Assembly (NCBI GenBank): GCA_963749495.1
Contig: CAVVMW010000014.1
Coordinates: 416,001 to 480,000 of the forward strand
Length of the DNA stretch: 64,000 nucleotides
From: an uncultured bacterium
Lineage (GTDB): Bacteria > Verrucomicrobiota > Verrucomicrobiia > Limisphaerales > UBA8199
Direction of reading: 5' to 3'
Both the position numbers and the translations under genes were made by a program. This document shows, one piece after another, positions 1-64,000 of the stretch. Numbering within the stretch: position 1 is the stretch's first letter; each line of letters begins with the position of its first letter. The notes under the pieces are model-generated. The model did no database searches. It saw nothing but the letters and a program-made list of their open reading frames with translations, and was not told the DNA's origin.

Positions 1-600
1 CACCGGGCGCTGCGGCGGCGGGCTTGGTCTATTCGTCTGCGTTTGGCCAACTCGACATCGTTAAAGAGCGGCTGAAAGATGGGGCCGAAATGACGTTGCC
101 TGTTTCGGTGTCATCTATGCAACTTCGTGTGCAAGTCTTCCAGCACGCGTCGGAATTGCCGTGTTTCCGGGGAGGTCATGAGTGAAAGCTCACGCGCCAC
201 CAGCAGATCCGTCTGATCGAGGTCGCGCCCAAACGCACTTTTACCGCCGAGTTTCCTGGAGCGCAAGCTCTCGAATTCACGCCCGCCCGCTGTGCCCATC
301 GCCCCAGCACGTTGGGATGGGAAGCTGCTGCGATGAAACCAGAGAATTATGGAGTGACGACAACGTGGCCTAACTACAGTGTCCAGCGACCTCCCCTGCT
401 CGAACGATGCCTGTATCGAATGGGCGGTAAACGGGCGCAGTGAGAGGCGGCCCTCACGTCCCAAAGAATACCACGTCATATTTTTCACCCACCAGGACCA
501 AGCGGCGGTCTGTCTGCCATTGGAGATATTTTGCTGAAGCGGACACCTGTTCCAATCCAAACCGGACACCCGCAAATCGTTTCCGGTAGGATAACCCGAA

Positions 601-798
601 GTGCAGGATGCCCCCCGCCTCTTCCTCGATGAGTATTTGGCCAAGCTGAAGGCGGAGGGCTATCGTTTCACGGACCTCCGTCCGGTAAAACACTATTATT
701 ACCTGCTCTTCGCATCGCGCAGTGAGAAAGGCCGCGAGTTCTGGTTAAAGTCGTGCCGCATCGCCCCCGATAACCAGCGCGAGTTTGTCGCTCTATAG
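601..798 (+). pseudogene. C-terminal fragment of a three-Cys-motif partner protein (TcmP-like)
   Basis: YYLLFASRSEKGREFW resembles the TcmP C-terminal Y-x-L-x-FAS...G..FW motif. It ends 7 nt before DUF5131, its usual partner. No N-terminal part is visible upstream. Confidence 0.55.
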
Positions 799-805
799 GA
801 ATCCC

Positions 806-1558
806 ATGGCCCAGCAATCTTCCATCGAATGGACTGGAGCGACCTGGAACCCAGTCACCGGGTGCTCCAAGGTCAGCCCCGGCTGCAAGCACTGCTATGC
901 AGAGCGTATGGCCCGACGCCTACAGGCCATCGGCCACCCCCACTACCGCTACGGTTTTAAGGTCGCACTCCATGAGGACGCACTTGACCTGCCCCTTCGC
1001 TGGAAGCGGCCACAGGCCATTTTCGTCAACTCGATGAGCGACCTTTATCACATGGACGTTCCGCTCAGCTTCATCAAAAAGGTCTTCGCCGTCATGCAGC
1101 AGGCCAACTGGCACCGCTACCAGATCCTCACCAAGCGGGCCGAGCGCCTAGCCGAGCTTAGTCGTAAGCTTCTCTGGGGGCCGCATGTCTGGCAGGGTGT
1201 CACCGTAGAGCACCCGGACCACGCGTACCGCATCGACCTGCTCCGCCGGACAGGAGCACAGGTCAAATTCCTCTCCCTTGAGCCACTCTTGGCTCCGATG
1301 CCCAGGCTCAACCTCCGAGGCATCAACTGGGCCATCGTTGGCGGCGAATCCGGCCCCGGTGCTCGCCCTATGCAGGAAGAGTGGGTCTTCGACATCCGCG
1401 AGCGGTGTCGCGAAGCCGGTGTTGCCTTTTACTTCAAGCAGTGGGGCGGCGTGTACAAGGAGCGCAATGGTCGGCTGCTACAAGGCCGAACGTGGGATGA
1501 AATGCCAGGGATCGCACCCGCCGCGCCGAGCCGTCACCTCGACCTCGTGCCCGTCTGA
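806..1558 (+). CDS. DUF5131 (phage Gp37/Gp68 family, three-Cys radical-SAM-like protein)
   Basis: SSIEWTGATWNPVTGCSKVSPGCKHCYAE, FVNSMSDL, QILTKR, FLSLEPLL, GGESGP and FKQWGG family motifs; AGGA before the ATG at 806. Confidence 0.92.
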   Translation: MAQQSSIEWTGATWNPVTGCSKVSPGCKHCYAERMARRLQAIGHPHYRYGFKVALHEDALDLPLRWKRPQAIFVNSMSDLYHMDVPLSFIKKVFAVMQQANWHRYQILTKRAERLAELSRKLLWGPHVWQGVTVEHPDHAYRIDLLRRTGAQVKFLSLEPLLAPMPRLNLRGINWAIVGGESGPGARPMQEEWVFDIRERCREAGVAFYFKQWGGVYKERNGRLLQGRTWDEMPGIAPAAPSRHLDLVPV

Positions 1559-1656
1559 CGCAGATAGCGGAAGAGTCAACCGTACACCCCGTGGGACTCT
1601 GCCGCGCTGACGCCAGGACTTCTGTGTTCCACCGGATTATGGCAATCTTCCCGGCG

Positions 1657-2730
1657 ATGTTTCGCGTCATTTTCCATTTGGATATGGATGCGTTCTACGC
1701 CTCTGTGGAACAAAGGGACAATCCGGCCCTGCGCGGCCAGCCGGTGATCGTTGGTGCGCCTCCGACCCAGCGAGGGGTGGTGTGCGCCTCCAGCTACGAA
1801 GCCCGGAAATTCGGCGTCCGTTCGGCGATGCCCAGCGCCACGGCGGGGCGGCTTTGTCCCAAGGGAATCTTCGTGCGCCCCCGCATGGACCGTTATCGGG
1901 AGGAGTCGCGCCAGATCATGCAGATCGTCGCTGAGACGGGGGCGGTCCTGGAGCAGATGTCCATTGACGAAGCCTACCTCGACCTCTCGGCGCTCTGCCA
2001 GGCCGAGGACGCGGACGCGTCCCTGCTCCGGGCGGTCCCCCTGGCGCGGGGGTTGAAGCGGCGCATTTACTCGGAGCGGCAGTTGACAGCGACCATCGGG
2101 GTCGCCGCCAACAAATTGCTGGCCAAGATCGCCAGCAACCATCAGAAACCCGACGGGCTGACGCTGATTCCCGAGAAGGAGAAGGTGCAGTTCTTGCGTC
2201 GCTTGCCCGTGCGCACCCTCTACGGCGTCGGCCAGGTGACCGAAGGCATCCTCAACCGGGCGGGACTGCACACAGTGGGCGACCTCCAGGACTACGCGGG
2301 CGACCTCCGTGCCCTGGTCGGTTCTTTTGGCCCAACGCTGAGGCAATTCGCCCTGGGCCAGGACGACCGTCCCCTGGAGTTGGGCGACGAGATCAAGAGC
2401 ATCAGCGGCGAGGAGACTTTCTTGAAGGACACGGAAGACCGGAGAGTGCTCCGCTCCTGTCTGCGGGAGCAGGCCGCAGACATCGCCGCCCGGCTCAAGC
2501 ACCGCCGGCTGGGAGCGCATACAGTCCAGGTCAAGGTCCGCTATGGCGACTTTACCACGCTCACGCGCCAGATCACCGTGGAAGACCCGCTGACGGAGGC
2601 CAAGGACATCTACCGGCTGGGGTGCTTCCTGTTGGGCCGGGAAAAGCTGGTGTCACGTCCGCTCCGGTTGCTCGGTCTTGGGGTCTCCAGCCTGCGTGAA
2701 CCCAGTGGCCAGCAATTGGTGCTGCTTTGA
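1657..2730 (+). CDS. dinB: DNA polymerase IV (Y-family)
   Basis: HLDMDAFYASVEQRD, SYEARKFGVRSAMP, SIDEAYLD, NKLLAKIAS..KPDG; C-terminal clamp-binding-like QQLVLL. Confidence 0.95.
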   Translation: MFRVIFHLDMDAFYASVEQRDNPALRGQPVIVGAPPTQRGVVCASSYEARKFGVRSAMPSATAGRLCPKGIFVRPRMDRYREESRQIMQIVAETGAVLEQMSIDEAYLDLSALCQAEDADASLLRAVPLARGLKRRIYSERQLTATIGVAANKLLAKIASNHQKPDGLTLIPEKEKVQFLRRLPVRTLYGVGQVTEGILNRAGLHTVGDLQDYAGDLRALVGSFGPTLRQFALGQDDRPLELGDEIKSISGEETFLKDTEDRRVLRSCLREQAADIAARLKHRRLGAHTVQVKVRYGDFTTLTRQITVEDPLTEAKDIYRLGCFLLGREKLVSRPLRLLGLGVSSLREPSGQQLVLL

Positions 2731-2771
2731 CGCCTACTTGAATTTGCACAGTTCGGGGGTACACATTCACG

Positions 2772-3026
2772 ATGCGACACAACCTCTTTCCAATCCTTGC
2801 CATTATGGCGACTTTGAGTGCAAAAGGCGAAATCATCTCCCAACCGGTCGAATACAAACAAGGCGACACCGTCTTGGAGGGTTTTTCAGTTTACGACAAC
2901 GCAATCCAGGGCAAGCCGCAGCGCGGGCACCTGGGCCTGGCCGGAGCGGTGGCAGACGGCGATGGCCGCGTCGGCGTCGGTGCCGGGATTGCAGACGGAG
3001 CCGAAGCCTGCCTCAGCGCCGACTGA
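2772..3026 (+). pseudogene. N-terminal fragment of a secreted dienelactone-hydrolase-family protein
   Basis: Signal peptide followed by VEYKQGDTVLEGFSVYDNAIQGK; similarity breaks off at about 2915 into unrelated sequence. Confidence 0.5.
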
Positions 3027-3097
3027 AACTGGCGCAGCATCTCCGCCATATTTCCAAAAGCCGCCCTTTTGGGACAAGCTCTATTTAGTTACGCCGC

Positions 3098-3970
3098 CTA
3101 ATTCGGCCGCCTGGCGGGCGCCTGCCAATCGTAGTGCCAGCTCTGATTCCACAAATGCTCCAGGCGCACGAACTCAGAGTGTCCGTCGGCCATCCCCATT
3201 TCGATGGCGCCCGGCATGGCCTCTCCCGGGGCGGTGTGGCGCGGCGCGCGGGCGGGGCTGGAGACATGGTGCCGGGCAATCGTGCAGCGGCCGATGTTAT
3301 ACACACCCGGGCCTCCGACGAAGTTCTCGCCATTGTAGAGGTCGCGCGCCGGCGGGTCTGTTTCGAGCGGCCAGGTATCCACCCAATTCTCGTCGAAAAA
3401 CACCGGAGTCTGCGCGGGTTTCTGGATGCTCCCTTGATTGGAAAAGAAGAACTGGGGCATCGGGTGCCGTGCGCCGCTAAACAAGACGACCTCGGAGTAC
3501 AGCCATCCGTTAAACCCGTAACTGCCATAAAACATCGTCTTGCCATTGCTGGTCCATCGCACCCAGGCCGCATCGGCGCTTCCCTGCCGGTTTCCCGCTG
3601 CCGGCGCGGGAAGGCGCAAAGGAGCCAGAGGACACACCCGCAAATTCTTGTCTTTGGCGTAATCGATGAGCGTTCCCATCCAATTGCCATCCGGGAAAGC
3701 CGGGGCGTTGTAGACCGGCTGCTTCTCATGGTCGCTCACGTAGATGGAGGTGGCCATTGTCAATTGCCGGGTATTGTTGAGGCATTGAATTTCCCTGGCT
3801 TTGAGCCGGGCGCGCCCGAGCACCGGCAGCAGCAGCGCCGCCAGGATGGCAATGATCGCAATGACCACCAGCAGTTCCATCAAGGTGAACGCCCGCTTGC
3901 CGTTGGGCAGGAGTGAAGGCCATCTATGGCGGGCAGGTAGGAACAGTGGTTCCTCTGATGGTGGCCTCAT
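3098..3970 (-). CDS. Prepilin-type N-terminal cleavage/methylation domain protein (H-X9-DG-like C-terminus)
   Basis: [40 protein letters not shown], and C-terminal ARH...GMADGH. Confidence 0.88.
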
Positions 3971-4390
3971 ACGCGAATCGTATCACGGCGCCTTCGCGTG
4001 TCAATGCCCGGGTAGCCCTTGGCCGGACCAGGGCCGCACGAAGCACGCCTTGGCTTTTTTAGCGATGATTACACAACGACCCGTCCGTATAGTGAACGAC
4101 GCCGCTCCCGCCTGCAAGCCGTATGCGGCCGTAGCTGGCTCGGGTTTCACCTCGACCAGTTCGGTGATGGGTTCGCCGTGGTCTCGGAGTCCGAGGCGGA
4201 GACCCCGGAAACGCTGCTGGCCGTTTGCCTCGTCGCAATGCGGCACCTCATCGACAGGGACGTGGCGACGAAGGCGGGCATATCCAGAGGTGGATTTGGG
4301 GACGTTTTCGGTTGCTATCCTCCCGCAATACAAGAGGCGGCCGAGGACCATCGTTACGTGCCGCTGGGGGAAAACGGCGATCACGGCCTG

Positions 4391-4534
4391 ATTTGGCTCG
4401 GCCAAAACAAGTGGGGGCTCGAGAACGTGGCCAACCTGGGCCTGCTCCCGCCCAAGGGCGCAATCATAGTAGTTGGCAGTCCCAAGATTGCAGGCTGTAC
4501 CGGTGGGCCCAGCCGCGTGCTCGCGCTCCTGTGA
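4391..4534 (+). pseudogene. C-terminal fragment of a cyclase (kynurenine formamidase) family protein
   Basis: WGLENVANLGLLPPKGAIIVVGSPKIAGCTGGPSRVLALL is the cyclase-family C-terminus; the upstream part of ORF 4019..4534 lacks the HxGTHxD motif. Confidence 0.6.
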
Positions 4535-4598
4535 CCCATCCACAGGGAGTTGGGCCCGTCAAAACGCCGGCAGCGCAAGTGTAGAGCAGCCCCTTTTC

Positions 4599-4630
4599 GT
4601 CTCAAAACTGTCTCAAGATTGTCTCAAAAC
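4599..4630. promoter_or_regulatory. Three direct repeats with 11-bp period (candidate response-regulator site)
   Basis: GTCTCAA at 4599, 4610 and 4621, immediately before a TTGCCT -35-like hexamer upstream of the giant CotH gene. Confidence 0.45.
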
Positions 4631-4926
4631 AAGCTTGCCTTTTCCTGCGCCTGGTTCAGGATTCTGACCCAGCACCGGTGTTGCCCTAAGAGTTGTCAGA
4701 TCTTGAACGCCAGCGAGTTACACAATATGGAGGCCTTCTCTCCGGATGGGTGCGAACCGGGACAAATGCGGCACAAGAAATGCTCGACTTTGCAAGGTTT
4801 ATGGGCTTTGCAGGCCAGAGGAACCAGTCGTGGTCCACACCTCTTGCTCCCATCCTGGTGCGCTTCCGTTCCGCCTTGATGGTGGAGATCCGCTCGTTTC
4901 CATGTATGTGTAAGACTTTCCCCCTC

Positions 4927-7900
4927 ATGCGCAGGCTCCGCCCGCACGGAGTCGCTCAAGTTGATGTAACGCGATTCCTGTGGCAAGGGCCGGGCCTCCC
5001 GTCCCGTGTGCTGTTGGGCGCGATTCTTTGGCTGGTTTGCGCGCCCGGCAGCCACATCGCTGCCGCCGCCCTCCCTTCAGGGTGGGTCAACACCGATATC
5101 GGCAGCCCGGGCATAGCGGGATCAGGCTCTTATTCCGCCCCGACGTGGACCGTCTCAGGGGGTGGCTCGGACATCTGGAACAGCGCCGACCAGTTCAATT
5201 TCCTGTACCAGAATACCACCAACAACGGAATCGTGGCACAGGTGAACACCATCCAGAACACCGATCCCTGGGCCAAAGCGGGCGTGATGATGCGGGACAG
5301 CACGAGCGCGGGGGCGATGTTCGCCAACGTGGTGATTACCCCCGCCAACGGGGTGAACTTCCAATGGCGCAACAGCACGGGGGGGCAATGCGGCTATTCC
5401 CAGGTCACGGCTCAGTTCGTTCCTATTTGGGTCAAGCTGGTGAATGCGAGCGGCGTCTTCAGCGCCTACTACAGCGGCGACGGGGTATCGTGGACGCTCA
5501 TTGGCCCACCTCAAACCATCACCATGATCAGCTCGTCGCCCCTGGTCGGGCTGTGCGTCACCGCCCACAACGACTCGAGCTTGAACACCGCGACCTTCGC
5601 CAACGTCAGCCTCTCCTACCAGGCCCCGCCGCCCCCACCCACGTTCGGCGTCTATCGGCAACTCTGGAGCAATCTGAGCTCCGCCGTGGGCAACACCCTC
5701 GATGCCTTGACCAACACGGCGAACAACCCGAATTGGCCCAATAATCCCGACCCGGCCTTCACCAGGGTTTACACCAATTTCGAGACCGACGTGAACACGG
5801 GGATGAACTACTATGGGCAGCGGTTGCGCGCCTTTGTGGTTCCACCGACCAACGGCAATTATGTCTTTTGGATCTCCAGTGACGACACGTCCGAGCTGTT
5901 CGTGAGCACAGACGAAACCCCCCTCAATAAAGTCGCCAATTGCTGGGTCACTACTTGGACCGACTCACGCAATTGGACCAAAGAGCCGAACCAGCAAGGG
6001 CTCCCCGTGAACCTGCAAGCGGGCCGGCGTTACTACGTGGAAGCGATCATGCAGCAAGGGAACGGCGGGGACAACCTGGCCGTGCGCTGGCAACTGCCCA
6101 ACGGGACTTTCGAAGAACCTTTGCCTGCCTCCAGCGTGGCCGGCACTCACATGGTCCCCTTCACTGGAGTCGATAGCCAGCCGGGCATTTATCAGCAAAC
6201 GACTAATGTGACTGTCGTCGAGGGACTCAACGCGCTCTTTTCGGTCCTGTGTACCAATCAGTCCTCGGTCAACTACCGGTGGTCCCTCAACGGGGCCGCT
6301 CTGAGCGGCTCCAGCGCCCAACAGCCCGCCTACTGGGTGAGCAACGCGACCCTGGCGGCGAGCGGACAAGTCTATCGCTGCACGCTCTCCAACTCCATCG
6401 GCATGCTCACCAGCGCCACGATGACGCTCACGGTCCTCCGCGACACGGTCCCACCCACCGTGCTTCGGGCCCTGAACGTCGGCACTAACGCCGTGCAGGT
6501 GGTCTATTCCAAGGCCGTCGAGCCGGCCAGCGCCGCCAATGCCGCCAATTACGTCTTTGCCAATGGCCTGAGCATCTCCGCCGCTTCCCTGGCGGCTGAC
6601 GCCGTTACCGTGACCCTCGTCACGGCGCCCCTGGTTTATGGGAGCAATTATACCCTGGTGATCAACGGAGTTCGGGACCGGGCCTCCATACCAAACACGA
6701 TCGCCCCCAACACGACCATCACCTTTATGGCCCTGCCCTATGCCTGCCAGGACATCGGCAGCCCGCCAATCCCCGCAGCAATCACTTTTGTCAGCAACAA
6801 CATCGCCGTGACCGCGTCCGGCAGTGATATTGGCGGCCTGAGCGACCAGTTCAACCTGAATTACCAGCCGCGCACAGGCGATTTCGACATCGCTCTGTGC
6901 CTCGCGGGACTTTCCGGAGCCGATGTCTGGACCAAGGCGGGCTTGATGGCGCGCGAGACGTTGGACCCAGGCAGCCGGTTCGCCGCCAGTTTGGCCACGC
7001 CCACCATGGCCGGCTCGTTCTTCGAATGGCGTGACCCCGCCAACAGCCAGGCGAACCTGGCCGGGTCTTTCCCCCCTGATTTTCCAAATGCCTGGCTCCG
7101 CCTCCAGCGGTCCGGCAATACCTTCACCGGCTTTGCCAGTTATGATGGACTGGTCTGGATCAAGCTTGGCAGTGCCGTCCTGACGTTCCCTTCGCAGATC
7201 TACGTCGGTTTGGCTGTCTGCAGCCACAACCCAAACCAGGCGGCCACCGCTCAGTTCATTGACCTCTCCAATGTCACCAACGCGGTCGCAGGACAGGTGC
7301 CCAGTCCGCACGAGCCACTGGGCCCTGCAGCCGGCTGACTCCCATCGTCATTTCGGAGATCATGTACAAGCCCGCCCCGCGCGCCGACACCAACAACCTC
7401 GAGTATATCGAGCTCTACAATTCCAATCCCTACTTCGAGGACATCAGCGGTTTCCAGCTCGTCGCTGACGAGTTGGCCTACACCTTCCCGCCCGGGACGA
7501 TCCTGGGGGGCGGCGGCTTCCTGGTGGCCGCGGCCTCGCCGGGCAGTATGGCCAATGTCTATGGGATTACGAACGTGGTCGGCCCCTACGCCGGCAGCCT
7601 TAAGAAGGCAGGCACCATTAACCTGCTGGATGACCAGGGGGCTGTCCTGCTGACCGTCCCCTATTCCAACGACTATCCCTGGCCCGTGGCGGCGCACGGC
7701 ACCGGGCACTCGATTGTGTTGGCCAACCCCACGTACGGTGAAGCGGATCCCCGTGCCTGGGACATCAGTGACATCGCCGGCGGCTCACCCGGAGGGCCGG
7801 AGGCCTATCGCCCCAACCCCTTGCGCAACGTCGTCATCAACGAGTTGCTCGCCCACTCCGAAAACCCCGCCGTGTTGCAATTTGTCGAGCTGTACAACCA

Positions 7901-10900
7901 CAGCGGCCAGACCAACGACTTGTCCGGCTGCATCCTGACGGACGACCCCAGCACCAATAAGTTCGTCATCCCGGCCGGCACTTTGATCGGGCCGGGCGGC
8001 TTTGTCTCGTTCAGCCAGCCTCAACTGGGCTTCGCCCTGGACGGGGCGGGCGAGAAACTCTATTTCATCAAGCCGGATGGCAGCCGGGTGCTGGACGCCG
8101 TCCAGTTCGAGGCGCAGGCCGACGGCGTCTCCTGGGGCCGTTGGCCGGATGGGGCCGCTGATTTCTATCCCCTGGCCGCCCGCACCCCTGGCACAAACAA
8201 CAGCGGCATTTGGATCGGCGACATCGTGATCAACGAGTTGATGTACGACCCCATCAGCGGCAACGACGATGATCAATACATCGAACTGTATAACAAAGGA
8301 ACTAACACGCTGAGTCTCGGCAACTGGCAGTTTACCGCCGGCGTTTCTTTCACGTTTCCTGCCAATATCAGCCTGGGGCCAAGCGGCTACCTCGTGGTGG
8401 CCCGGAACCAAACGAACCTGTTTGCGAAATACTCCAACTTGACCCCCGCCAACACCGTGGGCAACTATGGCGGCAAGCTTTCGCACAAAGGCACACGGCT
8501 GGCGCTGGCGATGCCCCAGACCCTGACCACCACCGGCGCCGGGGGACCGACGACCAACACGATCTATGTCGTCCAGGATGAGGTCACCTATGGGGTTGGC
8601 GGGCGGTGGGGGCAATGGACCAAGGGCGGCGGCAGCAGCCTCGAGTTGATCAACCCGAACACCAACCATCGCCTGGCTTATAACTGGGCCGACAGCGACG
8701 AAACCTCGAAGTCGGTTTGGACAAACCTCGAGTTCACCGGCATCCTGGATAATGGATCCACCTACAATGGCAGTTCCATCAGCCTCGTCCAGGTTGGCTT
8801 GCTTGACGTTGGCGAATGCCTGGTGGATAACCTCGAAGCGCGGCCGGGAGGCACCGGCGGGGCCAATATCGTCTCCAACGGTGATTTTCAATCCGGCCTG
8901 ACGGGTTGGACCCCCCAGGGGGATCACCTCCGTTCGAGTCTCGAGACGGCCACGGGCCTGGGCGGCTACCAGAGCAGCCAATCCTTGCACCTGCGTTCCA
9001 GCGACAGCATGTGGACCCTGGCCGACTACGTCCAAGGCTCGCTCACCCAGACTACCCTCGCTTCGGGCCAAACGGCTACGTTGCGCTTGAAGGCTCGCTG
9101 GCTCCACGGCTGGCCTGAGGTCTTGATGCGGCTCAACGGGAACTTCATCGAGGTCACTGGGGCAATGCCTGTGCCTCCCAACCTGGGCACCCCGGGCCTG
9201 CCCAACAGCCGTTATGCAGCCCAGCCGGGGCCGGCCATTTTCGAGGTGAAACACACCCCCAGCCTCCCAGCCGCCAACCTGCCGGTCGTCGTCACCGCCC
9301 GCTTTCACGACGTGAACCCGTTCCAGGCGGCCCTGCTCTATCGCCTGGATAGCGGGCCGAACCCGGCCCCGACTTATACCTCGGTGCCCATGACCGACGA
9401 TGGCACAGGGGGTGATGCCCTGGCAGGGGACGGCGTTTACAGCGCGACCATCCCGCCGCAGCCGTCAGGCACCGTGGTGGCGTTCCTGGTCCAGGCGCGC
9501 GATGCCTCGGGAACCACAACGATCTTGCCGGCGGACCTAAAGGACAACGCCGGGATGCCGCGCGAGTGCGTGGTGGCCTTTGGCGATCCGATCCCGACGG
9601 GCAGTTTCAGCCATCACCATGTTTTCATTACGCAGAACTGGGCTCAGCGCTGGGCGACATGGGGTGGAGTATCCCATGAAAGCTATGACGGCACCTGGGT
9701 GGATGGGGGCGGGCGCATTGTCTATGATTGGAAGGGGCGCTATGCCGGCAGCCCCTACCATCAATACCTGGGAAACCCGGTCAGCACTGTCGGGGGGATG
9801 CACTGGTACATGCCCGAGGATGACCAGGTCTTCGGGACCGCCTCGTTCGACAAACAGCATGTGCCGGGCAATGGAGCGTTGGATGACGACACGCTCCAGC
9901 GCGAGCAGGCCTCCTTCTGGATGGCCCACAAGATTGGGTTGCCCAGACAAAACCGCCGCTTTTACGTCTATTATGTGAACGGCAACCGGCACGGGCCCTT
10001 GATGGAAGACGCCCAGGTGCCCGGCGCCGAGATGATCAAGGAGTACTGGCCCAATGACAACAACGGCTGGCTCTATAAGAACCATGCCTGGTTCGAAGGC
10101 GACGTGGCGTTGCAGTCCGACGGCTATATGAATTTCAACATGCCTTCCTGGTGTACGCTGGGCGCCTACACAACCACTATCAACGGCGTTCCCAACCAAT
10201 ACAAATTGGCTCGCTACCGCTGGATGTATGTGGCGAAGCAGTATCCGGCCTCCGCCAACGATTACCGGGAGGTCTTCGCGCTCATCGATGCGGCCAACAC
10301 CGCCACGACCGACCCGGCGTACTATACTAGAATGGAAGCCCAGGTGGATACCGAGGAGTGGCTGCGCATGTCAGCCATGGAACATGCCACCGGGGACTGG
10401 GATTCCTTTTTCACCCAAAACCAGTGGAACATGTACTGTTACCGGCCCACCTTGGGCAAATGGACCGCCTTGAAATGGGACTGGAACATCACTCTGGGCA
10501 GCGGCACTGCGACCTGGCCGCCCGATGGCAGCCAACTTTTCAACGTTGGCGCCAACGATCCGGTGATGGGTGCCTTCCAGAACTATGTGCCTTACCGCCG
10601 TGCCTACCTGCGGGCCTTGCAGGACATCGCCAATCTCGCGATGAACGGCCCCATCGTGAATCCCGTCCTCGACGCCAAGTACGCGTCGTTCGTAGCCAAT
10701 GGGCTGACTGAAAACTCCGCCTATGGTCTGCTCGTCCAGAATCCCGCCAAGCCCGGAGGATTGGAAGACTGGATTGCCACCATGCACAACTCCCTCCTCG
10801 TGGCCTTGACGAACCAGGGTGTCAGCAGCGTCCGCTTTGCGGTCAACTCCACCGTAATCAGCAACGACATGGCCATCGTCACGGGAACAGCACCCGTGGC

Positions 10901-13900
10901 CGTCAAGACCATCTGGTTTAACGGCATGGAATATCCCGTGAGGTGGAGCGGTGTTGCCACTTGGGTGGTGGCAGTGCCCTTGCAGCCCGGCGCCAACCAG
11001 TTCAGCCTGGTCGGAGTGGACCTCCAGAACCAGCCTGTGCCCGGCGCCACGGGCACCATCTCCCAGGTCTATAGCGCGACCTTGCCGTCGCCGGCAGGAC
11101 AAGTGGTGATCAACGAAATCATGTACGACCCCCTCGTGCCCGGCGCGGAATACGTCGAGCTCTATAATAATGCTGCCAATATCACTTTTGATCTGTCGGG
11201 CTGGGAGTTTAACGGGCTGGGATACACCTTCCCGGCCGGGTCGTTGATTTACCCGGGCAGTTATTTGGTCCTGACCGCCGACCCGTCGGCGTTCGCCGAG
11301 GCCTACGGGGGAGACATCGCCGTGTTTGATACGTACCCGGGCGCGCTCCAGAACAACGGAGAAACCCTCTCGCTGATAAAACCCGGGGCCAACGGCGCCG
11401 CTGACCTGGTCGTGACACGGGTGCGCTATCAGGCAGTCGCGCCGTGGCCGACGGGGGCCAGTGGCACCGGCAGCTCGCTGCAGTTGATTGATCCCCATCA
11501 GGACAACTGGCGCGCAGGCAATTGGGCCGTGGTGGCCGGCGCGGGCACCAACACCGCTCCCCCGCCCCAGTGGACTTACGTCACGGCAACCGGCACCGCC
11601 AGCAGTTCCATGATCTACATTTACATGGATTCCCCAGGGGACGTTCGCGTGGATGACTTGATGCTGGTCGCAGGCAGCGTGGCCGGAGCGGGGAACAATT
11701 ACGTCCAGGACAGCGGTTTTGAATCCGCGCTGAGCGGACCCTGGACGGTGTCTTCCAATCTCTCGGGTTCAGCGCTCGACAGCCTTGTCAAGCATTCTGG
11801 CAACAGCAGTCTTCACGTGGTTTCCTCCGCGGCGGGCACTACCCAGGGTTCTTCCATCTGGCAGGCCAACCTGGGCCTGACGCAAAATGCGACCTACACG
11901 TTGAGCTACTGGTACCTGCCCAGCACGAACGGCAACCATCTCGTCATTCGTCTCTCCGGCAGTGGCATCTCCAGCACCGTCAGCGTCGCCCCGCCCTCGT
12001 CGTCAGGGCCGCTGGCCGTCGCCACGCCCGGGGCCGCCAACTCAGTTGCTGCCAGTCTGACCCCCTTTCAGCCACTGTGGATCAATGAACTGCAGGCGCA
12101 GAATCTAACCGGCCCTACCAACAGCGCCGGCCAGCACACGCCCTGGCTCGAGCTCTACAACCCCACGACAAATTCGGTTTCTCTGAGCGGCCTCTACCTG
12201 GCCAACAATTACACCAACCTCACCCAATGGGCATTCCCGGCTTCGGCCGTCATCAACCCCGGCGAATTCAAGCTTATCTTTGCCGACGGCCAGGCTAATC
12301 TCTCCACGTTAAGCGAGCTGCACACCAGCTTCGCGCTCTCTGCAGTGTCGGGAAGCTTGGCGTTAACCCGCCTGGCCAACGCTCAACTCCAGGTCCTGGA
12401 CTACGTTGACTACGCCAACCTCCTGCCTGATTACTCCTATGGGTCCTTCCCCGACGGGCAGAGCTTCTACCGCCGGCAGTTCGTGAACGTAACCCCCCGC
12501 GGTACCAACGACGCTACGACCATTCCTTCGTTCATCCCTTATAATGCCTCCGGCGCGGTCTATGCGCAGGATTTCAACTCGCTGCCCGCCCCGGGGTCAA
12601 CATCTGTCAACTCGGGCAATCCAGTCACGATTAACGGGGTGACTTACTCACTTGCGGACCCATTCGATTGCGCGTTCCCGCCCTCGGCCAGCGGTGGGAG
12701 CGGAGGGTTGGGCTTGGAGGCGCTCTCTGGCTGGCATGGCTGGGGGGCCTTGACCTCGAAACTCGGGGCCACTGACGGCGACCAGACCACAGGCGGCGTA
12801 ATCAGTTTCGGCCCGCCCGGGGGCACGAACCGTGCCCTGGGGTTGCTGGCAACCAGTAGCACCGGCGCCACCGCCTTTGGCGCCAGATTGATCAACCTGA
12901 CTGGCTCCACCCTCAATTACGTGACCATTCAGTTCACCGGCGAACTCTGGCGACAATCGGACAAAGCCAAGACCCTGACATTCTGCTATTTGATTGATCC
13001 CTCCGGAACCCAGCCGTTCTCGACTAATTACACCGCCTTTGTGCCGGCCTTGAATGTGAGTTTTCCGGCAATTCCAGAGGACGTGGGCGGTATAGCGGTG
13101 GACGGGACGTCCCCTCTCAATCAGACGAACCTGGGGGTCGTCAACCTGCCGATTACCAACTGGCCGCCCGCCGCAGCACTCTGGCTCGTGTGGGAAATGA
13201 GCGATTCGTCGGGCAAGGCGCAGGGATTGGCTATCGATAACCTAAGCTTCTCCGCGGGCGCCGGGAATTTGCCTCCGATTCTCGCGCCGATCCCCAACCA
13301 GAACGTTTACGCCAACACACTCTTGACATTCACCGCCAGTGCCACTGAACCTGATCCTCCTCCTGAAACCTTAACCTTTAGCCTGGGTTCGGGCGCGCCG
13401 GCTGGCGCAAGCATCACCTCCGGCGGGCTGTTCACGTGGACGCCGACGGCGGCGCAGGCCCCTGGGACGTACACACTATCGGTGATTGTGACGGACAGCG
13501 GGGTGCCGCCACTGTCAGCGACCACCAATTTCAACGTGGTCGTGTATCGGCCCAACACGGCGCCGGTGATCGCCGCGATTGCCGACAAGACCGTTTATGC
13601 CAACACGCCGCTGAGCTTCACCGTCAGCGCAACGGACACCGACCAACCGCCGCAAACCTTGACTTTCAGCCTCGGCGCCAGTGCGCCGGCTGGCGCGAGC
13701 ATCACCTCTGGTGGACTATTCACCTGGACGCCGACGGCGGCGCAGGCCCCTGGGACGTACACACTATCGGTGATTGTGACGGACAGCGGGGTGCCGCCAC
13801 TGTCAGCGACCACCAATTTCAACGTGGTCGTGTATCAGCCCAACACGGCGCCGGTGATCGCCGCGATTGCCGACAAGACCGTTTATGCCAACACGCCGCT

Positions 13901-15788
13901 GAGCTTCACCGTCAGCGCGACGGACACCGACCAACCGCCGCAAACCTTGACTTTCAGCCTCGGCGCCAGTGCGCCGGCTGGCGCGAGCATCACCTCTGGT
14001 GGACTATTCACCTGGACGCCGACGGCGGCACAGGCCCCTGGCACGTACACGCTATCGGTGATTGTGACCGACAGCGGGGCGCCGGCAATGTCAGCGACCA
14101 CCAATTTCAACGTGATCGTGTACCCGCCCAATACGGCGCCGGTGATCAACACAATTGCCGACAAGACCGTTTATGCCAACACGCTGCTGAGCTTCACCGT
14201 CAGCGCAACAGACACCGACCAACCTCCCCAGACGTTGACCTTTAACCTGGGTTCGGGTGCGCCCCCAGGTGCGAGCATCACCACCAACGGCTTGTTCACC
14301 TGGACGCCGACGGCGGCGGAAGCCCCCGGCACGTACACGCTATCGGTGATTGTGACCGACAGCGGGGTGCCGGCAATGTCAGCGACCACCAATTTCAACG
14401 TGATCGTGTACCCGCCCAATACGGCGCCGGTGATCAACGCAATTGCCGACAAGACCGTCTATGCCAATACGCTTCTGAGCTTTACGGTGAGCGCTACAGA
14501 CACGGACCAACCGACCCAGACGCTGACCTTCAGCCTGGGTTCGGGTGCGCCGGCTGGCGCGAGCCTCACCCCTGGCGGCCTGTTCACCTGGACGCCGACG
14601 GCGTCGGAGGCCCCTGGCACGTACACGCTATCGGTGATTGTAACGGACAGCGGGGTGCCGGCAATGGCGGCGACCAACAGTTTCAAGGTGGTCGTGTACC
14701 AGCCCAACACGGCGCCGGTGATCGGCTCGATTGCCGAGCAGACCGTTTATGCCAACACGCTGCTGAGCTTCACCGTCAGCGCAACAGACACCGACCAACC
14801 TCCCCAGACGTTGACCTTTAACCTGGGTTCGGGTGCGCCCCCAGGCGCGAGCCTCACCCCTGGCGGCCTGTTCACCTGGACGCCGACGGCGGCGGAAGCC
14901 CCCGGCACGTACACGCTATCGGTGATTGTAACGGACAGCGGGGTGCCGGCAATGTCAGCGACCACCAATTTCAACGTGATCGTGTACCCGCCCAATACGG
15001 CGCCGGTGATCAACGCAATTGCCGACAAGACCGTCTATGCCAATACGCTTCTGAGCTTTACGGTGAGCGCTACAGACACGGACCAACCGCCCCAGACGCT
15101 GACCTTCAGCCTCGGTTCGGGTGCGCCGGCTGGCGCGAGCCTCACCCCTGGCGGCCTGTTCACCTGGACGCCGACGGCGTCGGAGGCCCCTGGCACGTAC
15201 GCGCTATCGGTGATTGTAACGGACAGCGGGGTGCCGGCAATGGCGGCGACCAACAGTTTCAAGGTGGTCGTGTACCAGCCCAACACGGCGCCGGTGATCG
15301 GCTCGATTGCCGAGCAGACCGCTTATGCCAACACGCTCCTGAGCTTCACCGTCAGCGCGACGGACACCGACCAACCGCCCCAGACGCTGACCTTCAGCCT
15401 CGGTTCGGGTCCGCCGGCTGGCGCGAGCATCACCTCCGGCGGCCTGTTCACCTGGACGCCGACCGACGCTCAGACCCCCAGCACCAACATCATCACTGTG
15501 ACCGTCACTGACAATGGAGTGCCGCCGCTAAGCGACACGAATACTTTCGACGTAATCGTCACGGGGGCGATGCGGATCACAGCCTTCAACCGCTCCGGTA
15601 ACTCCTTCACCTTGACTTGGAATTCACAAGCGGGACAGACCTATCGCGTGTCATACAAGAACAGCCTGACTCAGACGCTCTGGCAGCAATTTGGCCAGGA
15701 TATCGTGGCCGCGGGACCCACCACGTCGGTAACCGACACGATTCAATCAGGGTCGCCAGTGTTCTATCGCGTGGAGTTGGTCAGATGA
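4927..15788 (+). CDS. Giant secreted multidomain protein: ConA-like, PA14, Ig, several lamin-tail domains, CotH kinase-like domain, 8 Ig/cadherin-like repeats (one frameshift at ~7323)
   Basis: ORFs 4693..7338 and 7362..15788 join if one C is added to the C-run at ~7323 (GPCSRLTPIVISEIMY). Repeated VINE(I/L)MY...EYIELYN lamin-tail motifs; PA14-like YYGQRLRAFVVPP..SDD; CotH-like WDSFFTQNQWNMYCY...WTALKWDWN. Start codon uncertain. Confidence 0.85.
13266..15567 (+). repeat. Eight tandem 288-bp (96 aa) intragenic Ig/cadherin-like repeats
   Basis: Units NTAPVI..IADKTVYANT.LSFTVSATDTDQPPQTLTF.LG..AP.GASI/LT..GLFTWTPT...APGTY.LSVIVTDSG, near-identical at DNA level. Confidence 0.95.
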
Positions 15789-16234
15789 TTGATTGAGCGA
15801 TTCGAGGCTGCTAGGCGGCAACAATGTCCGCCCTCTCACAACAGGCTCCTAACACCTGGTTGCCGCGCGCCATCGCATGATAAACCGCCCGAGGGTACTG
15901 GATGCGAACCGGTCTTGGCACGGTGCTGTCAGCCTACATCCAACCACCGGCTCCTGTCAATCCCAATATTGTCACTTTTCTAGGACTGGTGTGGGTTCCG
16001 CGACGGGGCGAACCATGCTATGGGCTGACCCCATTCCGCCATTCCGTGGGTAAAAAGGACCGGGAAATCGAATTTTCGCAGTCGATCCATAACGCCAGAC
16101 TTATCGGTCGGCATAGGTCGGTTTGGTGTGTGTCGCTGTTTTCAGGAATCCGACTTCTTCTGTTGCGGTGTCATCCAATTTGCAGCACATTAGGCGTGGC
16201 GACCAGAGTGGGCCAGACCTTTCCGACGCCGTGA

Positions 16235-17545
16235 TCAACTCCCTGGCCGCCCCTTTTTTCTCGGGTCCTTCGGCCCGGAAGACCGCAGGCTTTTCGCCCC
16301 TCCGGCCATCATTTCAAACCGGGCTCGGTCTTGCTCAACGAACCGGCTCAGTTGTTCCGGGGTGGGCAGGCCAACGAGGTAACGGGAGACAAAAAGCTGG
16401 TTGTCCATGCCCGCAGTAGCGAATTCGACCTTGGTTTGGTCCTTGTCGCTGCAGAGAATAATCCCGACGGGCGGGTTGTCACCCGGACCCATAATGCGGT
16501 CCTTGAAATAATTCACGTAATAGTTCATTTGACCGGCATCACCATGGCGGAAGGCGCGAACCTTCAGGTCCAGCAGGACGTGGCAGCGCAGGAGCCGGTG
16601 GTAAAAGACCAGGTTGAGGTAGTCGTGGTCATTGCCTATCGTGATGCGATATTGACGGGCCTCGAAACAAAAACCCGTGCCGAGTTCAAGCAGGAAGGTT
16701 TGGAGATCGTCGAGCAGGGCTTTTTCGAGATCGCTTTCGTGGTATTCGGGGCGGTCCGCCAGGCCGGTGAATTCCAGTACATACGGATCACGGATGAGGT
16801 CCTCGATCACTTGCTCAGGTTCCTGGCGGTGGGCGCGGGCAACGACGGTCTTCTTATGTCGAGAGAGGCCGGTGCGCTCATACAGGAGCGAACCGATCTG
16901 CCGCTGCAATTGGCGCTTGGACCAATCGCCCTTAAGGCATTCGTTTTCGTAGAACGCGCGTTTGAGAGGATCGTCAAGGCGGATGAGTTCGAGGATGTGT
17001 GTCCACGAAAAACGCAAAACCGCCTCCGGAGACAGCGGCGTTACCCCCGCGCATTGGCCAACAGGGGATTGGCCAATTCCGTAACCGGTGGTTACGGAAT
17101 TAGCGGTTTGGTGGGCGCCAAGTGGCGCGGACAATTTAGCAGCCCCCGGGTGCGGGAGATCCCCACGCGAGGGGGGCGGCGAAATCCTCACCGCTGGTGC
17201 GGATTCCTGCGCGGCGAATACCGGCAAAAGCGGACCCAATTCCGTAACCAGTGGTGACGGAATTCTGGCGCCAAGTTGCGGGTAGGCCAGATAGAATCGG
17301 CGGGTACGTTCCAGCATCGAGATTCCCAACCCTTTAACTCCGCGCTTTCTCAGATCGTTTGCCAGCGTTTTCAGAAGCCCTTCACCATACCTCGCCCGAT
17401 CCTCTCCCTCCTGTTCGAATTCTACGAGGTAAGCTCCCACGAGCCAGTTGCGAATGACGAGGGCTTGGTTGACCGCGGCGGCCGCACGACCAAGCAACTG
17501 CCGGCTGGCCGAATCAATCGCCGTGATTAGCTCTGAGTATTTCAT
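16235..17545 (-). CDS. YhcG/DUF1016 PDDEXK nuclease-domain protein
   Basis: AAVNQALVIRNWLVGAYLVEFEQ..DRARYG, FSWTHILEL, FYENE...WSKRQLQRQI, DPYVLEF, FLLELGTGFCFEARQ, LDLK, GQMNYY, PPVGIILC; start at MKYSEL. Confidence 0.92.
   Translation of the reverse strand: MKYSELITAIDSASRQLLGRAAAAVNQALVIRNWLVGAYLVEFEQEGEDRARYGEGLLKTLANDLRKRGVKGLGISMLERTRRFYLAYPQLGARIPSPLVTELGPLLPVFAAQESAPAVRISPPPSRGDLPHPGAAKLSAPLGAHQTANSVTTGYGIGQSPVGQCAGVTPLSPEAVLRFSWTHILELIRLDDPLKRAFYENECLKGDWSKRQLQRQIGSLLYERTGLSRHKKTVVARAHRQEPEQVIEDLIRDPYVLEFTGLADRPEYHESDLEKALLDDLQTFLLELGTGFCFEARQYRITIGNDHDYLNLVFYHRLLRCHVLLDLKVRAFRHGDAGQMNYYVNYFKDRIMGPGDNPPVGIILCSDKDQTKVEFATAGMDNQLFVSRYLVGLPTPEQLSRFVEQDRARFEMMAGGAKSLRSSGPKDPRKKGRPGS
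17075..17264. repeat. Cluster of related 23-27 bp palindromes inside the yhcG-like linker
   Basis: AATTCCGTAACC-GGT-GGTTACGGAATT (17075-17101), AATCCTCACC-GCT-GGTGCGGATT (17183-17205), AATTCCGTAACC-AGT-GGTGACGGAATT (17238-17264). Confidence 0.8.
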
Positions 17546-17915
17546 GGTTCCTTGGGCCCAGGGAGCAGATGATCTGCAGCTCGCGTTGGATTTTCTCGAA
17601 GATGCGGGGCACTGGGGGTCAGAGAGAATCGAGTGGTTCCATGGGTGACAAGTCAGCCGGAGGACAGCGCCGGCTGGACACACGGCGCCCGACAACTGAA
17701 AAAGATGAACCGAGAGCAAATCATAACTTGCCTCTACCCCACGAGCTTGTTACTTGGGCGATAATGCCGCACGAGCCGGGAAAATGCACGAGAAAACTTG
17801 TGGTCTCAGGGTGGGCGGGCGCAACGCGGCACTGGCCCCGGAATGCGCCGGTCCCCAGAGGCAAGCGGGCCACGAAGGGGCGGACGGCTTTTCTTTTTGA
17901 GCCTCGGCAAGGAGA

Positions 17916-20108
17916 TCACAGTTTTTCGGCCATGACCGTCTTGACCTCGCTGCCGAGGCGGACTTTGACTTGGCTGGGATGGGGGGAGGCGATGCGGTAG
18001 GCGGTGACTTTGCCCTCCTTCCATTGGATGTCCACGGTGAAGCCGCCGCGGGCGCGCAGGCCGGTCACTTTGCCCGCGGGCCATGCCTTGGGCAGGGCCG
18101 GCAGGAGTTGGATTTCGCCGGTGTGACTTTGCAGGAGCATTTCGCAGACGCCGGCGGTGTAGCCGAAGTTACCGTCTATTTGGAAGGGCGGGTGGGCGTC
18201 GAAGAGATTCGCATAAAGGCCGCCGCCTTCGCTGTAGTTGACGCGCGTGTCGCCGACGAGGCGCACGAGATTGCCGATAAGTTTATAGGCGCGGTCGCCA
18301 TCGTGCAACCGAGCCCAGAGGTTGATTTTCCAGGCGGTGCTCCAGCCGGTGCTGAGGTCGCCGCGCGCGTTGAGCGAAACCCGGGCGGCCTGCGCCAGTG
18401 CGGGCGTCGTCGAGGGCGTGATCTGGCGGCCGGGATGCACGGCGACCAGATGGGAGAGGTGGCGATGCGTATCCTTTGGGTCGTCCCGATCCACCATCCA
18501 TTCCTGCAACTGGCCCCACTTGCCGACCTTGGGGCCGAGAAGTTTATCCCGCTTGGCGGCGAGGTTGTCGCGGAATCCGCGGTCAATGCCCAGCGCGTCG
18601 GCGGCCTCGACGGTGTTGTTGAAGACATCCCAGATGAGCTGCTGGTCGTGCGAGACGCCATCTTCGCGCGGGCCGTGTTCGGGCGAGTAACCGTTGGGCG
18701 CGACGAGCCTGCCATCGGGCAGCGCCTTGAGGCGGTCGAGCCAGAATTCACAGACCTCCTTCATCATCGGGTAGGCGAGGTTGCGCAGGTACTCTTTGTC
18801 CCCGGTGAAGGCGTAATGATCCCAGATATTCTGCATGCACCAGGCGCTGCCGGATTCGACCCATTCCCAGGTCGAGCCGCCGAAAATGCCGTTCTCAGCG
18901 CGCATGGTCCAGCCGCGCGTGTGGAAGGCCTCGCGGGTGGCTGCCTTGCGGACCTCACGGATGGAGTTCAACCACATGGCATAGGGCAGGAAGCATTCAC
19001 CGAGATTGGCCTGGTCGGCCATCCAGTAGTTCATCTGCACATTGACGTCCGTGTGGAAATCGCACCGCCACGGCGGCCGCCGGGAGTTGTTCCACAGGCC
19101 CTGCAGGTTGGCGGGCAAGGCCTCGCGCGAGGACGCGATCATCAGGTAGCGGCCATACCGGAAGACCAGGGCCTCCAAGCGCGGGTCGCGCGCGCCCTGG
19201 GAGCATTTCAGCAGACGCTGGTCGGTGGGCGCTCCGGCATCGGGCCAAGCGACCGAGGTTCCGAGGTCCAGCGTCACACGATCGAAAAGCCCCTGATGGT
19301 CCGCCACGTGCGCCGCGAGCAAGGCCGGGAAAGGCCTCTCGGCCGCCGCCTTCAACTGCGCGGTGATGCGCCCGTGCGGGTGCTCCCCGCGCCAACCCCG
19401 GCGGCGCTGGTTGAGGAAATCGGTCCCGGCATCCAGGAGGATCGTCAGGCTGTCCGCGCCCTCGAAGCGAATGACGCCACCCGAGGCCTTGACGGAACCG
19501 CCCTGGTTGAGCACGAGCACTTGCGCCTCGTAATCCAAGGCGACGGCATAATTGGGGCCTTGGTCCTCATACTTGTAGCCGGCCAGCGAACCGGTTGAGA
19601 TCAGGCGGTTTCCTTCGGCAACGACCTTTCCTTGGTGCAAGTCCGTGAGCAGAACCGAACCCGTGTGCGCGCCGGGCTTGTCGGCCGTGAACCGCAACAC
19701 GATCACGTTGGCGGGGTGGCTGGCGAAACACTCGCGCCGGTAATTCACGCCATCCTTATTGTAAGTGACGGTGTGGACTGCCCGGCCAATGTCCAGTTCG
19801 CGCCGATAAGCCGTGCCGGTCGCAATGCCATCCGGGCCAAAATCGATGAACACGTCTCCGAAACCCTGGTATGCACCCGTGTCGCTTTCGTCGCCGATCC
19901 AGAGGCCGGATTCATTGAACTGGATTTGCTCGCGCTGGACGCCCCCGAAGATCATGCCCCCAAGCCGGCCGTTGCCGATAGGGAGCGCCTCCGTTTCCCA
20001 ATGCGTCGCGGGTTTGTCATACCAGAGTTTCAACTCGGTTCCGGCGGCCCGGTCCTGCAAGGCCAGCGCCCAGATAACGGCCGCCGACAGCACTATGTGG
20101 TGTTTCAT
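17916..20108 (-). CDS. Glycoside hydrolase family 95 (alpha-L-fucosidase-like)
   Basis: [78 protein letters not shown]; signal peptide. Confidence 0.93.
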
Positions 20109-20122
20109 GGGTTCACTTTCGC

Positions 20123-22243
20123 TTACCGTTGAATCGCGATGCGCGCGAAGCGGGGCTCGACATGGCCATCAACAGGGCCTTCCAGCCGCAGCGTGATCAG
20201 CGAGGTCCCATCGCCGTTGTCACTCGAACTGATGGGGCTGAAGTTCGCGGGGTCGCTGCTCCAGGCCCGCAAGTCCACGGAAACCTGCGGGACGTATTGG
20301 ACGTCCGCGGGCGGGTTTCTTTGGAGGTATTGAAGATAGAGATAACTGTGCCCGGTCTGGGCCGCGAGCCAGGCGCGCGGGAGAGGCGGATGCTCGGCGA
20401 CGCGCGGGTTCAGATTGAAGGCGTATTCCACCAGGTTTGGGATGCCGTCGTGGTCAGGGTCCGCCCCATCGCCGCTGATGTCCGGATTGGCGAGTTCGGC
20501 CGGCGAAAAGAAGCGCGCCTCCCAAATCTCGTAAGGACCGGCGGCGGCCAGCACATAAGGAGTTGCGGCCAGGGCCACCTGGTTGGTGTCCTCGTGAGCA
20601 GGAGTGGCGCTATCCTCGGCCCGGATGGCGAAGAGGCAGGCGACACCGTTGGTCAGGCCGGTGATAGTGTATTCATAGGGATAAGTGCCGGGGCCGGAGC
20701 CGGCCGCGTAGTTGGCGGGCATGGAGGGTCTCACGTGGGCCAGTTTCACGGCAGAGACGAAATCCATCACCGATTGCGTGGTGTAATAGAGGTTGTAACG
20801 GACCGGTCCGGTCTGGTCGCGGGCGACGTCCCACCGCACGGTGACGCTACGGTTGCCCGGGACCACTTGTTGCACGCCTACGCGCGGGGCCGGGGGGAGG
20901 CCGGATTGCGCGGCCGTGCTGTCCCACACCGGGGGCTGGGTATCGGCGTTAGTGGCGAGCCAACTGCTGGCGCCGGTGTTGAAGGCGGCGTCCAGCCAGG
21001 GGTTGGTGCGGTAGAGAAGCCATCCCTGCTCGCCCATGCTCTCGGCATAGGACTGGGCGATGGTGGCCGGCGGCAGGGGCGGCGTGTGGTCGTAATCGAG
21101 GGCGAGCATGACAAAACCGTCGGGCCGTCCCGCCTCGGCGTTGAGCTTGGGCGCATAGTTGTATTTGTTGTCCGGAAAGGAGGGCGAGATGTTGTTCGAG
21201 TTGTTGCTGTCGGTGAAGTAGCTTTCGAACATGACCAAATTGACCCAGGGGCGCAATGTATAGGCGTAGGTCTTGAGGTTTGGGTTATAGAAGAACAACC
21301 CGCGGTTGCCGAGGATGAGCTTGCCGGGGTAATTGGTGCTGATGCGCTGGACCAGGCCCTGCATTCCCGGGGCAGTCCATTCGTAACTGGTGGCGCCGAA
21401 ACTGTTCGGCGCCGCGGTGTCCAGGGTGTCGAGGAAGACCCCATCGCAATTGTAGCCGTTGCCCACTTGGGCGGTGAGCAGTTCGGCCAGGCCGGCCTGG
21501 CCGTTGCCCGAGCGGGTCATGTTCCGGATCACGGTCCACCAGGCCGGCGCGCCCGCATTGACGAAATATCCCCCGAAGGCGGCGTTCCGGTCGGGCAGGC
21601 CGTCGGGGCTGCTTTTTGTGTCCAGGTAATAGGAGGCGTAACCGCTGCCGCCGGGAGAGGGCGAGCCGAGGGCGTTAGTAATGCTCGAAAGGGGCGCCGT
21701 GTCCGCGGGCCGGGGATCGATGCGCGGCCCCTGGAGATCCCCGGTGAAGGGCGCGCCGGGCCGGTCGTCTTCCCCAATCGAGAGATAACCCAGGACCAGC
21801 ACGTCGTCGGCGGTCCCGGGGAGGTTGTCGAGCCCGCGTTGAATGGTGGCTATCTGGGCCGCAGTCAGATTGCTCAGCGGATGGAAGATGACCAGCCGAT
21901 AGTGAGTGCGAGCGAATTCTACCTGGTCGGCCGTCCAATCGCCGTAATAGATGAGATAGGGGGTAGCCGTATTAAGGGCCGGCCGCGGGTTGCGCCCGGC
22001 AAGGGCGCTGCTCCCGAAGAGCAGCAAAATGACCGCTCCGACGCAGTTGACGACAAGGGTTCGATTGGAGATCGCCCATTGGGACCATGAGCCGGACAAG
22101 TGTCCGTGCCGCGCGGAGCGTTTTGGACTGCGGCAGTCCTCTGCCGCTTTTGGGACCCCTGGAGACGTGAAAGCGCCAGAGGACTGGCGCAGTCCAAAAC
22201 CTGGCGGGCTTCGGAAATTCATGGAGAGGGGCTGTCCCTGCAT
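20123..22243 (-). CDS. Secreted GH114/PelA-hydrolase-like TIM-barrel protein with FN3 domain and Asp-rich C-terminal module
   Basis: [34 protein letters not shown] motifs; FN3-like VTVRWD...[28 protein letters not shown] tail. Start uncertain. Confidence 0.7.
22120..22200. repeat. Inverted pair of REP-like palindromes
   Basis: GTTTTGGACTGCGGCAGTCCTCTGCCGCTTT (22120-22150) and inverted AAAGCGCCAGAGGACTGGCGCAGTCCAAAAC (22170-22200). Confidence 0.85.
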
Positions 22244-22258
22244 AGTGTATCGGCCTGA

Positions 22259-24925
22259 TTATCGCGCCAGCCGGTAATAGAGCTGCTGGCCCGCGACCGG
22301 AGTCACATAAGGGCTGGCGGCAGCCGGCACATTGGTCCACGCACCCGAGCTGGTCAAGGAGCCGCCGGCTTGGAGCGTGCCGGGCGTGTCCCAGACTACC
22401 GCTACCTTGCGCCCGGACAGGCCCTGGGCAGAGAGGCGGCCCAGCGGCAGCCGCGGAGGCTCGGTGTTGGTGTAGGAAAGCGTGCCGGTCTGCGGCGCCT
22501 GGTTCAGGGGCACGAAGCTGGGGTTCATTCCCTGGAAACTGAAGTTCAGCACATTCGTCCCGAACACGGGCAGGCCGGTATCGGCGAACGTGGCCGAGCG
22601 CGCGAGCTGGAACTCGAAGTTCGTCCCGGGCGCGGCGGGCAGGCAGAGCCAACTCAAACCGGCGATGCCGGTGCCGTCATTGAACGTGCCGTTCTTCTCC
22701 GCATAGGAGAATCCGCTCTGCACGAGCAATTCCGAACCGACCGAGGAGGGCAGGTACCCCGTGTCGGGATTGTTGTCCGTATCGAAGAACATGTTCACAT
22801 AAGACGGGAATTGGCCGGCGGCGGGATCGATATCATGCCAGAGCGTGACGCGGAAATAATAGAAATCCGCGTCGTTATAGACATATATGTCCTTGAAATC
22901 GGCCGCGCCATCGCTGCCGCTGGGACCGCTATACAACGGGGCCATGCCGGCCCAATCGCTCATGTCGCCGTCCACGACAATGCCGCGCACGAAGGGCACA
23001 GTGGTGGCGGATGAGTTGCCAAAGAGGTCCTTGACTCCGGCAATCGTCAGGGTGTTCACCCCGAGGCCGAGCGGCGCACTGGCCGCCAGCGTGACCAGCG
23101 CCGGCTCGCTCGGGCCGGGGGTGGCGGAGACGACGGTCAGGCCGCCGCTCAAGTTGTAATTGGCGGGGTTTCCGGCCGAGACGGTGTCAACCGGCTCGGA
23201 GAAAACTACGGCGACCTGCGTGGCGGTGGCGATGACGCGAATGACGGCGGGCGGGATCGTGTCCCGGAGCACGGTCAAGAGCGCCGCGCGGCTGTTGGTC
23301 GAACTAACTGGATTGCTGATCTGAGCGAAGTAACTGCCGGCATCAGCGGCGAGCACCGCCGGGAGTGCGAGCGTGGCGTTGGTCTGGTTGAGCAGGGCCG
23401 TCCCGTCTTTGAACCACTGATACTGGAGCGGGGGCGACCCGCCCGCGGCGGCCGCAAAGGCGGCGGGGCGGCCCTCGACGGCCGCCACGTCGGCAGGCTG
23501 CGTGAGGTCCGCAAGCAACACGGGCGCCGTGTTGACCAAGAGCACGGCGGAGCGGGTGGTGTTGGTCGAAAGCGGATTGCTCACCCGCAGGGCATAACCG
23601 CCCGCGTCGGTCCCCAGGACGATGGGGATGCTATAGGCGGCATTGGTTGCGCCGGAGATTTCCGTGCCATCCTTCAACCATTGATAAGCCAGGGGGCCCG
23701 AGCCGACAAAATCGGCCGTAAAGGTCGTGGGATTGCCCGCGACGACCGTGCGGTCGGCCGGCACGGCGGCGTCCGCCAGGAGCACGGGAAAAGCGACGGC
23801 CGCTTCGAGGGACAGGCCCAACACCATATCGGCGCTGGTGCCGGGAGCCTGGTGGGTTTCGACTTCGAGCAGGTTGTCGCCGATGAGCAGCGGCCCGCCC
23901 GGCAGGCCAAACACCTGCGCCTGGCCGGGGACCGGGTTGGCGCCGGTGGCAGGGGTGGCAAAACCGAGGGTGCCGCCAGGCAGGCGCACCCGCCGCACTT
24001 CCACGCCGTTCAGGTAATAGGCGGCGCCGTCGCTCAGGTAATTGGTCACCACGAACGCGACGTTGGCGGTGAGGAAGTTCCATTGAAAATGCGTGCGAAA
24101 GTAATAGGCATTGGGGCCGGAGGCTAGGGCGGTGTGGATTGGCGGATAAACGCCAGGAGTGCCTGTGTAACCAAACAAACCCGTGCCCGAGGTCCAGCCG
24201 GCCTGGGTGTCGTCGTACGCCGGGTCGAGCCAGGCTGTTCCCAGGTCGGTCCCGGCCGCGTTGGCCTGCCAGGAAGCCGTGGTCAGGTCGACCAGCGTCA
24301 GATTCGTGGTGAGCGCCGAGGGGGCCGGTTCAAACGTATAGGACAGGCCGCCGCTGCTCGGCGCCCATTCGACGGAGACCCAGTTGATCTCGGCTTCGAG
24401 GACAAAGGCAATGGCGTCGCTGGTGAACACGGCGGTGCCGTCCGAGGCGTAGGTTGCATGCCGGGAGAGGCGCACTTCGAAGTCGGTGGCCGGCGCGGCG
24501 GGCGCCGCCTGCCAATCGAGGCCGTTGACATCCCCTTCGTTGAAACCGCCGTTCTTCTCCTGGTAACCGACGCCACCCTGGACCAGGAGCTCCCATCCCA
24601 CGCGTCCTCCACCGCCGGCTTGAAACCCGGTTGCAGTCGAGGCATCGGTATTGATGAAGATGTTTTGCATGGCCGTGAACGGGTTGTCCGCGGCATAAAT
24701 CGAGAACCGGATGTAGAGGTAATCCTCGTCGTTGGCGACGTAGATGTCCTTGTAGGCCACGGCGTTGGTCACGTCCTGGGCCTGGGTGTAGGCCAGGGGC
24801 ACGCCGGCCCAGTCGCCGAAATCGCCGTCGATGTTGATGTGCTTGAACGTGCCGGCGTGCGCGCCGGCCAAGATGCACCCGGCCGCCAATCCGCAGGCCA
24901 GGTTCAGTAGCATTCTGGTTTTCAT
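22259..24925 (-). CDS. Secreted protein with two DOMON/CBM9-like modules and Ig domains
   Basis: Signal peptide; duplicated IDGDFGDWAGVP / VDGDMSDWAGMA...KDIYV.ND.D..Y.R modules; Ig motifs YQWLKDG and YQWFKDG. Confidence 0.75.
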   Translation of the reverse strand: MKTRMLLNLACGLAAGCILAGAHAGTFKHINIDGDFGDWAGVPLAYTQAQDVTNAVAYKDIYVANDEDYLYIRFSIYAADNPFTAMQNIFINTDASTATGFQAGGGGRVGWELLVQGGVGYQEKNGGFNEGDVNGLDWQAAPAAPATDFEVRLSRHATYASDGTAVFTSDAIAFVLEAEINWVSVEWAPSSGGLSYTFEPAPSALTTNLTLVDLTTASWQANAAGTDLGTAWLDPAYDDTQAGWTSGTGLFGYTGTPGVYPPIHTALASGPNAYYFRTHFQWNFLTANVAFVVTNYLSDGAAYYLNGVEVRRVRLPGGTLGFATPATGANPVPGQAQVFGLPGGPLLIGDNLLEVETHQAPGTSADMVLGLSLEAAVAFPVLLADAAVPADRTVVAGNPTTFTADFVGSGPLAYQWLKDGTEISGATNAAYSIPIVLGTDAGGYALRVSNPLSTNTTRSAVLLVNTAPVLLADLTQPADVAAVEGRPAAFAAAAGGSPPLQYQWFKDGTALLNQTNATLALPAVLAADAGSYFAQISNPVSSTNSRAALLTVLRDTIPPAVIRVIATATQVAVVFSEPVDTVSAGNPANYNLSGGLTVVSATPGPSEPALVTLAASAPLGLGVNTLTIAGVKDLFGNSSATTVPFVRGIVVDGDMSDWAGMAPLYSGPSGSDGAADFKDIYVYNDADFYYFRVTLWHDIDPAAGQFPSYVNMFFDTDNNPDTGYLPSSVGSELLVQSGFSYAEKNGTFNDGTGIAGLSWLCLPAAPGTNFEFQLARSATFADTGLPVFGTNVLNFSFQGMNPSFVPLNQAPQTGTLSYTNTEPPRLPLGRLSAQGLSGRKVAVVWDTPGTLQAGGSLTSSGAWTNVPAAASPYVTPVAGQQLYYRLAR

Positions 24926-25054
24926 GGTGCAGTGGGCTCTATTTCCGTCTCGGTGCCAAGACCTTGTCGCCTTTTAGGCAGGAGGTCAAGAGTAATCCCC
25001 TCACGGGAATGAGCGGCGTTCACCTGTGGGGTGAGCCCATCCACGCATTTCCGT

Positions 25055-25084
25055 ATCTGTGTTTATCTGTGTCCATCCGTGGTT
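25055..25084. repeat. 3 x 10-bp tandem repeat
   Basis: ATCTGTGTTT-ATCTGTGTCC-ATCCGTGGTT in an intergenic region. Confidence 0.6.
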
Positions 25085-25291
25085 GAAAGAGCTGATCCGC
25101 CGGATTTAGGATCCATTGTCCGGGAAATTCAGGTCACCGTGAAAACGCGGCCGAGGCCTTAGCTGATAGGCTGCGAAGAGAAACCACCGCAGGCCGGCAG
25201 CGCGCGACTTCATTGAGAAAACCTGGCTCGTGAGGCTGGTCTAATAGCTGCCTCGGTTTACCCTGGACTGAATTTCAGGACGCATCCAGGC

Positions 25292-25546
25292 CTAGTGCGA
25301 AGTATCTCTGCCACTGATAATTAGGGCGATTCTTTCCCAAGAGCTCGGCTTGCCCATCAGGCCGCAGCCGCCGGTTAACAGAACCGTGAAATAGAACCAG
25401 GGGAGCTTCGAGAATGCGCCAACCACCGCCGCAACCACAAAGGCGGCGCCCAGAAAAAAGCGAATCATCGCCTTCGTGCGGCAATGGCTTCGCTTTCGCC
25501 GCTCGGGAGGGCGGTGAGCGCGTCTGGTGGTTGCGGGTGGAATCAT
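25292..25546 (-). CDS. Small hypothetical membrane protein (two hydrophobic segments)
   Basis: ATG overlaps the TPR gene stop (ATGA); FFLGAAFVVAAVVGAF and WFYFTVLLTGGCGLM hydrophobic runs. Confidence 0.35.
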   Translation of the reverse strand: MIPPATTRRAHRPPERRKRSHCRTKAMIRFFLGAAFVVAAVVGAFSKLPWFYFTVLLTGGCGLMGKPSSWERIALIISGRDTSH

Positions 25547-27997
25547 TCTGACGGCTCCTGCGCCAGACCGAGCGCCCGGCGAACCAAGCTGCGCTCTTCG
25601 CTAGGAAGCTGCAGCAGGACGCCCTCATCTCGAGGATGGGTTTTAAGGTAAGCGATGCCCGTGCGAAACAACCGCATAGGGAATTCCATGATATCGTTGC
25701 CTGAGATGACGGTCTTCCACCCGGCGAACCATTGGTCGAGCCCCGAGTTGGTGAGAGCACTTTCTCTCAGCCGCGCCAGGTGTTGGACCAGCGCCCCGCC
25801 GAGGTAAACCAGGGCATTGTGCTCGCGGTACAGCGCAAACGCTTGCGCCATCCGCGCCGGCCACACGTCCGGCGAGCCGAACTGGCTGAAGATTGCTTGG
25901 ATGAGTGCCTCGGAGACCTGAGCAACAACAGGCGGGGGTTTCTCTGTGCTAGCGAGGAATTCGATCAAATGTTCCACCGCAGAGTTCCATTCGCCTGCCG
26001 CAAAGGCGGCGAACGCCATCCCTCCCTTGGCGGTTGAGAGCACCTCACCAGGAAGCCCGGTCATTCCGATAACTCGCGCGAAGTCCGCCGTCGCTTCCCG
26101 GGCTCGACCAATCTGGCCAAGCGTCATGCCCCGAGCGAGGAGCGCCCGGGCAGCTTGCTCGGGTGGCACACCGGACAGCTCGATCACTTGGGTCAAGTCG
26201 GCTATCGCGTTTTGGGTTCGGCCGACTCGGCCAAATGCCAGGCCTCGATTGAGTAGTGCCAGTGTGACCTGTTCGGAGCGAGGTTTGGGACGACCTGTGC
26301 GCAACTCAATCGTTCGGGTGTAGTCGGCAATTGCCTCCTCAGGTACGGCCGAGTGCGCCAAGAGTGATGCCTCGATTGAGCAGCGCCGTGGCGACCGGTT
26401 CAGCCGGAGCATGCCGCAATTGGATCGCCCGGGTGAAGTCGGCGATGGCCTCCTGGGTTCGGCCCAGAAGGCCAAGACTGGTGCCGCGAGCCACGAGCGC
26501 TCCGGCAACCTGCCCGACGGCTGCGGCGGGCTGTTCCACAACCTTGCCGAACCATTCAACGGCTGCGGAGAACCGCCGATGGCTCAGGCACGCCGATGCG
26601 AATTTCATCCAGTCCCCGGGCTCGTCACTTTCCTCCGCCAGCAAACGCAGTCTTTCCAACATGTCCTCGTCACAGTGGCCAATGTCCACGCCTTCGACCT
26701 CGTGGAGCAGCAGGTCGCGGCGCAGATCGGGCTGGCCGGGGCGGGCTTTGTCGAGGGCGGCAGACAGGTATTTGTGGGCAAGGCCGACCGGATTGCAGTG
26801 AACCGAGAGCCGCTGCAGCTCATCGCGGTCGAACCAGACGCGCAGAAAATCCACGATCAGTTGAAGCGGCTTATGACTGCGCGTGTTCTTGACCTCCATG
26901 CTGAGGCGCATCAGCGGCTCGGCCAGTTCATAGAGCGACTCACGGCCGCGCGGATTGGGCCTCACATAGCCCATTTCGCGGAGCTTCTGAAGCTGGCTGC
27001 CGATGCTGCCGGGTTCGGCAAACAAGGCGGCGGCGATTTCTTTGACGGGGAGGGGCCGGCGACGCAAACAGAGGAACTCGACGATTTTGCGCTGCTGCGG
27101 CGAGAGCCAGCGGAGCCGCTCCTGGTAGTAAGGCGTGAGTTGCACATCCACCATCCCCTCTAACGGCCCCACCAACTCGTCGAGCGACTCACAAGTGACA
27201 AACTCCGACAGGACAATATAGAGCCGGGGGTTGCCGCCCGAGAGATGGTGAATGGCTTGAACGCGGGCCCTGCCGCACGGCGTGCCGAGGAACTCCATCA
27301 ACGCGCCATCCTCGTTGAGCTGTGCGACGCGCTGCAGCAACTCAACGGCCTCCCCGGCGGTAAAGGGTTGGAGGTGAGTCGTGTCAAAGAAGCCAAAGAA
27401 GGGTTGCTCGCGCTCGGAGACGCCCGCAAAGAGCCTCTGGGCCGTCCCTGCGGTGGCGAAGACCGGGTGGTTCTGGACGAAGGCGCGCCAGGCGCGCTGA
27501 TCGGATTCGTCCAATTGAGCAAAAAGCGTGTCGAGGTTCTCGATCAGCACGAGCACGGTCCGTTGGCCGATGTGCGAGAGGAGACTCTGGCCAAGCAGAT
27601 CCTGCGCTTCAACGCGGTCGCACCCACCGAGTTGCTCGATGGCTCGAGACGGGAACTCCTCCGGGTAGCGGTCCGCCAGCGCCCGGTAGATTCGCAGCAG
27701 CAGGTCGAGGAATGAAGTGCTGGTCTCGTCCTCATTGAGCCAGGCCATGCGCAGACGTTGGCCGAGATCTGCCTGCCTCTGGAGCCGGTGGAAGATCAGA
27801 GCGAGCAGGTGGGTTTTCCCGGAGCCCCTGGGGCCGACGAAAAGCAGGTGGTGCTTGTTCTCCGTAATGACGCTTTCGCGCAGGGCCGCCACGGACCGCT
27901 CAAGCAGGTCCTGCCGCTGCACATTGATGCGCTCCAAGTCCTCGGGATCGGTGCGATGGGGAGAGAACCGGGAGATGAATTTGCGCTGGGTTTGCAT
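25543..27997 (-). CDS. P-loop ATPase - winged-helix - TPR protein (STAND-like; frameshift at ~26341)
   Basis: Walker A GPRGSGKT, Walker B VLIENLD, GGNPR, wHTH LSPQQRKIVEFL...SQLQKLREMGYV, TPRs ALLNRG...EAIAD(F/Y)TR.I. ORFs 26339..28285 and 25543..26559 join by removing one base. Confidence 0.8.
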
Positions 27998-27999
27998 TT

Positions 28000-29169
28000 T
28001 CAAACACTGCGATCGAAGCGCCACCATCGGCGGATGAGAGCGAAGCGGAAGCGGTAGCCGCCGTCCGGGTCCCGATCCAGATAGTGGTCCTGCTGCAATA
28101 GCTTCAAGAGGTTGCGGAGGCGCTCCGGTTCGGCCAGCGCCGTTTGGGAGATCAACTCCCGGCGCAAGGCCTCGAACGGGATGGGCGCGTCGGACGCAGC
28201 CACCGCGTCCAGAGCGAGGAGGACCAACGGCTCGTCCTTTCCATAATAGAGCGGCAGGCGCGTGCGGTAGTGGGCCAGGTCCCAATCGTTGTCCGGATGC
28301 GCAAGCTCTTTTTGCAGGCTCGCTTCGATGAGAGCGGGAGTAACCGGTTGGCGCGGCGGCAGCCTGGAAACGAGCTTATGAATGTAGAAGGCGACGTTCC
28401 CCACGGCCTCCGCGGCGGCTCTTGCACAGGCTTCTGGTTCGGCGCAAACCAGGTTCGCTCCCTTGAGCAGGTCGCGAGCCAACTGAGCAGCGTCGGCAGG
28501 CGCCAAGGCCCCCGGCGCGACGCGCTCCATGTGGTTCAACGGCGAGTTAAGATAGCCTTTTTCACGCAGCGAGGTCAGCACGTGGTGCAGTCCTACGGAC
28601 CCGGTCAGTACCAACCGGACCCTGGAGTAGTCCTGACTCAAGGAGCGGAGCACGTCGAGAATCTCCATCGCCATGGCTGGACCCTCGCGCTTCGAGACGT
28701 TGTCTAAGAGAAAGGGGACTTCGTCCCAGAGAAAAACAATATGGCCCCTCGCCTCTTCCATTTCCTCGTCGAGGTCCGTGAAAGTACGAGTGAGAATCTC
28801 CTTCCATGGTGCGGGAGAACCGCCGGGAAGTTTCAGCACCCCGGCAATCTCAGCCCCTCTCACGGCCCCCAGCAACTGCTCCATCCGTCGCATGGCGCGC
28901 TTTTTCCGGCTCAGTACCTCCGCCGAATCCCGATAAGCCCGCGTTGCGAATTCGGCGGCCGTGTGGCATCCACCCAGGTCGCGCTTGACCGTCAGCCACC
29001 CCTTTTGCGGATGCGCCTCCATTTTGCGCAGGATCATGGTCTTGCCGACGCGCCGAAGGTCGTTCATGTAGATGCTACGCCCTTCGAGAATCGCCCACAT
29101 TTCCGCTACAAGAGCATCACGTCCGACAATATTATCTGGGGCAAGTTGGCCACCCGGGTTCGGTTTCAT
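28000..29169 (-). CDS. AAA/archaeal-type P-loop ATPase
   Basis: IVGRD, Walker A variant DLRRVGKT, Walker B FLWDE, LVLTGS, C-terminal LLKLLQQDHYL..YRFRF.LIRRWW; ends 2 nt before the next ATG. Confidence 0.85.
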   Translation of the reverse strand: MKPNPGGQLAPDNIVGRDALVAEMWAILEGRSIYMNDLRRVGKTMILRKMEAHPQKGWLTVKRDLGGCHTAAEFATRAYRDSAEVLSRKKRAMRRMEQLLGAVRGAEIAGVLKLPGGSPAPWKEILTRTFTDLDEEMEEARGHIVFLWDEVPFLLDNVSKREGPAMAMEILDVLRSLSQDYSRVRLVLTGSVGLHHVLTSLREKGYLNSPLNHMERVAPGALAPADAAQLARDLLKGANLVCAEPEACARAAAEAVGNVAFYIHKLVSRLPPRQPVTPALIEASLQKELAHPDNDWDLAHYRTRLPLYYGKDEPLVLLALDAVAASDAPIPFEALRRELISQTALAEPERLRNLLKLLQQDHYLDRDPDGGYRFRFALIRRWWRFDRSV

Positions 29170-29194
29170 ATAGAGCTATCGTTCATTCTCGTCA

Positions 29195-29236
29195 AATATA
29201 TGTCTAAATTGATGTATGTCAATAATGAAATATGTC
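29195..29236 (-). promoter_or_regulatory. Sigma70-like promoter overlapped by three GACATA boxes
   Basis: Minus strand TTGACA (29222-29217), 16 nt spacer, TATATT (29200-29195); plus-strand TATGTC at 29199, 29215 and 29231, in an AT-rich patch. Confidence 0.6.
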
Positions 29237-29460
29237 ATTTTGGCTTTTACAGCTCCTTTTTGAGACACTTCATTTCCTGAGGCCAAAGGAATGCTGGCGT
29301 TTGCAGTTGCCGGCCAGCAGCGCCATTCTGGCGCAGTTGCTTTGACTGCAGCAGTGGCCGGGCCGTGAATTTTTTCATTCGCGCACGCGCCGGGGCAACA
29401 GATCCTCTCTGGTTCGTCGGTCGGTCCTCGGCTGCGGTGCTCGCCACGGATTCGCCTGGA

Positions 29461-30289
29461 TCAGTCCAGCAGGCGGTAGCCGCTGGGGGTGGCAAGATAC
29501 GGTTTCGCGAGCGCGGAACCTATCCCGTGGCCGTGGCCATCCCCGCTGACGATTCCGTTTTCAAAGCAGAACACAAGGGGCAGCGTCCCGCGACCCCGCG
29601 TCGGTTCGGTAATCCTCACGTCGAAGCCGCCTTTGGCGTCTATTCGGGCAACATAGGGCTTCTGCCAGTAGGCCTCCTGTGCTCCAGGAACGCTGTCGAA
29701 GACTACGATGCTGTGAGCCGGAATGCTGGAATCGAGCCGCCCCGTGAGGTGGATGACTTTTCCACTCCCATCGTTGTCGAGGGCAAGCGAATTGACGTGG
29801 CAAGTTGGCATTTGAGGCCGACCCTCGGTCGGCGCGGAAAAAACGGGATGCTTCCAGAGCATTGCCGCCGATGCTTCGGAAAGGTATCCTCGCCTCTCCT
29901 TTGTTCCGGTTCGAAGGCGGTAGTTTGCTATCGTGGCTCCCATGAGCGGCATGCCGAGATTGCCCTCGGCCAACGGTCCCATGTGGGGCAACCCCAAGGC
30001 ATGACCCAATTCATGGATGCACCCTTTGAGCGCAATGTCGGTGAAGAACGGACAGGAACCGTTCCACAACCCCGTCGGGTCGGGCGACATTGGAAGGCGT
30101 GAAGAACACCATGTTCACATTGGGCGGCGGGACATCACCGGCGGGAACGGTGGTTGCGGCGGAAACCAGGAGAAAAGCCAGGAGGCCACAAGCCAGCTTG
30201 GGCGGACAAGAAACCGCTTTTGGGACGCTTGCCGCGGCATATTGCGCGCCGAGCGGGCAAAGGCAGAATTCGTTTGTTGTCGCGTTCAT
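29461..30289 (-). pseudogene. Secreted zinc metallopeptidase (HExxH), disrupted
   Basis: HELGHALGLPH...PLMG in 29461..30090; the signal peptide and N-terminus are in another frame (30011..30289). The very short distance from N-terminus to zinc motif suggests an internal deletion. Confidence 0.6.
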
Positions 30290-30472
30290 CTGCGAGCGTG
30301 TTGGCCGAGATTGCTGCGCGTGGTGTGGGTGTCAAGCCCGAATGCGCGGAACATCGCATAGCGGGCGCACGACACATTTCTTCCATAGCACCCGCCTGCC
30401 GCATAAATGCGGCGTTCCGGTTCGCCTCGGAAGGCCGCATTTGTGCGGCAGCGAAGAATCTGATCCAACCGA

Positions 30473-31146
30473 TCATTGCGGGCATTTGCTTTCTCTGTAT
30501 CGGACTGCCTCTCGCAGCAGTTCGGTGCCGCTCTGGAGGTTCAGTTTCTCTTTTATCCGCCCGCAGCAGGCCTGGACCGTTTTGATGCTCAGACGAAGCG
30601 TCTCTGCTATCCGCCGCGTGCCCCATCCCTGGCCAAGCATGTCGAACACAGCCAGCTCACGGTCGCTGAGTTGCTCGATTGGCGAATGGGTGGCCAGCTT
30701 CTTGCCTTCAACAAATTGCGTCATCACGGACTGTGCCATTGCATCGCTGAGGAAGAACCTGCCCTCCAACACGCTGCGAATCGCCTCGATCACCTTCTTG
30801 GTCGTCTCGCGTTTCATGATGCAGCCTTTGGCTCCGGCGCGCAGGCTCGTTGGGCGTAGAGCGATTCCTCGTGCATAGAGAGAACCAGCACCACCAGACT
30901 GGGCGAGGCGTTCTTCAGCTCCTTGATCAATTCGATGGCGGAGGAATCTTTGAGCGAAATATCCACAATGGCCACGTCGGGTTTCGAGGCCCTGAGCGCC
31001 TGAACGGCCTCCGCAGCCGTTGCGGCTTCCCCGCACACAGCCAGGTCGGCTTGCTGGTTGATCAGGTTGGTCAGCCACTCGCGCACCAGGGGGTGATCAT
31101 CGACGATGAAAACCGTCCGCTTCTGGCTGCTCGAGTCTGATGTCAT
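30473..31146 (-). CDS. NarL/LuxR-family response regulator (frameshift at ~30846)
   Basis: REC domain IVDDHPLVRE..DVAIVDISL..LSMH; HTH LSDRELAVF..IAETLRLSIKTV..IKEKL; one missing C restores YAQRALRAGAKG. Confidence 0.85.
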
Positions 31147-31176
31147 GCGTAGTGTCCTCCGAACCCGCGCTCGCGG

Positions 31177-32709
31177 TTATTTCCTGGTGAGTTGGGTGCG
31201 GTTCCACCATCCGCCGCCGAGGGCCTGAAACAGGGCCGCCGTATCGGCATAACGATTGGCCTCGGCCTGTGTGCGGTTAATCACGGCTTGGTTGTACGCC
31301 TCCTCGGCGTTGAGGAGCACCAGGTAGCAAACGTAGCCGGCTTGGAGCTGGCGCATGGTTAGATCGAGGGAGCGTTTGGCTGTTTGCTCTGCTCTGACAG
31401 CGGCCTTCAGCGCATCGGCATCGAATACCAGCGCATGAAGTGTATCCGCTACGTTTTGAAAAGCTCCGATAACCGTGCTCCGATATTGCGCCGCCGCTTG
31501 GATCATGGCCTGCTTTGCGGCGCGCTGGAGGTGCAGCAGCGTGAATCCATCGAATAATGTCTGGCTAAAGTCGCCCATGAGATTCCAGAAGGGGCCGCCG
31601 GTTTCGAACATTTGGGTGATCTGCGAGGCGGCCCCTCCGTAACCCCCGGAGAGCGTGATCTGCGGCAGCCGATTCGCGATGGCCACGCCGATTTGGGCGT
31701 TGGCCGAGCGCATCTGCTCCTCGGCGGCGCGAACGTCAGGGCGTTGCCGGATAATCGTTGAGGGCAGACTCAGCGGCAGGTCTTGCGGCAAGTGGAGCGA
31801 GGAAAGTCGGAACGTTTCCTCCACATCGTGGTTCGGCAGATTGCCCACTAATGCCCGGATGAGGTTGCGGGTTTGTTCAAGCTGCTTCTGGAGCGGGGGC
31901 AGCGTGGCTTGGACTTGGGCCAAGGCGGCCTCCACGGCGGCCACGTCAAGGTCCGACACAAGGCCCGACTTCCGCTGGCTCCTAAGGATCTCCAGCGACC
32001 GCGCGTTGGCGTCTATGATTTTTTCGGTCGCGGCAATCTGGGCCCTCGTCGATGCCTCCTGGATGGCTGCACCCACGACGCTTGATGCCAGGGTGATATA
32101 GGCTGCCTCCAATTCGAACCGCTGCATCGCCGATTGGGCCGCCAAAGACTCCATCTGCCTCCGGTTATGGCCGAAAACGTCGAGGGCATAGCCGACCGTT
32201 AGTTGAGCGGTGTGAAAGGTGTAAGTAACCGGGGCAACGTAGGGCGGTCCACTCGGATGCGAATAAGTTGAAATGGTGGTGCCGTTGCCCTGAAGTCCTG
32301 GAGAATTGCCGCCCAAATTTCCCGCCAGTTGCTGCCGTTCCACAGTATAGTCCGCTCCAACCGTGGGCCAGTAATAGCCCTTCTGGGCAGAGACCAGTTC
32401 CTGCGCCTGGCCCAGCGCCGCCTTGGCCGAGGCAATGGTGGGATTGCCGCGAAGGGGTTTGTCCACAAGCCTATCCAATTCCGGACATTGAAAGGCCTTC
32501 CACCAATCGAGCGGGATGTCCTGGGCGGAAACAAAGCGTTGGGCACCGCCGCCGACGGGCGCCGAGGAAGCGGTCGGATCCCGCAGGGGCTTGGGCGAAA
32601 AGCCGGCGGACGGCGGGGCTTCGGGCTTTTTGAAGTTCGGTCCCACGGCGCAGCCGGCAAGGAGCGCTGCGGCCAGGAGGGAAAGTGTGAATGTGAGTCT
32701 CCGGTTCAT
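31177..32709 (-). CDS. RND outer-membrane lipoprotein (NodT/OprM family)
   Basis: Lipobox LAGCAVGPNF, WWKAF, RQRPDVRAAE, ALFQALGGGWWN. Confidence 0.92.
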   Translation of the reverse strand: MNRRLTFTLSLLAAALLAGCAVGPNFKKPEAPPSAGFSPKPLRDPTASSAPVGGGAQRFVSAQDIPLDWWKAFQCPELDRLVDKPLRGNPTIASAKAALGQAQELVSAQKGYYWPTVGADYTVERQQLAGNLGGNSPGLQGNGTTISTYSHPSGPPYVAPVTYTFHTAQLTVGYALDVFGHNRRQMESLAAQSAMQRFELEAAYITLASSVVGAAIQEASTRAQIAATEKIIDANARSLEILRSQRKSGLVSDLDVAAVEAALAQVQATLPPLQKQLEQTRNLIRALVGNLPNHDVEETFRLSSLHLPQDLPLSLPSTIIRQRPDVRAAEEQMRSANAQIGVAIANRLPQITLSGGYGGAASQITQMFETGGPFWNLMGDFSQTLFDGFTLLHLQRAAKQAMIQAAAQYRSTVIGAFQNVADTLHALVFDADALKAAVRAEQTAKRSLDLTMRQLQAGYVCYLVLLNAEEAYNQAVINRTQAEANRYADTAALFQALGGGWWNRTQLTRK

Positions 32710-32721
32710 AATGGTCTTGCT

Positions 32722-33351
32722 TCACGGCCTGTGCCTCATCCCGGTTCCGCTAATGACCGCGGTGTTTTTGGCGCTCGAGTTTGCCAGTCCACCAATGGCG
32801 GCCGAGCCAGCACGTGGATTGCGGCCAGGGTTCAACGATAGCCCGGCGGATGGACCGGCAGCCGCTGAAACCATGGTCGGGCGGCGAGGGTTGTCCGTCT
32901 GGTTAATCCGACCGCTCTCCTGGCGAGGGCCTGCCAGCGTGCTCGCAGCCGTTCGCCGGCAGTCCCCATCCTTCGCCAGCGCGCTCTTGGTCTGGGCACT
33001 GCCGACTGGCCGTTGGCCGGGATGGCCGGGACGGTTCGGATCGCGCGCCCCTGGGTTGAGGTTCGGAGGACGCGTGGGGGACCCCGGCTTGGCAACGGCC
33101 TTGCCGCTTCTGTCGGAGTCCCGGCCACCGCCCTGTTTGCCCTCAGGGTGCTTGCCCTCCGTCCGCTCATCCTTGCCTTGCGCCTCGGTCCGGTGCTTCT
33201 GGTCCAAAGTGCGATCACTGCCGGTCTCCAAGCGGGTCGCGGAACTCGCGGGTTTGGATGGCTGATTGGGTGTTTGTGCGGCGAACCCCAGCCCAAGCGC
33301 CAACGAGCCACAGCTTATCATCGCGAAAAGGAAACGGGCGGTCTTCATCAT
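32722..33351 (-). CDS. Hypothetical secreted low-complexity protein inside the RND operon
   Basis: Signal-peptide-like N-terminus; ATG overlaps the permease stop; ends 12 nt before the OMF start. Confidence 0.55.
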   Translation of the reverse strand: MMKTARFLFAMISCGSLALGLGFAAQTPNQPSKPASSATRLETGSDRTLDQKHRTEAQGKDERTEGKHPEGKQGGGRDSDRSGKAVAKPGSPTRPPNLNPGARDPNRPGHPGQRPVGSAQTKSALAKDGDCRRTAASTLAGPRQESGRINQTDNPRRPTMVSAAAGPSAGLSLNPGRNPRAGSAAIGGLANSSAKNTAVISGTGMRHRP

Positions 33352-36300
33352 GATGGGGTTGGGTTGGAGGGCGCCTGCGGCTCGCCGTTGGTGTCACGGT
33401 CCAGGAATATCATTCTCAGCGCCGGCACGGCGACGAGCAGCATAAAGGGCCCGACGAGCATGCCCCCAACGATCACTGTGGCCAGCGGGCGCTGCACCTG
33501 GCTTCCAATGCCGGTGGAAATGGCTGCGGGAAGCAGGCCGATGCACGCTGAAAGCGCCGTCATCAGCAGGGGGCGCATGCGCGTCGTGGCAGCTCGGAAC
33601 ATCGCATCCATGGGCGCCAGGCCGCGCAGCCTCTCGTGGTTGTAATAGGTGATCATCAGGATGCCGTCCATGACCGAGACACCGAAGAGCGAGACGAAGC
33701 CGATGGCGGCGGAGATGCTGAAAGGCTGCCCGGTAAGAAAGAGCGCGAGCACGCCGCCCACTACGGCGAAGGGGATGCCCGCCAGCGCCAGAAGGGAGTC
33801 GCGCAAGTTATTGAACAAGCTGTAGAGCAGCCCGGCAATCAACAGCAGGCTGACCGGCACAATGATCGCCAGGCGTTTCCTGGCCTTTTGAAGGTCTTCG
33901 AACTCGCCGGCCCAAATGAGCCGGTATCCAGACGGGAGTTTTACATTCCTGCCGATCCGTTCTTGCGCTTCCGCAACGGTGCTGCCAAGGTCGCGTCCTC
34001 TAACGCTGAACTTGACCGGGATGAAGCGCTGCACGCTCTCGTGGTAAATCCAGGCCGCTCCGTCATCCACCGTGATCGCCGCCAACTCGCTCAATGGAAT
34101 GTAGGCGTTGCCGCCAGTGCTGGTGGCGCAGGCCACCTTGATGTTGCTGATCTTTTCGACGCTGTCCCGGTATTCAGGTGTGTAACGGACGACCAGGTCG
34201 AACTGCCGATCGCTTTCCAGCACTGTGGTTGCCGCCGCTCCGCCCAGCGCGGCCTGAATCACGGAGTTAACGTCGCCCGAGTTGAGACCGTAACGCGCGG
34301 CTTTCTCCCGATCCACCTTGATATTCAAGTTCGGCTGCCCCAGGACCGGGAAGATCCCCAAATCGGCAACGCCGCGAACCTGGCTCATTTGATCCCGGAC
34401 CTGCGCAGCCAGCGCCGTCATCGTTTCCAGATTGGGGCCGACGATTTTGATCGAATTGACGGCTTTGACGCCTGAGATGGCCTCCTCGATGTTATCTTGT
34501 ATACATTGAGAGAAGTTGAAGGTAACCCCCGGCACCTCGTTCTGAAGCTCGGCGTTAATCTGCTCGGTCAGTTTCTCCTTGGTCATGCCCTTGCTCCATT
34601 GGTCCAGCGGCTTGAGCACCGCGAACAACTCGACGTTGGAGAAGGGTGATGCATCGCTGCCGTTGTCGGGCCGGCCATGCTGAGAGGTCACAGTAACGAC
34701 CTCCGGATATTTCAGGAGAATCAAGCGCATCTTTCTCGCCGCGGCCTCGCCGTCCTCCAACCGCAGCGTAATCGGCATCGAGCAGCGAATCCAAAAATTG
34801 CCCTCTTCCAGGTGCGGGAGAAACTCGCTGCCGAGCCGGGGTATCAGCAATGCGGCGCCAGCGATAAAAACGATTCCAGCGACCGCCACGGCCGCGCGGT
34901 GGGCCAGGGCGAACCGCAGCGCCGGATCGTAAGAGCGGTGCAAGAAGCGGACGAGGATCGTCTCGGCTTCCGTCACGTGTTCGGAAAGCAAGAACGTGGC
35001 GAGCACCGGGCTGACCGTGAAGGTGGAAATCAAGGCCCCCGCCAGGGCATAGCCGTAGGTGCGCGCCATGGGGCCGAAGATCGCGCCCTCGACGCCCTGC
35101 ATGGTGAAGAGCGGCACAAAACCGGCCACGGTAATCAGCGCCGAGAATAGCACCGCCTTATCCACCTGCATCGCGCTGATCAGGATCAGCCGCAACCGAT
35201 CGGTCCAGCCATGAGCCGGGGCGCTATGCGACGACATGCTTGTTGGGTCCGGCCCAAAAAAGCCCTCCGCCAACCGCCGGAGCAGACTCTGCCTGTCTTC
35301 CGGGGATCTCTGGAAATTCCGGAATATGTTCTCGACCAGGATCACTGCCGAATCGACGATGATGCCGAAATCAACGGCGCCGATCGAGAGCAGGTTGGCG
35401 CTCTCGCCCTGCAACACCAGCAGGATCAGGGCAAAGAACAGAGCAAACGGGATGTTGAATCCGACGATGAGCGCGCTACGGAGGTTGCCCAGGAAAATCC
35501 ATTGGATCAGGAACACCAGCAGGCATCCGAAAATCAGATTGTGCAACACGGTGTGCGTGGTGACCTCAATCAATGCGCGACGATCATAGAAGGAAACCAC
35601 CTTGACTCCGGGCGGCAGGCTGCCGTCGTGGTTGAGCCTGTCGATTTCGGCTTCGACCTTTGGAATCATGTCGTGCGCATGCTGCGTCCGGTTCATTACC
35701 ACGATGGCCGCCACGGCGTCGTCCTCCCGGTCGTGGCCCCATACCCCGAGCCTCGGCCTGTAGCCCACATCCACCTTCCCGACATCCTTTACCTGCACGG
35801 GGACGCCGTTCACCTGGGTCAGGACGACGTTTTCGATGTCACCGACCTTGTAGCCCTTCGTCAAATCATCAGCACCGCCGTCATCCATGAGTCCGACGCC
35901 GCGAATATTGATGGATTGCTGGCCAATGCCGATTTCGCGTCCGCCGACGTTGAGGTTGGCGTTGCCCAAGGCGGTCAGAATTTGCGGCACGGTGATCCCG
36001 AAGGTTTCCAGTTTGTGCGGATCGACCTCGACGTGGAATTGCTTGGTTGGGCCGCCCCAACTGTTGATGGCCACGATGCCGGGAATGGTTAGCAGCCGGC
36101 GCGCGATAATCCAATCCTGGACCGTGCGCAGATTGATGATTCCGAAATGTCTGGGACCGACCACCTGGTAACGGTAGATCTCACCCGTCCCGCTGTTCTG
36201 CTGAATGCTCGGCACCAGGTTACCCGGAAGGTTCACATTCTGCCCCAACGCTATGGCCGCTTGACTATAGGCAAAGTTATAGTCCACGCCATACTTGAAG

Positions 36301-36587
36301 ACGACCCGGACAAAGGAAAGCCCATAGAACGAAGTGGAGCGGATGACCTCGATCCCCGGCGTCGTGTAAAGTCCAATTTCAATGGGACGGGTGTAGTAAC
36401 GCTCGATCTCCTCGGCGGAGAGTCCCGGGGCCTGCGCGGTGATTTCGAGAATGACCGGCGCGGGATTTGGATAGGCCTCGATGTTCAGTTGCTGATAGGC
36501 AACATAACCGGCGCCAAGAAACATCAGCACGGCGAACACGATGACGGCGCGCCGGCTCAGACAGAATGAAATGAGCGACTTGAACAT
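33348..36587 (-). CDS. CusA/CzcA-family heavy-metal RND efflux permease
   Basis: 1079 aa; LNIEAYP, GAVDFGIIVDSAVILVEN, MQGVEGAIFGPMA, GSEFLPHLEEG, RMRPLLMTA, GSQVQRPLATV. Confidence 0.95.
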   Translation of the reverse strand: MFKSLISFCLSRRAVIVFAVLMFLGAGYVAYQQLNIEAYPNPAPVILEITAQAPGLSAEEIERYYTRPIEIGLYTTPGIEVIRSTSFYGLSFVRVVFKYGVDYNFAYSQAAIALGQNVNLPGNLVPSIQQNSGTGEIYRYQVVGPRHFGIINLRTVQDWIIARRLLTIPGIVAINSWGGPTKQFHVEVDPHKLETFGITVPQILTALGNANLNVGGREIGIGQQSINIRGVGLMDDGGADDLTKGYKVGDIENVVLTQVNGVPVQVKDVGKVDVGYRPRLGVWGHDREDDAVAAIVVMNRTQHAHDMIPKVEAEIDRLNHDGSLPPGVKVVSFYDRRALIEVTTHTVLHNLIFGCLLVFLIQWIFLGNLRSALIVGFNIPFALFFALILLVLQGESANLLSIGAVDFGIIVDSAVILVENIFRNFQRSPEDRQSLLRRLAEGFFGPDPTSMSSHSAPAHGWTDRLRLILISAMQVDKAVLFSALITVAGFVPLFTMQGVEGAIFGPMARTYGYALAGALISTFTVSPVLATFLLSEHVTEAETILVRFLHRSYDPALRFALAHRAAVAVAGIVFIAGAALLIPRLGSEFLPHLEEGNFWIRCSMPITLRLEDGEAAARKMRLILLKYPEVVTVTSQHGRPDNGSDASPFSNVELFAVLKPLDQWSKGMTKEKLTEQINAELQNEVPGVTFNFSQCIQDNIEEAISGVKAVNSIKIVGPNLETMTALAAQVRDQMSQVRGVADLGIFPVLGQPNLNIKVDREKAARYGLNSGDVNSVIQAALGGAAATTVLESDRQFDLVVRYTPEYRDSVEKISNIKVACATSTGGNAYIPLSELAAITVDDGAAWIYHESVQRFIPVKFSVRGRDLGSTVAEAQERIGRNVKLPSGYRLIWAGEFEDLQKARKRLAIIVPVSLLLIAGLLYSLFNNLRDSLLALAGIPFAVVGGVLALFLTGQPFSISAAIGFVSLFGVSVMDGILMITYYNHERLRGLAPMDAMFRAATTRMRPLLMTALSACIGLLPAAISTGIGSQVQRPLATVIVGGMLVGPFMLLVAVPALRMIFLDRDTNGEPQAPSNPTPS

Positions 36588-36617
36588 AGCAGGATCTTGG
36601 TGGATAGAGGAACGAAC

Positions 36618-37836
36618 CTACTCCGACGGCTGGGCGGTCAGCATGTTGCTCAGGAAAACCGCGCCCTCGGTGACCGCCAGTTCTCCGCGCTGCAAGCCCT
36701 CGAGAACCTCATACCGCGCGTCTCGTTGCAGCCCAAGCCTGAGGGTTCTTTGGGCGAAGTGACGGCGATCCGTGGTTACCCAGGCCGTCATCGTGCCATC
36801 CCCATTCCGAACCGCGCCATTCATCGGTATGGCGAGCGACTCCACCGGGTCCCGAACTCGAATCACGAAATTGGCCAGCATGCCGGGACGCAATTCATGG
36901 TTGGGGTCCGCGATCTCAGACCGGGCCGCGAATCGATGAGTGTTTGGATCGACGGTCGCATAGAGCTTCGAAATCTTGCCTTGGAACACGCGCCCCGGAT
37001 AGGCCATCACCTTGACCTCAACCGCCTGTCCCAGACGATAAAGCGGGCTCTCGCTCTCGCTGACATTGGCCAGCATCCATTTGACCGAGACGTTCAGCGA
37101 CCGAGAAAGGGGCCGGCGCGGTCCCTGGCTGTACCAGCAGGCCCGGCGGCGCGTTGTAGGCTGTTAGCTCGCCCGCCACCGGACTAGGCACGACCAGAGC
37201 GGGGTCAATCTTCCGTGTGGCGACCATCTGATCGATCTCGCCTTCCGTCTTGCCAAAAACGCGGACCGCATCGCGCGCGGCTTTGAGCGCGCCCTCCGCC
37301 GTTTGCTGATCCGAGGTCGCCTGTTCCAGTTCGCGCTGGGAAATGCCGTTGTTGTTGGTGGAGTAAAGTTCCTTAGCTCGAGTCAGTTCCTTGGTCGTCA
37401 GCTCGAGTGTCGCGGCGGCCCCGATCAGCGTGGACTCGGCCTGGATGAGGTCCGGACTGTCAATCGTATAGAGCGGCTGTCCCTTGCGGACTTCGTCGCC
37501 CAGCTCGACGAAGGTCTTGATGAGCTTTCCCTGGTAAGGCGGGAAGACCTGAACCGAGAGAGCGTCAACGAACGTAATGCTCCCGACGGACTCTTTCTCG
37601 ACGGCGAAAAGGTAGGTTCCCACCGGCTCGATTTTGATCGCGTTAAGCTGACTCGGCGTCAGATCCACGCTGGCTTCGGCTTGGGGCGCGCTGGAAGCCG
37701 CAGAGAATCCCTGCGCCGGGGTTGTGTTCGCACGGTGCCCAGAGCCGGCCTTTAAGAGGACCAACGCGAAACCAATGACTGCAACCGCCACGATCACCGC
37801 GGTTGCTCTCCCGCCAAGATGGAATACTTTTTTCAT
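36618..37836 (-). CDS. RND periplasmic adaptor (MFP; frameshift at ~37094)
   Basis: VELGDEVRKGQPLYTIDSPDL, SPVAGE, then in the next frame ANVSESE, VDPNTH, LRPGMLA. Confidence 0.88.
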
Positions 37837-38294
37837 CCTAAAGCAAAACGATTCCGGCCTTGTGTTCCGTGTGCCGCTCGCCCACAAGGCGGCCGAACCA
37901 GAAACCAACCCCGAAACGGCTTGGCCCTCGCTTAAAACGCGATGCGCGATTCACACGGTTGTATTTGCCAGCCTTCACTATAGCGACGGCCACATGCCTG
38001 TCTATTGGTTGGCGATAGAATTCTTGTGTCGGGCGCGGCCTTGGTCCTTTGTGCGAGAGGCCTGACAAAGGTCTCAGTCGGTCAGTCGTCCACAATGGAC
38101 TCTCGGACATTTCCATTGCGCAGCGAGAAGTGTTCGTTCCAATTCGTCCTCATTTCGACAGAGTCAGGTCCCCTCGCACAGTGCACACGTCGTTCGAGCC
38201 GGCCTATGCGCCACGCTCAGCTAGACGGCCACGCGGCAGCTCCGCGCGCAACGCCGGCCGGCATTACCAGCCCAGAGTGTCCGCCCCTATACTA

Positions 38295-38434
38295 GAGCCT
38301 GTCCCAAAAGCTCTGATTCCGAATCTTTGTCGCAGCCTTTGTCGGCACCTTTGTCGAGAAATGGCCAATCCGACAAAGGTCTCGACAAAGGCTGCGACAA
38401 AGGCCCCCGCTCGCGGGGTCCTTGGGACAGGCTC
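38295..38434. mobile_element. 140-bp MITE-like element
   Basis: TIRs GAGCCTGTCCCAA / TTGGGACAGGCTC; flanking direct repeat TATACTA (38288-38294, 38435-38441); internal 3 x CTTTGTCG and inverted 3 x CGACAAAG at 12-bp period. Confidence 0.8.
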
Positions 38435-38815
38435 TATACTATAGCAATGCTAGCCATTGCCCTAGAACACAGCGGGGCATTACCCCACCCTTCGATGCAA
38501 CCGCGCGAGAAGGAGGAAACGACACCACGCCCGCGATCCCAGGTTGGGCAGACGACGCGTGGGCTTGCTCATCCTGAAGTGTGTTGACTTATGCTCTGTG
38601 ATAGGAGTAACCCAAGAGCCATCAACACGGACGAGCAAGCCCTCAGAGCGTGGTTGGAAACGCGGGGAATCACCCTGCCGGAAGGCTGCTCGATGGCGGA
38701 GGCATATCGGCTCACAGCGCCATCAGTGGCAAGCAGAGACCAGGTCACACTGGCGGGCGCACCAAGTTCAACGGCACGAGCGTCGCGGTCCGGCGGGCAG
38801 GAGTCACGGCATAGG

Positions 38816-41029
38816 TCACAAATCGATGGCGACGATTTCGTGGTCGAGGATGGAGGGCACAGTGACGCGCAGGTATTGTCCGGCGCGCTCGGCGTGCGGG
38901 CGCTTGTCGGCGGCAAGCAGCCAGACCCGCCTGGCTCGGGCCCCGTCCGGCAACCGCAGCCTGACTTTCTGTTCGCCAACCGGGATGAGTTCGCGCACCG
39001 GTCCTTTCATCATCATGGGATTGGTCAAGTTGACCAGGTGAACGGTCAGGGAGTCCCTTTGCTGCCACACGGCCACATCGAGCACCCCGGGCCCGGAAAC
39101 GGTGACGCGCGGTTCCTCGTTGGCGGCCCACTCGACGGCATTGCGCAACAGCTTGAAATGGTCCACGCAAAGCACTTCCCAGAAGGTGCGGTCGATGTCC
39201 CAGGGAAAATAGACGATCCGGCTGCGGCCTGACTCGCGCAGATAGACCCCGGGGATGTCGGTTCTCGGCACTCGCGGGTACACCTTCTCCATCGGCAAAT
39301 CGGGATAGGAGGGGATGAGCGTCAGCGACGGGTTGGGAAACGGCGCCGTGGCCTCAACCTCGAGGCGATGCACGCCGTTGATGATGCGCGCCGCATCCTC
39401 CAGACCTGCGAGCAGTGCGTGCCGCTTGCCTGTTCACGGGTCCGCCTCAAGGCGCAAATATGAATTCTGCATCGGCCCTTCATGACGGCCCGTGAACGAG
39501 ATCCCGAAAAGATCGGCCAGGCCAAACTCCTTTCGCTTGACTCCCCACTCATCATAGAGACTGGTCTCGTAAGTGGCGACGACGCTCCCTCCCTGATGGG
39601 CGAAGTCGCGAAGTTGCCGGCATTGCGCATCCGAAAGGGCGGCGATATTCGGCAGGATGAGCGTCTTGAACGGAGCCAAATGGGCGGAGTCCAGCAGACG
39701 GTCATGGACCATCTCAAAGGGAATGCGAGCCTCGATGAGGGCCTCGTACCAACCCAGGGTGTGGTCCTCCGCGCCGGCGCTGCAAAACCAGGCGGTCTGC
39801 TGAGAATAAACCAGCCCCACACGGGCGAGCGGGCGTTCGTTGCGGAGGTATTTTTCCCACCGGGCGCAACGGCGGTATAGCGCTTCCACCGGCTTGAGCC
39901 ATCGCTCGTCGTGCAGCACACCGGAGAACTTCGTGAACCAGGGACGCAGGCCATTGGCGACACCGTCGGCAACCCAGAGGCGAATCTCCGCTTCGCTCTG
40001 TACGCTGTCCTTCCAGCGATAGGGCTCTTCCAGGCCGACGCTGAAGATGCCGACGATGGGCTTGCGGCCCATGGCGGCGCGGAACTCCTTGCCGTTTTTC
40101 CCGTTCGCCCATGGCGGGGCCAGGCCACGGCGCGCCTGGCGATCGGCGATAAGCGTCGGCGCCAGTTCGCCGATGCGCCGCATGTCCAGGGAACTGGTGG
40201 CCCCGCCGCCGGTGTTGGGGATGACGCACGAGTCGGGGTTAATCTTCCGCACCTCGCCGTCCCACAGACGCCACAGGTCAAAAAGCCGTTGCTGACGCCA
40301 GAGGATGTAGGCGCGGCGCGCCGGCTCCTGCGGGTCGCTCGAACGCGGCAGCTCATGCCCGCTCGCGTCCCGGAAATTGCGGCGGCAATGCTCGCAGAAA
40401 CAGATTCCGGAGCCGTCCCACCGGTTGATGAAGATGGCGTCAACCCGGTAGCGGGCCATGATCTCTTTCTTCACCTGGGTCATGAAGTCGAAGTTGTAGG
40501 GGCCCAAGGCGCAGGTGACCCACATCTCCGGCGAAGCCCAGTGGCGGCGGGCTTTGCCTTCCGCATCGATGGCAATCCAGTCCGGATGCGCCTGGCGCGC
40601 TTCATCGTAGGTCGCGTGCGGGTCGGTGCGGGCAATGACCACCATGCCCAGCTTGCGGCAGCCCGTTACCAGTTCGCCAAACACATCGCGGTCCCCCAGC
40701 CATTGGCTGCGATGATGGAATGGAACCTGGGTGGGATAATAGGCCACGCAACCGCCGGCGCTGAGGCAGGCGGCATCGGAGCGCGTGCGCTGGAAATAGT
40801 CGAGCCAGAAGCGCAGGTCGAACTTGCCGGGGTCGTCCTCGACCAGGGTCAGTTGCGCCCAGCGCATCGGTTTGTCCACCCAACTGGGGGCGGGCGGCGC
40901 CACGGCGGGTTTCTCGGCGGCCTGGAGCAGCGGCCACGAGAGTTTGCCGCTGCCGATGGCGACGGCAGCGCCGGCCAGACAGGTTGTCTTTACGAAGCCA
41001 CGGCGGCTTAGAGGAGTGTGATCGTTCAT
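38816..41029 (-). CDS. Tat-exported putative glycoside hydrolase (GHL6-like plus beta-galactosidase trimerisation/GATase-like domain), interrupted by an in-frame TGA at 39434-39436
   Basis: SRRGFVK Tat signal; GGCVAYYPT, HPDW, CFCEHC, RVGLVYS, LILPNIAALSD; the frame continues past the stop (EADP*TGKRHALL) into ORF 38816..39373. Confidence 0.75.
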
Positions 41030-41118
41030 CGGCTATGGTGCCTCAATTCTGCCTTTCATGATGCACTCGTGTATGATAATCCAGGGGTGCTGGACAGACA
41101 TTTTCCGGAGAATATTCG

Positions 41119-42171
41119 ATGACGACTACGAGACGAGCATTCAACCGCCGCCGCTTCCTTGGAATACTGGCGGCCACCACGGCATCATCCGCATCACCCT
41201 GGCCGCTTGCCTACGGCCTGCAGAATCCACGGCGGCGCAAGACTATCCTGTCGTTCTACTGCGACGATACCAGTCCTTATGCGGCTGGAGCCGAGGCGTT
41301 TGGCACTTTCCTCGACTTTTGCGCCGAGCGACAAATTGCCGGGGAATCGAGTTGTATCCTGGGGATGAGCGGCCACAGCATGGCCCGCAACCCGAACGAA
41401 CAGGAGCGGGCGTTTCTTCATCACGTTGAGCGCGCCTGGCAGTGCGGCATCGGCACGCACATGGAATTGATGACCCACCACGGCTTGTTCGATTTCCAGG
41501 AGAACCGTGACCCGGAAGGGGCCGTTCACGAGGGTTTGTGGCTCCACGAACCGGAGGTCACCAAAGAGCAATACGAGCGTTACCTCGCCAACATCCTGGC
41601 CGAGGGTGAACGGGCAGGGATTAAATTCACGGGGCTGACGTGGCCAGGCTGCGGCTGCAAGACGTGCGAGCAGCGGTATGCCGAGCTGCGGGCCGGCGGC
41701 CATGCCCAACCCAACCCAGCCCTCTGGCAAGCCCTGTTGAGTCTGGCGAAGCAAGGGAAGTTCCGCGGCCGAACCGTCCCCTGCTTTTTCAATTCCAGCG
41801 AGACCGAATACGGTCTCCATCGGAAGGCGAGCGATGGGCAGTGGGCCGTGTTCGACTTGATGCCCAACGCCATGGATCACTTCGGGATCTGGGAAAACAA
41901 CCCGGACCGGGTCAACCCGGACTACTACATTACCGCGGACGGCAAATCCGGGGTCGTTGTCCGCCGTGTCGAAGCCCAATCACCGTATTGCCTTTGGTAT
42001 TCCCACTGGCAGGGGCTCAATCCGGCCAAGGGCGTCGGCTGGCGGGCCTTCACCATGGTCGTGGAACGAATCCGCAAACACCTGGGCGACCGAGTGGTCT
42101 GGATGCGCCCCAGCGACATCACCGACCGCTATCAGCAGAGCGGCGGCTGGGACTTCATCCAGAACCTTTAG
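41119..42171 (+). CDS. Tat-exported hypothetical protein, possibly polysaccharide-deacetylase-like fold
   Basis: NRRRFLG Tat motif; SFYCDD, ELMTH, TWPGCGC, YSHWQG, VWMRPSDI. Confidence 0.6.
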   Translation: MTTTRRAFNRRRFLGILAATTASSASPWPLAYGLQNPRRRKTILSFYCDDTSPYAAGAEAFGTFLDFCAERQIAGESSCILGMSGHSMARNPNEQERAFLHHVERAWQCGIGTHMELMTHHGLFDFQENRDPEGAVHEGLWLHEPEVTKEQYERYLANILAEGERAGIKFTGLTWPGCGCKTCEQRYAELRAGGHAQPNPALWQALLSLAKQGKFRGRTVPCFFNSSETEYGLHRKASDGQWAVFDLMPNAMDHFGIWENNPDRVNPDYYITADGKSGVVVRRVEAQSPYCLWYSHWQGLNPAKGVGWRAFTMVVERIRKHLGDRVVWMRPSDITDRYQQSGGWDFIQNL

Positions 42172-42269
42172 CAGGACTCATTGGATCGAGAGGTGTATCA
42201 TTAGCATCAGCCGGCGCAAGCGGGCGTGAACCACCGAGCCACCGTTTCAAAAGGGCGATGTTGCCACTC

Positions 42270-45200
42270 TTAGGCGGTCGTTGCGGGGCTCGGTGGCTCC
42301 TGTCGGGCTTGCTCCCCGCGCAGGCGCAACATCAAATAGTATCCGGCGGGCGTGGCCACCAGCGAGAGCAACACGGAGATGCACAACGCGCCAATCACGG
42401 CAATAGCGAGCGGCTTGAGCATGTCCGCCCCACGGCCAATCCCATAGGCGAGCGGCAACATGCCGAAGGCAGCCGCCAGCGAGGTCATGAGGACCGGACG
42501 CAAACGGCGATGGCCGGAGCGGACCAAGGCATCCTCGAGGCTCGCGCCCTCTGCGCGCAAGTGCTCTACGAAGTCGAGCATCAGAATGCCATTCTTGGCG
42601 ACGATGCCCACTCCAATAATGGCGCCGAGGAACGAGACGACATTCAGGGAAGTGCCGCTGAGCCACAAGGCCAGCACGGTTCCAAACAAGGCCAGGACCG
42701 CGCCGAAGACAATCGCCACCGGTTCATAGAACGACCGGAACTCAATCAGCAGCACGGTGAAAACCAGGAAGATCGCCATCGCCAGCACGAGCATGAGATT
42801 GCGGAATGAATCGCGTTGCTGCTCGAAGAGGCCGCCAAATTCGATCACCCCGGGCGGAATGGTTTTGTCCTGGCTGAGTTTCTGCTGAATTTCCGCCATC
42901 GCGCTGCCGAGATCGCGGCCTTCGAGACGCGCGCTCACGGCCACGTCCTGCCGCAGGTCCTCGCGGCGCAGTTCAAGCTGGCCCGGCTGTTCCACGATGT
43001 CGGCGACTTGGGAGAGCTTGACCAGGGTGCCGTCGGCGGCGTGGAGGGGCAGTTCGCGCAGGGTTGCGATACGATCGATGCTGGAGCGGTCAACCAGCAC
43101 GCGGATGTTGACGACGCGATCTCCCTCCAGCACGGTCGAGGCTTCCTGGCCGAGCATGGCGGCGTTGACCGCCGCCGCCACATCGGCGGCGGTCAGGCCG
43201 AACCGTTGTGCATCGGTGTAGCGCACACGCAGGCCGATCGTCGGGCCGGCGTAGATCAGTCCATCTTTGGTATCCACGACGCCTTTAATTTTCTTCAATT
43301 GCTCTTCGACTTCGGGCGCTTTCTTTTTCAGGAATTCCATGTCGGTGGAGAACAATTTCACTTCGATCGGCTCGGGGGACCAAGTGAGGTCGCCGATAAG
43401 GTCGCTCAAGACACCGGGGAACTCCCATTGAATGCCTGGCAGGGTGGAATTAAACTTGGCGCGCAATTCGCTCGTGACGCCGTCAGTGCGGCGTTTGCGA
43501 TCAGGCTTTAGTTTTACGAGAAAATCGCCGGTGTTGGGCTCGGCGATGGCCAGGGCGAGGCGCGCGCCGGTGCGGCGAGAGAAGCTTTCCACGTCAGGGG
43601 TAGCGATGAGGATTTGTTCGGCGATCAAGAGCTGGCGGTGAGTTTCGGCGAGGCTGGTGCCCGGCGGGGCGATGTAGTCGATGACGAATGCGCCTTCGTC
43701 CATCGGCGGGAGGAATTCGCTTTCCAGGTGTTGGTATATTCCAACGCCAAGGAGCAGCACCAGGCCACAAGCGCCGAGCGTCAGCCAGACGTGGCGCAGA
43801 GCCGCGCGCAGGGCGATTTCATAGACCCGGATGACCCTCTGCAATAGGAACCCACCTTCGTCGCTCGTGGGGGCGTGGCCATGTTCGAGGCGCCCGCGGT
43901 CGCGCGTGAACCATGCGGCGAGCGACGGTGTCAGGGTGATGGCGAGCACGAGCGAGGTCAGCAGGGCCACCACCATGGTGAGGGCCAAGGCGCGGAAGAA
44001 CACGCCGGAGATGCCCTCAAGGAATGCCAGCGGGATGAAGACGACCACCGGGGTGAGGGTGGAACCGATGAGCGGCACGAGAATCTCGCTGATGCCGGCC
44101 TGGATGGCCTCGCGGCGCGGGAGGCCGCCGGCGATTTTGACGTGAATGGCTTCCACCACCACGATGGCATTGTCGATGACCAAACCGATCGACGCGGCAA
44201 TGCCGCCCAGGGTCATGAGATTGAAGCTCAGCCCGACAACCTGCATGGCCACCAGCGTGATGAGCACGGTCACCGGAATCACGAGAATGGCGGTGAACGT
44301 GATGCCCCAGTTCTTCAGGAAGAAATAGAGAATGAATATCGACAGGACCAGGCCAAAACCAATCGCGTCCCAGACACTGCGCACCGACGCCCGGACGAAG
44401 AGCGATTGGTCGTAGTAATAGGCCGTCTTCATGTCCGGCGGCAGGTCCTTTTTCAATTCCTGAAGGACCTGCTGGAGGGCCTTGGCGATGTCGAGGGTGC
44501 TGCCGTCGGCCTGGCTGCGGATATTGAGCAGCACAGCATTCCTGCCCTCAGCGGTCACTACGTTGAAGACCGGTTCGGGTCCACGCTCAACGCGGGCGAA
44601 ATCTTTGATGCGAACCGGGTGCATGTTGACCACAGTCACGGTTAGGTTCTCGATGTCCTCGATACTATGAACACGGCCATCTACGACCGCCAAGTAGAGG
44701 GTGTGGTTCTCTTCGTGCATGCCGGTCGGGGCGATAAGATTGTTCTTCTCCAGCGCGTCGGTGACTTGCGCCAGGCTCAAGTTGGCCGCCTGCAAGCGCA
44801 CAGGATCAACAATGACGTGATATTCGGGCGTTCGTCCCCCCACCAGGTCAACGCGCGCAACGCCAGGAATGCGCAAAAAGCGGGGCTTGAGTTCGTAGCG
44901 CGCCGTCTCCCACAATTCCATGATGCTGCGCTGCGGACTGATGAGGCTCACGCCGATGATCGGGAAGGCGGAGAACGTCAGCCGCCAAACCGTCGTGCTG
45001 GCGGTTGCGGGCAGCGCCGAGCGGATTTGCGAGAGACGGCTGTTCACGTAGAGCTCCGACTGAATCATGTTCACTTGCCAGTTGAAGAAGACATTGATCT
45101 CCGCCGAGCCGCGCCCCGTGGTGGACCGCACCGTGACGGCCCCGGGAATGTCCTTCATCGCTTCTTCGATAGGCCTCGTGATGGTGGCCATCATCTCGTC

Positions 45201-45419
45201 AGCCGGCATCACTCCGTTGTCCACCAGGATGACGACACGCGGGAAATTGGTCTGGGGAAAGACCGAGGACGGTATCTTAAACGCAGCGTAAACGCCCGCG
45301 AGACACAACGCTACACTGATGAACGTGATGGCCAGCGAGTGGTGGACGGCAAATCGGCCGATCCATGAATCTTTCTTCTTCAGCATGGTTGAGATGGGTG
45401 CCCCACCCGATTGGCTCAC
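42270..45419 (-). CDS. RND efflux permease (CusA/CzcA/AcrB superfamily)
   Basis: 1049 aa; SVFPQTNFP, GLVIDNAIVVVE, EFLPPMDEG, KNGILM, RRLRPVLMT. Confidence 0.95.
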   Translation of the reverse strand: MSQSGGAPISTMLKKKDSWIGRFAVHHSLAITFISVALCLAGVYAAFKIPSSVFPQTNFPRVVILVDNGVMPADEMMATITRPIEEAMKDIPGAVTVRSTTGRGSAEINVFFNWQVNMIQSELYVNSRLSQIRSALPATASTTVWRLTFSAFPIIGVSLISPQRSIMELWETARYELKPRFLRIPGVARVDLVGGRTPEYHVIVDPVRLQAANLSLAQVTDALEKNNLIAPTGMHEENHTLYLAVVDGRVHSIEDIENLTVTVVNMHPVRIKDFARVERGPEPVFNVVTAEGRNAVLLNIRSQADGSTLDIAKALQQVLQELKKDLPPDMKTAYYYDQSLFVRASVRSVWDAIGFGLVLSIFILYFFLKNWGITFTAILVIPVTVLITLVAMQVVGLSFNLMTLGGIAASIGLVIDNAIVVVEAIHVKIAGGLPRREAIQAGISEILVPLIGSTLTPVVVFIPLAFLEGISGVFFRALALTMVVALLTSLVLAITLTPSLAAWFTRDRGRLEHGHAPTSDEGGFLLQRVIRVYEIALRAALRHVWLTLGACGLVLLLGVGIYQHLESEFLPPMDEGAFVIDYIAPPGTSLAETHRQLLIAEQILIATPDVESFSRRTGARLALAIAEPNTGDFLVKLKPDRKRRTDGVTSELRAKFNSTLPGIQWEFPGVLSDLIGDLTWSPEPIEVKLFSTDMEFLKKKAPEVEEQLKKIKGVVDTKDGLIYAGPTIGLRVRYTDAQRFGLTAADVAAAVNAAMLGQEASTVLEGDRVVNIRVLVDRSSIDRIATLRELPLHAADGTLVKLSQVADIVEQPGQLELRREDLRQDVAVSARLEGRDLGSAMAEIQQKLSQDKTIPPGVIEFGGLFEQQRDSFRNLMLVLAMAIFLVFTVLLIEFRSFYEPVAIVFGAVLALFGTVLALWLSGTSLNVVSFLGAIIGVGIVAKNGILMLDFVEHLRAEGASLEDALVRSGHRRLRPVLMTSLAAAFGMLPLAYGIGRGADMLKPLAIAVIGALCISVLLSLVATPAGYYLMLRLRGEQARQEPPSPATTA

Positions 45420-46444
45420 TTGGACAACACGCGGACCTTAGTTTCCTTGGGCAGTGCATAAGCACCTTCTGTCACAACGGACATGCCAGGCTGCAAACCG
45501 TCCGCTTCGACTTCAATCAATGCGCCGTCATGCAAGCCGGCCTGGACGGCTTTCTGTGTCGCCTTGTCTCCCTGAACGAGGGCAATGACCGTGCTGCCCT
45601 CAGCGTCCTTGACGACGCTCTCCACCGGCACAGCCAGACGGTCTTTGTGCTCCTCGCTGACAATGCGGGCCGTCACGAACTGACCAGGGCGCAGACCGGA
45701 ATGAGCCGGGAGGTTGGCGCGCACGAGCGCCGTACCTGTTTTGGAGTCCACCTCCGAGCTAATGTAAGTCATCGCGCCCATTGCCGGAGGGGCGGATTTG
45801 TCCACCAGCACTTCGACGGGTTGCCCCACTTTGAGCGCAGCCAGTTCGCGGCTTGGCACGTTGGCGCTGACCACGAGGCGGTCGAGATCCATGACCTCGG
45901 CCAACACGGTCGTCAGGTCCACCGCTTCCCCCGGCTTCACGTTAACGCGCACCACGGTGCCGGCGAGGGGCGCTTGGACGCGCAGCAGCGCTCGTTGGGC
46001 GCGTGAGGCCGCCACTTGTTGCTCGGCTTCCTGCAAGGTCTTCTGCGATGTGCCTTCCACCTGGACTAGTTTTCTCTGCCGTTCGAGGGTTTTTTCGGCG
46101 AAATCCACGGCTACATCTGCCGCCCGGCTGTCGAGTTGGAACAACGCGGCGCCTTTGTCCACGCGCTGGCCTTCCACGCACTTGACCTCCGTCACCACTC
46201 CAGGAACAGAGGCGGCAACGCGAGCGCTGGCTGCCGGGCGCTCGCCCGCCGGTTCCGGCTCGACCGTGCCGTAGGCCGTGATGTAGCCACGCAGTGTGGC
46301 ACGCGTGATCTTGCCGATATGCACAGGCACTTCCGTGTCGGATTTTTTCTCCGGTTCCTCTGGCTTGGCCGGTTTGAACCAGACGAGCCAGACCAGGCTG
46401 GCGACGACGGCCAGGCAGATAACGATGGAGACAGTCTTTTTCAT
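45416..46444 (-). CDS. RND periplasmic adaptor (MFP)
   Basis: N-terminal TM, EGQRVDKGAALFQLD, APLAGTV, LRPGQFV, VPVESV; overlaps both neighbours by 4 nt. Confidence 0.9.
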   Translation of the reverse strand: MKKTVSIVICLAVVASLVWLVWFKPAKPEEPEKKSDTEVPVHIGKITRATLRGYITAYGTVEPEPAGERPAASARVAASVPGVVTEVKCVEGQRVDKGAALFQLDSRAADVAVDFAEKTLERQRKLVQVEGTSQKTLQEAEQQVAASRAQRALLRVQAPLAGTVVRVNVKPGEAVDLTTVLAEVMDLDRLVVSANVPSRELAALKVGQPVEVLVDKSAPPAMGAMTYISSEVDSKTGTALVRANLPAHSGLRPGQFVTARIVSEEHKDRLAVPVESVVKDAEGSTVIALVQGDKATQKAVQAGLHDGALIEVEADGLQPGMSVVTEGAYALPKETKVRVLSK

Positions 46445-47850
46445 GGCTGAGCGTTCACTTGATTCGATTGCGAAACTCGCGGCGAAGTCTGCCAAATGGC
46501 CTCTGGCAAACCCAGAGGACCTTGCAGCGCGTCTTCCAACTGCACCAGCGCCTGTTGCGACTTGACCAGCGCGTCAAGGCGGGCCAGGGCCGAAGCGCTC
46601 AGTTGGAGGCGCAGCGCAGCCAGTTCCCCCTTGGAGATCTCTCCCGCATCGAACATCGCGTGCGACCTTTGTTCCTGTTTTTGCAGCCTGGCCAGCAACT
46701 CATCGGCGTCCGCCCGCTTCTTCAGGGAGACGCGATACCCTGCCACAGCACGGTCAATATCGGACAGCACACCGGCCTGAAGCGCGTCGAATCGGGCGGC
46801 GGATTCCGCCCGTTTGGCCTTTGCTTCGGCGATCGGGCCTTTGTTCTGGTTGAGGACTGGCAGCGTCACTGTGATTCCGAGCGACCATTTGTTGTCCCCC
46901 TGGTCATACTGGTAGCCCGGGCCAAGATGGAGGTCGGGGTATTGCCGGGCGATTTCCAATTGCAGCGCGGACTGGCTGGCTGCGTATTCGGCCAGTGCGC
47001 TAAGAATATCCGAGCGATTGAGCAGGGCCTGCCGGCGAGCGTCGGCGACAGCCGTTTCTTCCGGCAACCGGTCTAAGCCCTCGAATGAGAACTTTATGCC
47101 ATCGAGCGCGCCGGCCGGGACGCCAATGGCCTCGGCCAACTGAACGCGAGCCTCTGCGCTCTGCCGCTCCGCGTCTCGCAACGCGAGCCGCGAGCTGTCC
47201 AGCGCGATGCCCGCCTGGGCGACTTCAAAAGCCGACACCGCGCCCGCCTCGTGCTGGCCCTCCAGCAGGCGGAGATTCTCGGCTTGGAGGGCCTGCTGCT
47301 CCCGCAGCAGAGCCTCCGCCTCCCGGGCTGCATTGAGGTCCACCAGACCTTTGCTTACCCCGGTACGGACCTGCCAGGCGACGGAAGCGATGTTCAGCCG
47401 CGCAGCTTCCGAAAGCCGACCCGCGTGAGCGATGCGATAGCGGCGTTTGCCCGCCGTTTCGATCGGGATATCAATGGACCCAAACGGGATCCAGGGAGAA
47501 GGCGTTATGGTCGTGGTATCGTAGCCAGGCGTGACGTTCAGGGTGGGATTGGGCCGCTCCCCGGCCGTGATTTTTCCGGCCTGCGCCACCGCCCACTGAG
47601 CGCGCGCTACGTCGAGGCTGGGGTGGTAGAAGAAGGCCGCGAGCGTGAGCCTTTCAGAATCCCACGAAACCCCGGGCCATTCGGTCAGTTCTCGGTGGAG
47701 GTTCTGTTCCAAGAATGACTTGAGGGCGGGGTTGTCGAGCGACCGGCTTTCCAGCTTCCCCGCGGTTTCCGTTGGTGAGAGGGGCTGGTGCTCGAAGCGG
47801 GCGCACCCGGCCAGAAGGCACAGGAGGCTGATGCTGAGGCTGCGTTTCAT
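46441..47850 (-). CDS. TolC-family outer-membrane efflux lipoprotein
   Basis: Lipobox LLAGC, PNPTL, IETAGKR, QYPDLHLGPGY, LPVLNQNKG. Confidence 0.9.
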   Translation of the reverse strand: MKRSLSISLLCLLAGCARFEHQPLSPTETAGKLESRSLDNPALKSFLEQNLHRELTEWPGVSWDSERLTLAAFFYHPSLDVARAQWAVAQAGKITAGERPNPTLNVTPGYDTTTITPSPWIPFGSIDIPIETAGKRRYRIAHAGRLSEAARLNIASVAWQVRTGVSKGLVDLNAAREAEALLREQQALQAENLRLLEGQHEAGAVSAFEVAQAGIALDSSRLALRDAERQSAEARVQLAEAIGVPAGALDGIKFSFEGLDRLPEETAVADARRQALLNRSDILSALAEYAASQSALQLEIARQYPDLHLGPGYQYDQGDNKWSLGITVTLPVLNQNKGPIAEAKAKRAESAARFDALQAGVLSDIDRAVAGYRVSLKKRADADELLARLQKQEQRSHAMFDAGEISKGELAALRLQLSASALARLDALVKSQQALVQLEDALQGPLGLPEAIWQTSPRVSQSNQVNAQP

Positions 47851-47967
47851 ACGGGGAAACAGTCAAATTGAATTCGCCGCATAAATCAAGGATTACATGA
47901 TTACGGTGTTGTCATTTAACATGCGGGCGGGGGTGAAACGCGAACAAGGGGGATCCTGCCCACTCAA

Positions 47968-50900
47968 TCAGATTACGTCGAGTTCCCTGGCAGTGAACTT
48001 TCCGTATCTCAAGGCCAGTGTCGGCAGCACGAGCAGGTTCAGCACGGTGGAGGTCAGCAGTCCCCCGAGAATCACAATCGCCATCGGCCCTTCGATTTCG
48101 CGCCCCGCCTCACCCGCGCCGATGGCCAGGGGGAGCAACCCGAGCGCGGTGACGAGCGCGGTCATGAGGATGGGCAGCAACCGTTCGGAAGCGCCGCGAA
48201 TGGCGGCCTCGAGCCCCCACGTCAGGCCTTCCTGCTGCACCAGGTGCTCGAAATGCGAGATCATCATGATCGAGTTGCGGGTGGTGATGCCAAAGAGCGT
48301 GACGAAGCCGACCAGCGAGCCCAGCGAAAGCGAGCCGCCGGTCGCAAATACCGCCAGCACGCCTCCAATCAGGGCGAAGGGCATGTTGACAAGGACCAGC
48401 AGCAGGTTGCGCGGGGTGCGGAACACAATGCTGAGCAGCAAAACAATGCCCACCCCGGCAACGGCCGAGTGCAACAGCAACTCGCGCCTGGCCGAGGCTT
48501 GTGCCAGCCCGGAGCCGCCAAAAGTCGGATACACGCCGGGAGGAAACGAAACCTTGGCCGCTATCTGCTTTTTCATTTCCGCCACGAAGGACGCCATATC
48601 GCGTCCGGCAACGTTGCAGGTCACCTGTTGCCGGCGTTGCGCGCCATCATGGGCAATCAGGTAACGTCCGGTCGTAGGATAAATCTCGGCCAACTCGCGC
48701 AACGGCATCCGCTGCCCCTGGGAGTTGCGCAACAGCAACTCGCCAACTTGCTCCGGCGCCTTCCGGCTCGCTTCATCCAAAATCACGGTCACATCGAATA
48801 CCCGATTGCCGTCGTAGATTTGCGCAACCTCGGTGCCCTGACACGCGGTTTGAATTGCTTCCAGGACATCCACTGGCAGGAACCCAAACTGAGTCAATCG
48901 TTCGGGGCGCAACCGCATGACCATCTGTGGCGAACCGGGCTGCGACTCGACTTGCACATCCGCCGCGCCGCTGATCGTGGCAACCACCTGGCGCACCTCT
49001 CCGGCCTTTTGATCGAGCACATCCAGGTCGTCTCCGAAAATATTGACCGCCACCTGCGCAGTGGCGCCCGAAAGGGTCTCCTCGATGCGCTCAGCCAAAA
49101 AGGGCAGCACCCGGAAGGTCAAACCAGGAAACCTCTCCAGTGCTTGGCGGATTTCGCCAGCGACCCCTTCGGCCTCCTCACCGCTCAAAGGCTTCAAATC
49201 CACGTCCAGCTCGCTGTAATGCGTGCCCCAGGTGTCTTCGCCATTCTCCGCCCGGCCCGCTTGCTGCGAGACGGAACGGATGTGCGGATTTTTCAGCAGT
49301 TCCTCCGTGACCTGCCGGCCCAGGCGCAACGATGCCTCCAGCGATGTCCCAGGCAGAGCGGCCATGTGGATAATGAAATGGCCTTCGCGAAACTCGGGCA
49401 GGAATTCGCCCCCAAAGAACGGCAGCGTGGCCGCCGCCGCCAGGATCATCACCAGAGCCACGCCGATGACAGTGCGCGGCCGTCCGCTCAAAGTCCCCAG
49501 CCAGCGCCGATGGCGTTCTTTCATCCAGCGGACGTGCCGAGGCTTCTTCATGGGGGCTGGTCCGCGAGAGCATCCCCAGGCACAGCGCCGGGGTGAGAGT
49601 CAGGGCCACGGCCAGAGAGGCCAAAATCGCGAGAATGAACGCGGTCGCCAGGGGCGTGAACAGCTTTCCCTGAATGCCGGTCATGGTCAGGATTGGAAAA
49701 AACACCAGCGCAACGATGAATGTCGCATAGACCACGGCGCTGCGGACTTCCAGCGACGCTTCCAAGACCACTTGAAAAAGCGGACGCGGCTGAGCCCGGG
49801 CCAGGTTCTCCCGGATACGCCGCAGAATGTTCTCCACGTTGATAATCGCGTCATCCACCACCACACCGATGGCGATGGCAAAGCCACCCAGCGTGAGGGT
49901 GTTCAGCGAAACCCCGCAGCGATCGAGCACAATGACCGCCGCCAGCAACGAGAGCGGAATTGAGCTGAAGGAAATGAACGCGGTCCGCCAGTCCAGCAGA
50001 AAAAAGAGCAACACGGCCGCCACCAGGATGCCGCCGATCATCAGCGACTCGCCCACATTCCGAATCGAGGCCTCGATGAAGTTCGCCTGCCGAAACAGCC
50101 GCGGATGCACAGTGATTCTCTCGGAAACGAAAGCCGGCGCCATCTCCCCCAGCGCGCCCTCCACCGCCCGCGTCACCTCGATCGTATTCGCGCCATATTG
50201 GCTGTACACCTCGAGCACCACGCCGGGCTCGCCCAGGATCAACGCATCACCAAATTTCGGCTCCGGCCCCTCGGCGACCTTTGCCACGTCCTTCAAACGC
50301 ACGCTCGCGCCGTCATGGTGGGCCAGCACCACTTGGCCGAGTTGTTCCGCCGTGAGGGATTGTCCCTCCGTCCGCAGAATGATTCGCTGGTTGGCGTTGT
50401 CCATGAACCCCGCCCCGCGCACGGCGGTGGACTGCCGCGCCGCCGCCAGCACGTCTTCTAAAGCAAGGCCATGCTCCATCAGCAGGTTCGGGTTTGCTTG
50501 GACCTGAAGCTGCCGCACCTCGCCGCCGAAGACCTCCACTTTGGCGACCCCCGGCACTGCCAAAAGTCGCGGTCGCACCGTCCAATCCGCGAAGGCGCGC
50601 AGTTCCATCGCTGTGCGGTTGGTCGAAGTCAGTCCAAGGTTCAGCACCTTGCTCGTCGAAGAAATCAGCGGCCCCATTTTCGGGGCCTTAACGCGTTGCG
50701 GCAGTGAGCCCGCCACTTGGGTCAAACGCTCACTCACCATCTGGCGGACGCGGTAAATATCGGCGCGGTCCCTGAACACGGCCGTGATGGCCGAGAGCCC
50801 TTGAATTGATTCGGAACGAATCGCCACCAGGTTGGGCGCGCCGTTGATGCTGTGCTCGATCGGGCGCGTCACCAGCGCTTCCACTTCCTCGGGCGATAAT

Positions 50901-51063
50901 CCCGGCGCTTCGGTTTGGATGACCACTTGCGGCGGCGCGAACTCGGGAAAACGTCCAGTTTGGTGCGCTGTGCCACGTAAAGGCCATAAGCGAGGGCGGC
51001 ACACGCCAGCACAATGACCACGCCGCGATACCGCAATGAGAATTGAACGATCCGCCGGAGCAT
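47968..51063 (-). CDS. CusA/CzcA-family RND efflux permease (frameshifts at ~50945 and ~49550)
   Basis: Three ORFs (50869..51063, 49178..51151, 47968..49551) tile one permease: LDVFPEFAPPQV, GVVVDDAIINVEN, EFLPEFREG, ERLLPILMTA. Confidence 0.88.
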
Positions 51064-51068
51064 CGGGG

Positions 51069-52081
51069 TTAATCAAACATCTTGATCTGATATTTTTGCT
51101 CCTCGGAAAGGAGAACCTGCGCGCCCTGGACGACCACCGGCTGGTTCGCACTTACCCCTCTGCTCACGAACCACCCGTCCTCCAGGCGATGGTCGAGCGC
51201 TATTTCCCGGCGTGTGAAAGTGCCCTCCCCGGTTTGCAGATAGATCCAACCGCGGCCGGCGTGCCGCACCACGGCAGAGTCGGGAACGATGCACCCGCTC
51301 AACGGCCCACTCTTGAGTTGGAGGTAGCCGCTCGCCGCCCTTCCCGGAGAGAGTCGCTGTGAATTCGTTTTGACGAGAAACAAAAACCCCTGACCTTGCA
51401 TCTGTGGGTCAACATTTGGCGCCGGCCCCAGCCATTGCGCCGAAATGGAAGGGCTTTCAGCGGATGCCAGGACGATTCGCGCGCCGGCGGGGTTGCTTTC
51501 AGCATTTGGCCCGCTGGCAGGTCAATCCGCACCAGCGCGCTCTCCAGCGAAGCCAGCGACCGCACAAAAACCGCGAGGTCCGGCTGCTCCGCAATCGCGG
51601 TCCCCCACGCCGACACCAGTCGGAGATGCACGGATTCCACGGCAATGTGATCGCGTTGCGCAGTCGCTTCCACCGCTTGCAGCGCCCGGTCGGAAGCATT
51701 CGCCTGCTCATTGAGCCGCTTCACTCGCTCGAATTCCTTCTCTGACGCCGCCGCGGCAGCCTCAGCGGAAGCCAGTTCGGCCACCAGTGCAACGAGCGGC
51801 GAGGGATCCATCACACGCGCAAATCCTCTCACCTCCGGGCTTAGCATGGCAGGTCTGAGGGGTTCGGCTTGCAGCGCGATTTTTGCCTGAGCTTCTCGCT
51901 CCAACGTCAGGATGATTTCGCCGTTCGCCCCAGACGTGACGCGCGATTTCGCAACGACGGGCCTCTCGCGTTCCGCTTCGGCCTGCCGTTCCGCGCTCAT
52001 TTTGAGAAAGGCGAAGACTAAAGCGCCCATGGCGCCTATTGCCACAAGCAGAACCAGGGCGGTCTTGAGGCTGTTTTTCAT
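51069..52081 (-). CDS. RND periplasmic adaptor-like protein (frameshift at ~51490)
   Basis: N-terminal TM, coiled-coil hairpin; adding one C gives ATPAGARIV...VDPQMQGQ, VPDSAVV, GAQVLLSEE. Confidence 0.8.
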
Positions 52082-52195
52082 GGTTCGGTCGAGGCCATCC
52101 TTCCGCTTTCAGCTCCAGATGTCCAGCCAAAGGGGACCCCAGGAACCCAGCGGGTTTGGATCGAGCAGGCGCAGTTCAGCTTTCAATATGCCTTA

Positions 52196-52353
52196 GGCGG
52201 TGGAAATAAATAGAGGTGGCAAGATGCCGCCGGGATTTTGGCGCCCAGCGAGGCGTGAACGAGGCGCATATCCAGTGATCTGCAACGAGTGAACAACGAA
52301 GCTGGGCGGCAAAAGAACAAGGCAGGTTGCTACCTTTATTTATTTCCACCGCC
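52196..52353. mobile_element. 158-bp MITE-like element
   Basis: 27-bp imperfect TIRs GGCGGTGGAAATAAATAGAGGTGGCAA / TTGCTACCTTTATTTATTTCCACCGCC, flanked by TTA on both sides. Confidence 0.8.
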
Positions 52354-52461
52354 TTAATCGGGAAGCCGGTTCGCGCATCGGTGGGCGGACTGGCAACACC
52401 AGCGGCGCCCTGCGCACGGGCGCGCGCACGCCGCGCCCCAGCCAAGCGCAAGCGCGCGCGA

Positions 52462-54161
52462 TCAGGACAACTTCGCCCCGGCAAGCGTCTTGGACCCCCG
52501 CTCCGCCGGCAAGCCCGCCACCCGCAAGAGCGCGCCCGCCGCCTCCAAGTCCCTAATGGCCTCCCGCAGCCGCGGTTCATCCGACTTTGTCCGCGCCAGC
52601 GTTTGCTCCAGCGCCGCCAGTTGGTCCCGCGCCTGTTGTTCCGCCTGCCGGCTCAATTCCGCGATGCCCGTTGCCACCCGCTCACCCCAGTCCGCCGCCA
52701 GCCGCGACAGGTTTTTCTCCACTTCCCACCGTGCCTTACGCGTCAGCACACGCCCAAGCGGCCTGCGAAACACCCTCAACGGCACGACCCAACCAATCGC
52801 GCTGAACGCCACGTCGAAAGCATAAGCCACGTCCACCGGCGGTGCGGCTGGCTGCCGCACCTCCAGGGCGAACTCGCGCGGCGTCAGCGGCAAACCAAGC
52901 GCGTCCTTCACCTGCGCCGCCAGCCGGTCATCAAACGCGCGCAACGCTCGCTTGAGGTGCTCCCGAACCAGGCTCAACGGCTCGCAAAACATCCCTTGCT
53001 GCTCGCACGACACTTCGCCCATCTCGCGCTTCAGGAAAACGCCCAGCCACTCCCTCCAGCCGGCCGAGACCCCGAAAGCGTTCGGGGCAGTGGCCGGCCA
53101 TCCAGCCGCCCGCCCAATTCGGTCGTCACTTTCGCCTGCAACCTCCGCTGTGTTGGCTGCAACCGCTCCAGCGATTGCTCCAGCGCCTTCGCCGACCACT
53201 CCCGTGCCATCACCTGCAGCTCCTCCCGGAACAACCCGAACTGCCGTCGCTCCTCCGCCAGCCGCCCGCGCAACGCCTGCCGCGCGGATTCCGTCTGCGT
53301 TGCCGCCGCCAACCCCACGCGCAGATAATCCTGCGCCTGGCTGACGACCGAAGCCAGTTTGTGCCGCAGAATTGCCCCCGCCGCTTCGCCACCGCCCTGG
53401 CGCAGCGGCAGCAGCAGCCGTCCCACGAACTCCTCCCGGAGCGCCGCCAGCGCCGGCTTGACCGAGTAGAAGAACACCGACAGGCCGCCATCCCATTTTT
53501 CATCCAACTGTCCCCGCACGAACGCCAGTACCTCTCCCCGCTGCGCTTCCGTCAGCAGGTCAGCCTTTGTCAGCAGGAGCACGATCTTCGGTGTCTGCCG
53601 GCGCAACTCTTCGTGCAACGCCAGGTCGCGCTCGGACAGCGGCGCATCCGAGCTCACCGCCACTAGCGCGGCGCCTACATTCGGCAGCCATTTCATCGCC
53701 GCCTCTGTGTTGTGCCGGAACGCGCTCCCCAAACCTGGCGTGTCCACAAATTGCAGAGGCGCCAGGCCCTCCAGCGCGGGCAACTCCACTTCCACCGACG
53801 CCACCTGCTTCCAGTTTTCGTGATTCTGGTTCTCGCCCACGAACAGCCCGATGTCCTTCACCGGAATCACCTCCGCCCGCCCATCCAGGTAGCAGACCTC
53901 CGCCCGCTCCACCGGTCCAAAGCGCAGCCGCGTAATGACCGCTGTCAGCGGCACCACCCCGATCGGCAGCACGTCCCGTCCGGCCAGGTGGTTCAGAAAC
54001 GAACTCTTCCCCGCCTTGAACCGCCCGAACACGGCCACGTCAATTCCGTGGTCCCCCTCCATCAGCCCCTTGCAGGCCGCGATCTGCGGCCGGAGGTTCG
54101 CCAGCTTGAACTGCTCCGCCAGACCGGAAACTCGTTCGAGAATACCGCTTGTGGGGGTCAT
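52462..54161 (-). CDS. Bacterial dynamin-like GTPase B (frameshift at ~53050-53110)
   Basis: G1 GRFKAGKSS, G2 PLT, G3 DTPG, G4 TKAD, then a long helical stalk continuing in ORF 52462..53496 (WEVEKNLSRLAADW). Confidence 0.85.
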
Positions 54162-54162
54162 T

Positions 54163-55299
54163 TCAGATATGCTTGTTGTCGCTCTCGTCCTTGACCGTGT
54201 AGCCCGAGTCCTGGCGCTGGAGGTTGACTACGTGCTTCTTGGTATAGGCTTCGAACAATTCATTAGGTGTCATCCCCATCACTTGCGCGAGCGAAATCAG
54301 GAAGTGCAGCAAATCCACGATTTCCACGCGGGCATTTTGTTTGTCGAATTTCTGGTAGTTCGCCCACCACTTCCATGGCACGCAGTCAACCAACTCCGCT
54401 AGCTCCTGGTCCACTGCCCGGCAGTAGTTCAGCATCCATTGCTGGCGCTGGGCGTCATCCATTTTATCCGTATCGACCCCGATCCGGCGGTTGAGCAATT
54501 TCTGGAGGTAAAATATCGCCTCCAATTTGTCAGGGTGCTTTTGGCAGTACGCGCTGAAAAGCTCTTCCGCAGTTTGGTCCAGCGGCAAATGCCCGCCCGT
54601 GCGCAACACTTCGGCCAGCGTGTCCACAACGCGCGGCTCAAGCCGCAGGCCACGATACGCCGCAACCGTTTTCTCGACGTTGTAGGCAGCCCGGCGCAGG
54701 GTGACCTCGCCGTCGTCCCATATTGCGTATGCCGCGCGCGGGTCGCCGTCTTTGGGCTGGCCGACGCTGCCGGGGTTAACCACGAGCGTCCGGCGGAAGC
54801 GCGTCTTCATCGGCAGGTGCGTGTGACCGAGAAACAGGAAGTCCGGGTATTTCACGGTATTCAATTCCGACTCCCAGAGCGTGACCGGGCTGTTTTCCGG
54901 CAGGTAAAGATAGAGCGGGTCCGCGGGCACGGCGTGGCAAGCCACACATATAGCGGAATCAAGCTGGAATCGTTGCAAAGGCTGCAGCCCGGCCAGGAAT
55001 TGTTTCATCTCTGCCGTCAGGACTTGTTGGCTCGCCGCCTGGGTAGCCGCTGCCAGCGCCTGGTAAGCTGCCGAGGAGCGAGAACCCTCGTCCAGTGCAA
55101 CAGCGCGGTCATGGTTGCCTTGCACCAGCCAATCGGGGGTAAGGCTCTGCATCGCCCAGGCCACGCATTCTGCCGGCTGCGGCCCGTAGTTGACCAGGTC
55201 CCCCAGGCACAGAATCTGGTCAATCTGCGGTTCGGCGGCCAAGACAGCTTGCAGGGCGGGCCAGTTGCCGTGAACGTCCGAGATAAGCAATATCTTCAT
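54163..55299 (-). CDS. Metallophosphoesterase (YfcE-like) fused to a dimeric all-alpha dUTPase-like domain
   Basis: SDVHGN, GDLVNYG, GNHD, GHTH, NPGSVGQP; C-terminal ELAELVDCVPWKWW, VEIVDLLHF, YTKKHVVNLQRQDSGY; one uninterrupted ORF. Confidence 0.85.
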   Translation of the reverse strand: MKILLISDVHGNWPALQAVLAAEPQIDQILCLGDLVNYGPQPAECVAWAMQSLTPDWLVQGNHDRAVALDEGSRSSAAYQALAAATQAASQQVLTAEMKQFLAGLQPLQRFQLDSAICVACHAVPADPLYLYLPENSPVTLWESELNTVKYPDFLFLGHTHLPMKTRFRRTLVVNPGSVGQPKDGDPRAAYAIWDDGEVTLRRAAYNVEKTVAAYRGLRLEPRVVDTLAEVLRTGGHLPLDQTAEELFSAYCQKHPDKLEAIFYLQKLLNRRIGVDTDKMDDAQRQQWMLNYCRAVDQELAELVDCVPWKWWANYQKFDKQNARVEIVDLLHFLISLAQVMGMTPNELFEAYTKKHVVNLQRQDSGYTVKDESDNKHI

Positions 55300-56208
55300 A
55301 ACTCGCTACCACAATGAATGCGGTCTGTTTCGCAGCGTTGTGCCATTACCTGCTCCATTAAGTCTCCGATGCTCTGCTGCTGTGCGGGCGGGAACTCCAC
55401 CCGGATTGTTTCGCCGCCGCCTGCCGCGCGGATTTCCAGTTCGAGCTGGGCCAACCGGTCGTTGGCCCGAACCCGGTAACTTTCCAGCCGAGACAGCGGA
55501 CAGTAAGTTACGACGTCGCCGTACTTGTCGGACCGACCGACACGCAACCACGACCAGGTTTTCTCGTCCGAAATCAGAATCAACTCGCGCTCGGTGAGCA
55601 CCAGCATGGCCTGTGGCGCCAGCTCACGCTCAAACCATCGCCTTGCTCTGCCCCTAACGGCTGGCCAGGGCCGCGCGGCCAAGACGCGTTGCGACAAGGG
55701 CCTGAATTCGTGGACAGCATTCCAGAACCTCAACGGTGTCCCCTGAAGCAGCGCATTTAGGCTTCTGTCCTCTATGGGAATGGTTCCGCGGACTCCACTC
55801 ATGCCATCCAACACCTGCCGCGCCGCCTCCCTGTAAACCCGTTCCATGACTGCATTGAATTCGATCATCGCCGACTGCGTGACCCCATCGGTCGCGTAAT
55901 CGAGTTTCAGCCGTCCATAGAGCAGAATCACGGTCAATTCCACGAGCATCGTGTCAACGAAGGCAGCGCGCGCGAGGCGAGGCGGCATTTCTTCCGCGCC
56001 GCTCACAAGCACCCATTCGTCATCGAGCACGGCCAGCAGAGTCGCGGGCGAACACTGGCCGAGCGTTTTGGCGGCTGGGCCGAAGATCATCAACTGGAGC
56101 CGCTGGCCGCCCTCCAGCGCGGCTGACATGGCGCTGCGCAGCGGTTCGGGGGCTTCTTCCACCGTACCTAAGCCGGCAGGCAAATCTATCCCAAAGGAAT
56201 TTCTTCAT
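55296..56208 (-). CDS. Hypothetical protein (probable frameshift at ~56166)
   Basis: 295 aa ORF whose stop overlaps the phosphoesterase ATG; the upstream ATG (MKKFLWDRF) joins by removing one base. Confidence 0.65.
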
Positions 56209-56251
56209 TGGATTTGGCGCTCTCTGCGCGGATGGCGGCTCGCGTCGCCTT

Positions 56252-56293
56252 TTCGCACTCCGCACTCCGCATTCCGCACCGCGCACTCCACAC
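56252..56293. repeat. 6 x 7-bp tandem repeat (TCCGCAC-like)
   Basis: TTCGCAC TCCGCAC TCCGCAT TCCGCAC CGCGCAC TCCACAC, between dynamin A and the hypothetical gene. Confidence 0.75.
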
Positions 56294-56309
56294 TTCGTTG
56301 AGCCATGTT

Positions 56310-58352
56310 TCACCTTCCTGCCGCCGGTTCTGCGGCCGGATATGTCGCCAACCGTCTCAGGTCGGCTTCAACGCTCGTCACGTCAGTTTCGGCGACGGCA
56401 GTGGCTGCCCGCGCTTCCAACTGGGCACTCAGCAGCCCGGCGCGGGCCGCAAACGCATCTCGAAGTTCCAACAACGATTGTCGAAACCACTGCCGCACTT
56501 GCCGGCGGTAGGAATTGAGCAAGTCTGGCAGTGTCTCACCAAGGTGTTGTTCCAATCGCGAGCGGGTGTGGCGGCGCAAGACCGCCGCGCCCAATGACGA
56601 CAGCAACACGGGTCGTTTCAGAACGAGGTTTTGGGTGAACGCCTCGGTGTCGGCGATCGGCGCGCCCGCAGGCGGGGGCAGTTGCTCGGACGTGTCTATT
56701 GCCAACCGCAGTGCCTGGTGAGCCAGTTGCAGTGCCTGGCCCAGTTGCCACCTCATCGAAGACAACTGTCTCACCAATTTCGCCACCCTTTCCGCCAGGA
56801 CCCGGTGCATGGAAAGCGACATTCCCTTGGCGATGGCCGCGCTTTTTCCCCCGGCGGAGAGCCAGAAGTCCGCGAGGTCTGCCGCCGCAGCCTCGATGAG
56901 GTCGTCGGCCAGCGTGGAGAAGCCGTCCACGATGGCGTCACCCTCCCGCTGCGCGGCCTCCAACAGGGCGTCGGCTTTCCGCACGGCGGCCAGGGCCTCC
57001 TGGACGCACTGGCCGGACGGCGCTGGGGACACGTGGGAACTGCGTTGGAGGCGGCTTTCGAGAACCGCGATGACCGCTTCGCGCAACGCGCCCACTTTGC
57101 GTTTCTGCGCGGCAGCGGCTTGCTCGAGACGCGATTCGACCAGCGGCATCAATTCCTCTTCCAGCCATTCGTCGCAGAGAGCGGCACTTTCGCCGAGCAC
57201 GCTAACGAAGTGCGCCCGGAGTTTCAGGTTCGCTTGTGCGGAGAGTTGACGCTCGACGTAATCGCCGGTCTGCCGGCGCTCGGCAGCCCCCAGCAGATCC
57301 GCTTTGCTCACCAGCACCATCGCCTGTGCACCCGACTGGTAGAGGGCATGGACAATGGTCAAATCCTCGTGGGTGATGGTCGAGCCGGCGTCCACCAGCA
57401 CGATGCCCAGGTCGCACCGCGGCAAATAGGCAGCCGTCTCTTCGGCGCCAGCCGTAGCGAGCGAACCCAGTCCCGGCGTATCGACGAATGTCACCCCCTC
57501 GCGCAATCGCGGCGAGGGCAGTTGCGCGCTAATGCGTACGACATGCTTGGCATTCCCTGGATTCTGCTGTTCCGTTACAAACTCCGCCAGACGAGAAAGT
57601 TCGACCACTTGCGGCTTGCCTTCGGCAAACGCGATAATGGCCCGAGCTTCGGCGCCGTAGCTCACCCGGGTGGAAAAGCCGTCACCGGGGTGACGCCCAC
57701 GGGTAAAACCGTGTTCCCCAGCAGATAGTTCAATAGCGACGACTTGCCCGAGCTGACGCGTCCGAATACCCCGATTTCAAAGACCTGGTTTTCCAACCTC
57801 TCCAGCAACATCGCCAAGGCGCTGCGAAATTCGATCAAGCCGTGGGCCGTGACCACGCGCTCCAATTCGCGCAGGAGCCTGGCCTGATCGGTCGTTTTCT
57901 CCAGCCGCGCAAGGCGAGCCTGCAGGTCGGCATCCGGACCCTTGTTCCAGTAAGCGATAAGCCGTTCGAGCGTTGCGTTCAACTCGGCGACCACTTCGTT
58001 GATCGCCTTGACGTCCTCCTCGCTCAAAACGCCGTAGCCGCGCATGCGCTGCGGCTCCATTTCCGCCACCGCAATCTGAGCAAACGTGAATCGCCCGCCC
58101 GCAGCCCACATCGCTCCGCACACGGGAGTGGGCCGGGGCAGTCGGAGGTCGGTCAGGGCACGGTTCATCGCCTGCCGCACCCGCTCGATGTAGTCGTGCA
58201 ACACCTTGCGCTGCACGGGAGTTGAATCCTGGGTGTATTCCGCGAAAGGGGACGTTCGAGCCGGCGGTTGCCAGAATGTGCTCGGCTTCGGACAGGAGAT
58301 TGTCGATGTGCCGGAACGTGGTGAGCAGGTGTCGCTCGTGATTCTCGTTCAT
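56310..58352 (-). CDS. Bacterial dynamin-like GTPase A (frameshifts at ~58255 and ~57672)
   Basis: N-terminal helical extension, G1 GRVSSGKSS, G2 PVT, G3 DTPG, G4 SKAD, helical stalk; three ORFs join to about 680 aa. Confidence 0.85.
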
Positions 58353-59089
58353 GTCAGGGGGAAGATCTCGTGGATGCGCCGATCCAGATCGAGACGCCGG
58401 AGGGCGTAAGGATTGCTGAGATCGTACTTGCCGGTTGCCAGTTCTTCAAAGAGCTCCCGCAGCACCAGTGGGCTGCCTGCTGATCTCCGGTGCAGCCACT
58501 CGACAATGGTGGCCGCCTCAGGGGGAATGAGGGCCGCCTTCAGCGCCGCCTCGACCATTTCCTGCGTCTCCGACAAATGAAACGGGTGCAACTCAACTCG
58601 AGCAAACCGCACCAGCATCGGCCAGAAATGGCCGATGTCCCACGAATGCTCCGAACGCGCGCAAATCCAGACCGGCGCCCCTTGAGCGATGCGCTCGAAG
58701 AACGAACTCAGTTTGGGTGTGGTCCAGCCGACCCCATCAAAAACAACCGTCCTGCCCGCCGCGCGCAGCGATTCCCGCAGCCGCTGCTTGCGCTGGAGGA
58801 GCTTCATCTCCGCGGCATCCAACCCCAGTTGCGGTTCGAGGCTGTCGCAAATCTCTCCCCAATGTGCCGATTTGGGTGAAACCAGCAGCGCGAGGGAATC
58901 GCGCAGATGCGCAACCAGTGCCGACTTCCCGACGCCGGCCTGGCCAAGAATGAGCGCATGCTTGTGTTCCGCACACAGTTCGCAAAGCCGCGCCATTTCT
59001 TTGCGCCGCGCCGCGAATGGAAGAGATATGAGAATGTGACCCGACGTTTCCGCTGGCCTCTTGCTCAGGACTTGTTTCGGCGTTGCCAT
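58349..59089 (-). CDS. Small P-loop ATPase (AAA-like)
   Basis: Walker A GQAGVGKS, Walker B VVFD, SAGSPL; stop overlaps the dynamin A ATG. Confidence 0.8.
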   Translation of the reverse strand: MATPKQVLSKRPAETSGHILISLPFAARRKEMARLCELCAEHKHALILGQAGVGKSALVAHLRDSLALLVSPKSAHWGEICDSLEPQLGLDAAEMKLLQRKQRLRESLRAAGRTVVFDGVGWTTPKLSSFFERIAQGAPVWICARSEHSWDIGHFWPMLVRFARVELHPFHLSETQEMVEAALKAALIPPEAATIVEWLHRRSAGSPLVLRELFEELATGKYDLSNPYALRRLDLDRRIHEIFPLT

Positions 59090-59121
59090 AACTCACTACC
59101 GTTGCGAACAATATCGTTTCG

Positions 59122-59187
59122 GTAGGAGTCGTCAGCCCAAGGGCGGTTTGCCCCGAACCCGTTCGGGGGCAGGCAAACTCCATTGCC
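59122..59187 (-). ncRNA. Fluoride riboswitch (crcB motif) 2
   Basis: Minus strand GGCAATGGAGTTTGCC-[hairpin]-AAACCGCCCTTGGGCTGACGACTCCTAC: P1 GGCAA/TTGCC, pseudoknot GGAGT/ACTCC; 32 nt upstream of the ATPase ATG. Confidence 0.92.
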
Positions 59188-59223
59188 TTTGACACACTAT
59201 CACCCGTTAGCGGCGGACAGGAA

Positions 59224-60525
59224 CTACCTCCGGCTCCCGAACAATGCGCCTCCGTATTGCGCCTTCTTGCCCAGCTCCCGCTCGATGGCCAGCAGCCGGT
59301 TGTATTTGGCGATGCGTTCGGACCGGCACGCCGACCCTGTCTTGATCTGCCCCGCGCCCGTCCCCACCGCAAGGTCCGCGATAAACGCGTCTTCGGTCTC
59401 GCCCGACCGATGCGAAATCACAGCGCCGTAACCGGCCTTCTGCGCCATCGATACTGTCTCCAGTGTCTCGGACACGGTGCCGATCTGATTCAGTTTGATC
59501 AGGATTGCGTTGGCGATTCCATCGCGGATGCCCTCCGCGAAGATTTTCGGGTTGGTCACGAAGTTGTCATCGCCCACGAGTTGCATCTTCCTGCCCAGCG
59601 CCTTCGTGAGCGCCTTCCACCCCTCGCGGTCCTCTTCGCCCATCCCGTCCTCCAGCGAGACGATGGGATATTTCCTCGCCCACTCGGCCCACAACGCCAC
59701 CAGCTCCGCAGGCGTCTTGCGCGACCCGTCCGATTTTTTCATCACGTAAGCGCCCTCGTCCCAAAACTCGCTGGCTGCCGGGTCCAGGGCGATGGCAATT
59801 TGTTTGCCCGCCTGGTAACCCGCCGTTCCGATAGCCTCCAGAATCACGTCCACCGCTTCCGTGTTGGTCTTTAGGTTCGGCGCGAAGCCACCCTCGTCGC
59901 CAACGGCCGTCACCAACCCGCGTTTCTGCAAAAGCTTCTTGAGCGTGTGAAACGTCTCCGTCCCATACCGCAGCGCCTCGGCAAACGTCGGCGCCCCAAT
60001 CGGGAAGAGCATGAATTCCTGGAAATCCACATTGTTGGTCGCATGCGCCCCGCCGTTCAGGACGTTCATCATCGGCGCAGGCAGCACATAGAGCGCGTTC
60101 TCTTCCCCGCCGAAAAGCCTCCGAATGTGCGTGTAGAGGGGCGAAGCCGACTCCGTAGCCGCCGCCCGGCACGCCGCCATCGAAACGCCCAGAATGGCAT
60201 TCGCTCCCAGCTTCGCTTTGGTCTCCGTCCCGTCCAGCTCGCACATCATTCTGTCAATCTCCTTTTGCTCCTGCGGCGATTTCCCCTGCAGCCTCGGCGC
60301 AATCACCGTGTTGACGTTCGCCACCGCTTTCAACACACCCTTGCCGCCATACCGCTTCGGCTCCTGGTCCCGCAACTCCACGGCTTCCCGGATGCCCGTG
60401 GAGGCGCCCGATGGGACGCTCGCCGACGCTGTAATGCCGTTCGACAAAACGACCGTTACCGAAACGGTCGGATTGCCCCGCGAGTCGAGAATTTCCAATG
60501 CGCTGATGTTTTCTATGGTGTTCAT
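59224..60525 (-). CDS. eno: Enolase
   Basis: [74 protein letters not shown]. Confidence 0.97.
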
Positions 60526-60544
60526 ATCGAGTCCTGTTCTGTGG

Positions 60545-61015
60545 TTATTCAATTTCACCGGGACTGGTTTGGTCCCCGGGAAGTTCATCGGGCTGTTTGA
60601 CGATGAGCACGCTGCAATGGGCGTGGTCACTAATCCGGTCCGCCGTGTCGCCGAGCAGGCGTCCCCAAAGCTCCGAGTGATCGCTGTGGCCGACGACGAT
60701 GAGGTCGTAGCCGGCGCTGTTGGCGAAGGTCACCATTACCTTGGCGGCATGGCCGGCGCGGCTCTCGCAGCCGATGGCGATGCCAAAGCGTTGGGCCACC
60801 TTCTCGACTTCGTGCTTGCGCTCCTGGAAGTAATCGCGCGCGGCATCGGCTTCGCCTTCCGCTTCCCCGGGCAAGTCCGCATGGCGCGGCAGTGGCTGCC
60901 GCACCCAGAGCGCCGTCAATTGCCCGCCGCCCTCACGGGCCAGTGCCGCCGCGCGTTCCAGCGCCGCCCGCCCGCCTTTCGATCCGTCGTAACCGACCAG
61001 GATTTTCCGGAACAT
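60545..61015 (-). CDS. Universal stress protein
   Basis: [44 protein letters not shown]. Confidence 0.93.
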
Positions 61016-61022
61016 AATCGCT

Positions 61023-62243
61023 TCACTTTCCCAGGGGCTGAGGTTGGACTTTCACCCTGCCGTTGAGCTTCCGCTGATAAAGCCGGCCCCAGGCCTGCAT
61101 CGTCCGCCGGGACGGCTCGAAGAACTTCGGCGCGATGACGGTGGGCACAAACGCGCTCAGAATGACGACCGTGACGAGGATGGAATACTGCTTCTGGTCA
61201 ATGATCCTGTTTTGCAGCCCGAACAGGGCAGAGATTGTGCCGAAGGTCAGGCCTGTGGACATGAGCAGCGTCGTGTAATTGGCCTCTCGCGGCCGCATGA
61301 AGTATTTCCGGCACAACGGCAGCACGCCCACGAGCTTGGTGGCCATCTTGAGCGCCAGGAGCGCCAGGATAACGCCCGAGGCCGCCGCCAGCGCGCGGAG
61401 CGACACGAACGAACCGGCGCGGATGAAGTAAAAAGGGGTGAAGACCGCGAAGGCGATGCTGCGCATCCGGTGCACCAGTGTCTTGTCGCGCAGGAACACA
61501 CCGGCCACAACCAGGCCGAGGAGGTAGGCGGGGAGCACCGCCTCGCTCTTGGCCGTCAAGGCCAGCCCGCCCAGGAAGAAGAGCACGAGGAAAATGAACT
61601 TAATCTCCGGCTCGCTCGCCCGGGTGGCCCCCAAGCGCACGACGATGTACTGGGTCCACCTGGGCATAAACCACAGCGTCACGCAGGTAACGATGACGAA
61701 CACCAGCAGCCAGACGTTGAAATTGGCGAAAATGAGGCCCAGTGCCAGCACTGTGCCAAGGTCGTTGATGAAACACGCCGCCAGAATCATCTTGCCCAGG
61801 GCCGTCTCGCCTTGCCGCGTCTCAATCATCACGGCATAGACCACGGCGACGGAAGTCGTCGAGAGGGCTATGCCGGCGATTTGGGCCTGGTGAAGGGGCC
61901 AGCCGAGGGCAAACCGCGCGAAGGCCCAGACTCCCGCGAAGGGCAGGAGAAATGCCGCAGTGCCGATGGCCATGCTCGCGCGCAGGTTGGCCCGGAGGGA
62001 TACCGGGTCAATCTCCGCTCCGGCCAGGAAGGTCAGCACGCCACTGCCGAGCATGGCCAGGAAATTGGTCCAATCGGTGGAGCGCAGCAGTGGTTGGCCG
62101 CCGCCCAGGTGGAGGTTGCCCGCAACGACGCCGACGAAGATCTCGGTCAACGCCACCGAGATGCCCAACCGAATCGAGGTGAGGCTGGCTACCAACGCCA
62201 ACCCCATCCAGAGTGCTGCAATAAACCAGATATTCTCAGACAT
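61023..62243 (-). CDS. Cation:proton antiporter (CPA2 / Na+/H+ exchanger family)
   Basis: Many TM segments; LTFLAGAEID, ALSTTSVAVV, AACFINDLGTV, PFYFIRAG; start at MSENIW after GGGAG. Confidence 0.9.
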   Translation of the reverse strand: MSENIWFIAALWMGLALVASLTSIRLGISVALTEIFVGVVAGNLHLGGGQPLLRSTDWTNFLAMLGSGVLTFLAGAEIDPVSLRANLRASMAIGTAAFLLPFAGVWAFARFALGWPLHQAQIAGIALSTTSVAVVYAVMIETRQGETALGKMILAACFINDLGTVLALGLIFANFNVWLLVFVIVTCVTLWFMPRWTQYIVVRLGATRASEPEIKFIFLVLFFLGGLALTAKSEAVLPAYLLGLVVAGVFLRDKTLVHRMRSIAFAVFTPFYFIRAGSFVSLRALAAASGVILALLALKMATKLVGVLPLCRKYFMRPREANYTTLLMSTGLTFGTISALFGLQNRIIDQKQYSILVTVVILSAFVPTVIAPKFFEPSRRTMQAWGRLYQRKLNGRVKVQPQPLGK

Positions 62244-62274
62244 AACTCCCACCTCGCCACATCCTGTGGCGCTG

Positions 62275-62349
62275 GTAGGAGTCATCAGCACTGAAACCGT
62301 TCAGGCGGTTTTCCCCGAAGCCCTTGAGGGGAAGGCAAACTCCATTGCC
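62275..62349 (-). ncRNA. Fluoride riboswitch (crcB motif) 1
   Basis: Minus strand GGCAATGGAGTTTGCC-[hairpin]-AACCGCC-[stem]-GCTGATGACTCCTAC; upstream of antiporter, USP and enolase, which are known riboswitch-associated gene classes. Confidence 0.95.
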
Positions 62350-62355
62350 ACAGTA

Positions 62356-62384
62356 ATTCTGGCCCGCAATGCCCACGCTGGCAA
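62356..62384 (-). promoter_or_regulatory. Sigma70-like promoter for the riboswitch 1 transcript
   Basis: TTGCCA - 17 nt - CAGAAT, ending 6 nt before the first G of the aptamer. Confidence 0.65.
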
Positions 62385-62415
62385 CTAAAATCGTGCCGGC
62401 CTGGTAATCGGTCAG

Positions 62416-62612
62416 TGAAGGCGGGAACGGAGTCCCCTGCGAACCCCTCACCCCAGCCCTCTCCCCTCCGAGGGGAGAGGGAGGATTCTCGTCAGCGGCT
62501 TGAGCAAGCGGAGGCGCCTGGAGTTCAAAGAGACTGCCGGCGCTTCCCCCTCTCCCCTTCGGAAGGGGAGAGGGCCGGGGTGAGGGGTCTGCCCGTGACA
62601 CTCCCGCCTTCA
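62416..62612. repeat. Nested inverted-repeat (REP/BIME-like) element
   Basis: Outer IR TGAAGGCGGGA / TCCCGCCTTCA; inner CCCCTCACCCCAGCCCTCTCCCC...GGGGAGAGGG and CCCTCTCCCC...GGGGAGAGGGCCGGGGTGAGGGG. Confidence 0.8.
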
Positions 62613-62753
62613 GTGAGGCCTTACCTGGCCTGCAAGTCTTGATCGGACAGATCTCGGTGCGCGGCACGACTTCGGCCGGATCCGAAGCTGGCGCCCGGGC
62701 ACGCCGGAACCGACGGCTAGAGATCGCGATAGACTTCTGAACGATGCTGAACC

Positions 62754-62957
62754 CTATAGACGCGATTTGGAAGGACATGGCAAGTGACATGGCTTCCATG
62801 GCCTGAATTTGCCCGCGAGATCATCCTTGCGTGCTTGCCGCAGCTCGCGCATGAGGCGAGGATTTCTTGCCATTAACCAATCCTCCAGTTCATCCAGAGT
62901 GTCCACCGATTCCAGAACCTTGGTCGGAATCTCAATGGGTTCCCGGGGCGTTTTCAT
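62754..62957 (-). CDS. Small antitoxin-like protein
   Basis: 67 aa; DELEDWLMARNPRLMRELRQARKDDLAGK resembles antitoxins of RelE-type toxins; an overlapping ATG (MSFQI...) does not continue as a toxin. Confidence 0.5.
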   Translation of the reverse strand: MKTPREPIEIPTKVLESVDTLDELEDWLMARNPRLMRELRQARKDDLAGKFRPWKPCHLPCPSKSRL

Positions 62958-62970
62958 ATCTTCCGCCAGT

Positions 62971-63294
62971 CTAACGCGAGCCGGCTGTCAATTCAAGCGC
63001 AAGCATGGCCTTTCCGGTGACCTCCCCAAGCCGCCCTATCCTGTGCCCCCGAAGAGAAACGACCACGTGGTCCCCCATCTGGATTCGGTCGATCAAGCCC
63101 CGAGTTCGATGCCAGCCACCGTGTTTGGACTCCCACCTCGTTGCCTGACCCACGGTTGCGCGCTCGCCCCTCAGCCGCCATCCCTGCTTCCCCACCCAGC
63201 CCACGGCTACGCATTGGTTCACGAACCAGTGCTGCCACATGCCGGGGTAGGAGTCCTCCATACAATGAACTTTCCACAGTCGTTCAATGCTCAT
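62971..63294 (-). pseudogene. Truncated N-terminal domain of a probable restriction-type nuclease protein
   Basis: W..W....CVAVGW ... IQMGDHVVV......IGRLGEVTG pattern resembles PUA/EVE-like N-termini of Mrr/NucS-type proteins; stops after 107 aa. Confidence 0.4.
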
Positions 63295-63436
63295 GAATCC
63301 GAGCGTGTGGATAGCTGAACCGTGGGGTCAAGCGGTTGTGGGGCTTTGTTTGTAGTGGCGCGGTGTTCCGCAGGCAGCTCGTCTTGGCGCCCGTCAGGGA
63401 TTGACACGCCATTCCGGCAGCCTATCGTGAGGCTGT

Positions 63437-63718
63437 ATGGCAACCAAGACTATCCGGGTGGCGCTGCCGGACGAGTTGAGCGGCTTCGTTCAGCGTGCGG
63501 TCAAAGGTGGACGATATCAGGACGCGAGCGAAGTCGTTCGCGAGGCCCTTCGCCGGATGGAAGCGGCCGAGTTGGCGGAAGAACTTAGACAATTCGAACA
63601 CGCCTTTGCGGGGGGACACGACCGGGCTGAGACCGAGGAAGAAATCCAGCGCGTGGAATCCGCCGTGCGAGACGGTCGCAAGAGGAGATCGCCGTCGTTT
63701 ACGATACGGCAGTCGTGA
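63437..63718 (+). CDS. Ribbon-helix-helix antitoxin (ParD/CC2985-like)
   Basis: TIRVALPDELSGFVQRAVKGGRYQDASEVVREALR. Confidence 0.85.
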   Translation: MATKTIRVALPDELSGFVQRAVKGGRYQDASEVVREALRRMEAAELAEELRQFEHAFAGGHDRAETEEEIQRVESAVRDGRKRRSPSFTIRQS

Positions 63719-64000
63719 TCAGCGCGATCGGCTGGCGTGGCCCCGCCCACCGTTGCCTGGCGCTGGTCGCCTGGCGGCGCCGCAGGCTGCTACTCTCGGC
63801 TGACATCAACGCCGAATATGGATCGCGCGTCCCCGCTGTGCTCGCCCAAGAGGCGCCGCAGCCAAACGCGCTTGGCGCACTGGCCTGGATCCGGGCCAAA
63901 GCTCTCTGGGTGGAACCTGCGCCGCTGGGCAAGCAGCGCTCGCGGGACATCAAAGACGAGCGGTTCATCGCGGCGGCGCTGGCCGGCAGCGCCAAGGCGA
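63685..64000 (+). CDS. PIN-domain toxin (partial, runs off the window; start codon apparently mutated)
   Basis: My translation: IAVVYDTAVVISAIGWRG...AEY...RSRDIKDERFIAAALAGSAKA, with the PIN acidic residues. Confidence 0.8.

Follow-up and report, generated by a model that had tools for sequence, protein, structure and literature searches.

Organization of the locus

The window, a stretch of 64,000 nt from the genome of an uncultured Verrucomicrobiota bacterium (11.4 Mb, completeness 88%), contains five genes on the minus strand behind a fluoride riboswitch (riboswitch 1). They encode an ATPase, a dynamin-like GTPase (A), a tandem-PH protein, a phosphoesterase/dUTPase_2 fusion and a second dynamin-like GTPase (B). 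Directly upstream lies another unit, in which riboswitch 2 heads genes for a Na+/H+ exchanger, a universal stress protein (Usp) and an enolase. The features, in order of transcription, are:

62356..62384, minus strand: promoter-like site TTGCCA-17-CAGAAT just before riboswitch 2 (weak consensus match only)
62269..62358, minus strand: fluoride riboswitch 2 aptamer, heading the exchanger-Usp-enolase unit (RF01734, 44.8 bits)
61023..62243, minus strand: Na+/H+ exchanger (PF00999, E 1.5e-38)
60545..61015, minus strand: universal stress protein (PF00582, E 3.9e-28)
59224..60522, minus strand: extra enolase copy (Enolase_C, E 5e-121, and Enolase_N)
59116..59196, minus strand: fluoride riboswitch 1 aptamer (RF01734, 51.1 bits, E 3.1e-11)
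59090..59131, minus strand: putative expression platform hairpin (MFE fold)
58349..59089, minus strand: small AAA+-like P-loop ATPase, 246 aa (AAA_16 match and predicted structure)
56310..58352, minus strand: dynamin-like GTPase A (N-terminal domain, GTPase, stalk), read in three frame pieces
57905..58352, minus strand: N-terminal helical domain (NTD) of dynamin A, about 148 aa (sequence comparison)
55296..56207, minus strand: tandem PH-like protein (structure model)
55300..55345, minus strand: what is left of a lost riboswitch leader, namely its loop and 3' strand GGTAGCGAGTT
54163..55299, minus strand: fusion of Metallophos_2 and dUTPase_2, an all-alpha NTP pyrophosphohydrolase (Pfam)
52462..54161, minus strand: dynamin-like GTPase B, with a hydrophobic segment in its C-terminal part

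The five-gene operon is the tail, or distal unit, of a larger fluoride-stress island with several riboswitches. The genome has five fluoride aptamers, all within two islands of a single contig, and three enolase genes, of which two lie within these islands and the third, presumably the housekeeping copy, on contig C1. The exchanger likely starts at the ATG of MSENIW, as read from its leader. Three of the four junctions in the operon are tight, as the original prediction had described: ATGA overlaps join the ATPase gene to dynamin A and the PH protein gene to the phosphoesterase, and a 1-nt gap separates the phosphoesterase from dynamin B. A scan of the region for promoter consensus gave four sites where 1.4 were expected, with none between enolase and riboswitch 1; the terminator scan gave a site count no higher than chance.

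Reading-frame breaks

The assembled sequence breaks the frame of three of the five genes, with four frame changes in 6.7 kb: near 58255 and 57671 in dynamin A, near 56167 in the PH protein and near 53069 in dynamin B. One might see in this the decay of the operon in this strain, the five genes being pseudogenes and their products lost whatever the regulation; in the paralogous island the phosphoesterase fusion is indeed reduced to a 63-aa deletion remnant. We consider this very improbable. At all four sites public contigs differ from the window by a single-base indel, so the frameshifts are probably assembly errors. A 254-nt contig at 57671 matches the window throughout but for that indel (1 gap, 0 other letters); at 53069, 56167 and 58255 the evidence is weaker, because the contigs come from relatives 85-93% identical. 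All four sites fall in short homopolymer runs, and neighbouring unrelated genes are split likewise, for example the RND pump at 47968-51151, which also points to assembly error.

Riboswitch leaders and the probable control of translation

Riboswitch 1 belongs to the crcB-motif class of fluoride aptamers. In the Rfam gathering scan its match spans model positions 1-64 of 64 in RF01734 and scores 51.1 bits, where 34 is the cut-off; under a clade model, R1, it scores 78.2 bits. The aptamer proposed to head the five genes is thus real, and it does stand just before the ATPase gene. By the Rfam match the distance to the ATPase ATG at 59089 is 26 nt; the 32 nt first given follows from placing the aptamer end at 59122. 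A 20-nt GC-rich hairpin is inserted after P1, and a C occupies a position where U stands in 22 of 23 aligned aptamers. Riboswitch 2, which the original prediction did not mention, has a tail able to pair with GGUGGGAGU just before the exchanger ATG.

In the MFE fold the 3' tail of aptamer 1 (GACUCCUACCG) is paired with CGGUAGUGAGU, ending right before the AUG. Across 17 ATPase leaders 97.9% of the cells of this helix are paired, compared with 28-40% when the partner strand is slid. Within these 17 no pair is changed on both sides; covariation comes only from a wider leader set, because the aptamer, too, constrains the 5' strand. In 42 distinct leaders the pair types do vary on both sides, in compensatory fashion: GC 18/GU 15/AU 5 at position 1, CG 38/UA 2 at position 3, AU 32/GC 1/UA 1 at position 8 and GC 31/AU 4 at position 11. 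Leaders of exchanger genes pair CUGCC with GGCAG, CUUCC with GGAAG, or CUAUC with GAUAG.

This pattern of pairing suggests that the leader acts as a translational ON switch. When fluoride is absent, the tail GACUCCUACCG would pair with the 11 bases ending at the ATPase start codon and block ribosome entry; when it is present, the aptamer pseudoknot would take up the tail and leave the start site open, and translation of the ATPase would be handed to dynamin A through the ATGA overlap. We hold this regulatory part, gating by riboswitch 1 and coupling to dynamin A, with high confidence.

The window holds no separate riboswitch for the PH protein, the phosphoesterase fusion or dynamin B, so these genes would have to be reached by read-through on that one mRNA; an effect of fluoride on them, by polarity or read-through, is assumed. 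Alternatively, riboswitch 1 might gate only the ATPase and the coupled dynamin A, the three distal genes having become fluoride-independent because an ancestral riboswitch was lost. The leader remnant at the PH protein-phosphoesterase junction, which is without aptamer and now encodes the last PH protein codons, fits this reading, as do 12 related leaders in which the phosphoesterase has its own switch and the spacer of about 102 nt between dynamin A and the PH protein (counted from the true PH start, the ATG at 56207). On the other hand, the consensus scan found no promoter-like site in that spacer, and all the genes lie on one strand with 4-nt overlaps or the 1-nt gap. A translation block in a first cistron, moreover, commonly lowers downstream expression. 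We judge fluoride-independence of the distal genes to be distinctly improbable.

Conservation of the arrangement

The link between riboswitch and ATPase is found again in many peat and soil bacteria. When 32 loci from other species, chosen by their ATPase, were scanned with the clade model, 62 aptamers were found, all on the ATPase strand. At least one was present in 30 of the 32 loci, and 29 had a same-strand aptamer upstream of the ATPase. Fifteen aptamers lie 21-25 nt before the ATPase start; elsewhere, 12 precede the phosphoesterase, one dynamin B and one the PH protein. Rfam's own model agreed with the clade model on 17 of 17 aptamers in seven loci re-scanned. Among 80 metagenome loci chosen by dynamin B, 92 of 93 aptamers lie on the strand of the gene; an upstream aptamer was present in 30/32 loci with at least 5 kb of upstream DNA, 18/22 with 2-5 kb, 7/12 with 1-2 kb and 0/14 with less than 1 kb. 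Dozens of independent loci show the same layout, and the arrangement is beyond chance. The module is patchy in distribution: the ATPase occurs in 8 of 60 other related genomes and in none of 400 genomes of a phylum-wide sample.

The original prediction had staked itself on a covariance-model match and on riboswitches in homologous operons, and both were found. A real aptamer, the five genes behind it and an association conserved across species survive from it; the larger island was missed, as were the translational platform, the tandem-PH identity, the NTD of dynamin A and the probable assembly errors.

The proteins and their relatives

Both dynamins match Dynamin_N above its cut-off, and the G motifs first read in them were recovered as G1, G3 and G4 in each. 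Every Dynamin_N match in the genome that exceeds the cut-off on its own lies in the two islands; outside them a single 23.9-bit match, on contig C15, is limited to the P-loop end of the model (positions 2-34). The closest relatives of solved structure are paired bacterial dynamin-like proteins (DLPs), the 5owv GTP-binding pair (E 6e-15 and 2e-11), along with IniA (E 2e-14), BDLP (2j68) and mitofusin; identity is low and confined to the GTPase domain. Bacterial DLPs act in membrane tethering, fission and surveillance, according to three reports (PMC6104087, PMC6715688, PMC8844932). Two different DLP genes per operon are described as usual in the report on the 5owv pair (PMC6104087), and the present operon shares this feature. 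Set against the 5owv DLPs, IniA (PMC6715688) and B. subtilis DynA (PMC8844932), the inducing signal here is a fluoride riboswitch and not antibiotics or phage. Dynamin A also differs from these DLPs in its extra 148-aa NTD, and the present pair in having a dedicated AAA+-like ATPase ahead of it.

The AAA_16 match of this ATPase (28.9 bits) falls below the Pfam cut-off of 32.6; its predicted structure (pLDDT 79.9) resembles AAA+ and STAND-type modules such as MuB, TnsC, ORC/Cdc6 and Apaf-1 (Foldseek E 1e-6 to 1e-4, TM about 0.6). In common with these it would have the alpha-beta-alpha core with helical lid, and it carries a Walker A motif (GQAGVGKS) and a Walker B aspartate (VVFDG). Unlike them, it is just 246 aa long, is without effector or DNA-binding domain, has no acidic residue after the Walker B aspartate (FDG is invariant) and bears its own invariant C-terminal LDLDRRIHE. 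Lacking that acidic residue, it may act as a nucleotide switch and not as a motor. The genome has two such genes, both within the islands.

The NTD matches no Pfam family. In 29 of 32 loci it comes after the ATPase, either as part of dynamin A or as a stand-alone protein. Its best 150 relatives include 76 of 600 aa or more, all 76 with G1 and DxPG motifs, and 60 of 210 aa or less. ATPase and NTD might act together to load or regulate the heterotypic dynamin pair at the cytoplasmic membrane, and the tandem-PH protein might serve as an adaptor. That protein was 'unknown' in the original prediction; by its structure model (pLDDT 90.7) and structural matches it is a tandem-PH protein.

In the fusion protein, Metallophos_2 and dUTPase_2 each exceed the Pfam cut-off, PDB sequence matches being 3rqz (E 3e-29) and 2cje (E 1e-10), and the metal-binding motifs DxH, GD, GNHD and GHTH are readable. 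Both domain types are familiar, from YfcE-type metallophosphoesterases (1su1, 3rqz) and dimeric dUTPases (2cje, 2yay, 1w2y); unlike those enzymes, the two are joined here in one 378-aa protein, with the gene directly behind a fluoride riboswitch in the 12 related leaders already mentioned.

Proposed roles under fluoride stress

The locus shares its aptamer class with classical crcB-motif operons such as the E. cloacae FRM operon, ppaC-uspA-eno-gpmA-crcB-orf5249, which confers fluoride resistance (PMC5533749). In such operons fluoride induces exporters, functions in pH control and duplicates of sensitive enzymes; the exchanger-Usp-enolase half fits this pattern, as does the paralogous island with its partial crcB and DUF190. 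The present locus differs in its distal set of ATPase, two dynamins, tandem-PH protein and phosphoesterase/dUTPase_2 fusion, and in the several aptamers that stand along a single row of co-oriented genes, at about 24 nt from the start codon that follows.

One way to understand the distal set is as more of the same. The NTPases and the phosphoesterase of the operon would be fluoride-sensitive in their own right, with metal-fluoride complexes mimicking phosphate; the operon would then supply overproduced enzymes or more tolerant isozymes in place of the activity lost, as has been proposed for enolase and pyrophosphatase, and no membrane role need be supposed. The extra enolase, with the third enolase elsewhere, fits this reading, and more distant relatives of the phosphoesterase lie on contigs C18 and C27. 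In the literature, the FRM operon is described as encoding 'fluoride-inhibited enzymes' (PMC5533749), phosphatase genes 'occasionally' accompany fluoride riboswitches as 'purely defensive strategies' (PMC9971707), and fluoride impairs proteolysis dependent on the AAA+ ATPase ClpX (PMC12700350). The dynamins and the ATPase, however, would have nothing to compensate, because the genome has no dynamin-like gene (bar the C15 match) and no further ATPase gene beyond the two islands, though in a genome 88% complete a copy may have been missed. As an account of the whole operon, compensation seems unlikely. For the fusion, family membership suggests the 'nucleotide/phosphate housekeeping' first proposed: like the extra enolase, it might stand in for, or add to, phosphoryl-transfer enzymes that fluoride affects.

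The role we favour for the dynamin pair, tentatively and by family resemblance, is membrane upkeep: the pair would keep the cytoplasmic membrane intact during HF or fluoride stress. The explanation as a whole, a unit of a fluoride-stress island that joins a translational switch to membrane upkeep by dynamins, we put forward with modest confidence. Full-text literature searches found no paper joining fluoride riboswitches with dynamins, nor any that places the ATPase, the tandem-PH protein or the phosphoesterase fusion alongside these riboswitches, in keeping with the earlier remark that no characterised system of this kind was known. The linkage of riboswitch, ATPase and dynamins points to a branch, absent from the literature searched, of the fluoride response.

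Fluoride aptamers and gene order

The operon is headed by a riboswitch; this observation is confirmed. In an Rfam scan of the whole window, the fluoride aptamer that the original prediction placed ahead of the ATPase is a covariance match to RF01734, at 51.1 bits against a gathering score of 34, and a second aptamer heads the unit directly upstream. The row reads:

62269-62358, minus strand: riboswitch 2 (RF01734, 44.8 bits)
61023-62243, minus strand: Na+/H+ exchanger, behind riboswitch 2
60545-61015, minus strand: universal stress protein (Usp)
59224-60522, minus strand: enolase, before riboswitch 1
59116-59196, minus strand: riboswitch 1 (RF01734, 51.1 bits, E 3.1e-11, model positions 1-64 of 64)
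58349-59089, minus strand: P-loop ATPase, 246 aa, first behind riboswitch 1
56310-58352, minus strand: dynamin-like GTPase A (dynamin A)
55296-56207, minus strand: PH protein (no Pfam match)
54163-55299, minus strand: phosphoesterase fusion (Metallophos_2 + dUTPase_2)
52462-54161, minus strand: dynamin-like GTPase B (dynamin B)

The tight packing first described also stands, with two ATGA overlaps and one 1-nt gap at the junctions; dynamin A and the PH protein are ~102 nt apart, with the true PH start at 56207. This spacer (56208-56309, minus strand) holds a short imperfect repeat of GCGGAGTGCG-like units and is not an aptamer.

In the Rfam alignment both stems of riboswitch 1 are formed, without non-standard pairs, and the pseudoknot complementarity between P1 loop (GGAG, AUGGAGUU) and 3' tail (CUCC, GACUCCUAC) can be read directly. 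Fluoride binding and expression control by riboswitch 1 are thus far predictions from sequence. At 59131 (minus strand) it has CUGACGA, a segment that is CUGAUGA in 22 of 23 aligned aptamers; this C for U could be a true variant or a further assembly error. Between P1 and the AAACCGCC segment, all 23 aptamers of alignment A2 carry a GC-rich insertion of ~12-22 nt (59147-59170 in riboswitch 1), which Rfam scores as an insertion and which forms a hairpin in the riboswitch 1 fold.

Conservation of the riboswitch link

An alignment of ATPase relatives (A1) led to 32 loci in 32 species genomes, 580 kb in all. With a clade covariance model built from 23 aptamers, these loci yield 62 aptamers (31-87 bits), every one on the ATPase strand; at least one is present in 30 of the 32 loci, and Rfam's own model confirmed 17/17 matches in the seven loci of the 32 that were re-scanned. 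The co-occurrence of aptamer and module that the original prediction looked for is borne out: an aptamer lies upstream of the ATPase in 29/32 loci, the exceptions being L015, L020 (a 4-kb contig) and L029 (746 nt of upstream DNA), and the survey of dynamin B below agrees. A locus of 20 kb may hold up to four aptamers (L019, L027, and L016 if a 36.5-bit match counts).

First gene behind the 62 aptamers of the ATPase loci

ATPase: 15 times, always 21-25 nt away
Phosphoesterase: 12 times
Na+/H+ exchanger: 9 times
Dynamin B: once
PH protein: once
Other genes: 24 times (15 of these Pfam-scanned)

The 15 scanned others include CrcB, DUF190, MutS-domain-V, outer-membrane efflux protein, Mrp-type antiporter subunit, FGE-sulfatase-like, MFS transporter and DUF6062 genes. 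By locus, MutS_V stands behind aptamers in L014, L018, L027 and L037, FGE-sulfatase in L021 and L027, Proton_antipo_M in L019, OEP in L008 and MFS in L033; the link to the exporter appears in L006, L031 and L034, where CrcB follows an aptamer. Five Chthoniobacterales-like loci (L031, L032, L034-L036) have the order aptamer, DUF6062-like gene, then directly the ATPase.

Dynamin B was sampled separately, with an alignment of 11 proteins (A7) and the best 80 of 229 relatives in metagenome contigs. These 80 loci carry 93 aptamers, 92 on the strand of the gene, and the more upstream DNA a locus has, the more often it holds an upstream aptamer on the same strand: 0/14 with <1 kb, 7/12 with 1-2 kb, 18/22 with 2-5 kb and 30/32 with at least 5 kb, counts that overstate independence because some loci are near-duplicates from related samples. 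The commonest distance from aptamer to dynamin B, ~1250 nt, corresponds to the order riboswitch, phosphoesterase fusion, dynamin B. Of these 80 loci, 48 have the ATPase and 49 the phosphoesterase.

The distribution of the module among relatives is scattered. Of 60 other related genomes, 8 have the ATPase, seven of the eight falling among 36 of the same family. In a phylum-wide sample of 400 other genomes it was found in none, which speaks for rarity and not for absence because the sample had only two genomes of the same order. Named relatives of the proteins and loci belong to Verrucomicrobiota, Limisphaerales among them, and come from peat, bog and soil.

The expression platform

A terminator-type platform is unlikely: the aptamer ends ~24 nt before the start codon, which leaves no room for a terminator, and no U tract is present. 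All 17 ATPase leaders end in CGGUAGCGAGU(C/U)-AUG. Apart from one bulge, this end and the aptamer's 3' tail GACUCCUACCG are complementary; in the ligand-bound state the tail is the pseudoknot-forming strand. The tail's partner is the 11 nt before the AUG (platform 3' strand, CGGUAGUGAGU), and the tail-to-start hairpin is present in the minimum-energy fold of the window's leader. Across the 17-leader alignment 97.9% of cells pair, and sliding the partner strand by 1-3 columns lowers this to 28-40%; pair changes on both sides are absent from these ATPase leaders. In 42 distinct leaders of all gene types, compensatory pair types occur at tail positions 1, 3, 8 and 11; this set is what remains of 61 listed leaders after exclusion of 19 for a gap outside 15-60 nt, lack of the tail motif, or a fold other than tail-to-start. 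Exchanger leaders pair as CUGCC/GGCAG, CUUCC/GGAAG and CUAUC/GAUAG, with a plain Shine-Dalgarno GGAG as 3' strand.

The complementarity and its conservation are matters of observation. A translational ON design is known for fluoride riboswitches; here fluoride, by drawing the tail into the pseudoknot, would free the start site. Fluoride-controlled translation is a well supported reading. Between enolase and riboswitch 1 no promoter-like site was found, and one precedes riboswitch 2, a weak indication; riboswitch 1 may therefore work inside a long mRNA.

A footprint further down the operon points to a switch that has disappeared. The 45 nt before the phosphoesterase start (55300-55345, minus strand) correspond in alignment to the loop and 3' strand that riboswitch-phosphoesterase leaders have in other species; this leader remnant has no aptamer and today forms the final codons of the PH gene. 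With filters off, the rest of 52000-59300 showed no aptamer remnant. Because of this footprint without an aptamer, it is probable, as far as sequence comparison goes, that the phosphoesterase/dynamin B pair once had its own switch, lost when the PH gene joined upstream.

Second island and flanks

The host assembly comprises 11.4 Mb in 31 contigs and is 88% complete. Its five fluoride aptamers all lie on one contig (C14), in two islands. The paralogous island (C14:636344-643209) consists of a riboswitch, a partial crcB, DUF190, Na+/H+ exchanger, Usp, enolase, a further riboswitch and then the ATPase part; the CRCB match right behind the aptamer at C14:636344 is partial and below cut-off (27.4 bits). 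The ATPase of this island is 68% identical to that of the window; behind it come what a deletion has left of the phosphoesterase fusion (63 aa) and an intact dynamin B of 563 aa. Just past the window's right end (C14:480055-480547), an aptamer (43.7 bits) heads a truncated duplicate of the exchanger, its first 63 codons at 95% identity; this copy arose by partial tandem duplication or is an artefact of assembly.

Dynamin B is followed directly, on its own strand, by two RND efflux sets (42270-52081, minus strand). Their order is an MFP-like gene, an ACR_tran gene that falls into two frames at ~49200-49550, OEP, HlyD and another ACR_tran. Since the OEP gene in L008 has its own fluoride aptamer, the first of these sets may be part of the fluoride island.

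Frame breaks

In the assembly, several genes of the operon are interrupted. The rulers for frame were the intact dynamin A proteins of L008 (676 aa) and L011 (673 aa) and the 563-aa dynamin B paralogue of the same genome; such intact homologues stood in for the broken genes. Dynamin A changes frame near 58255 and returns near 57671; dynamin B changes near 53069; the conserved N-terminus of the PH protein (MKKFLWDRFA...) lies in a different frame until ~56167. Contigs from four public metagenome runs in three studies (DNA contigs, shares 0.05-0.17) have a single-base insertion or deletion at exactly all four sites. At 57671 the evidence is a 254-nt contig that differs from the window by one gap and no other letter; at the other three, the contigs come from relatives 85-93% identical. 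All four breaks fall in short homopolymer runs, and an adjacent, unrelated RND pump gene is split likewise. On these grounds the breaks are very probably assembly errors.

The proteins of the module

Both dynamins have the GTPase motifs G1, G3 and G4, as first read: GRVSSGKS, DTPG and SKAD in dynamin A; GRFKAGKS, DTPG and TKAD in dynamin B. Against a Dynamin_N cut-off of 27, dynamin B scores 72.2 bits and the two pieces of dynamin A 41.8 and 31.1; the intact homologues reach 84.6 and 76.8. A possible hint of the membrane-binding paddle of the helical neck/trunk is a hydrophobic stretch at residues 443-465 of the dynamin B paralogue; none was found in dynamin A. Among proteins of solved structure, the dynamins come closest to the 5owv pair, IniA, BDLP and mitofusin.

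The ATPase scores 28.9 bits with AAA_16, against a Pfam cut-off of 32.6, and most of its homologues bear a precomputed PF13191 label. Its family is a tight one: a threshold of E <= 0.001 gives 456 clusters, and identity to the query is 61-100% in the 120 listed. Invariant are GVGKS (Walker A), VVFDG (Walker B) and a C-terminal LDLDRRIHE; the Walker B aspartate is not followed by an acidic residue. The structure model (pLDDT 79.9) has MuB, TnsC, ORC/Cdc6, RuvBL and Apaf-1 as neighbours at TM ~0.6; as modelled, the protein is a minimal AAA+ module.

A candidate partner for it is the N-terminal domain of dynamin A (NTD), which is helical, 148 aa long and without a Pfam family. It stands right behind the ATPase in 29/32 loci, fused to a GTPase or as a separate protein of 143-157 aa, a count that is partly circular because 21 of these loci went into the profile. 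Among 1.84 billion representative proteins, 1930 were found to be related at E <= 0.001. The best 150 include 76 with a length of 600 aa or more, G1 and DxPG being present in all 76, and 60 of 210 aa or less. From this pattern of fusion and fission, together with the fixed neighbourhood, we propose that the ATPase acts on the NTD.

The PH protein, the 'unknown' of the original prediction, belongs to a family of 109 clusters without a Pfam match. Its model (pLDDT 90.7) has two beta-sandwich domains, and a C-terminal helix caps each of them. Foldseek gives a probability of 1.0 to tandem-PH proteins at a TM of only ~0.3; for residues 126-293, VIA gives Z of 8.3 to 6, with an almost uniformly PH-like match list. 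Atlas look-ups returned unnamed clusters only, with weak leads to DUF4429 and bPH_3 (scores 0.80-0.81). The model thus supports a tandem PH protein at the level of fold only. In the phosphoesterase fusion, the two Pfam domains score 73.5 and 74.4 bits, above their cut-offs, and the metal-ligand motifs DVH, GD, GNHD and GHTH are kept; by sequence, its relatives in the PDB include 3rqz, YfcE and dimeric dUTPases.

What the module may do

One perspective takes the cassette for phage defence, as it is rich in NTPases and gives STAND-like matches. We have dropped it: every unit stands behind a fluoride aptamer, beside classical fluoride genes. The upstream half of the island is of the same kind as the E. 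cloacae FRM fluoride-resistance operon (PMC5533749). Links between fluoride riboswitches and phosphatase genes have been described as defensive (PMC9971707). A 2025 paper names Na+/H+ antiporters, metal transporters and metabolic shifts among the known responses to fluoride, and demonstrates impairment of ClpX-dependent proteolysis by fluoride (PMC12700350).

A second perspective supposes simple compensation for a housekeeping dynamin inhibited by fluoride. Within the host genome, three island genes are the only ones whose Dynamin_N match passes the cut-off on its own; one further match, on contig C15, reaches 23.9 bits and covers model positions 2-34 only. The ATPase gene has two copies in the genome, both behind an aptamer. 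This confinement of dynamins and ATPase to the islands argues against simple compensation. A third enolase lies outside the islands.

The function of the module we infer, and the hypothesis we favour is membrane upkeep by an ATPase-assisted dynamin pair. A bolder proposal makes the dynamin pair itself a fluoride device at the protein level: after the riboswitch has let the pair be made, GDP with MgF3- or AlF4-, plentiful in acid peat, would lock the GTPase domains in their transition-state dimer, fluoride itself would thereby trigger the tethering or sealing of membranes, and ATPase and NTD would reset or disassemble the locked assemblies. We hold this to be improbable. Were it true, bacterial dynamins would gain a defined physiological trigger, and the island would represent a new kind of export-independent fluoride defence.

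The island is a fluoride-riboswitch regulon with an apparently undescribed effector module. In the searchable literature, no paper was found that joins the fluoride riboswitch or crcB with dynamin or dynamin-like proteins.

To our knowledge, the role of bacterial dynamin-like proteins is largely open, and an inducing signal is known for few of them. Here the fluoride riboswitch, a sensor that is well understood, is linked to two dynamins, a small ATPase dedicated to them and a conserved NTD, in dozens of species of acid peat and soil. Judged from its leaders, the island would be a case of several copies of one riboswitch gating successive cistrons at the level of translation. A vague question about dynamins becomes one that can be tested at the bench, that of fluoride against membrane and dynamins, and fluoride defence appears broader than exporters, pH control and spare enzymes.

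Follow-up and report, generated by a model that had tools for sequence, protein, structure and literature searches.

A metallophosphoesterase joined to a dUTPase-type domain in fluoride riboswitch operons of Limisphaerales-type Verrucomicrobiota

A gene in which a metallophosphoesterase (MPE) is joined in frame to a dUTPase-type domain is found in a fluoride riboswitch operon of an uncultured bacterium of the phylum Verrucomicrobiota. The gene resides in a stretch of 64,000 nucleotides, called here the window. Judged from sequence, the fusion is likely to be a hitherto undescribed enzyme with which bacteria respond to fluoride stress. The best explanation, which we regard as reasonably probable, is that of a conserved fluoride-riboswitch-operon fusion of a SapH/YfcE-type phosphoesterase and a dUTPase-type domain, which would act as a fluoride-induced hydrolase. 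The features of the locus are listed in Table 1.

Table 1. Features of the fusion gene, its operon and the adjoining riboswitch unit (positions in the window)
Feature	Position	Strand	Basis or remarks
MPE-dUTPase_2 fusion gene, 378 aa	54163..55299	-	ATG start, no internal stop; stop codon 54163-54165
N-terminal MPE domain, residues 1-235, 3rqz/SapH subfamily	54595..55299	-	Pfam, structure model, motifs
Linker, residues 236-252, with short extra helix	54544..54594	-	Structure model, alignment
C-terminal short dimeric-dUTPase-type all-alpha NTP-pyrophosphatase domain, residues 253-378	54166..54543	-	Pfam, motifs, fold
First operon gene, small AAA_16-like P-loop protein, 246 aa	58349..59089	-	Pfam
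Dynamin-like GTPase 1 (orthologues about 676 aa)	56331..58352	-	Three frame segments, i.e. two frameshifts
295-aa protein, no Pfam family	55296..56183	-	Stop region overlaps fusion start by 4 nt
Dynamin-like GTPase 2 (orthologues 545-569 aa)	52531..54161	-	One frameshift near 53061-53103
Fluoride riboswitch aptamer (RF01734), operon head	59116..59196	-	Rfam, 51.1 bits against gathering score of 34
Predicted expression platform hairpin	59083..59135	-	-17.7 kcal/mol, z -3.7
Second fluoride riboswitch of the island	62269..62358	-	Rfam; heads Na+/H+ exchanger, Usp, enolase
Na+/H+ exchanger	61023-62291	-	Behind second fluoride riboswitch
Usp	60545-61015	-	Behind second fluoride riboswitch
Enolase	59224-60630	-	Behind second fluoride riboswitch

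A sequence-only reading of the window had described a single 378-aa open reading frame, strand unstated, in which calcineurin-like motifs precede those of a dimeric dUTPase. The frame is as described and lies on the minus strand, and the motifs of both domains are present: SDVHGN (residues 7-12), LGDLVNYG (32-39), GNHD (61-64), ACHA (120-123) and GHTH (158-161) in the MPE domain, ELAEL (299-303), PWKWW (308-312), EIVDLLHF (326-333) and NLQRQDSGY (359-367) in the dUTPase-like domain. Pfam places two families above their cut-offs in the same protein. Metallophos_2 (PF12850) covers residues 1-194 (73.5 bits against a cut-off of 27, E 2.4e-20); dUTPase_2 (PF08761) covers residues 258-338 and one further stretch (74.4 bits against 22.9, E 1.7e-20). 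The junction, formerly estimated at 54530-54600, agrees with the linker now delimited. In the AlphaFold model of the fusion (pLDDT 87.3) the border between the domains is marked by a low-confidence stretch (residues 242-246), and a linker helix (residues 244-254) is seen which is absent from stand-alone dUTPase-like proteins.

Both active sites of the protein are intact, as far as sequence motifs tell. Calcineurin-like MPEs bind metals through a set of motifs (DxH, GD, GNH(D/E), H, GHxH), found here as D8-H10, G33-D34, G61-N62-H63-D64, H122 and G158-H159-T160-H161; the ligand residues D8, H10, D34, N62, H63, H122, H159 and H161 are identical across 20 fused orthologues. In dimeric dUTPases, metals are bound by the ExxE...ExxD residues, and the WKWW, HF and RQxxGY motifs stack on the base. 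The corresponding motifs of the C-terminal domain (QExAEL, PWKWW, ExxDxxHF, KKHxVNxxRQxxGY) are all intact and align with those of the Leishmania major dimeric dUTPase; E299, E302, E326, D329, W309-W312, H332, F333, R362, Q363, G366 and Y367 are identical in the 20 fused orthologues. Fused and stand-alone dUTPase-like domains differ by conservative changes only (S306C, V327I, L341M, D347E, S375N).

The N-terminal domain is modelled as a beta-sandwich phosphoesterase fold, and in Foldseek searches matches the MPE 3rqz of Sphaerobacter (E 1e-18) and SapH (Spr1479) of S. pneumoniae (3qfm/3qfn; E 1e-15, TM 0.81) with probability 1.00. SapH and 3rqz belong to an MPE subfamily marked by a helical insert, which the N-terminal domain shares (Foldseek E 1e-15 to 1e-18, target TM 0.78-0.82, 26-33% identity). 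Similarity to the uncharacterised 3rqz protein extends over residues 1-229 (sequence E 3e-29). The PDB title of 3qfm/3qfn denotes SapH as an asymmetric Ap4A hydrolase and phosphodiesterase. Unlike the fusion, SapH and 3rqz are stand-alone proteins of about 250 aa, and we know of no link between either of them and fluoride. YfcE of E. coli (1su1; COG0622 phosphodiesterases) features the same Metallophos_2 motif set, but is more distant (E 5e-11, Foldseek TM 0.61) and lacks both the helical insert and the C-terminal tail; NCBIfam YfcE models match the fusion below their cut-offs.

The C-terminal domain shares the all-alpha fold of the dimeric dUTPases of C. jejuni (1w2y), L. major (2cje/2yay) and Trypanosoma cruzi (1ogk). 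Identity to the trypanosomatid and C. jejuni enzymes is 28-36%, sequence E values range from 1e-10 to 4e-9, and the motifs ExxEL, PWKWW, ExxDxxHF and KxxxNxxRQxxGY are held in common. Structural matches include also DCTPP1 (RS21-C6) and MazG, which are similar in size and in the four-helix core (target TM 0.64-0.71), but only 18-22% identical; the motifs are of the dUTPase_2 type, and Pfam MazG-like and PRA-PH matches fall below cut-offs. In contrast to the solved dimeric dUTPases, which measure 229-290 aa, the domain has about 126 residues, is joined to a phosphoesterase and lies under a fluoride riboswitch. The dUTPase_2 profile is covered at positions 1-79 and 131-162 of 162 (own-genome profile scan), so the domain does not display the full two-part architecture of dimeric dUTPases. 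Specificity for dUTP is not assured, because the part matching profile positions 80-130 is missing.

The connection with fluoride, suggested by the sequence-only reading, turned out to be real and strong. It is conserved among fused relatives and mostly absent from stand-alone paralogues. A same-strand upstream riboswitch above the gathering score was found at all 10 fused genome loci (L001-L010), and 43 of the 50 fused metagenome loci carry a riboswitch. In L002, L003 and L005 the aptamer immediately precedes the start of the fused gene. Among the 50 metagenome loci, the distance from aptamer to ATG is 19-29 nt in 26, 61-1500 nt in 10 and 1.5-5.8 kb in 7; two have no riboswitch despite at least 4.7 kb of upstream DNA. 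No riboswitch match was obtained at 66 of 69 loci carrying a stand-alone domain only (3 have one), nor, with Rfam's own model, at any of 7 loci from other classes.

In the window, the fusion gene is 3.8 kb away from the riboswitch, behind a dynamin gene reading as frameshifted; downstream of the aptamer, minus-strand genes follow one another closely from 59089 to 52531, as members of one operon. The predicted hairpin joins the 3' strand of the aptamer to the stretch just 5' of the first gene's start codon. Hairpins of this sequestering type are predicted both for the riboswitch of the window and 5' of the fused gene in L002, L003 and L005 (z -2.5 to -4.0). Such pairing between the 3' strand of the aptamer and the region where ribosomes bind would fit an ON switch acting on translation, and the fusion gene is predicted to be induced by fluoride.

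The start codon of the second dynamin-like gene ends 1 nt beyond the stop codon of the fusion gene. The riboswitch islands read here hold genes for enolase, Na+/H+ exchanger, Usp, CrcB, DUF190 and MutS-like proteins; the genome that contains the window encodes three enolases, two of them adjoining riboswitches. Phosphatases (those of HAD type among them), pyrophosphatase and enolase are common fluoride riboswitch cargo (excerpt of PMC11139923). Like known cargo, the fusion lies behind RF01734 aptamers and duplicates a housekeeping-type enzyme. No dUTPase-like enzyme and no MPE of the SapH/3rqz subfamily is mentioned as cargo in that excerpt of PMC11139923 or in the literature searched. In the same literature, nothing relevant joins the fluoride riboswitch with metallophosphoesterase, dUTPase or dynamin, or dimeric dUTPase with fluoride, and no description of the MPE-dUTPase_2 family was found.

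The fusion recurs in 10 species-level genomes, at full length in each, in about 79 protein clusters and at 50 metagenome loci. The latter are the fused or contig-cut loci left from 57 tallied, once 7 two-gene forms are set aside. Proteins of 366-387 aa with both Pfam domains make up 79 of the 120 protein clusters listed. The architecture, which the sequence-only reading did not recognise, is indeed unusual: one of the best 150 representatives of 50%-identity clusters, drawn from a library of 1.84 billion proteins, spans both domains, and none of the 15 longer representatives among these 150 has the two together when checked with Pfam. The range is narrow, being confined to Limisphaerales-type Verrucomicrobiota, in assemblies obtained mostly from peat, bog and sediment. 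Seeming fusions of other kinds (open frames of 238-795 aa in L015, L038, L040, L042 and L045) amount to stop-free extensions in GC-rich DNA, and the actual genes at these loci start with M..PDKL and encode about 126 aa.

Fused C-terminal domains form a single clade in the tree (support 98/95). Its sisters are, in succession, the adjacent-gene forms L014 and L031 and then L011 and L017, stand-alone copies linked to riboswitches; the clade embracing fused, paired and L011/L017 copies (14 rows) has a support of 100/99. At 8 loci the stop codon of the MPE gene and the start codon of the dUTPase gene are 0-9 nt apart or overlap, and in two-gene relatives these codons sit where the fusion has its linker. 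The sequences indicate that the fusion arose from a translationally coupled MPE and dUTPase gene pair. The C-terminal domain has hardly changed from the stand-alone 126-aa dUTPase-like gene of the lineage, of which it is an additional copy. This origin, the unfused gene pairs and the usual dynamin-like neighbour downstream had no place in the sequence-only reading. A separate stand-alone copy is found besides the fusion in the own genome and in the genomes of 4 of 5 relatives. In the former it lies next to a ribonucleotide-reductase-like ORF; this vicinity is not conserved, as tblastn gave no matches in 80 loci or in L085-L088. The only trimeric dUTPase (PF00692) match in the same genome (29.9 bits) is not a housekeeping dut, because the 343-aa protein is dCTP-deaminase-like and has a coiled-coil and a membrane tail.

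That two genes were joined by faulty assembly or gene calling is hardly credible. Neighbouring genes do show frameshift-like breaks, and relatives with the two-gene form exist, but the same frame, with a conserved linker, is kept in the 10 species-level genomes, the 79 protein clusters and the 50 metagenome loci. The junction is moreover crossed without gaps by contigs of two other public runs (X3 record 15, corresponding to 54454-54921, and X4 record 22, corresponding to 54487-54987); a near-identical contig of a further run (X1) corresponds to 54557-54707. The locus is one gene, as the sequence-only reading had it, and not two. It is also very improbable that the fusion is part of an anti-phage module, combining nucleotide depletion with dynamin-like proteins in the manner of Eleos/Leo, which merely sits near fluoride genes. 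The flanking GTPases weakly match LeoA (E 2.2e-9) and LeoBC in PADLOC, but the match of the fusion protein itself is marginal (E 0.0013), and the PADLOC scan gave no convincing defence assignment; the riboswitch is directly 5' of the gene in 26 of the 50 fused metagenome loci, and the neighbours (enolase, Na+/H+ exchanger, Usp, CrcB, DUF190) are classic fluoride cargo.

Two further readings concern the division of labour between the halves. The phosphoesterase might be the working part, acting with the neighbouring dynamin-like GTPase, and the dUTPase-like half mainly a dimerising or nucleotide-binding scaffold in which dUTP hydrolysis is not selected. We deem this unlikely, though the least so of the alternatives. 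In 38 of the 55 fused loci that extend far enough, and in the window, the start of a dynamin-like gene lies no more than 150 nt downstream; MPE paralogues standing alone in L002, L008, L009 and L010 lie under separate riboswitches; and in 5 of 57 fused loci (L006, L144, L007, L110, L115), as in protein clusters P0076, P0078, P0083 and P0087, the catalytic Glu/Asp residues of the dUTPase-like domain are replaced. The MPE motifs are kept in these 5 loci, so dUTPase chemistry is dispensable in some lineages. Against this reading, all catalytic and base-binding dUTPase-like motifs are retained in the other 52 loci and in the window, and L011 and L017 carry stand-alone dUTPase-like paralogues recruited to fluoride operons with no adjacent MPE. 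Alternatively, the reactions of the two halves could be closely coupled, the C-terminal domain freeing pyrophosphate from dUTP and the phosphoesterase, as a fluoride-tolerant pyrophosphatase, clearing it on the spot. That translational coupling preceded the fusion hints at successive reaction steps or at a complex, and pyrophosphatase, among the commonest riboswitch cargo elsewhere (excerpt of PMC11139923), is not seen in the islands read here. A family I soluble pyrophosphatase (PF00719) was likewise not found in the own genome, which gave two membrane H+-PPase matches only, but this genome is 88% complete, which limits the weight of the absence. No 3rqz/SapH/YfcE member is called a pyrophosphatase in the PDB titles returned, and MPE paralogues also stand alone; such coupling seems doubtful. 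Equally doubtful is a bolder version, in which control of dUTP (uracil in DNA) would be an unrecognised fluoride target, met in peat Verrucomicrobia by an induced dUTPase half and a fluoride-tolerant pyrophosphatase half standing in for the soluble PPase that was not found in this genome.

In the favoured reading, that of a fluoride-induced hydrolase, fluoride would switch on the fusion gene via the riboswitch. The C-terminal domain would hydrolyse dUTP/dUDP, and the N-terminal domain another phosphoanhydride or phosphodiester, which might be the pyrophosphate set free or a dinucleoside polyphosphate. The sequence-only reading had proposed that the fusion could link dUTP hydrolysis to clearance of PPi or dUMP, or sanitise nucleotides under fluoride stress. 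In the fusion, the stand-alone 126-aa dUTPase-like enzyme would have a second copy, inducible by fluoride and attached to a phosphoesterase of a kind that recurs behind fluoride riboswitches; this copy may keep nucleotide house-cleaning running while fluoride poisons Mg-dependent phosphoryl-transfer enzymes. The additional enolase genes of these islands would follow the same logic. Counting against this reading, fluoride may also inhibit binuclear phosphoesterases and Mg-dependent NTP pyrophosphatases. In its favour, fluoride at 3-20 uM inhibits many Nudix nucleotide hydrolases (excerpt of PMC2248764).

The path leading from a stand-alone copy entering the regulon to a translationally coupled pair, and from this to a fusion, would be a clean natural case of a fusion marking a functional link. 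The steady pairing with dynamin-like GTPases points to a larger uncharacterised fluoride-response module. The known defences against fluoride comprise exporters, control of pH and ions, and additional copies of a few poisoned enzymes (enolase, pyrophosphatase). If the favoured reading is correct, a conserved nucleotide hydrolase under direct riboswitch control would place the upkeep of the nucleotide pool among the processes threatened by fluoride, and the fusion offers a defined, easily expressed protein on which this idea may be tested.

The metallophosphoesterase (MPE) and dUTPase_2-type domains are encoded by one unbroken open reading frame of 378 codons. Pfam Metallophos_2 matches residues 1-194 (73.5 bits, cut-off 27), and dUTPase_2 matches residues 258-338 and one further segment (74.4 bits, cut-off 22.9); NCBIfam gave sub-threshold matches only, to YfcE-type phosphodiesterases and an epsilonproteobacterial dUTPase. 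In the AlphaFold model (mean pLDDT 87.3) two well-folded domains flank the low-confidence residues 242-246, in the linker at nt 54544-54594. The sequence-only reading had placed the junction at about 54530-54600, in agreement with the model, and all the motifs it had quoted were found, which confirms the MPE-dUTPase_2 frame it had described. The fusion is real and a single gene: it recurs in genome loci, protein clusters and metagenome loci, and contigs from two other public runs span the junction without gaps.

The architecture has a narrow range. Among the best 120 protein clusters found with the whole protein, 79 carry both Pfam domains (366-387 aa) and 6 (379-394 aa) MPE labels only, the others being either fragmentary or, at about 245 aa, restricted to the MPE. 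The full frame was identified in 10 loci of a species-representative genome collection (L001-L010, 73-85% identity), and is complete or cut by contig ends in 50 metagenome loci. When 1.84 billion representatives were searched, only one of the best 150, P0006 (86% identity), spanned both domains; the rest align to one half only (residues 1 to about 240, or from about 253 to 378), and both domains occurred together in none of 15 longer matches examined with Pfam. Records that carry a name come from Verrucomicrobiota/Limisphaerales MAGs, many of which derive from bog, palsa and peat.

Five fluoride riboswitches mark the genome, all on the contig of the window (C14), and two of them lie within the window. 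Two of the three enolases of the genome are beside riboswitches.

Features of the fusion operon, in transcriptional order, and of the surrounding DNA
Feature	Position	Strand	Remarks
Fluoride riboswitch heading the fusion operon	59116-59196	-	Rfam
AAA_16-like protein		-	
Dynamin-like GTPase 1	56331-58352	-	Breaks near 58245-58252 and 57671-57698, against intact orthologues
295-aa protein	55296-56183	-	No Pfam family
Fusion gene	54163-55299	-	Intact
Dynamin-like GTPase 2	52531-54161	-	Break near 53061-53103, against intact orthologues
RND pump gene	47968-51151		Split into ORFs 49178-51151 and 47968-49551
Second fluoride riboswitch	62269-62358		Rfam; heads Na+/H+ exchanger, Usp, enolase
Further riboswitch, contig C14	480458-480547		About 460 bases beyond the window's end
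Further riboswitch, contig C14	636344-636427		
Further riboswitch, contig C14	640103-640183		

A riboswitch above the Rfam gathering score lies upstream on the same strand in 10/10 fused genome loci. The aptamer ends 18-26 nt ahead of the fusion ATG in L002, L003 and L005, stands before an MPE paralogue and then the fusion in L008-L010, and is separated from the fusion by one to three genes in L001, L004, L006 and L007. A custom covariance model, made from 18 aptamers of fused loci, matched 14 of the 80 genome loci (L001-L011, L014, L017, L031) and found no riboswitch in the remaining 66; Rfam's own model found none in 7 stand-alone loci from other classes. Metagenomes supplied 57 loci, several of them near-duplicates, so that locus counts are not independent events. 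In the 50 with a fused or contig-end-cut frame, the aptamer lies 19-29 nt before the ATG in 26, 61-1500 nt in 10 and 1.5-5.8 kb in 7, and no match was found in 2 with at least 4.7 kb and 5 with less than 1.1 kb of upstream DNA; the corresponding figures for the 7 with two adjacent genes are 4, 0, 1, 1 and 1. The 3' strand of the aptamer is predicted to pair with a downstream stretch including the ribosome-binding region and start codon (-13.4 to -21 kcal/mol, z -2.5 to -4.0), a hairpin which would fit a translational ON switch. By its position, the fusion is under fluoride-riboswitch control, and the fluoride link suggested in the sequence-only reading is strongly supported by comparison.

Fluoride islands are unusually rich in L002, L008-L011, L014, L031 and others, with up to 4-5 riboswitches per about 20 kb. 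Uncharacterised genes that recur among their cargo encode FGE-sulfatase-like proteins, HAD hydrolases, MutS domain V pairs, M20 peptidase, CMAS-like methyltransferase, DUF6062, MFS transporters and MoxR ATPase, as well as additional MPEs that have their own riboswitches. A second island of C14, at about 636-641 kb, contains a partial CrcB match, a third enolase, and a fragment of 64 aa that shares 68% identity with the beginning of the MPE domain.

In 38 of the 55 loci with sufficient downstream DNA, the fusion is succeeded by a gene for a dynamin-like GTPase; the other 17 lack it. Both dynamin-like genes in the window appear frameshifted, the three breaks being by short homopolymers; these and the split pump gene reflect either indel errors of long-read sequencing or genuine decay. 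The 295-aa protein is another uncharacterised fluoride-cargo protein. Homologues are encoded at L002:17238-18062 (51% identity) and L004:12470-13318 (38%), the latter directly behind the riboswitch L004:12273-12347; similar proteins in the atlas are hypothetical ones from Verrucomicrobiota and Chloroflexota, and there are faint hints of a relation to bacterial PH-like domains.

The MPE is complete within the N-terminal 235 residues. The nearest solved structures are 3rqz, an uncharacterised MPE of Sphaerobacter (E 3e-29 by sequence and 1e-18 by Foldseek), and SapH (Foldseek E 1e-15, target TM 0.81); YfcE is farther than both. Across 20 fused orthologues, no change occurs at D8, H10, D34, N62, H63, H122, H159 or H161. 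By analogy with SapH, the nearest named relative, titled in the PDB asymmetric Ap4A hydrolase and phosphodiesterase, candidate substrates may be Ap4A and phosphodiesters. MPE paralogues repeatedly reside under their own riboswitches (L002, L008, L009, L010).

The C-terminal 126 residues are predicted to form a four-helix all-alpha NTP pyrophosphatase fold (pLDDT 89.4). Trypanosomatid and C. jejuni dimeric dUTPases match in sequence (E 1e-10 to 4e-9) and, as DCTPP1, iMazG and DR2231, in fold, with weak Foldseek E values (0.09-1) at a probability of about 1. ExxEL, PWKWW, ExxDxxHF and KKHxVNxxRQxxGY are retained, and the part corresponding to positions 80-130 of the dUTPase_2 profile is missing, so that the domain would work like the solved dimeric dUTPases, yet is not a full family member. 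The single chain has both hydrolase active sites intact. Among 57 fused loci there are 5 (L006, L144, L007, L110, L115) in which the catalytic acids of the dUTPase-like domain are gone and the MPE motifs intact, and clusters P0076, P0078, P0083 and P0087 feature the same loss; examples are QQAARL, PWRWW and a lost RQxxGY. Several fused genes with replaced dUTPase catalytic residues remain directly behind a riboswitch.

In 69 of the 80 genome loci, alignment is restricted to residues about 256-378 of the fusion protein (62-78% identity); with spurious open-frame extensions removed, they hold stand-alone genes of about 126 aa, found in Verrucomicrobiia, Opitutales, Kiritimatiellia and Lentisphaerae. 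In 16 sampled loci these genes have neighbours with no relation to fluoride (rpoA/rplQ, thioredoxin-reductase-like genes, GAF histidine kinase). A stand-alone copy, to which the fused domain is paralogous, accompanies the fusion in this genome (L082:1378-1758, contig C27, 57% identical) and in 4/5 genomes of relatives. As fused and stand-alone domains differ by conservative changes only, at five positions, their chemistry is most likely the same. In the L082 copy, which has a long tree branch (0.69), Gln replaces the first metal-binding Glu (QQVAEL) and His the Gln of RQxxGY; both positions hardly vary among 40 aligned sequences, and the stand-alone copies of four relatives keep them. The sole PF00692 match in the genome is a 343-aa protein (L084:934-1965, contig C1) whose N-terminal part weakly resembles the dUTPase/dCTP-deaminase family and is followed by a coiled-coil and a hydrophobic tail.

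In a tree of 81 C-domains, from which L007 (degenerate, match <100 residues) was omitted, fused domains group in a single clade (98/95), which is sister to L014 plus L031, where an MPE gene adjoins a separate dUTPase-like gene, and next outward are L011 and L017, where a stand-alone gene resides within a fluoride operon (MFS or Na+/H+ exchanger gene, dUTPase-like gene, AAA_16 or enolase). The 14-row riboswitch-linked clade (100/99) is nested among stand-alone genes of Verrucomicrobiia. The two-gene form was found in eight loci (L014, L143, L145, L147, L148, L161, L170, L171); in all, the MPE gene (248-253 aa) has its own stop codon, 0-9 nt from the next ATG or overlapping it, and the downstream gene begins M(N/G)KPDKL. 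The most economical path would run through three steps: recruitment of a duplicated stand-alone gene into the fluoride regulon, coupling of that duplicate to an MPE gene, and a single fusion of the two. The contig that holds the L014 module (riboswitch, MPE, dUTPase-like, dynamin, FGE, HAD) carries the label Candidatus Aquilonibacter (Vulcanimicrobiota), owing to either gene transfer or a binning error.

For the chemistry that we infer from the sequence, it is attractive to suppose that the MPE half clears the pyrophosphate released by its partner; in this genome, 88% complete, H+-PPases only were identified, and no PF00719 pyrophosphatase. The catalytic losses in the dUTPase-like half and the pairing with dynamin-like genes point the other way: the MPE may be the fixed component, to which this lineage has added the dUTPase half as an accessory.

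Both domain superfamilies and the fluoride riboswitch are known. The MPE-dUTPase_2 architecture and its origin are new; so are the occurrence of a dUTPase-type enzyme and of the 3rqz/SapH-type MPE subfamily among fluoride cargo, and the association with dynamin-like GTPases. No description of the family was found in literature searches, whose coverage ended short of the founding riboswitch paper (Baker et al. 2012) and its supplements. PMC11139923 describes phosphatases, pyrophosphatase and enolase as frequent riboswitch cargo, perhaps overcoming inhibition of phosphoryl-transfer enzymes, and 3-20 uM fluoride, according to PMC2248764, blocks many Nudix nucleotide hydrolases. These statements fit a reading in which fluoride would turn on an extra dUTPase/dUDPase-type enzyme attached to a phosphoesterase; the extra enolases of the same islands would follow a parallel logic.
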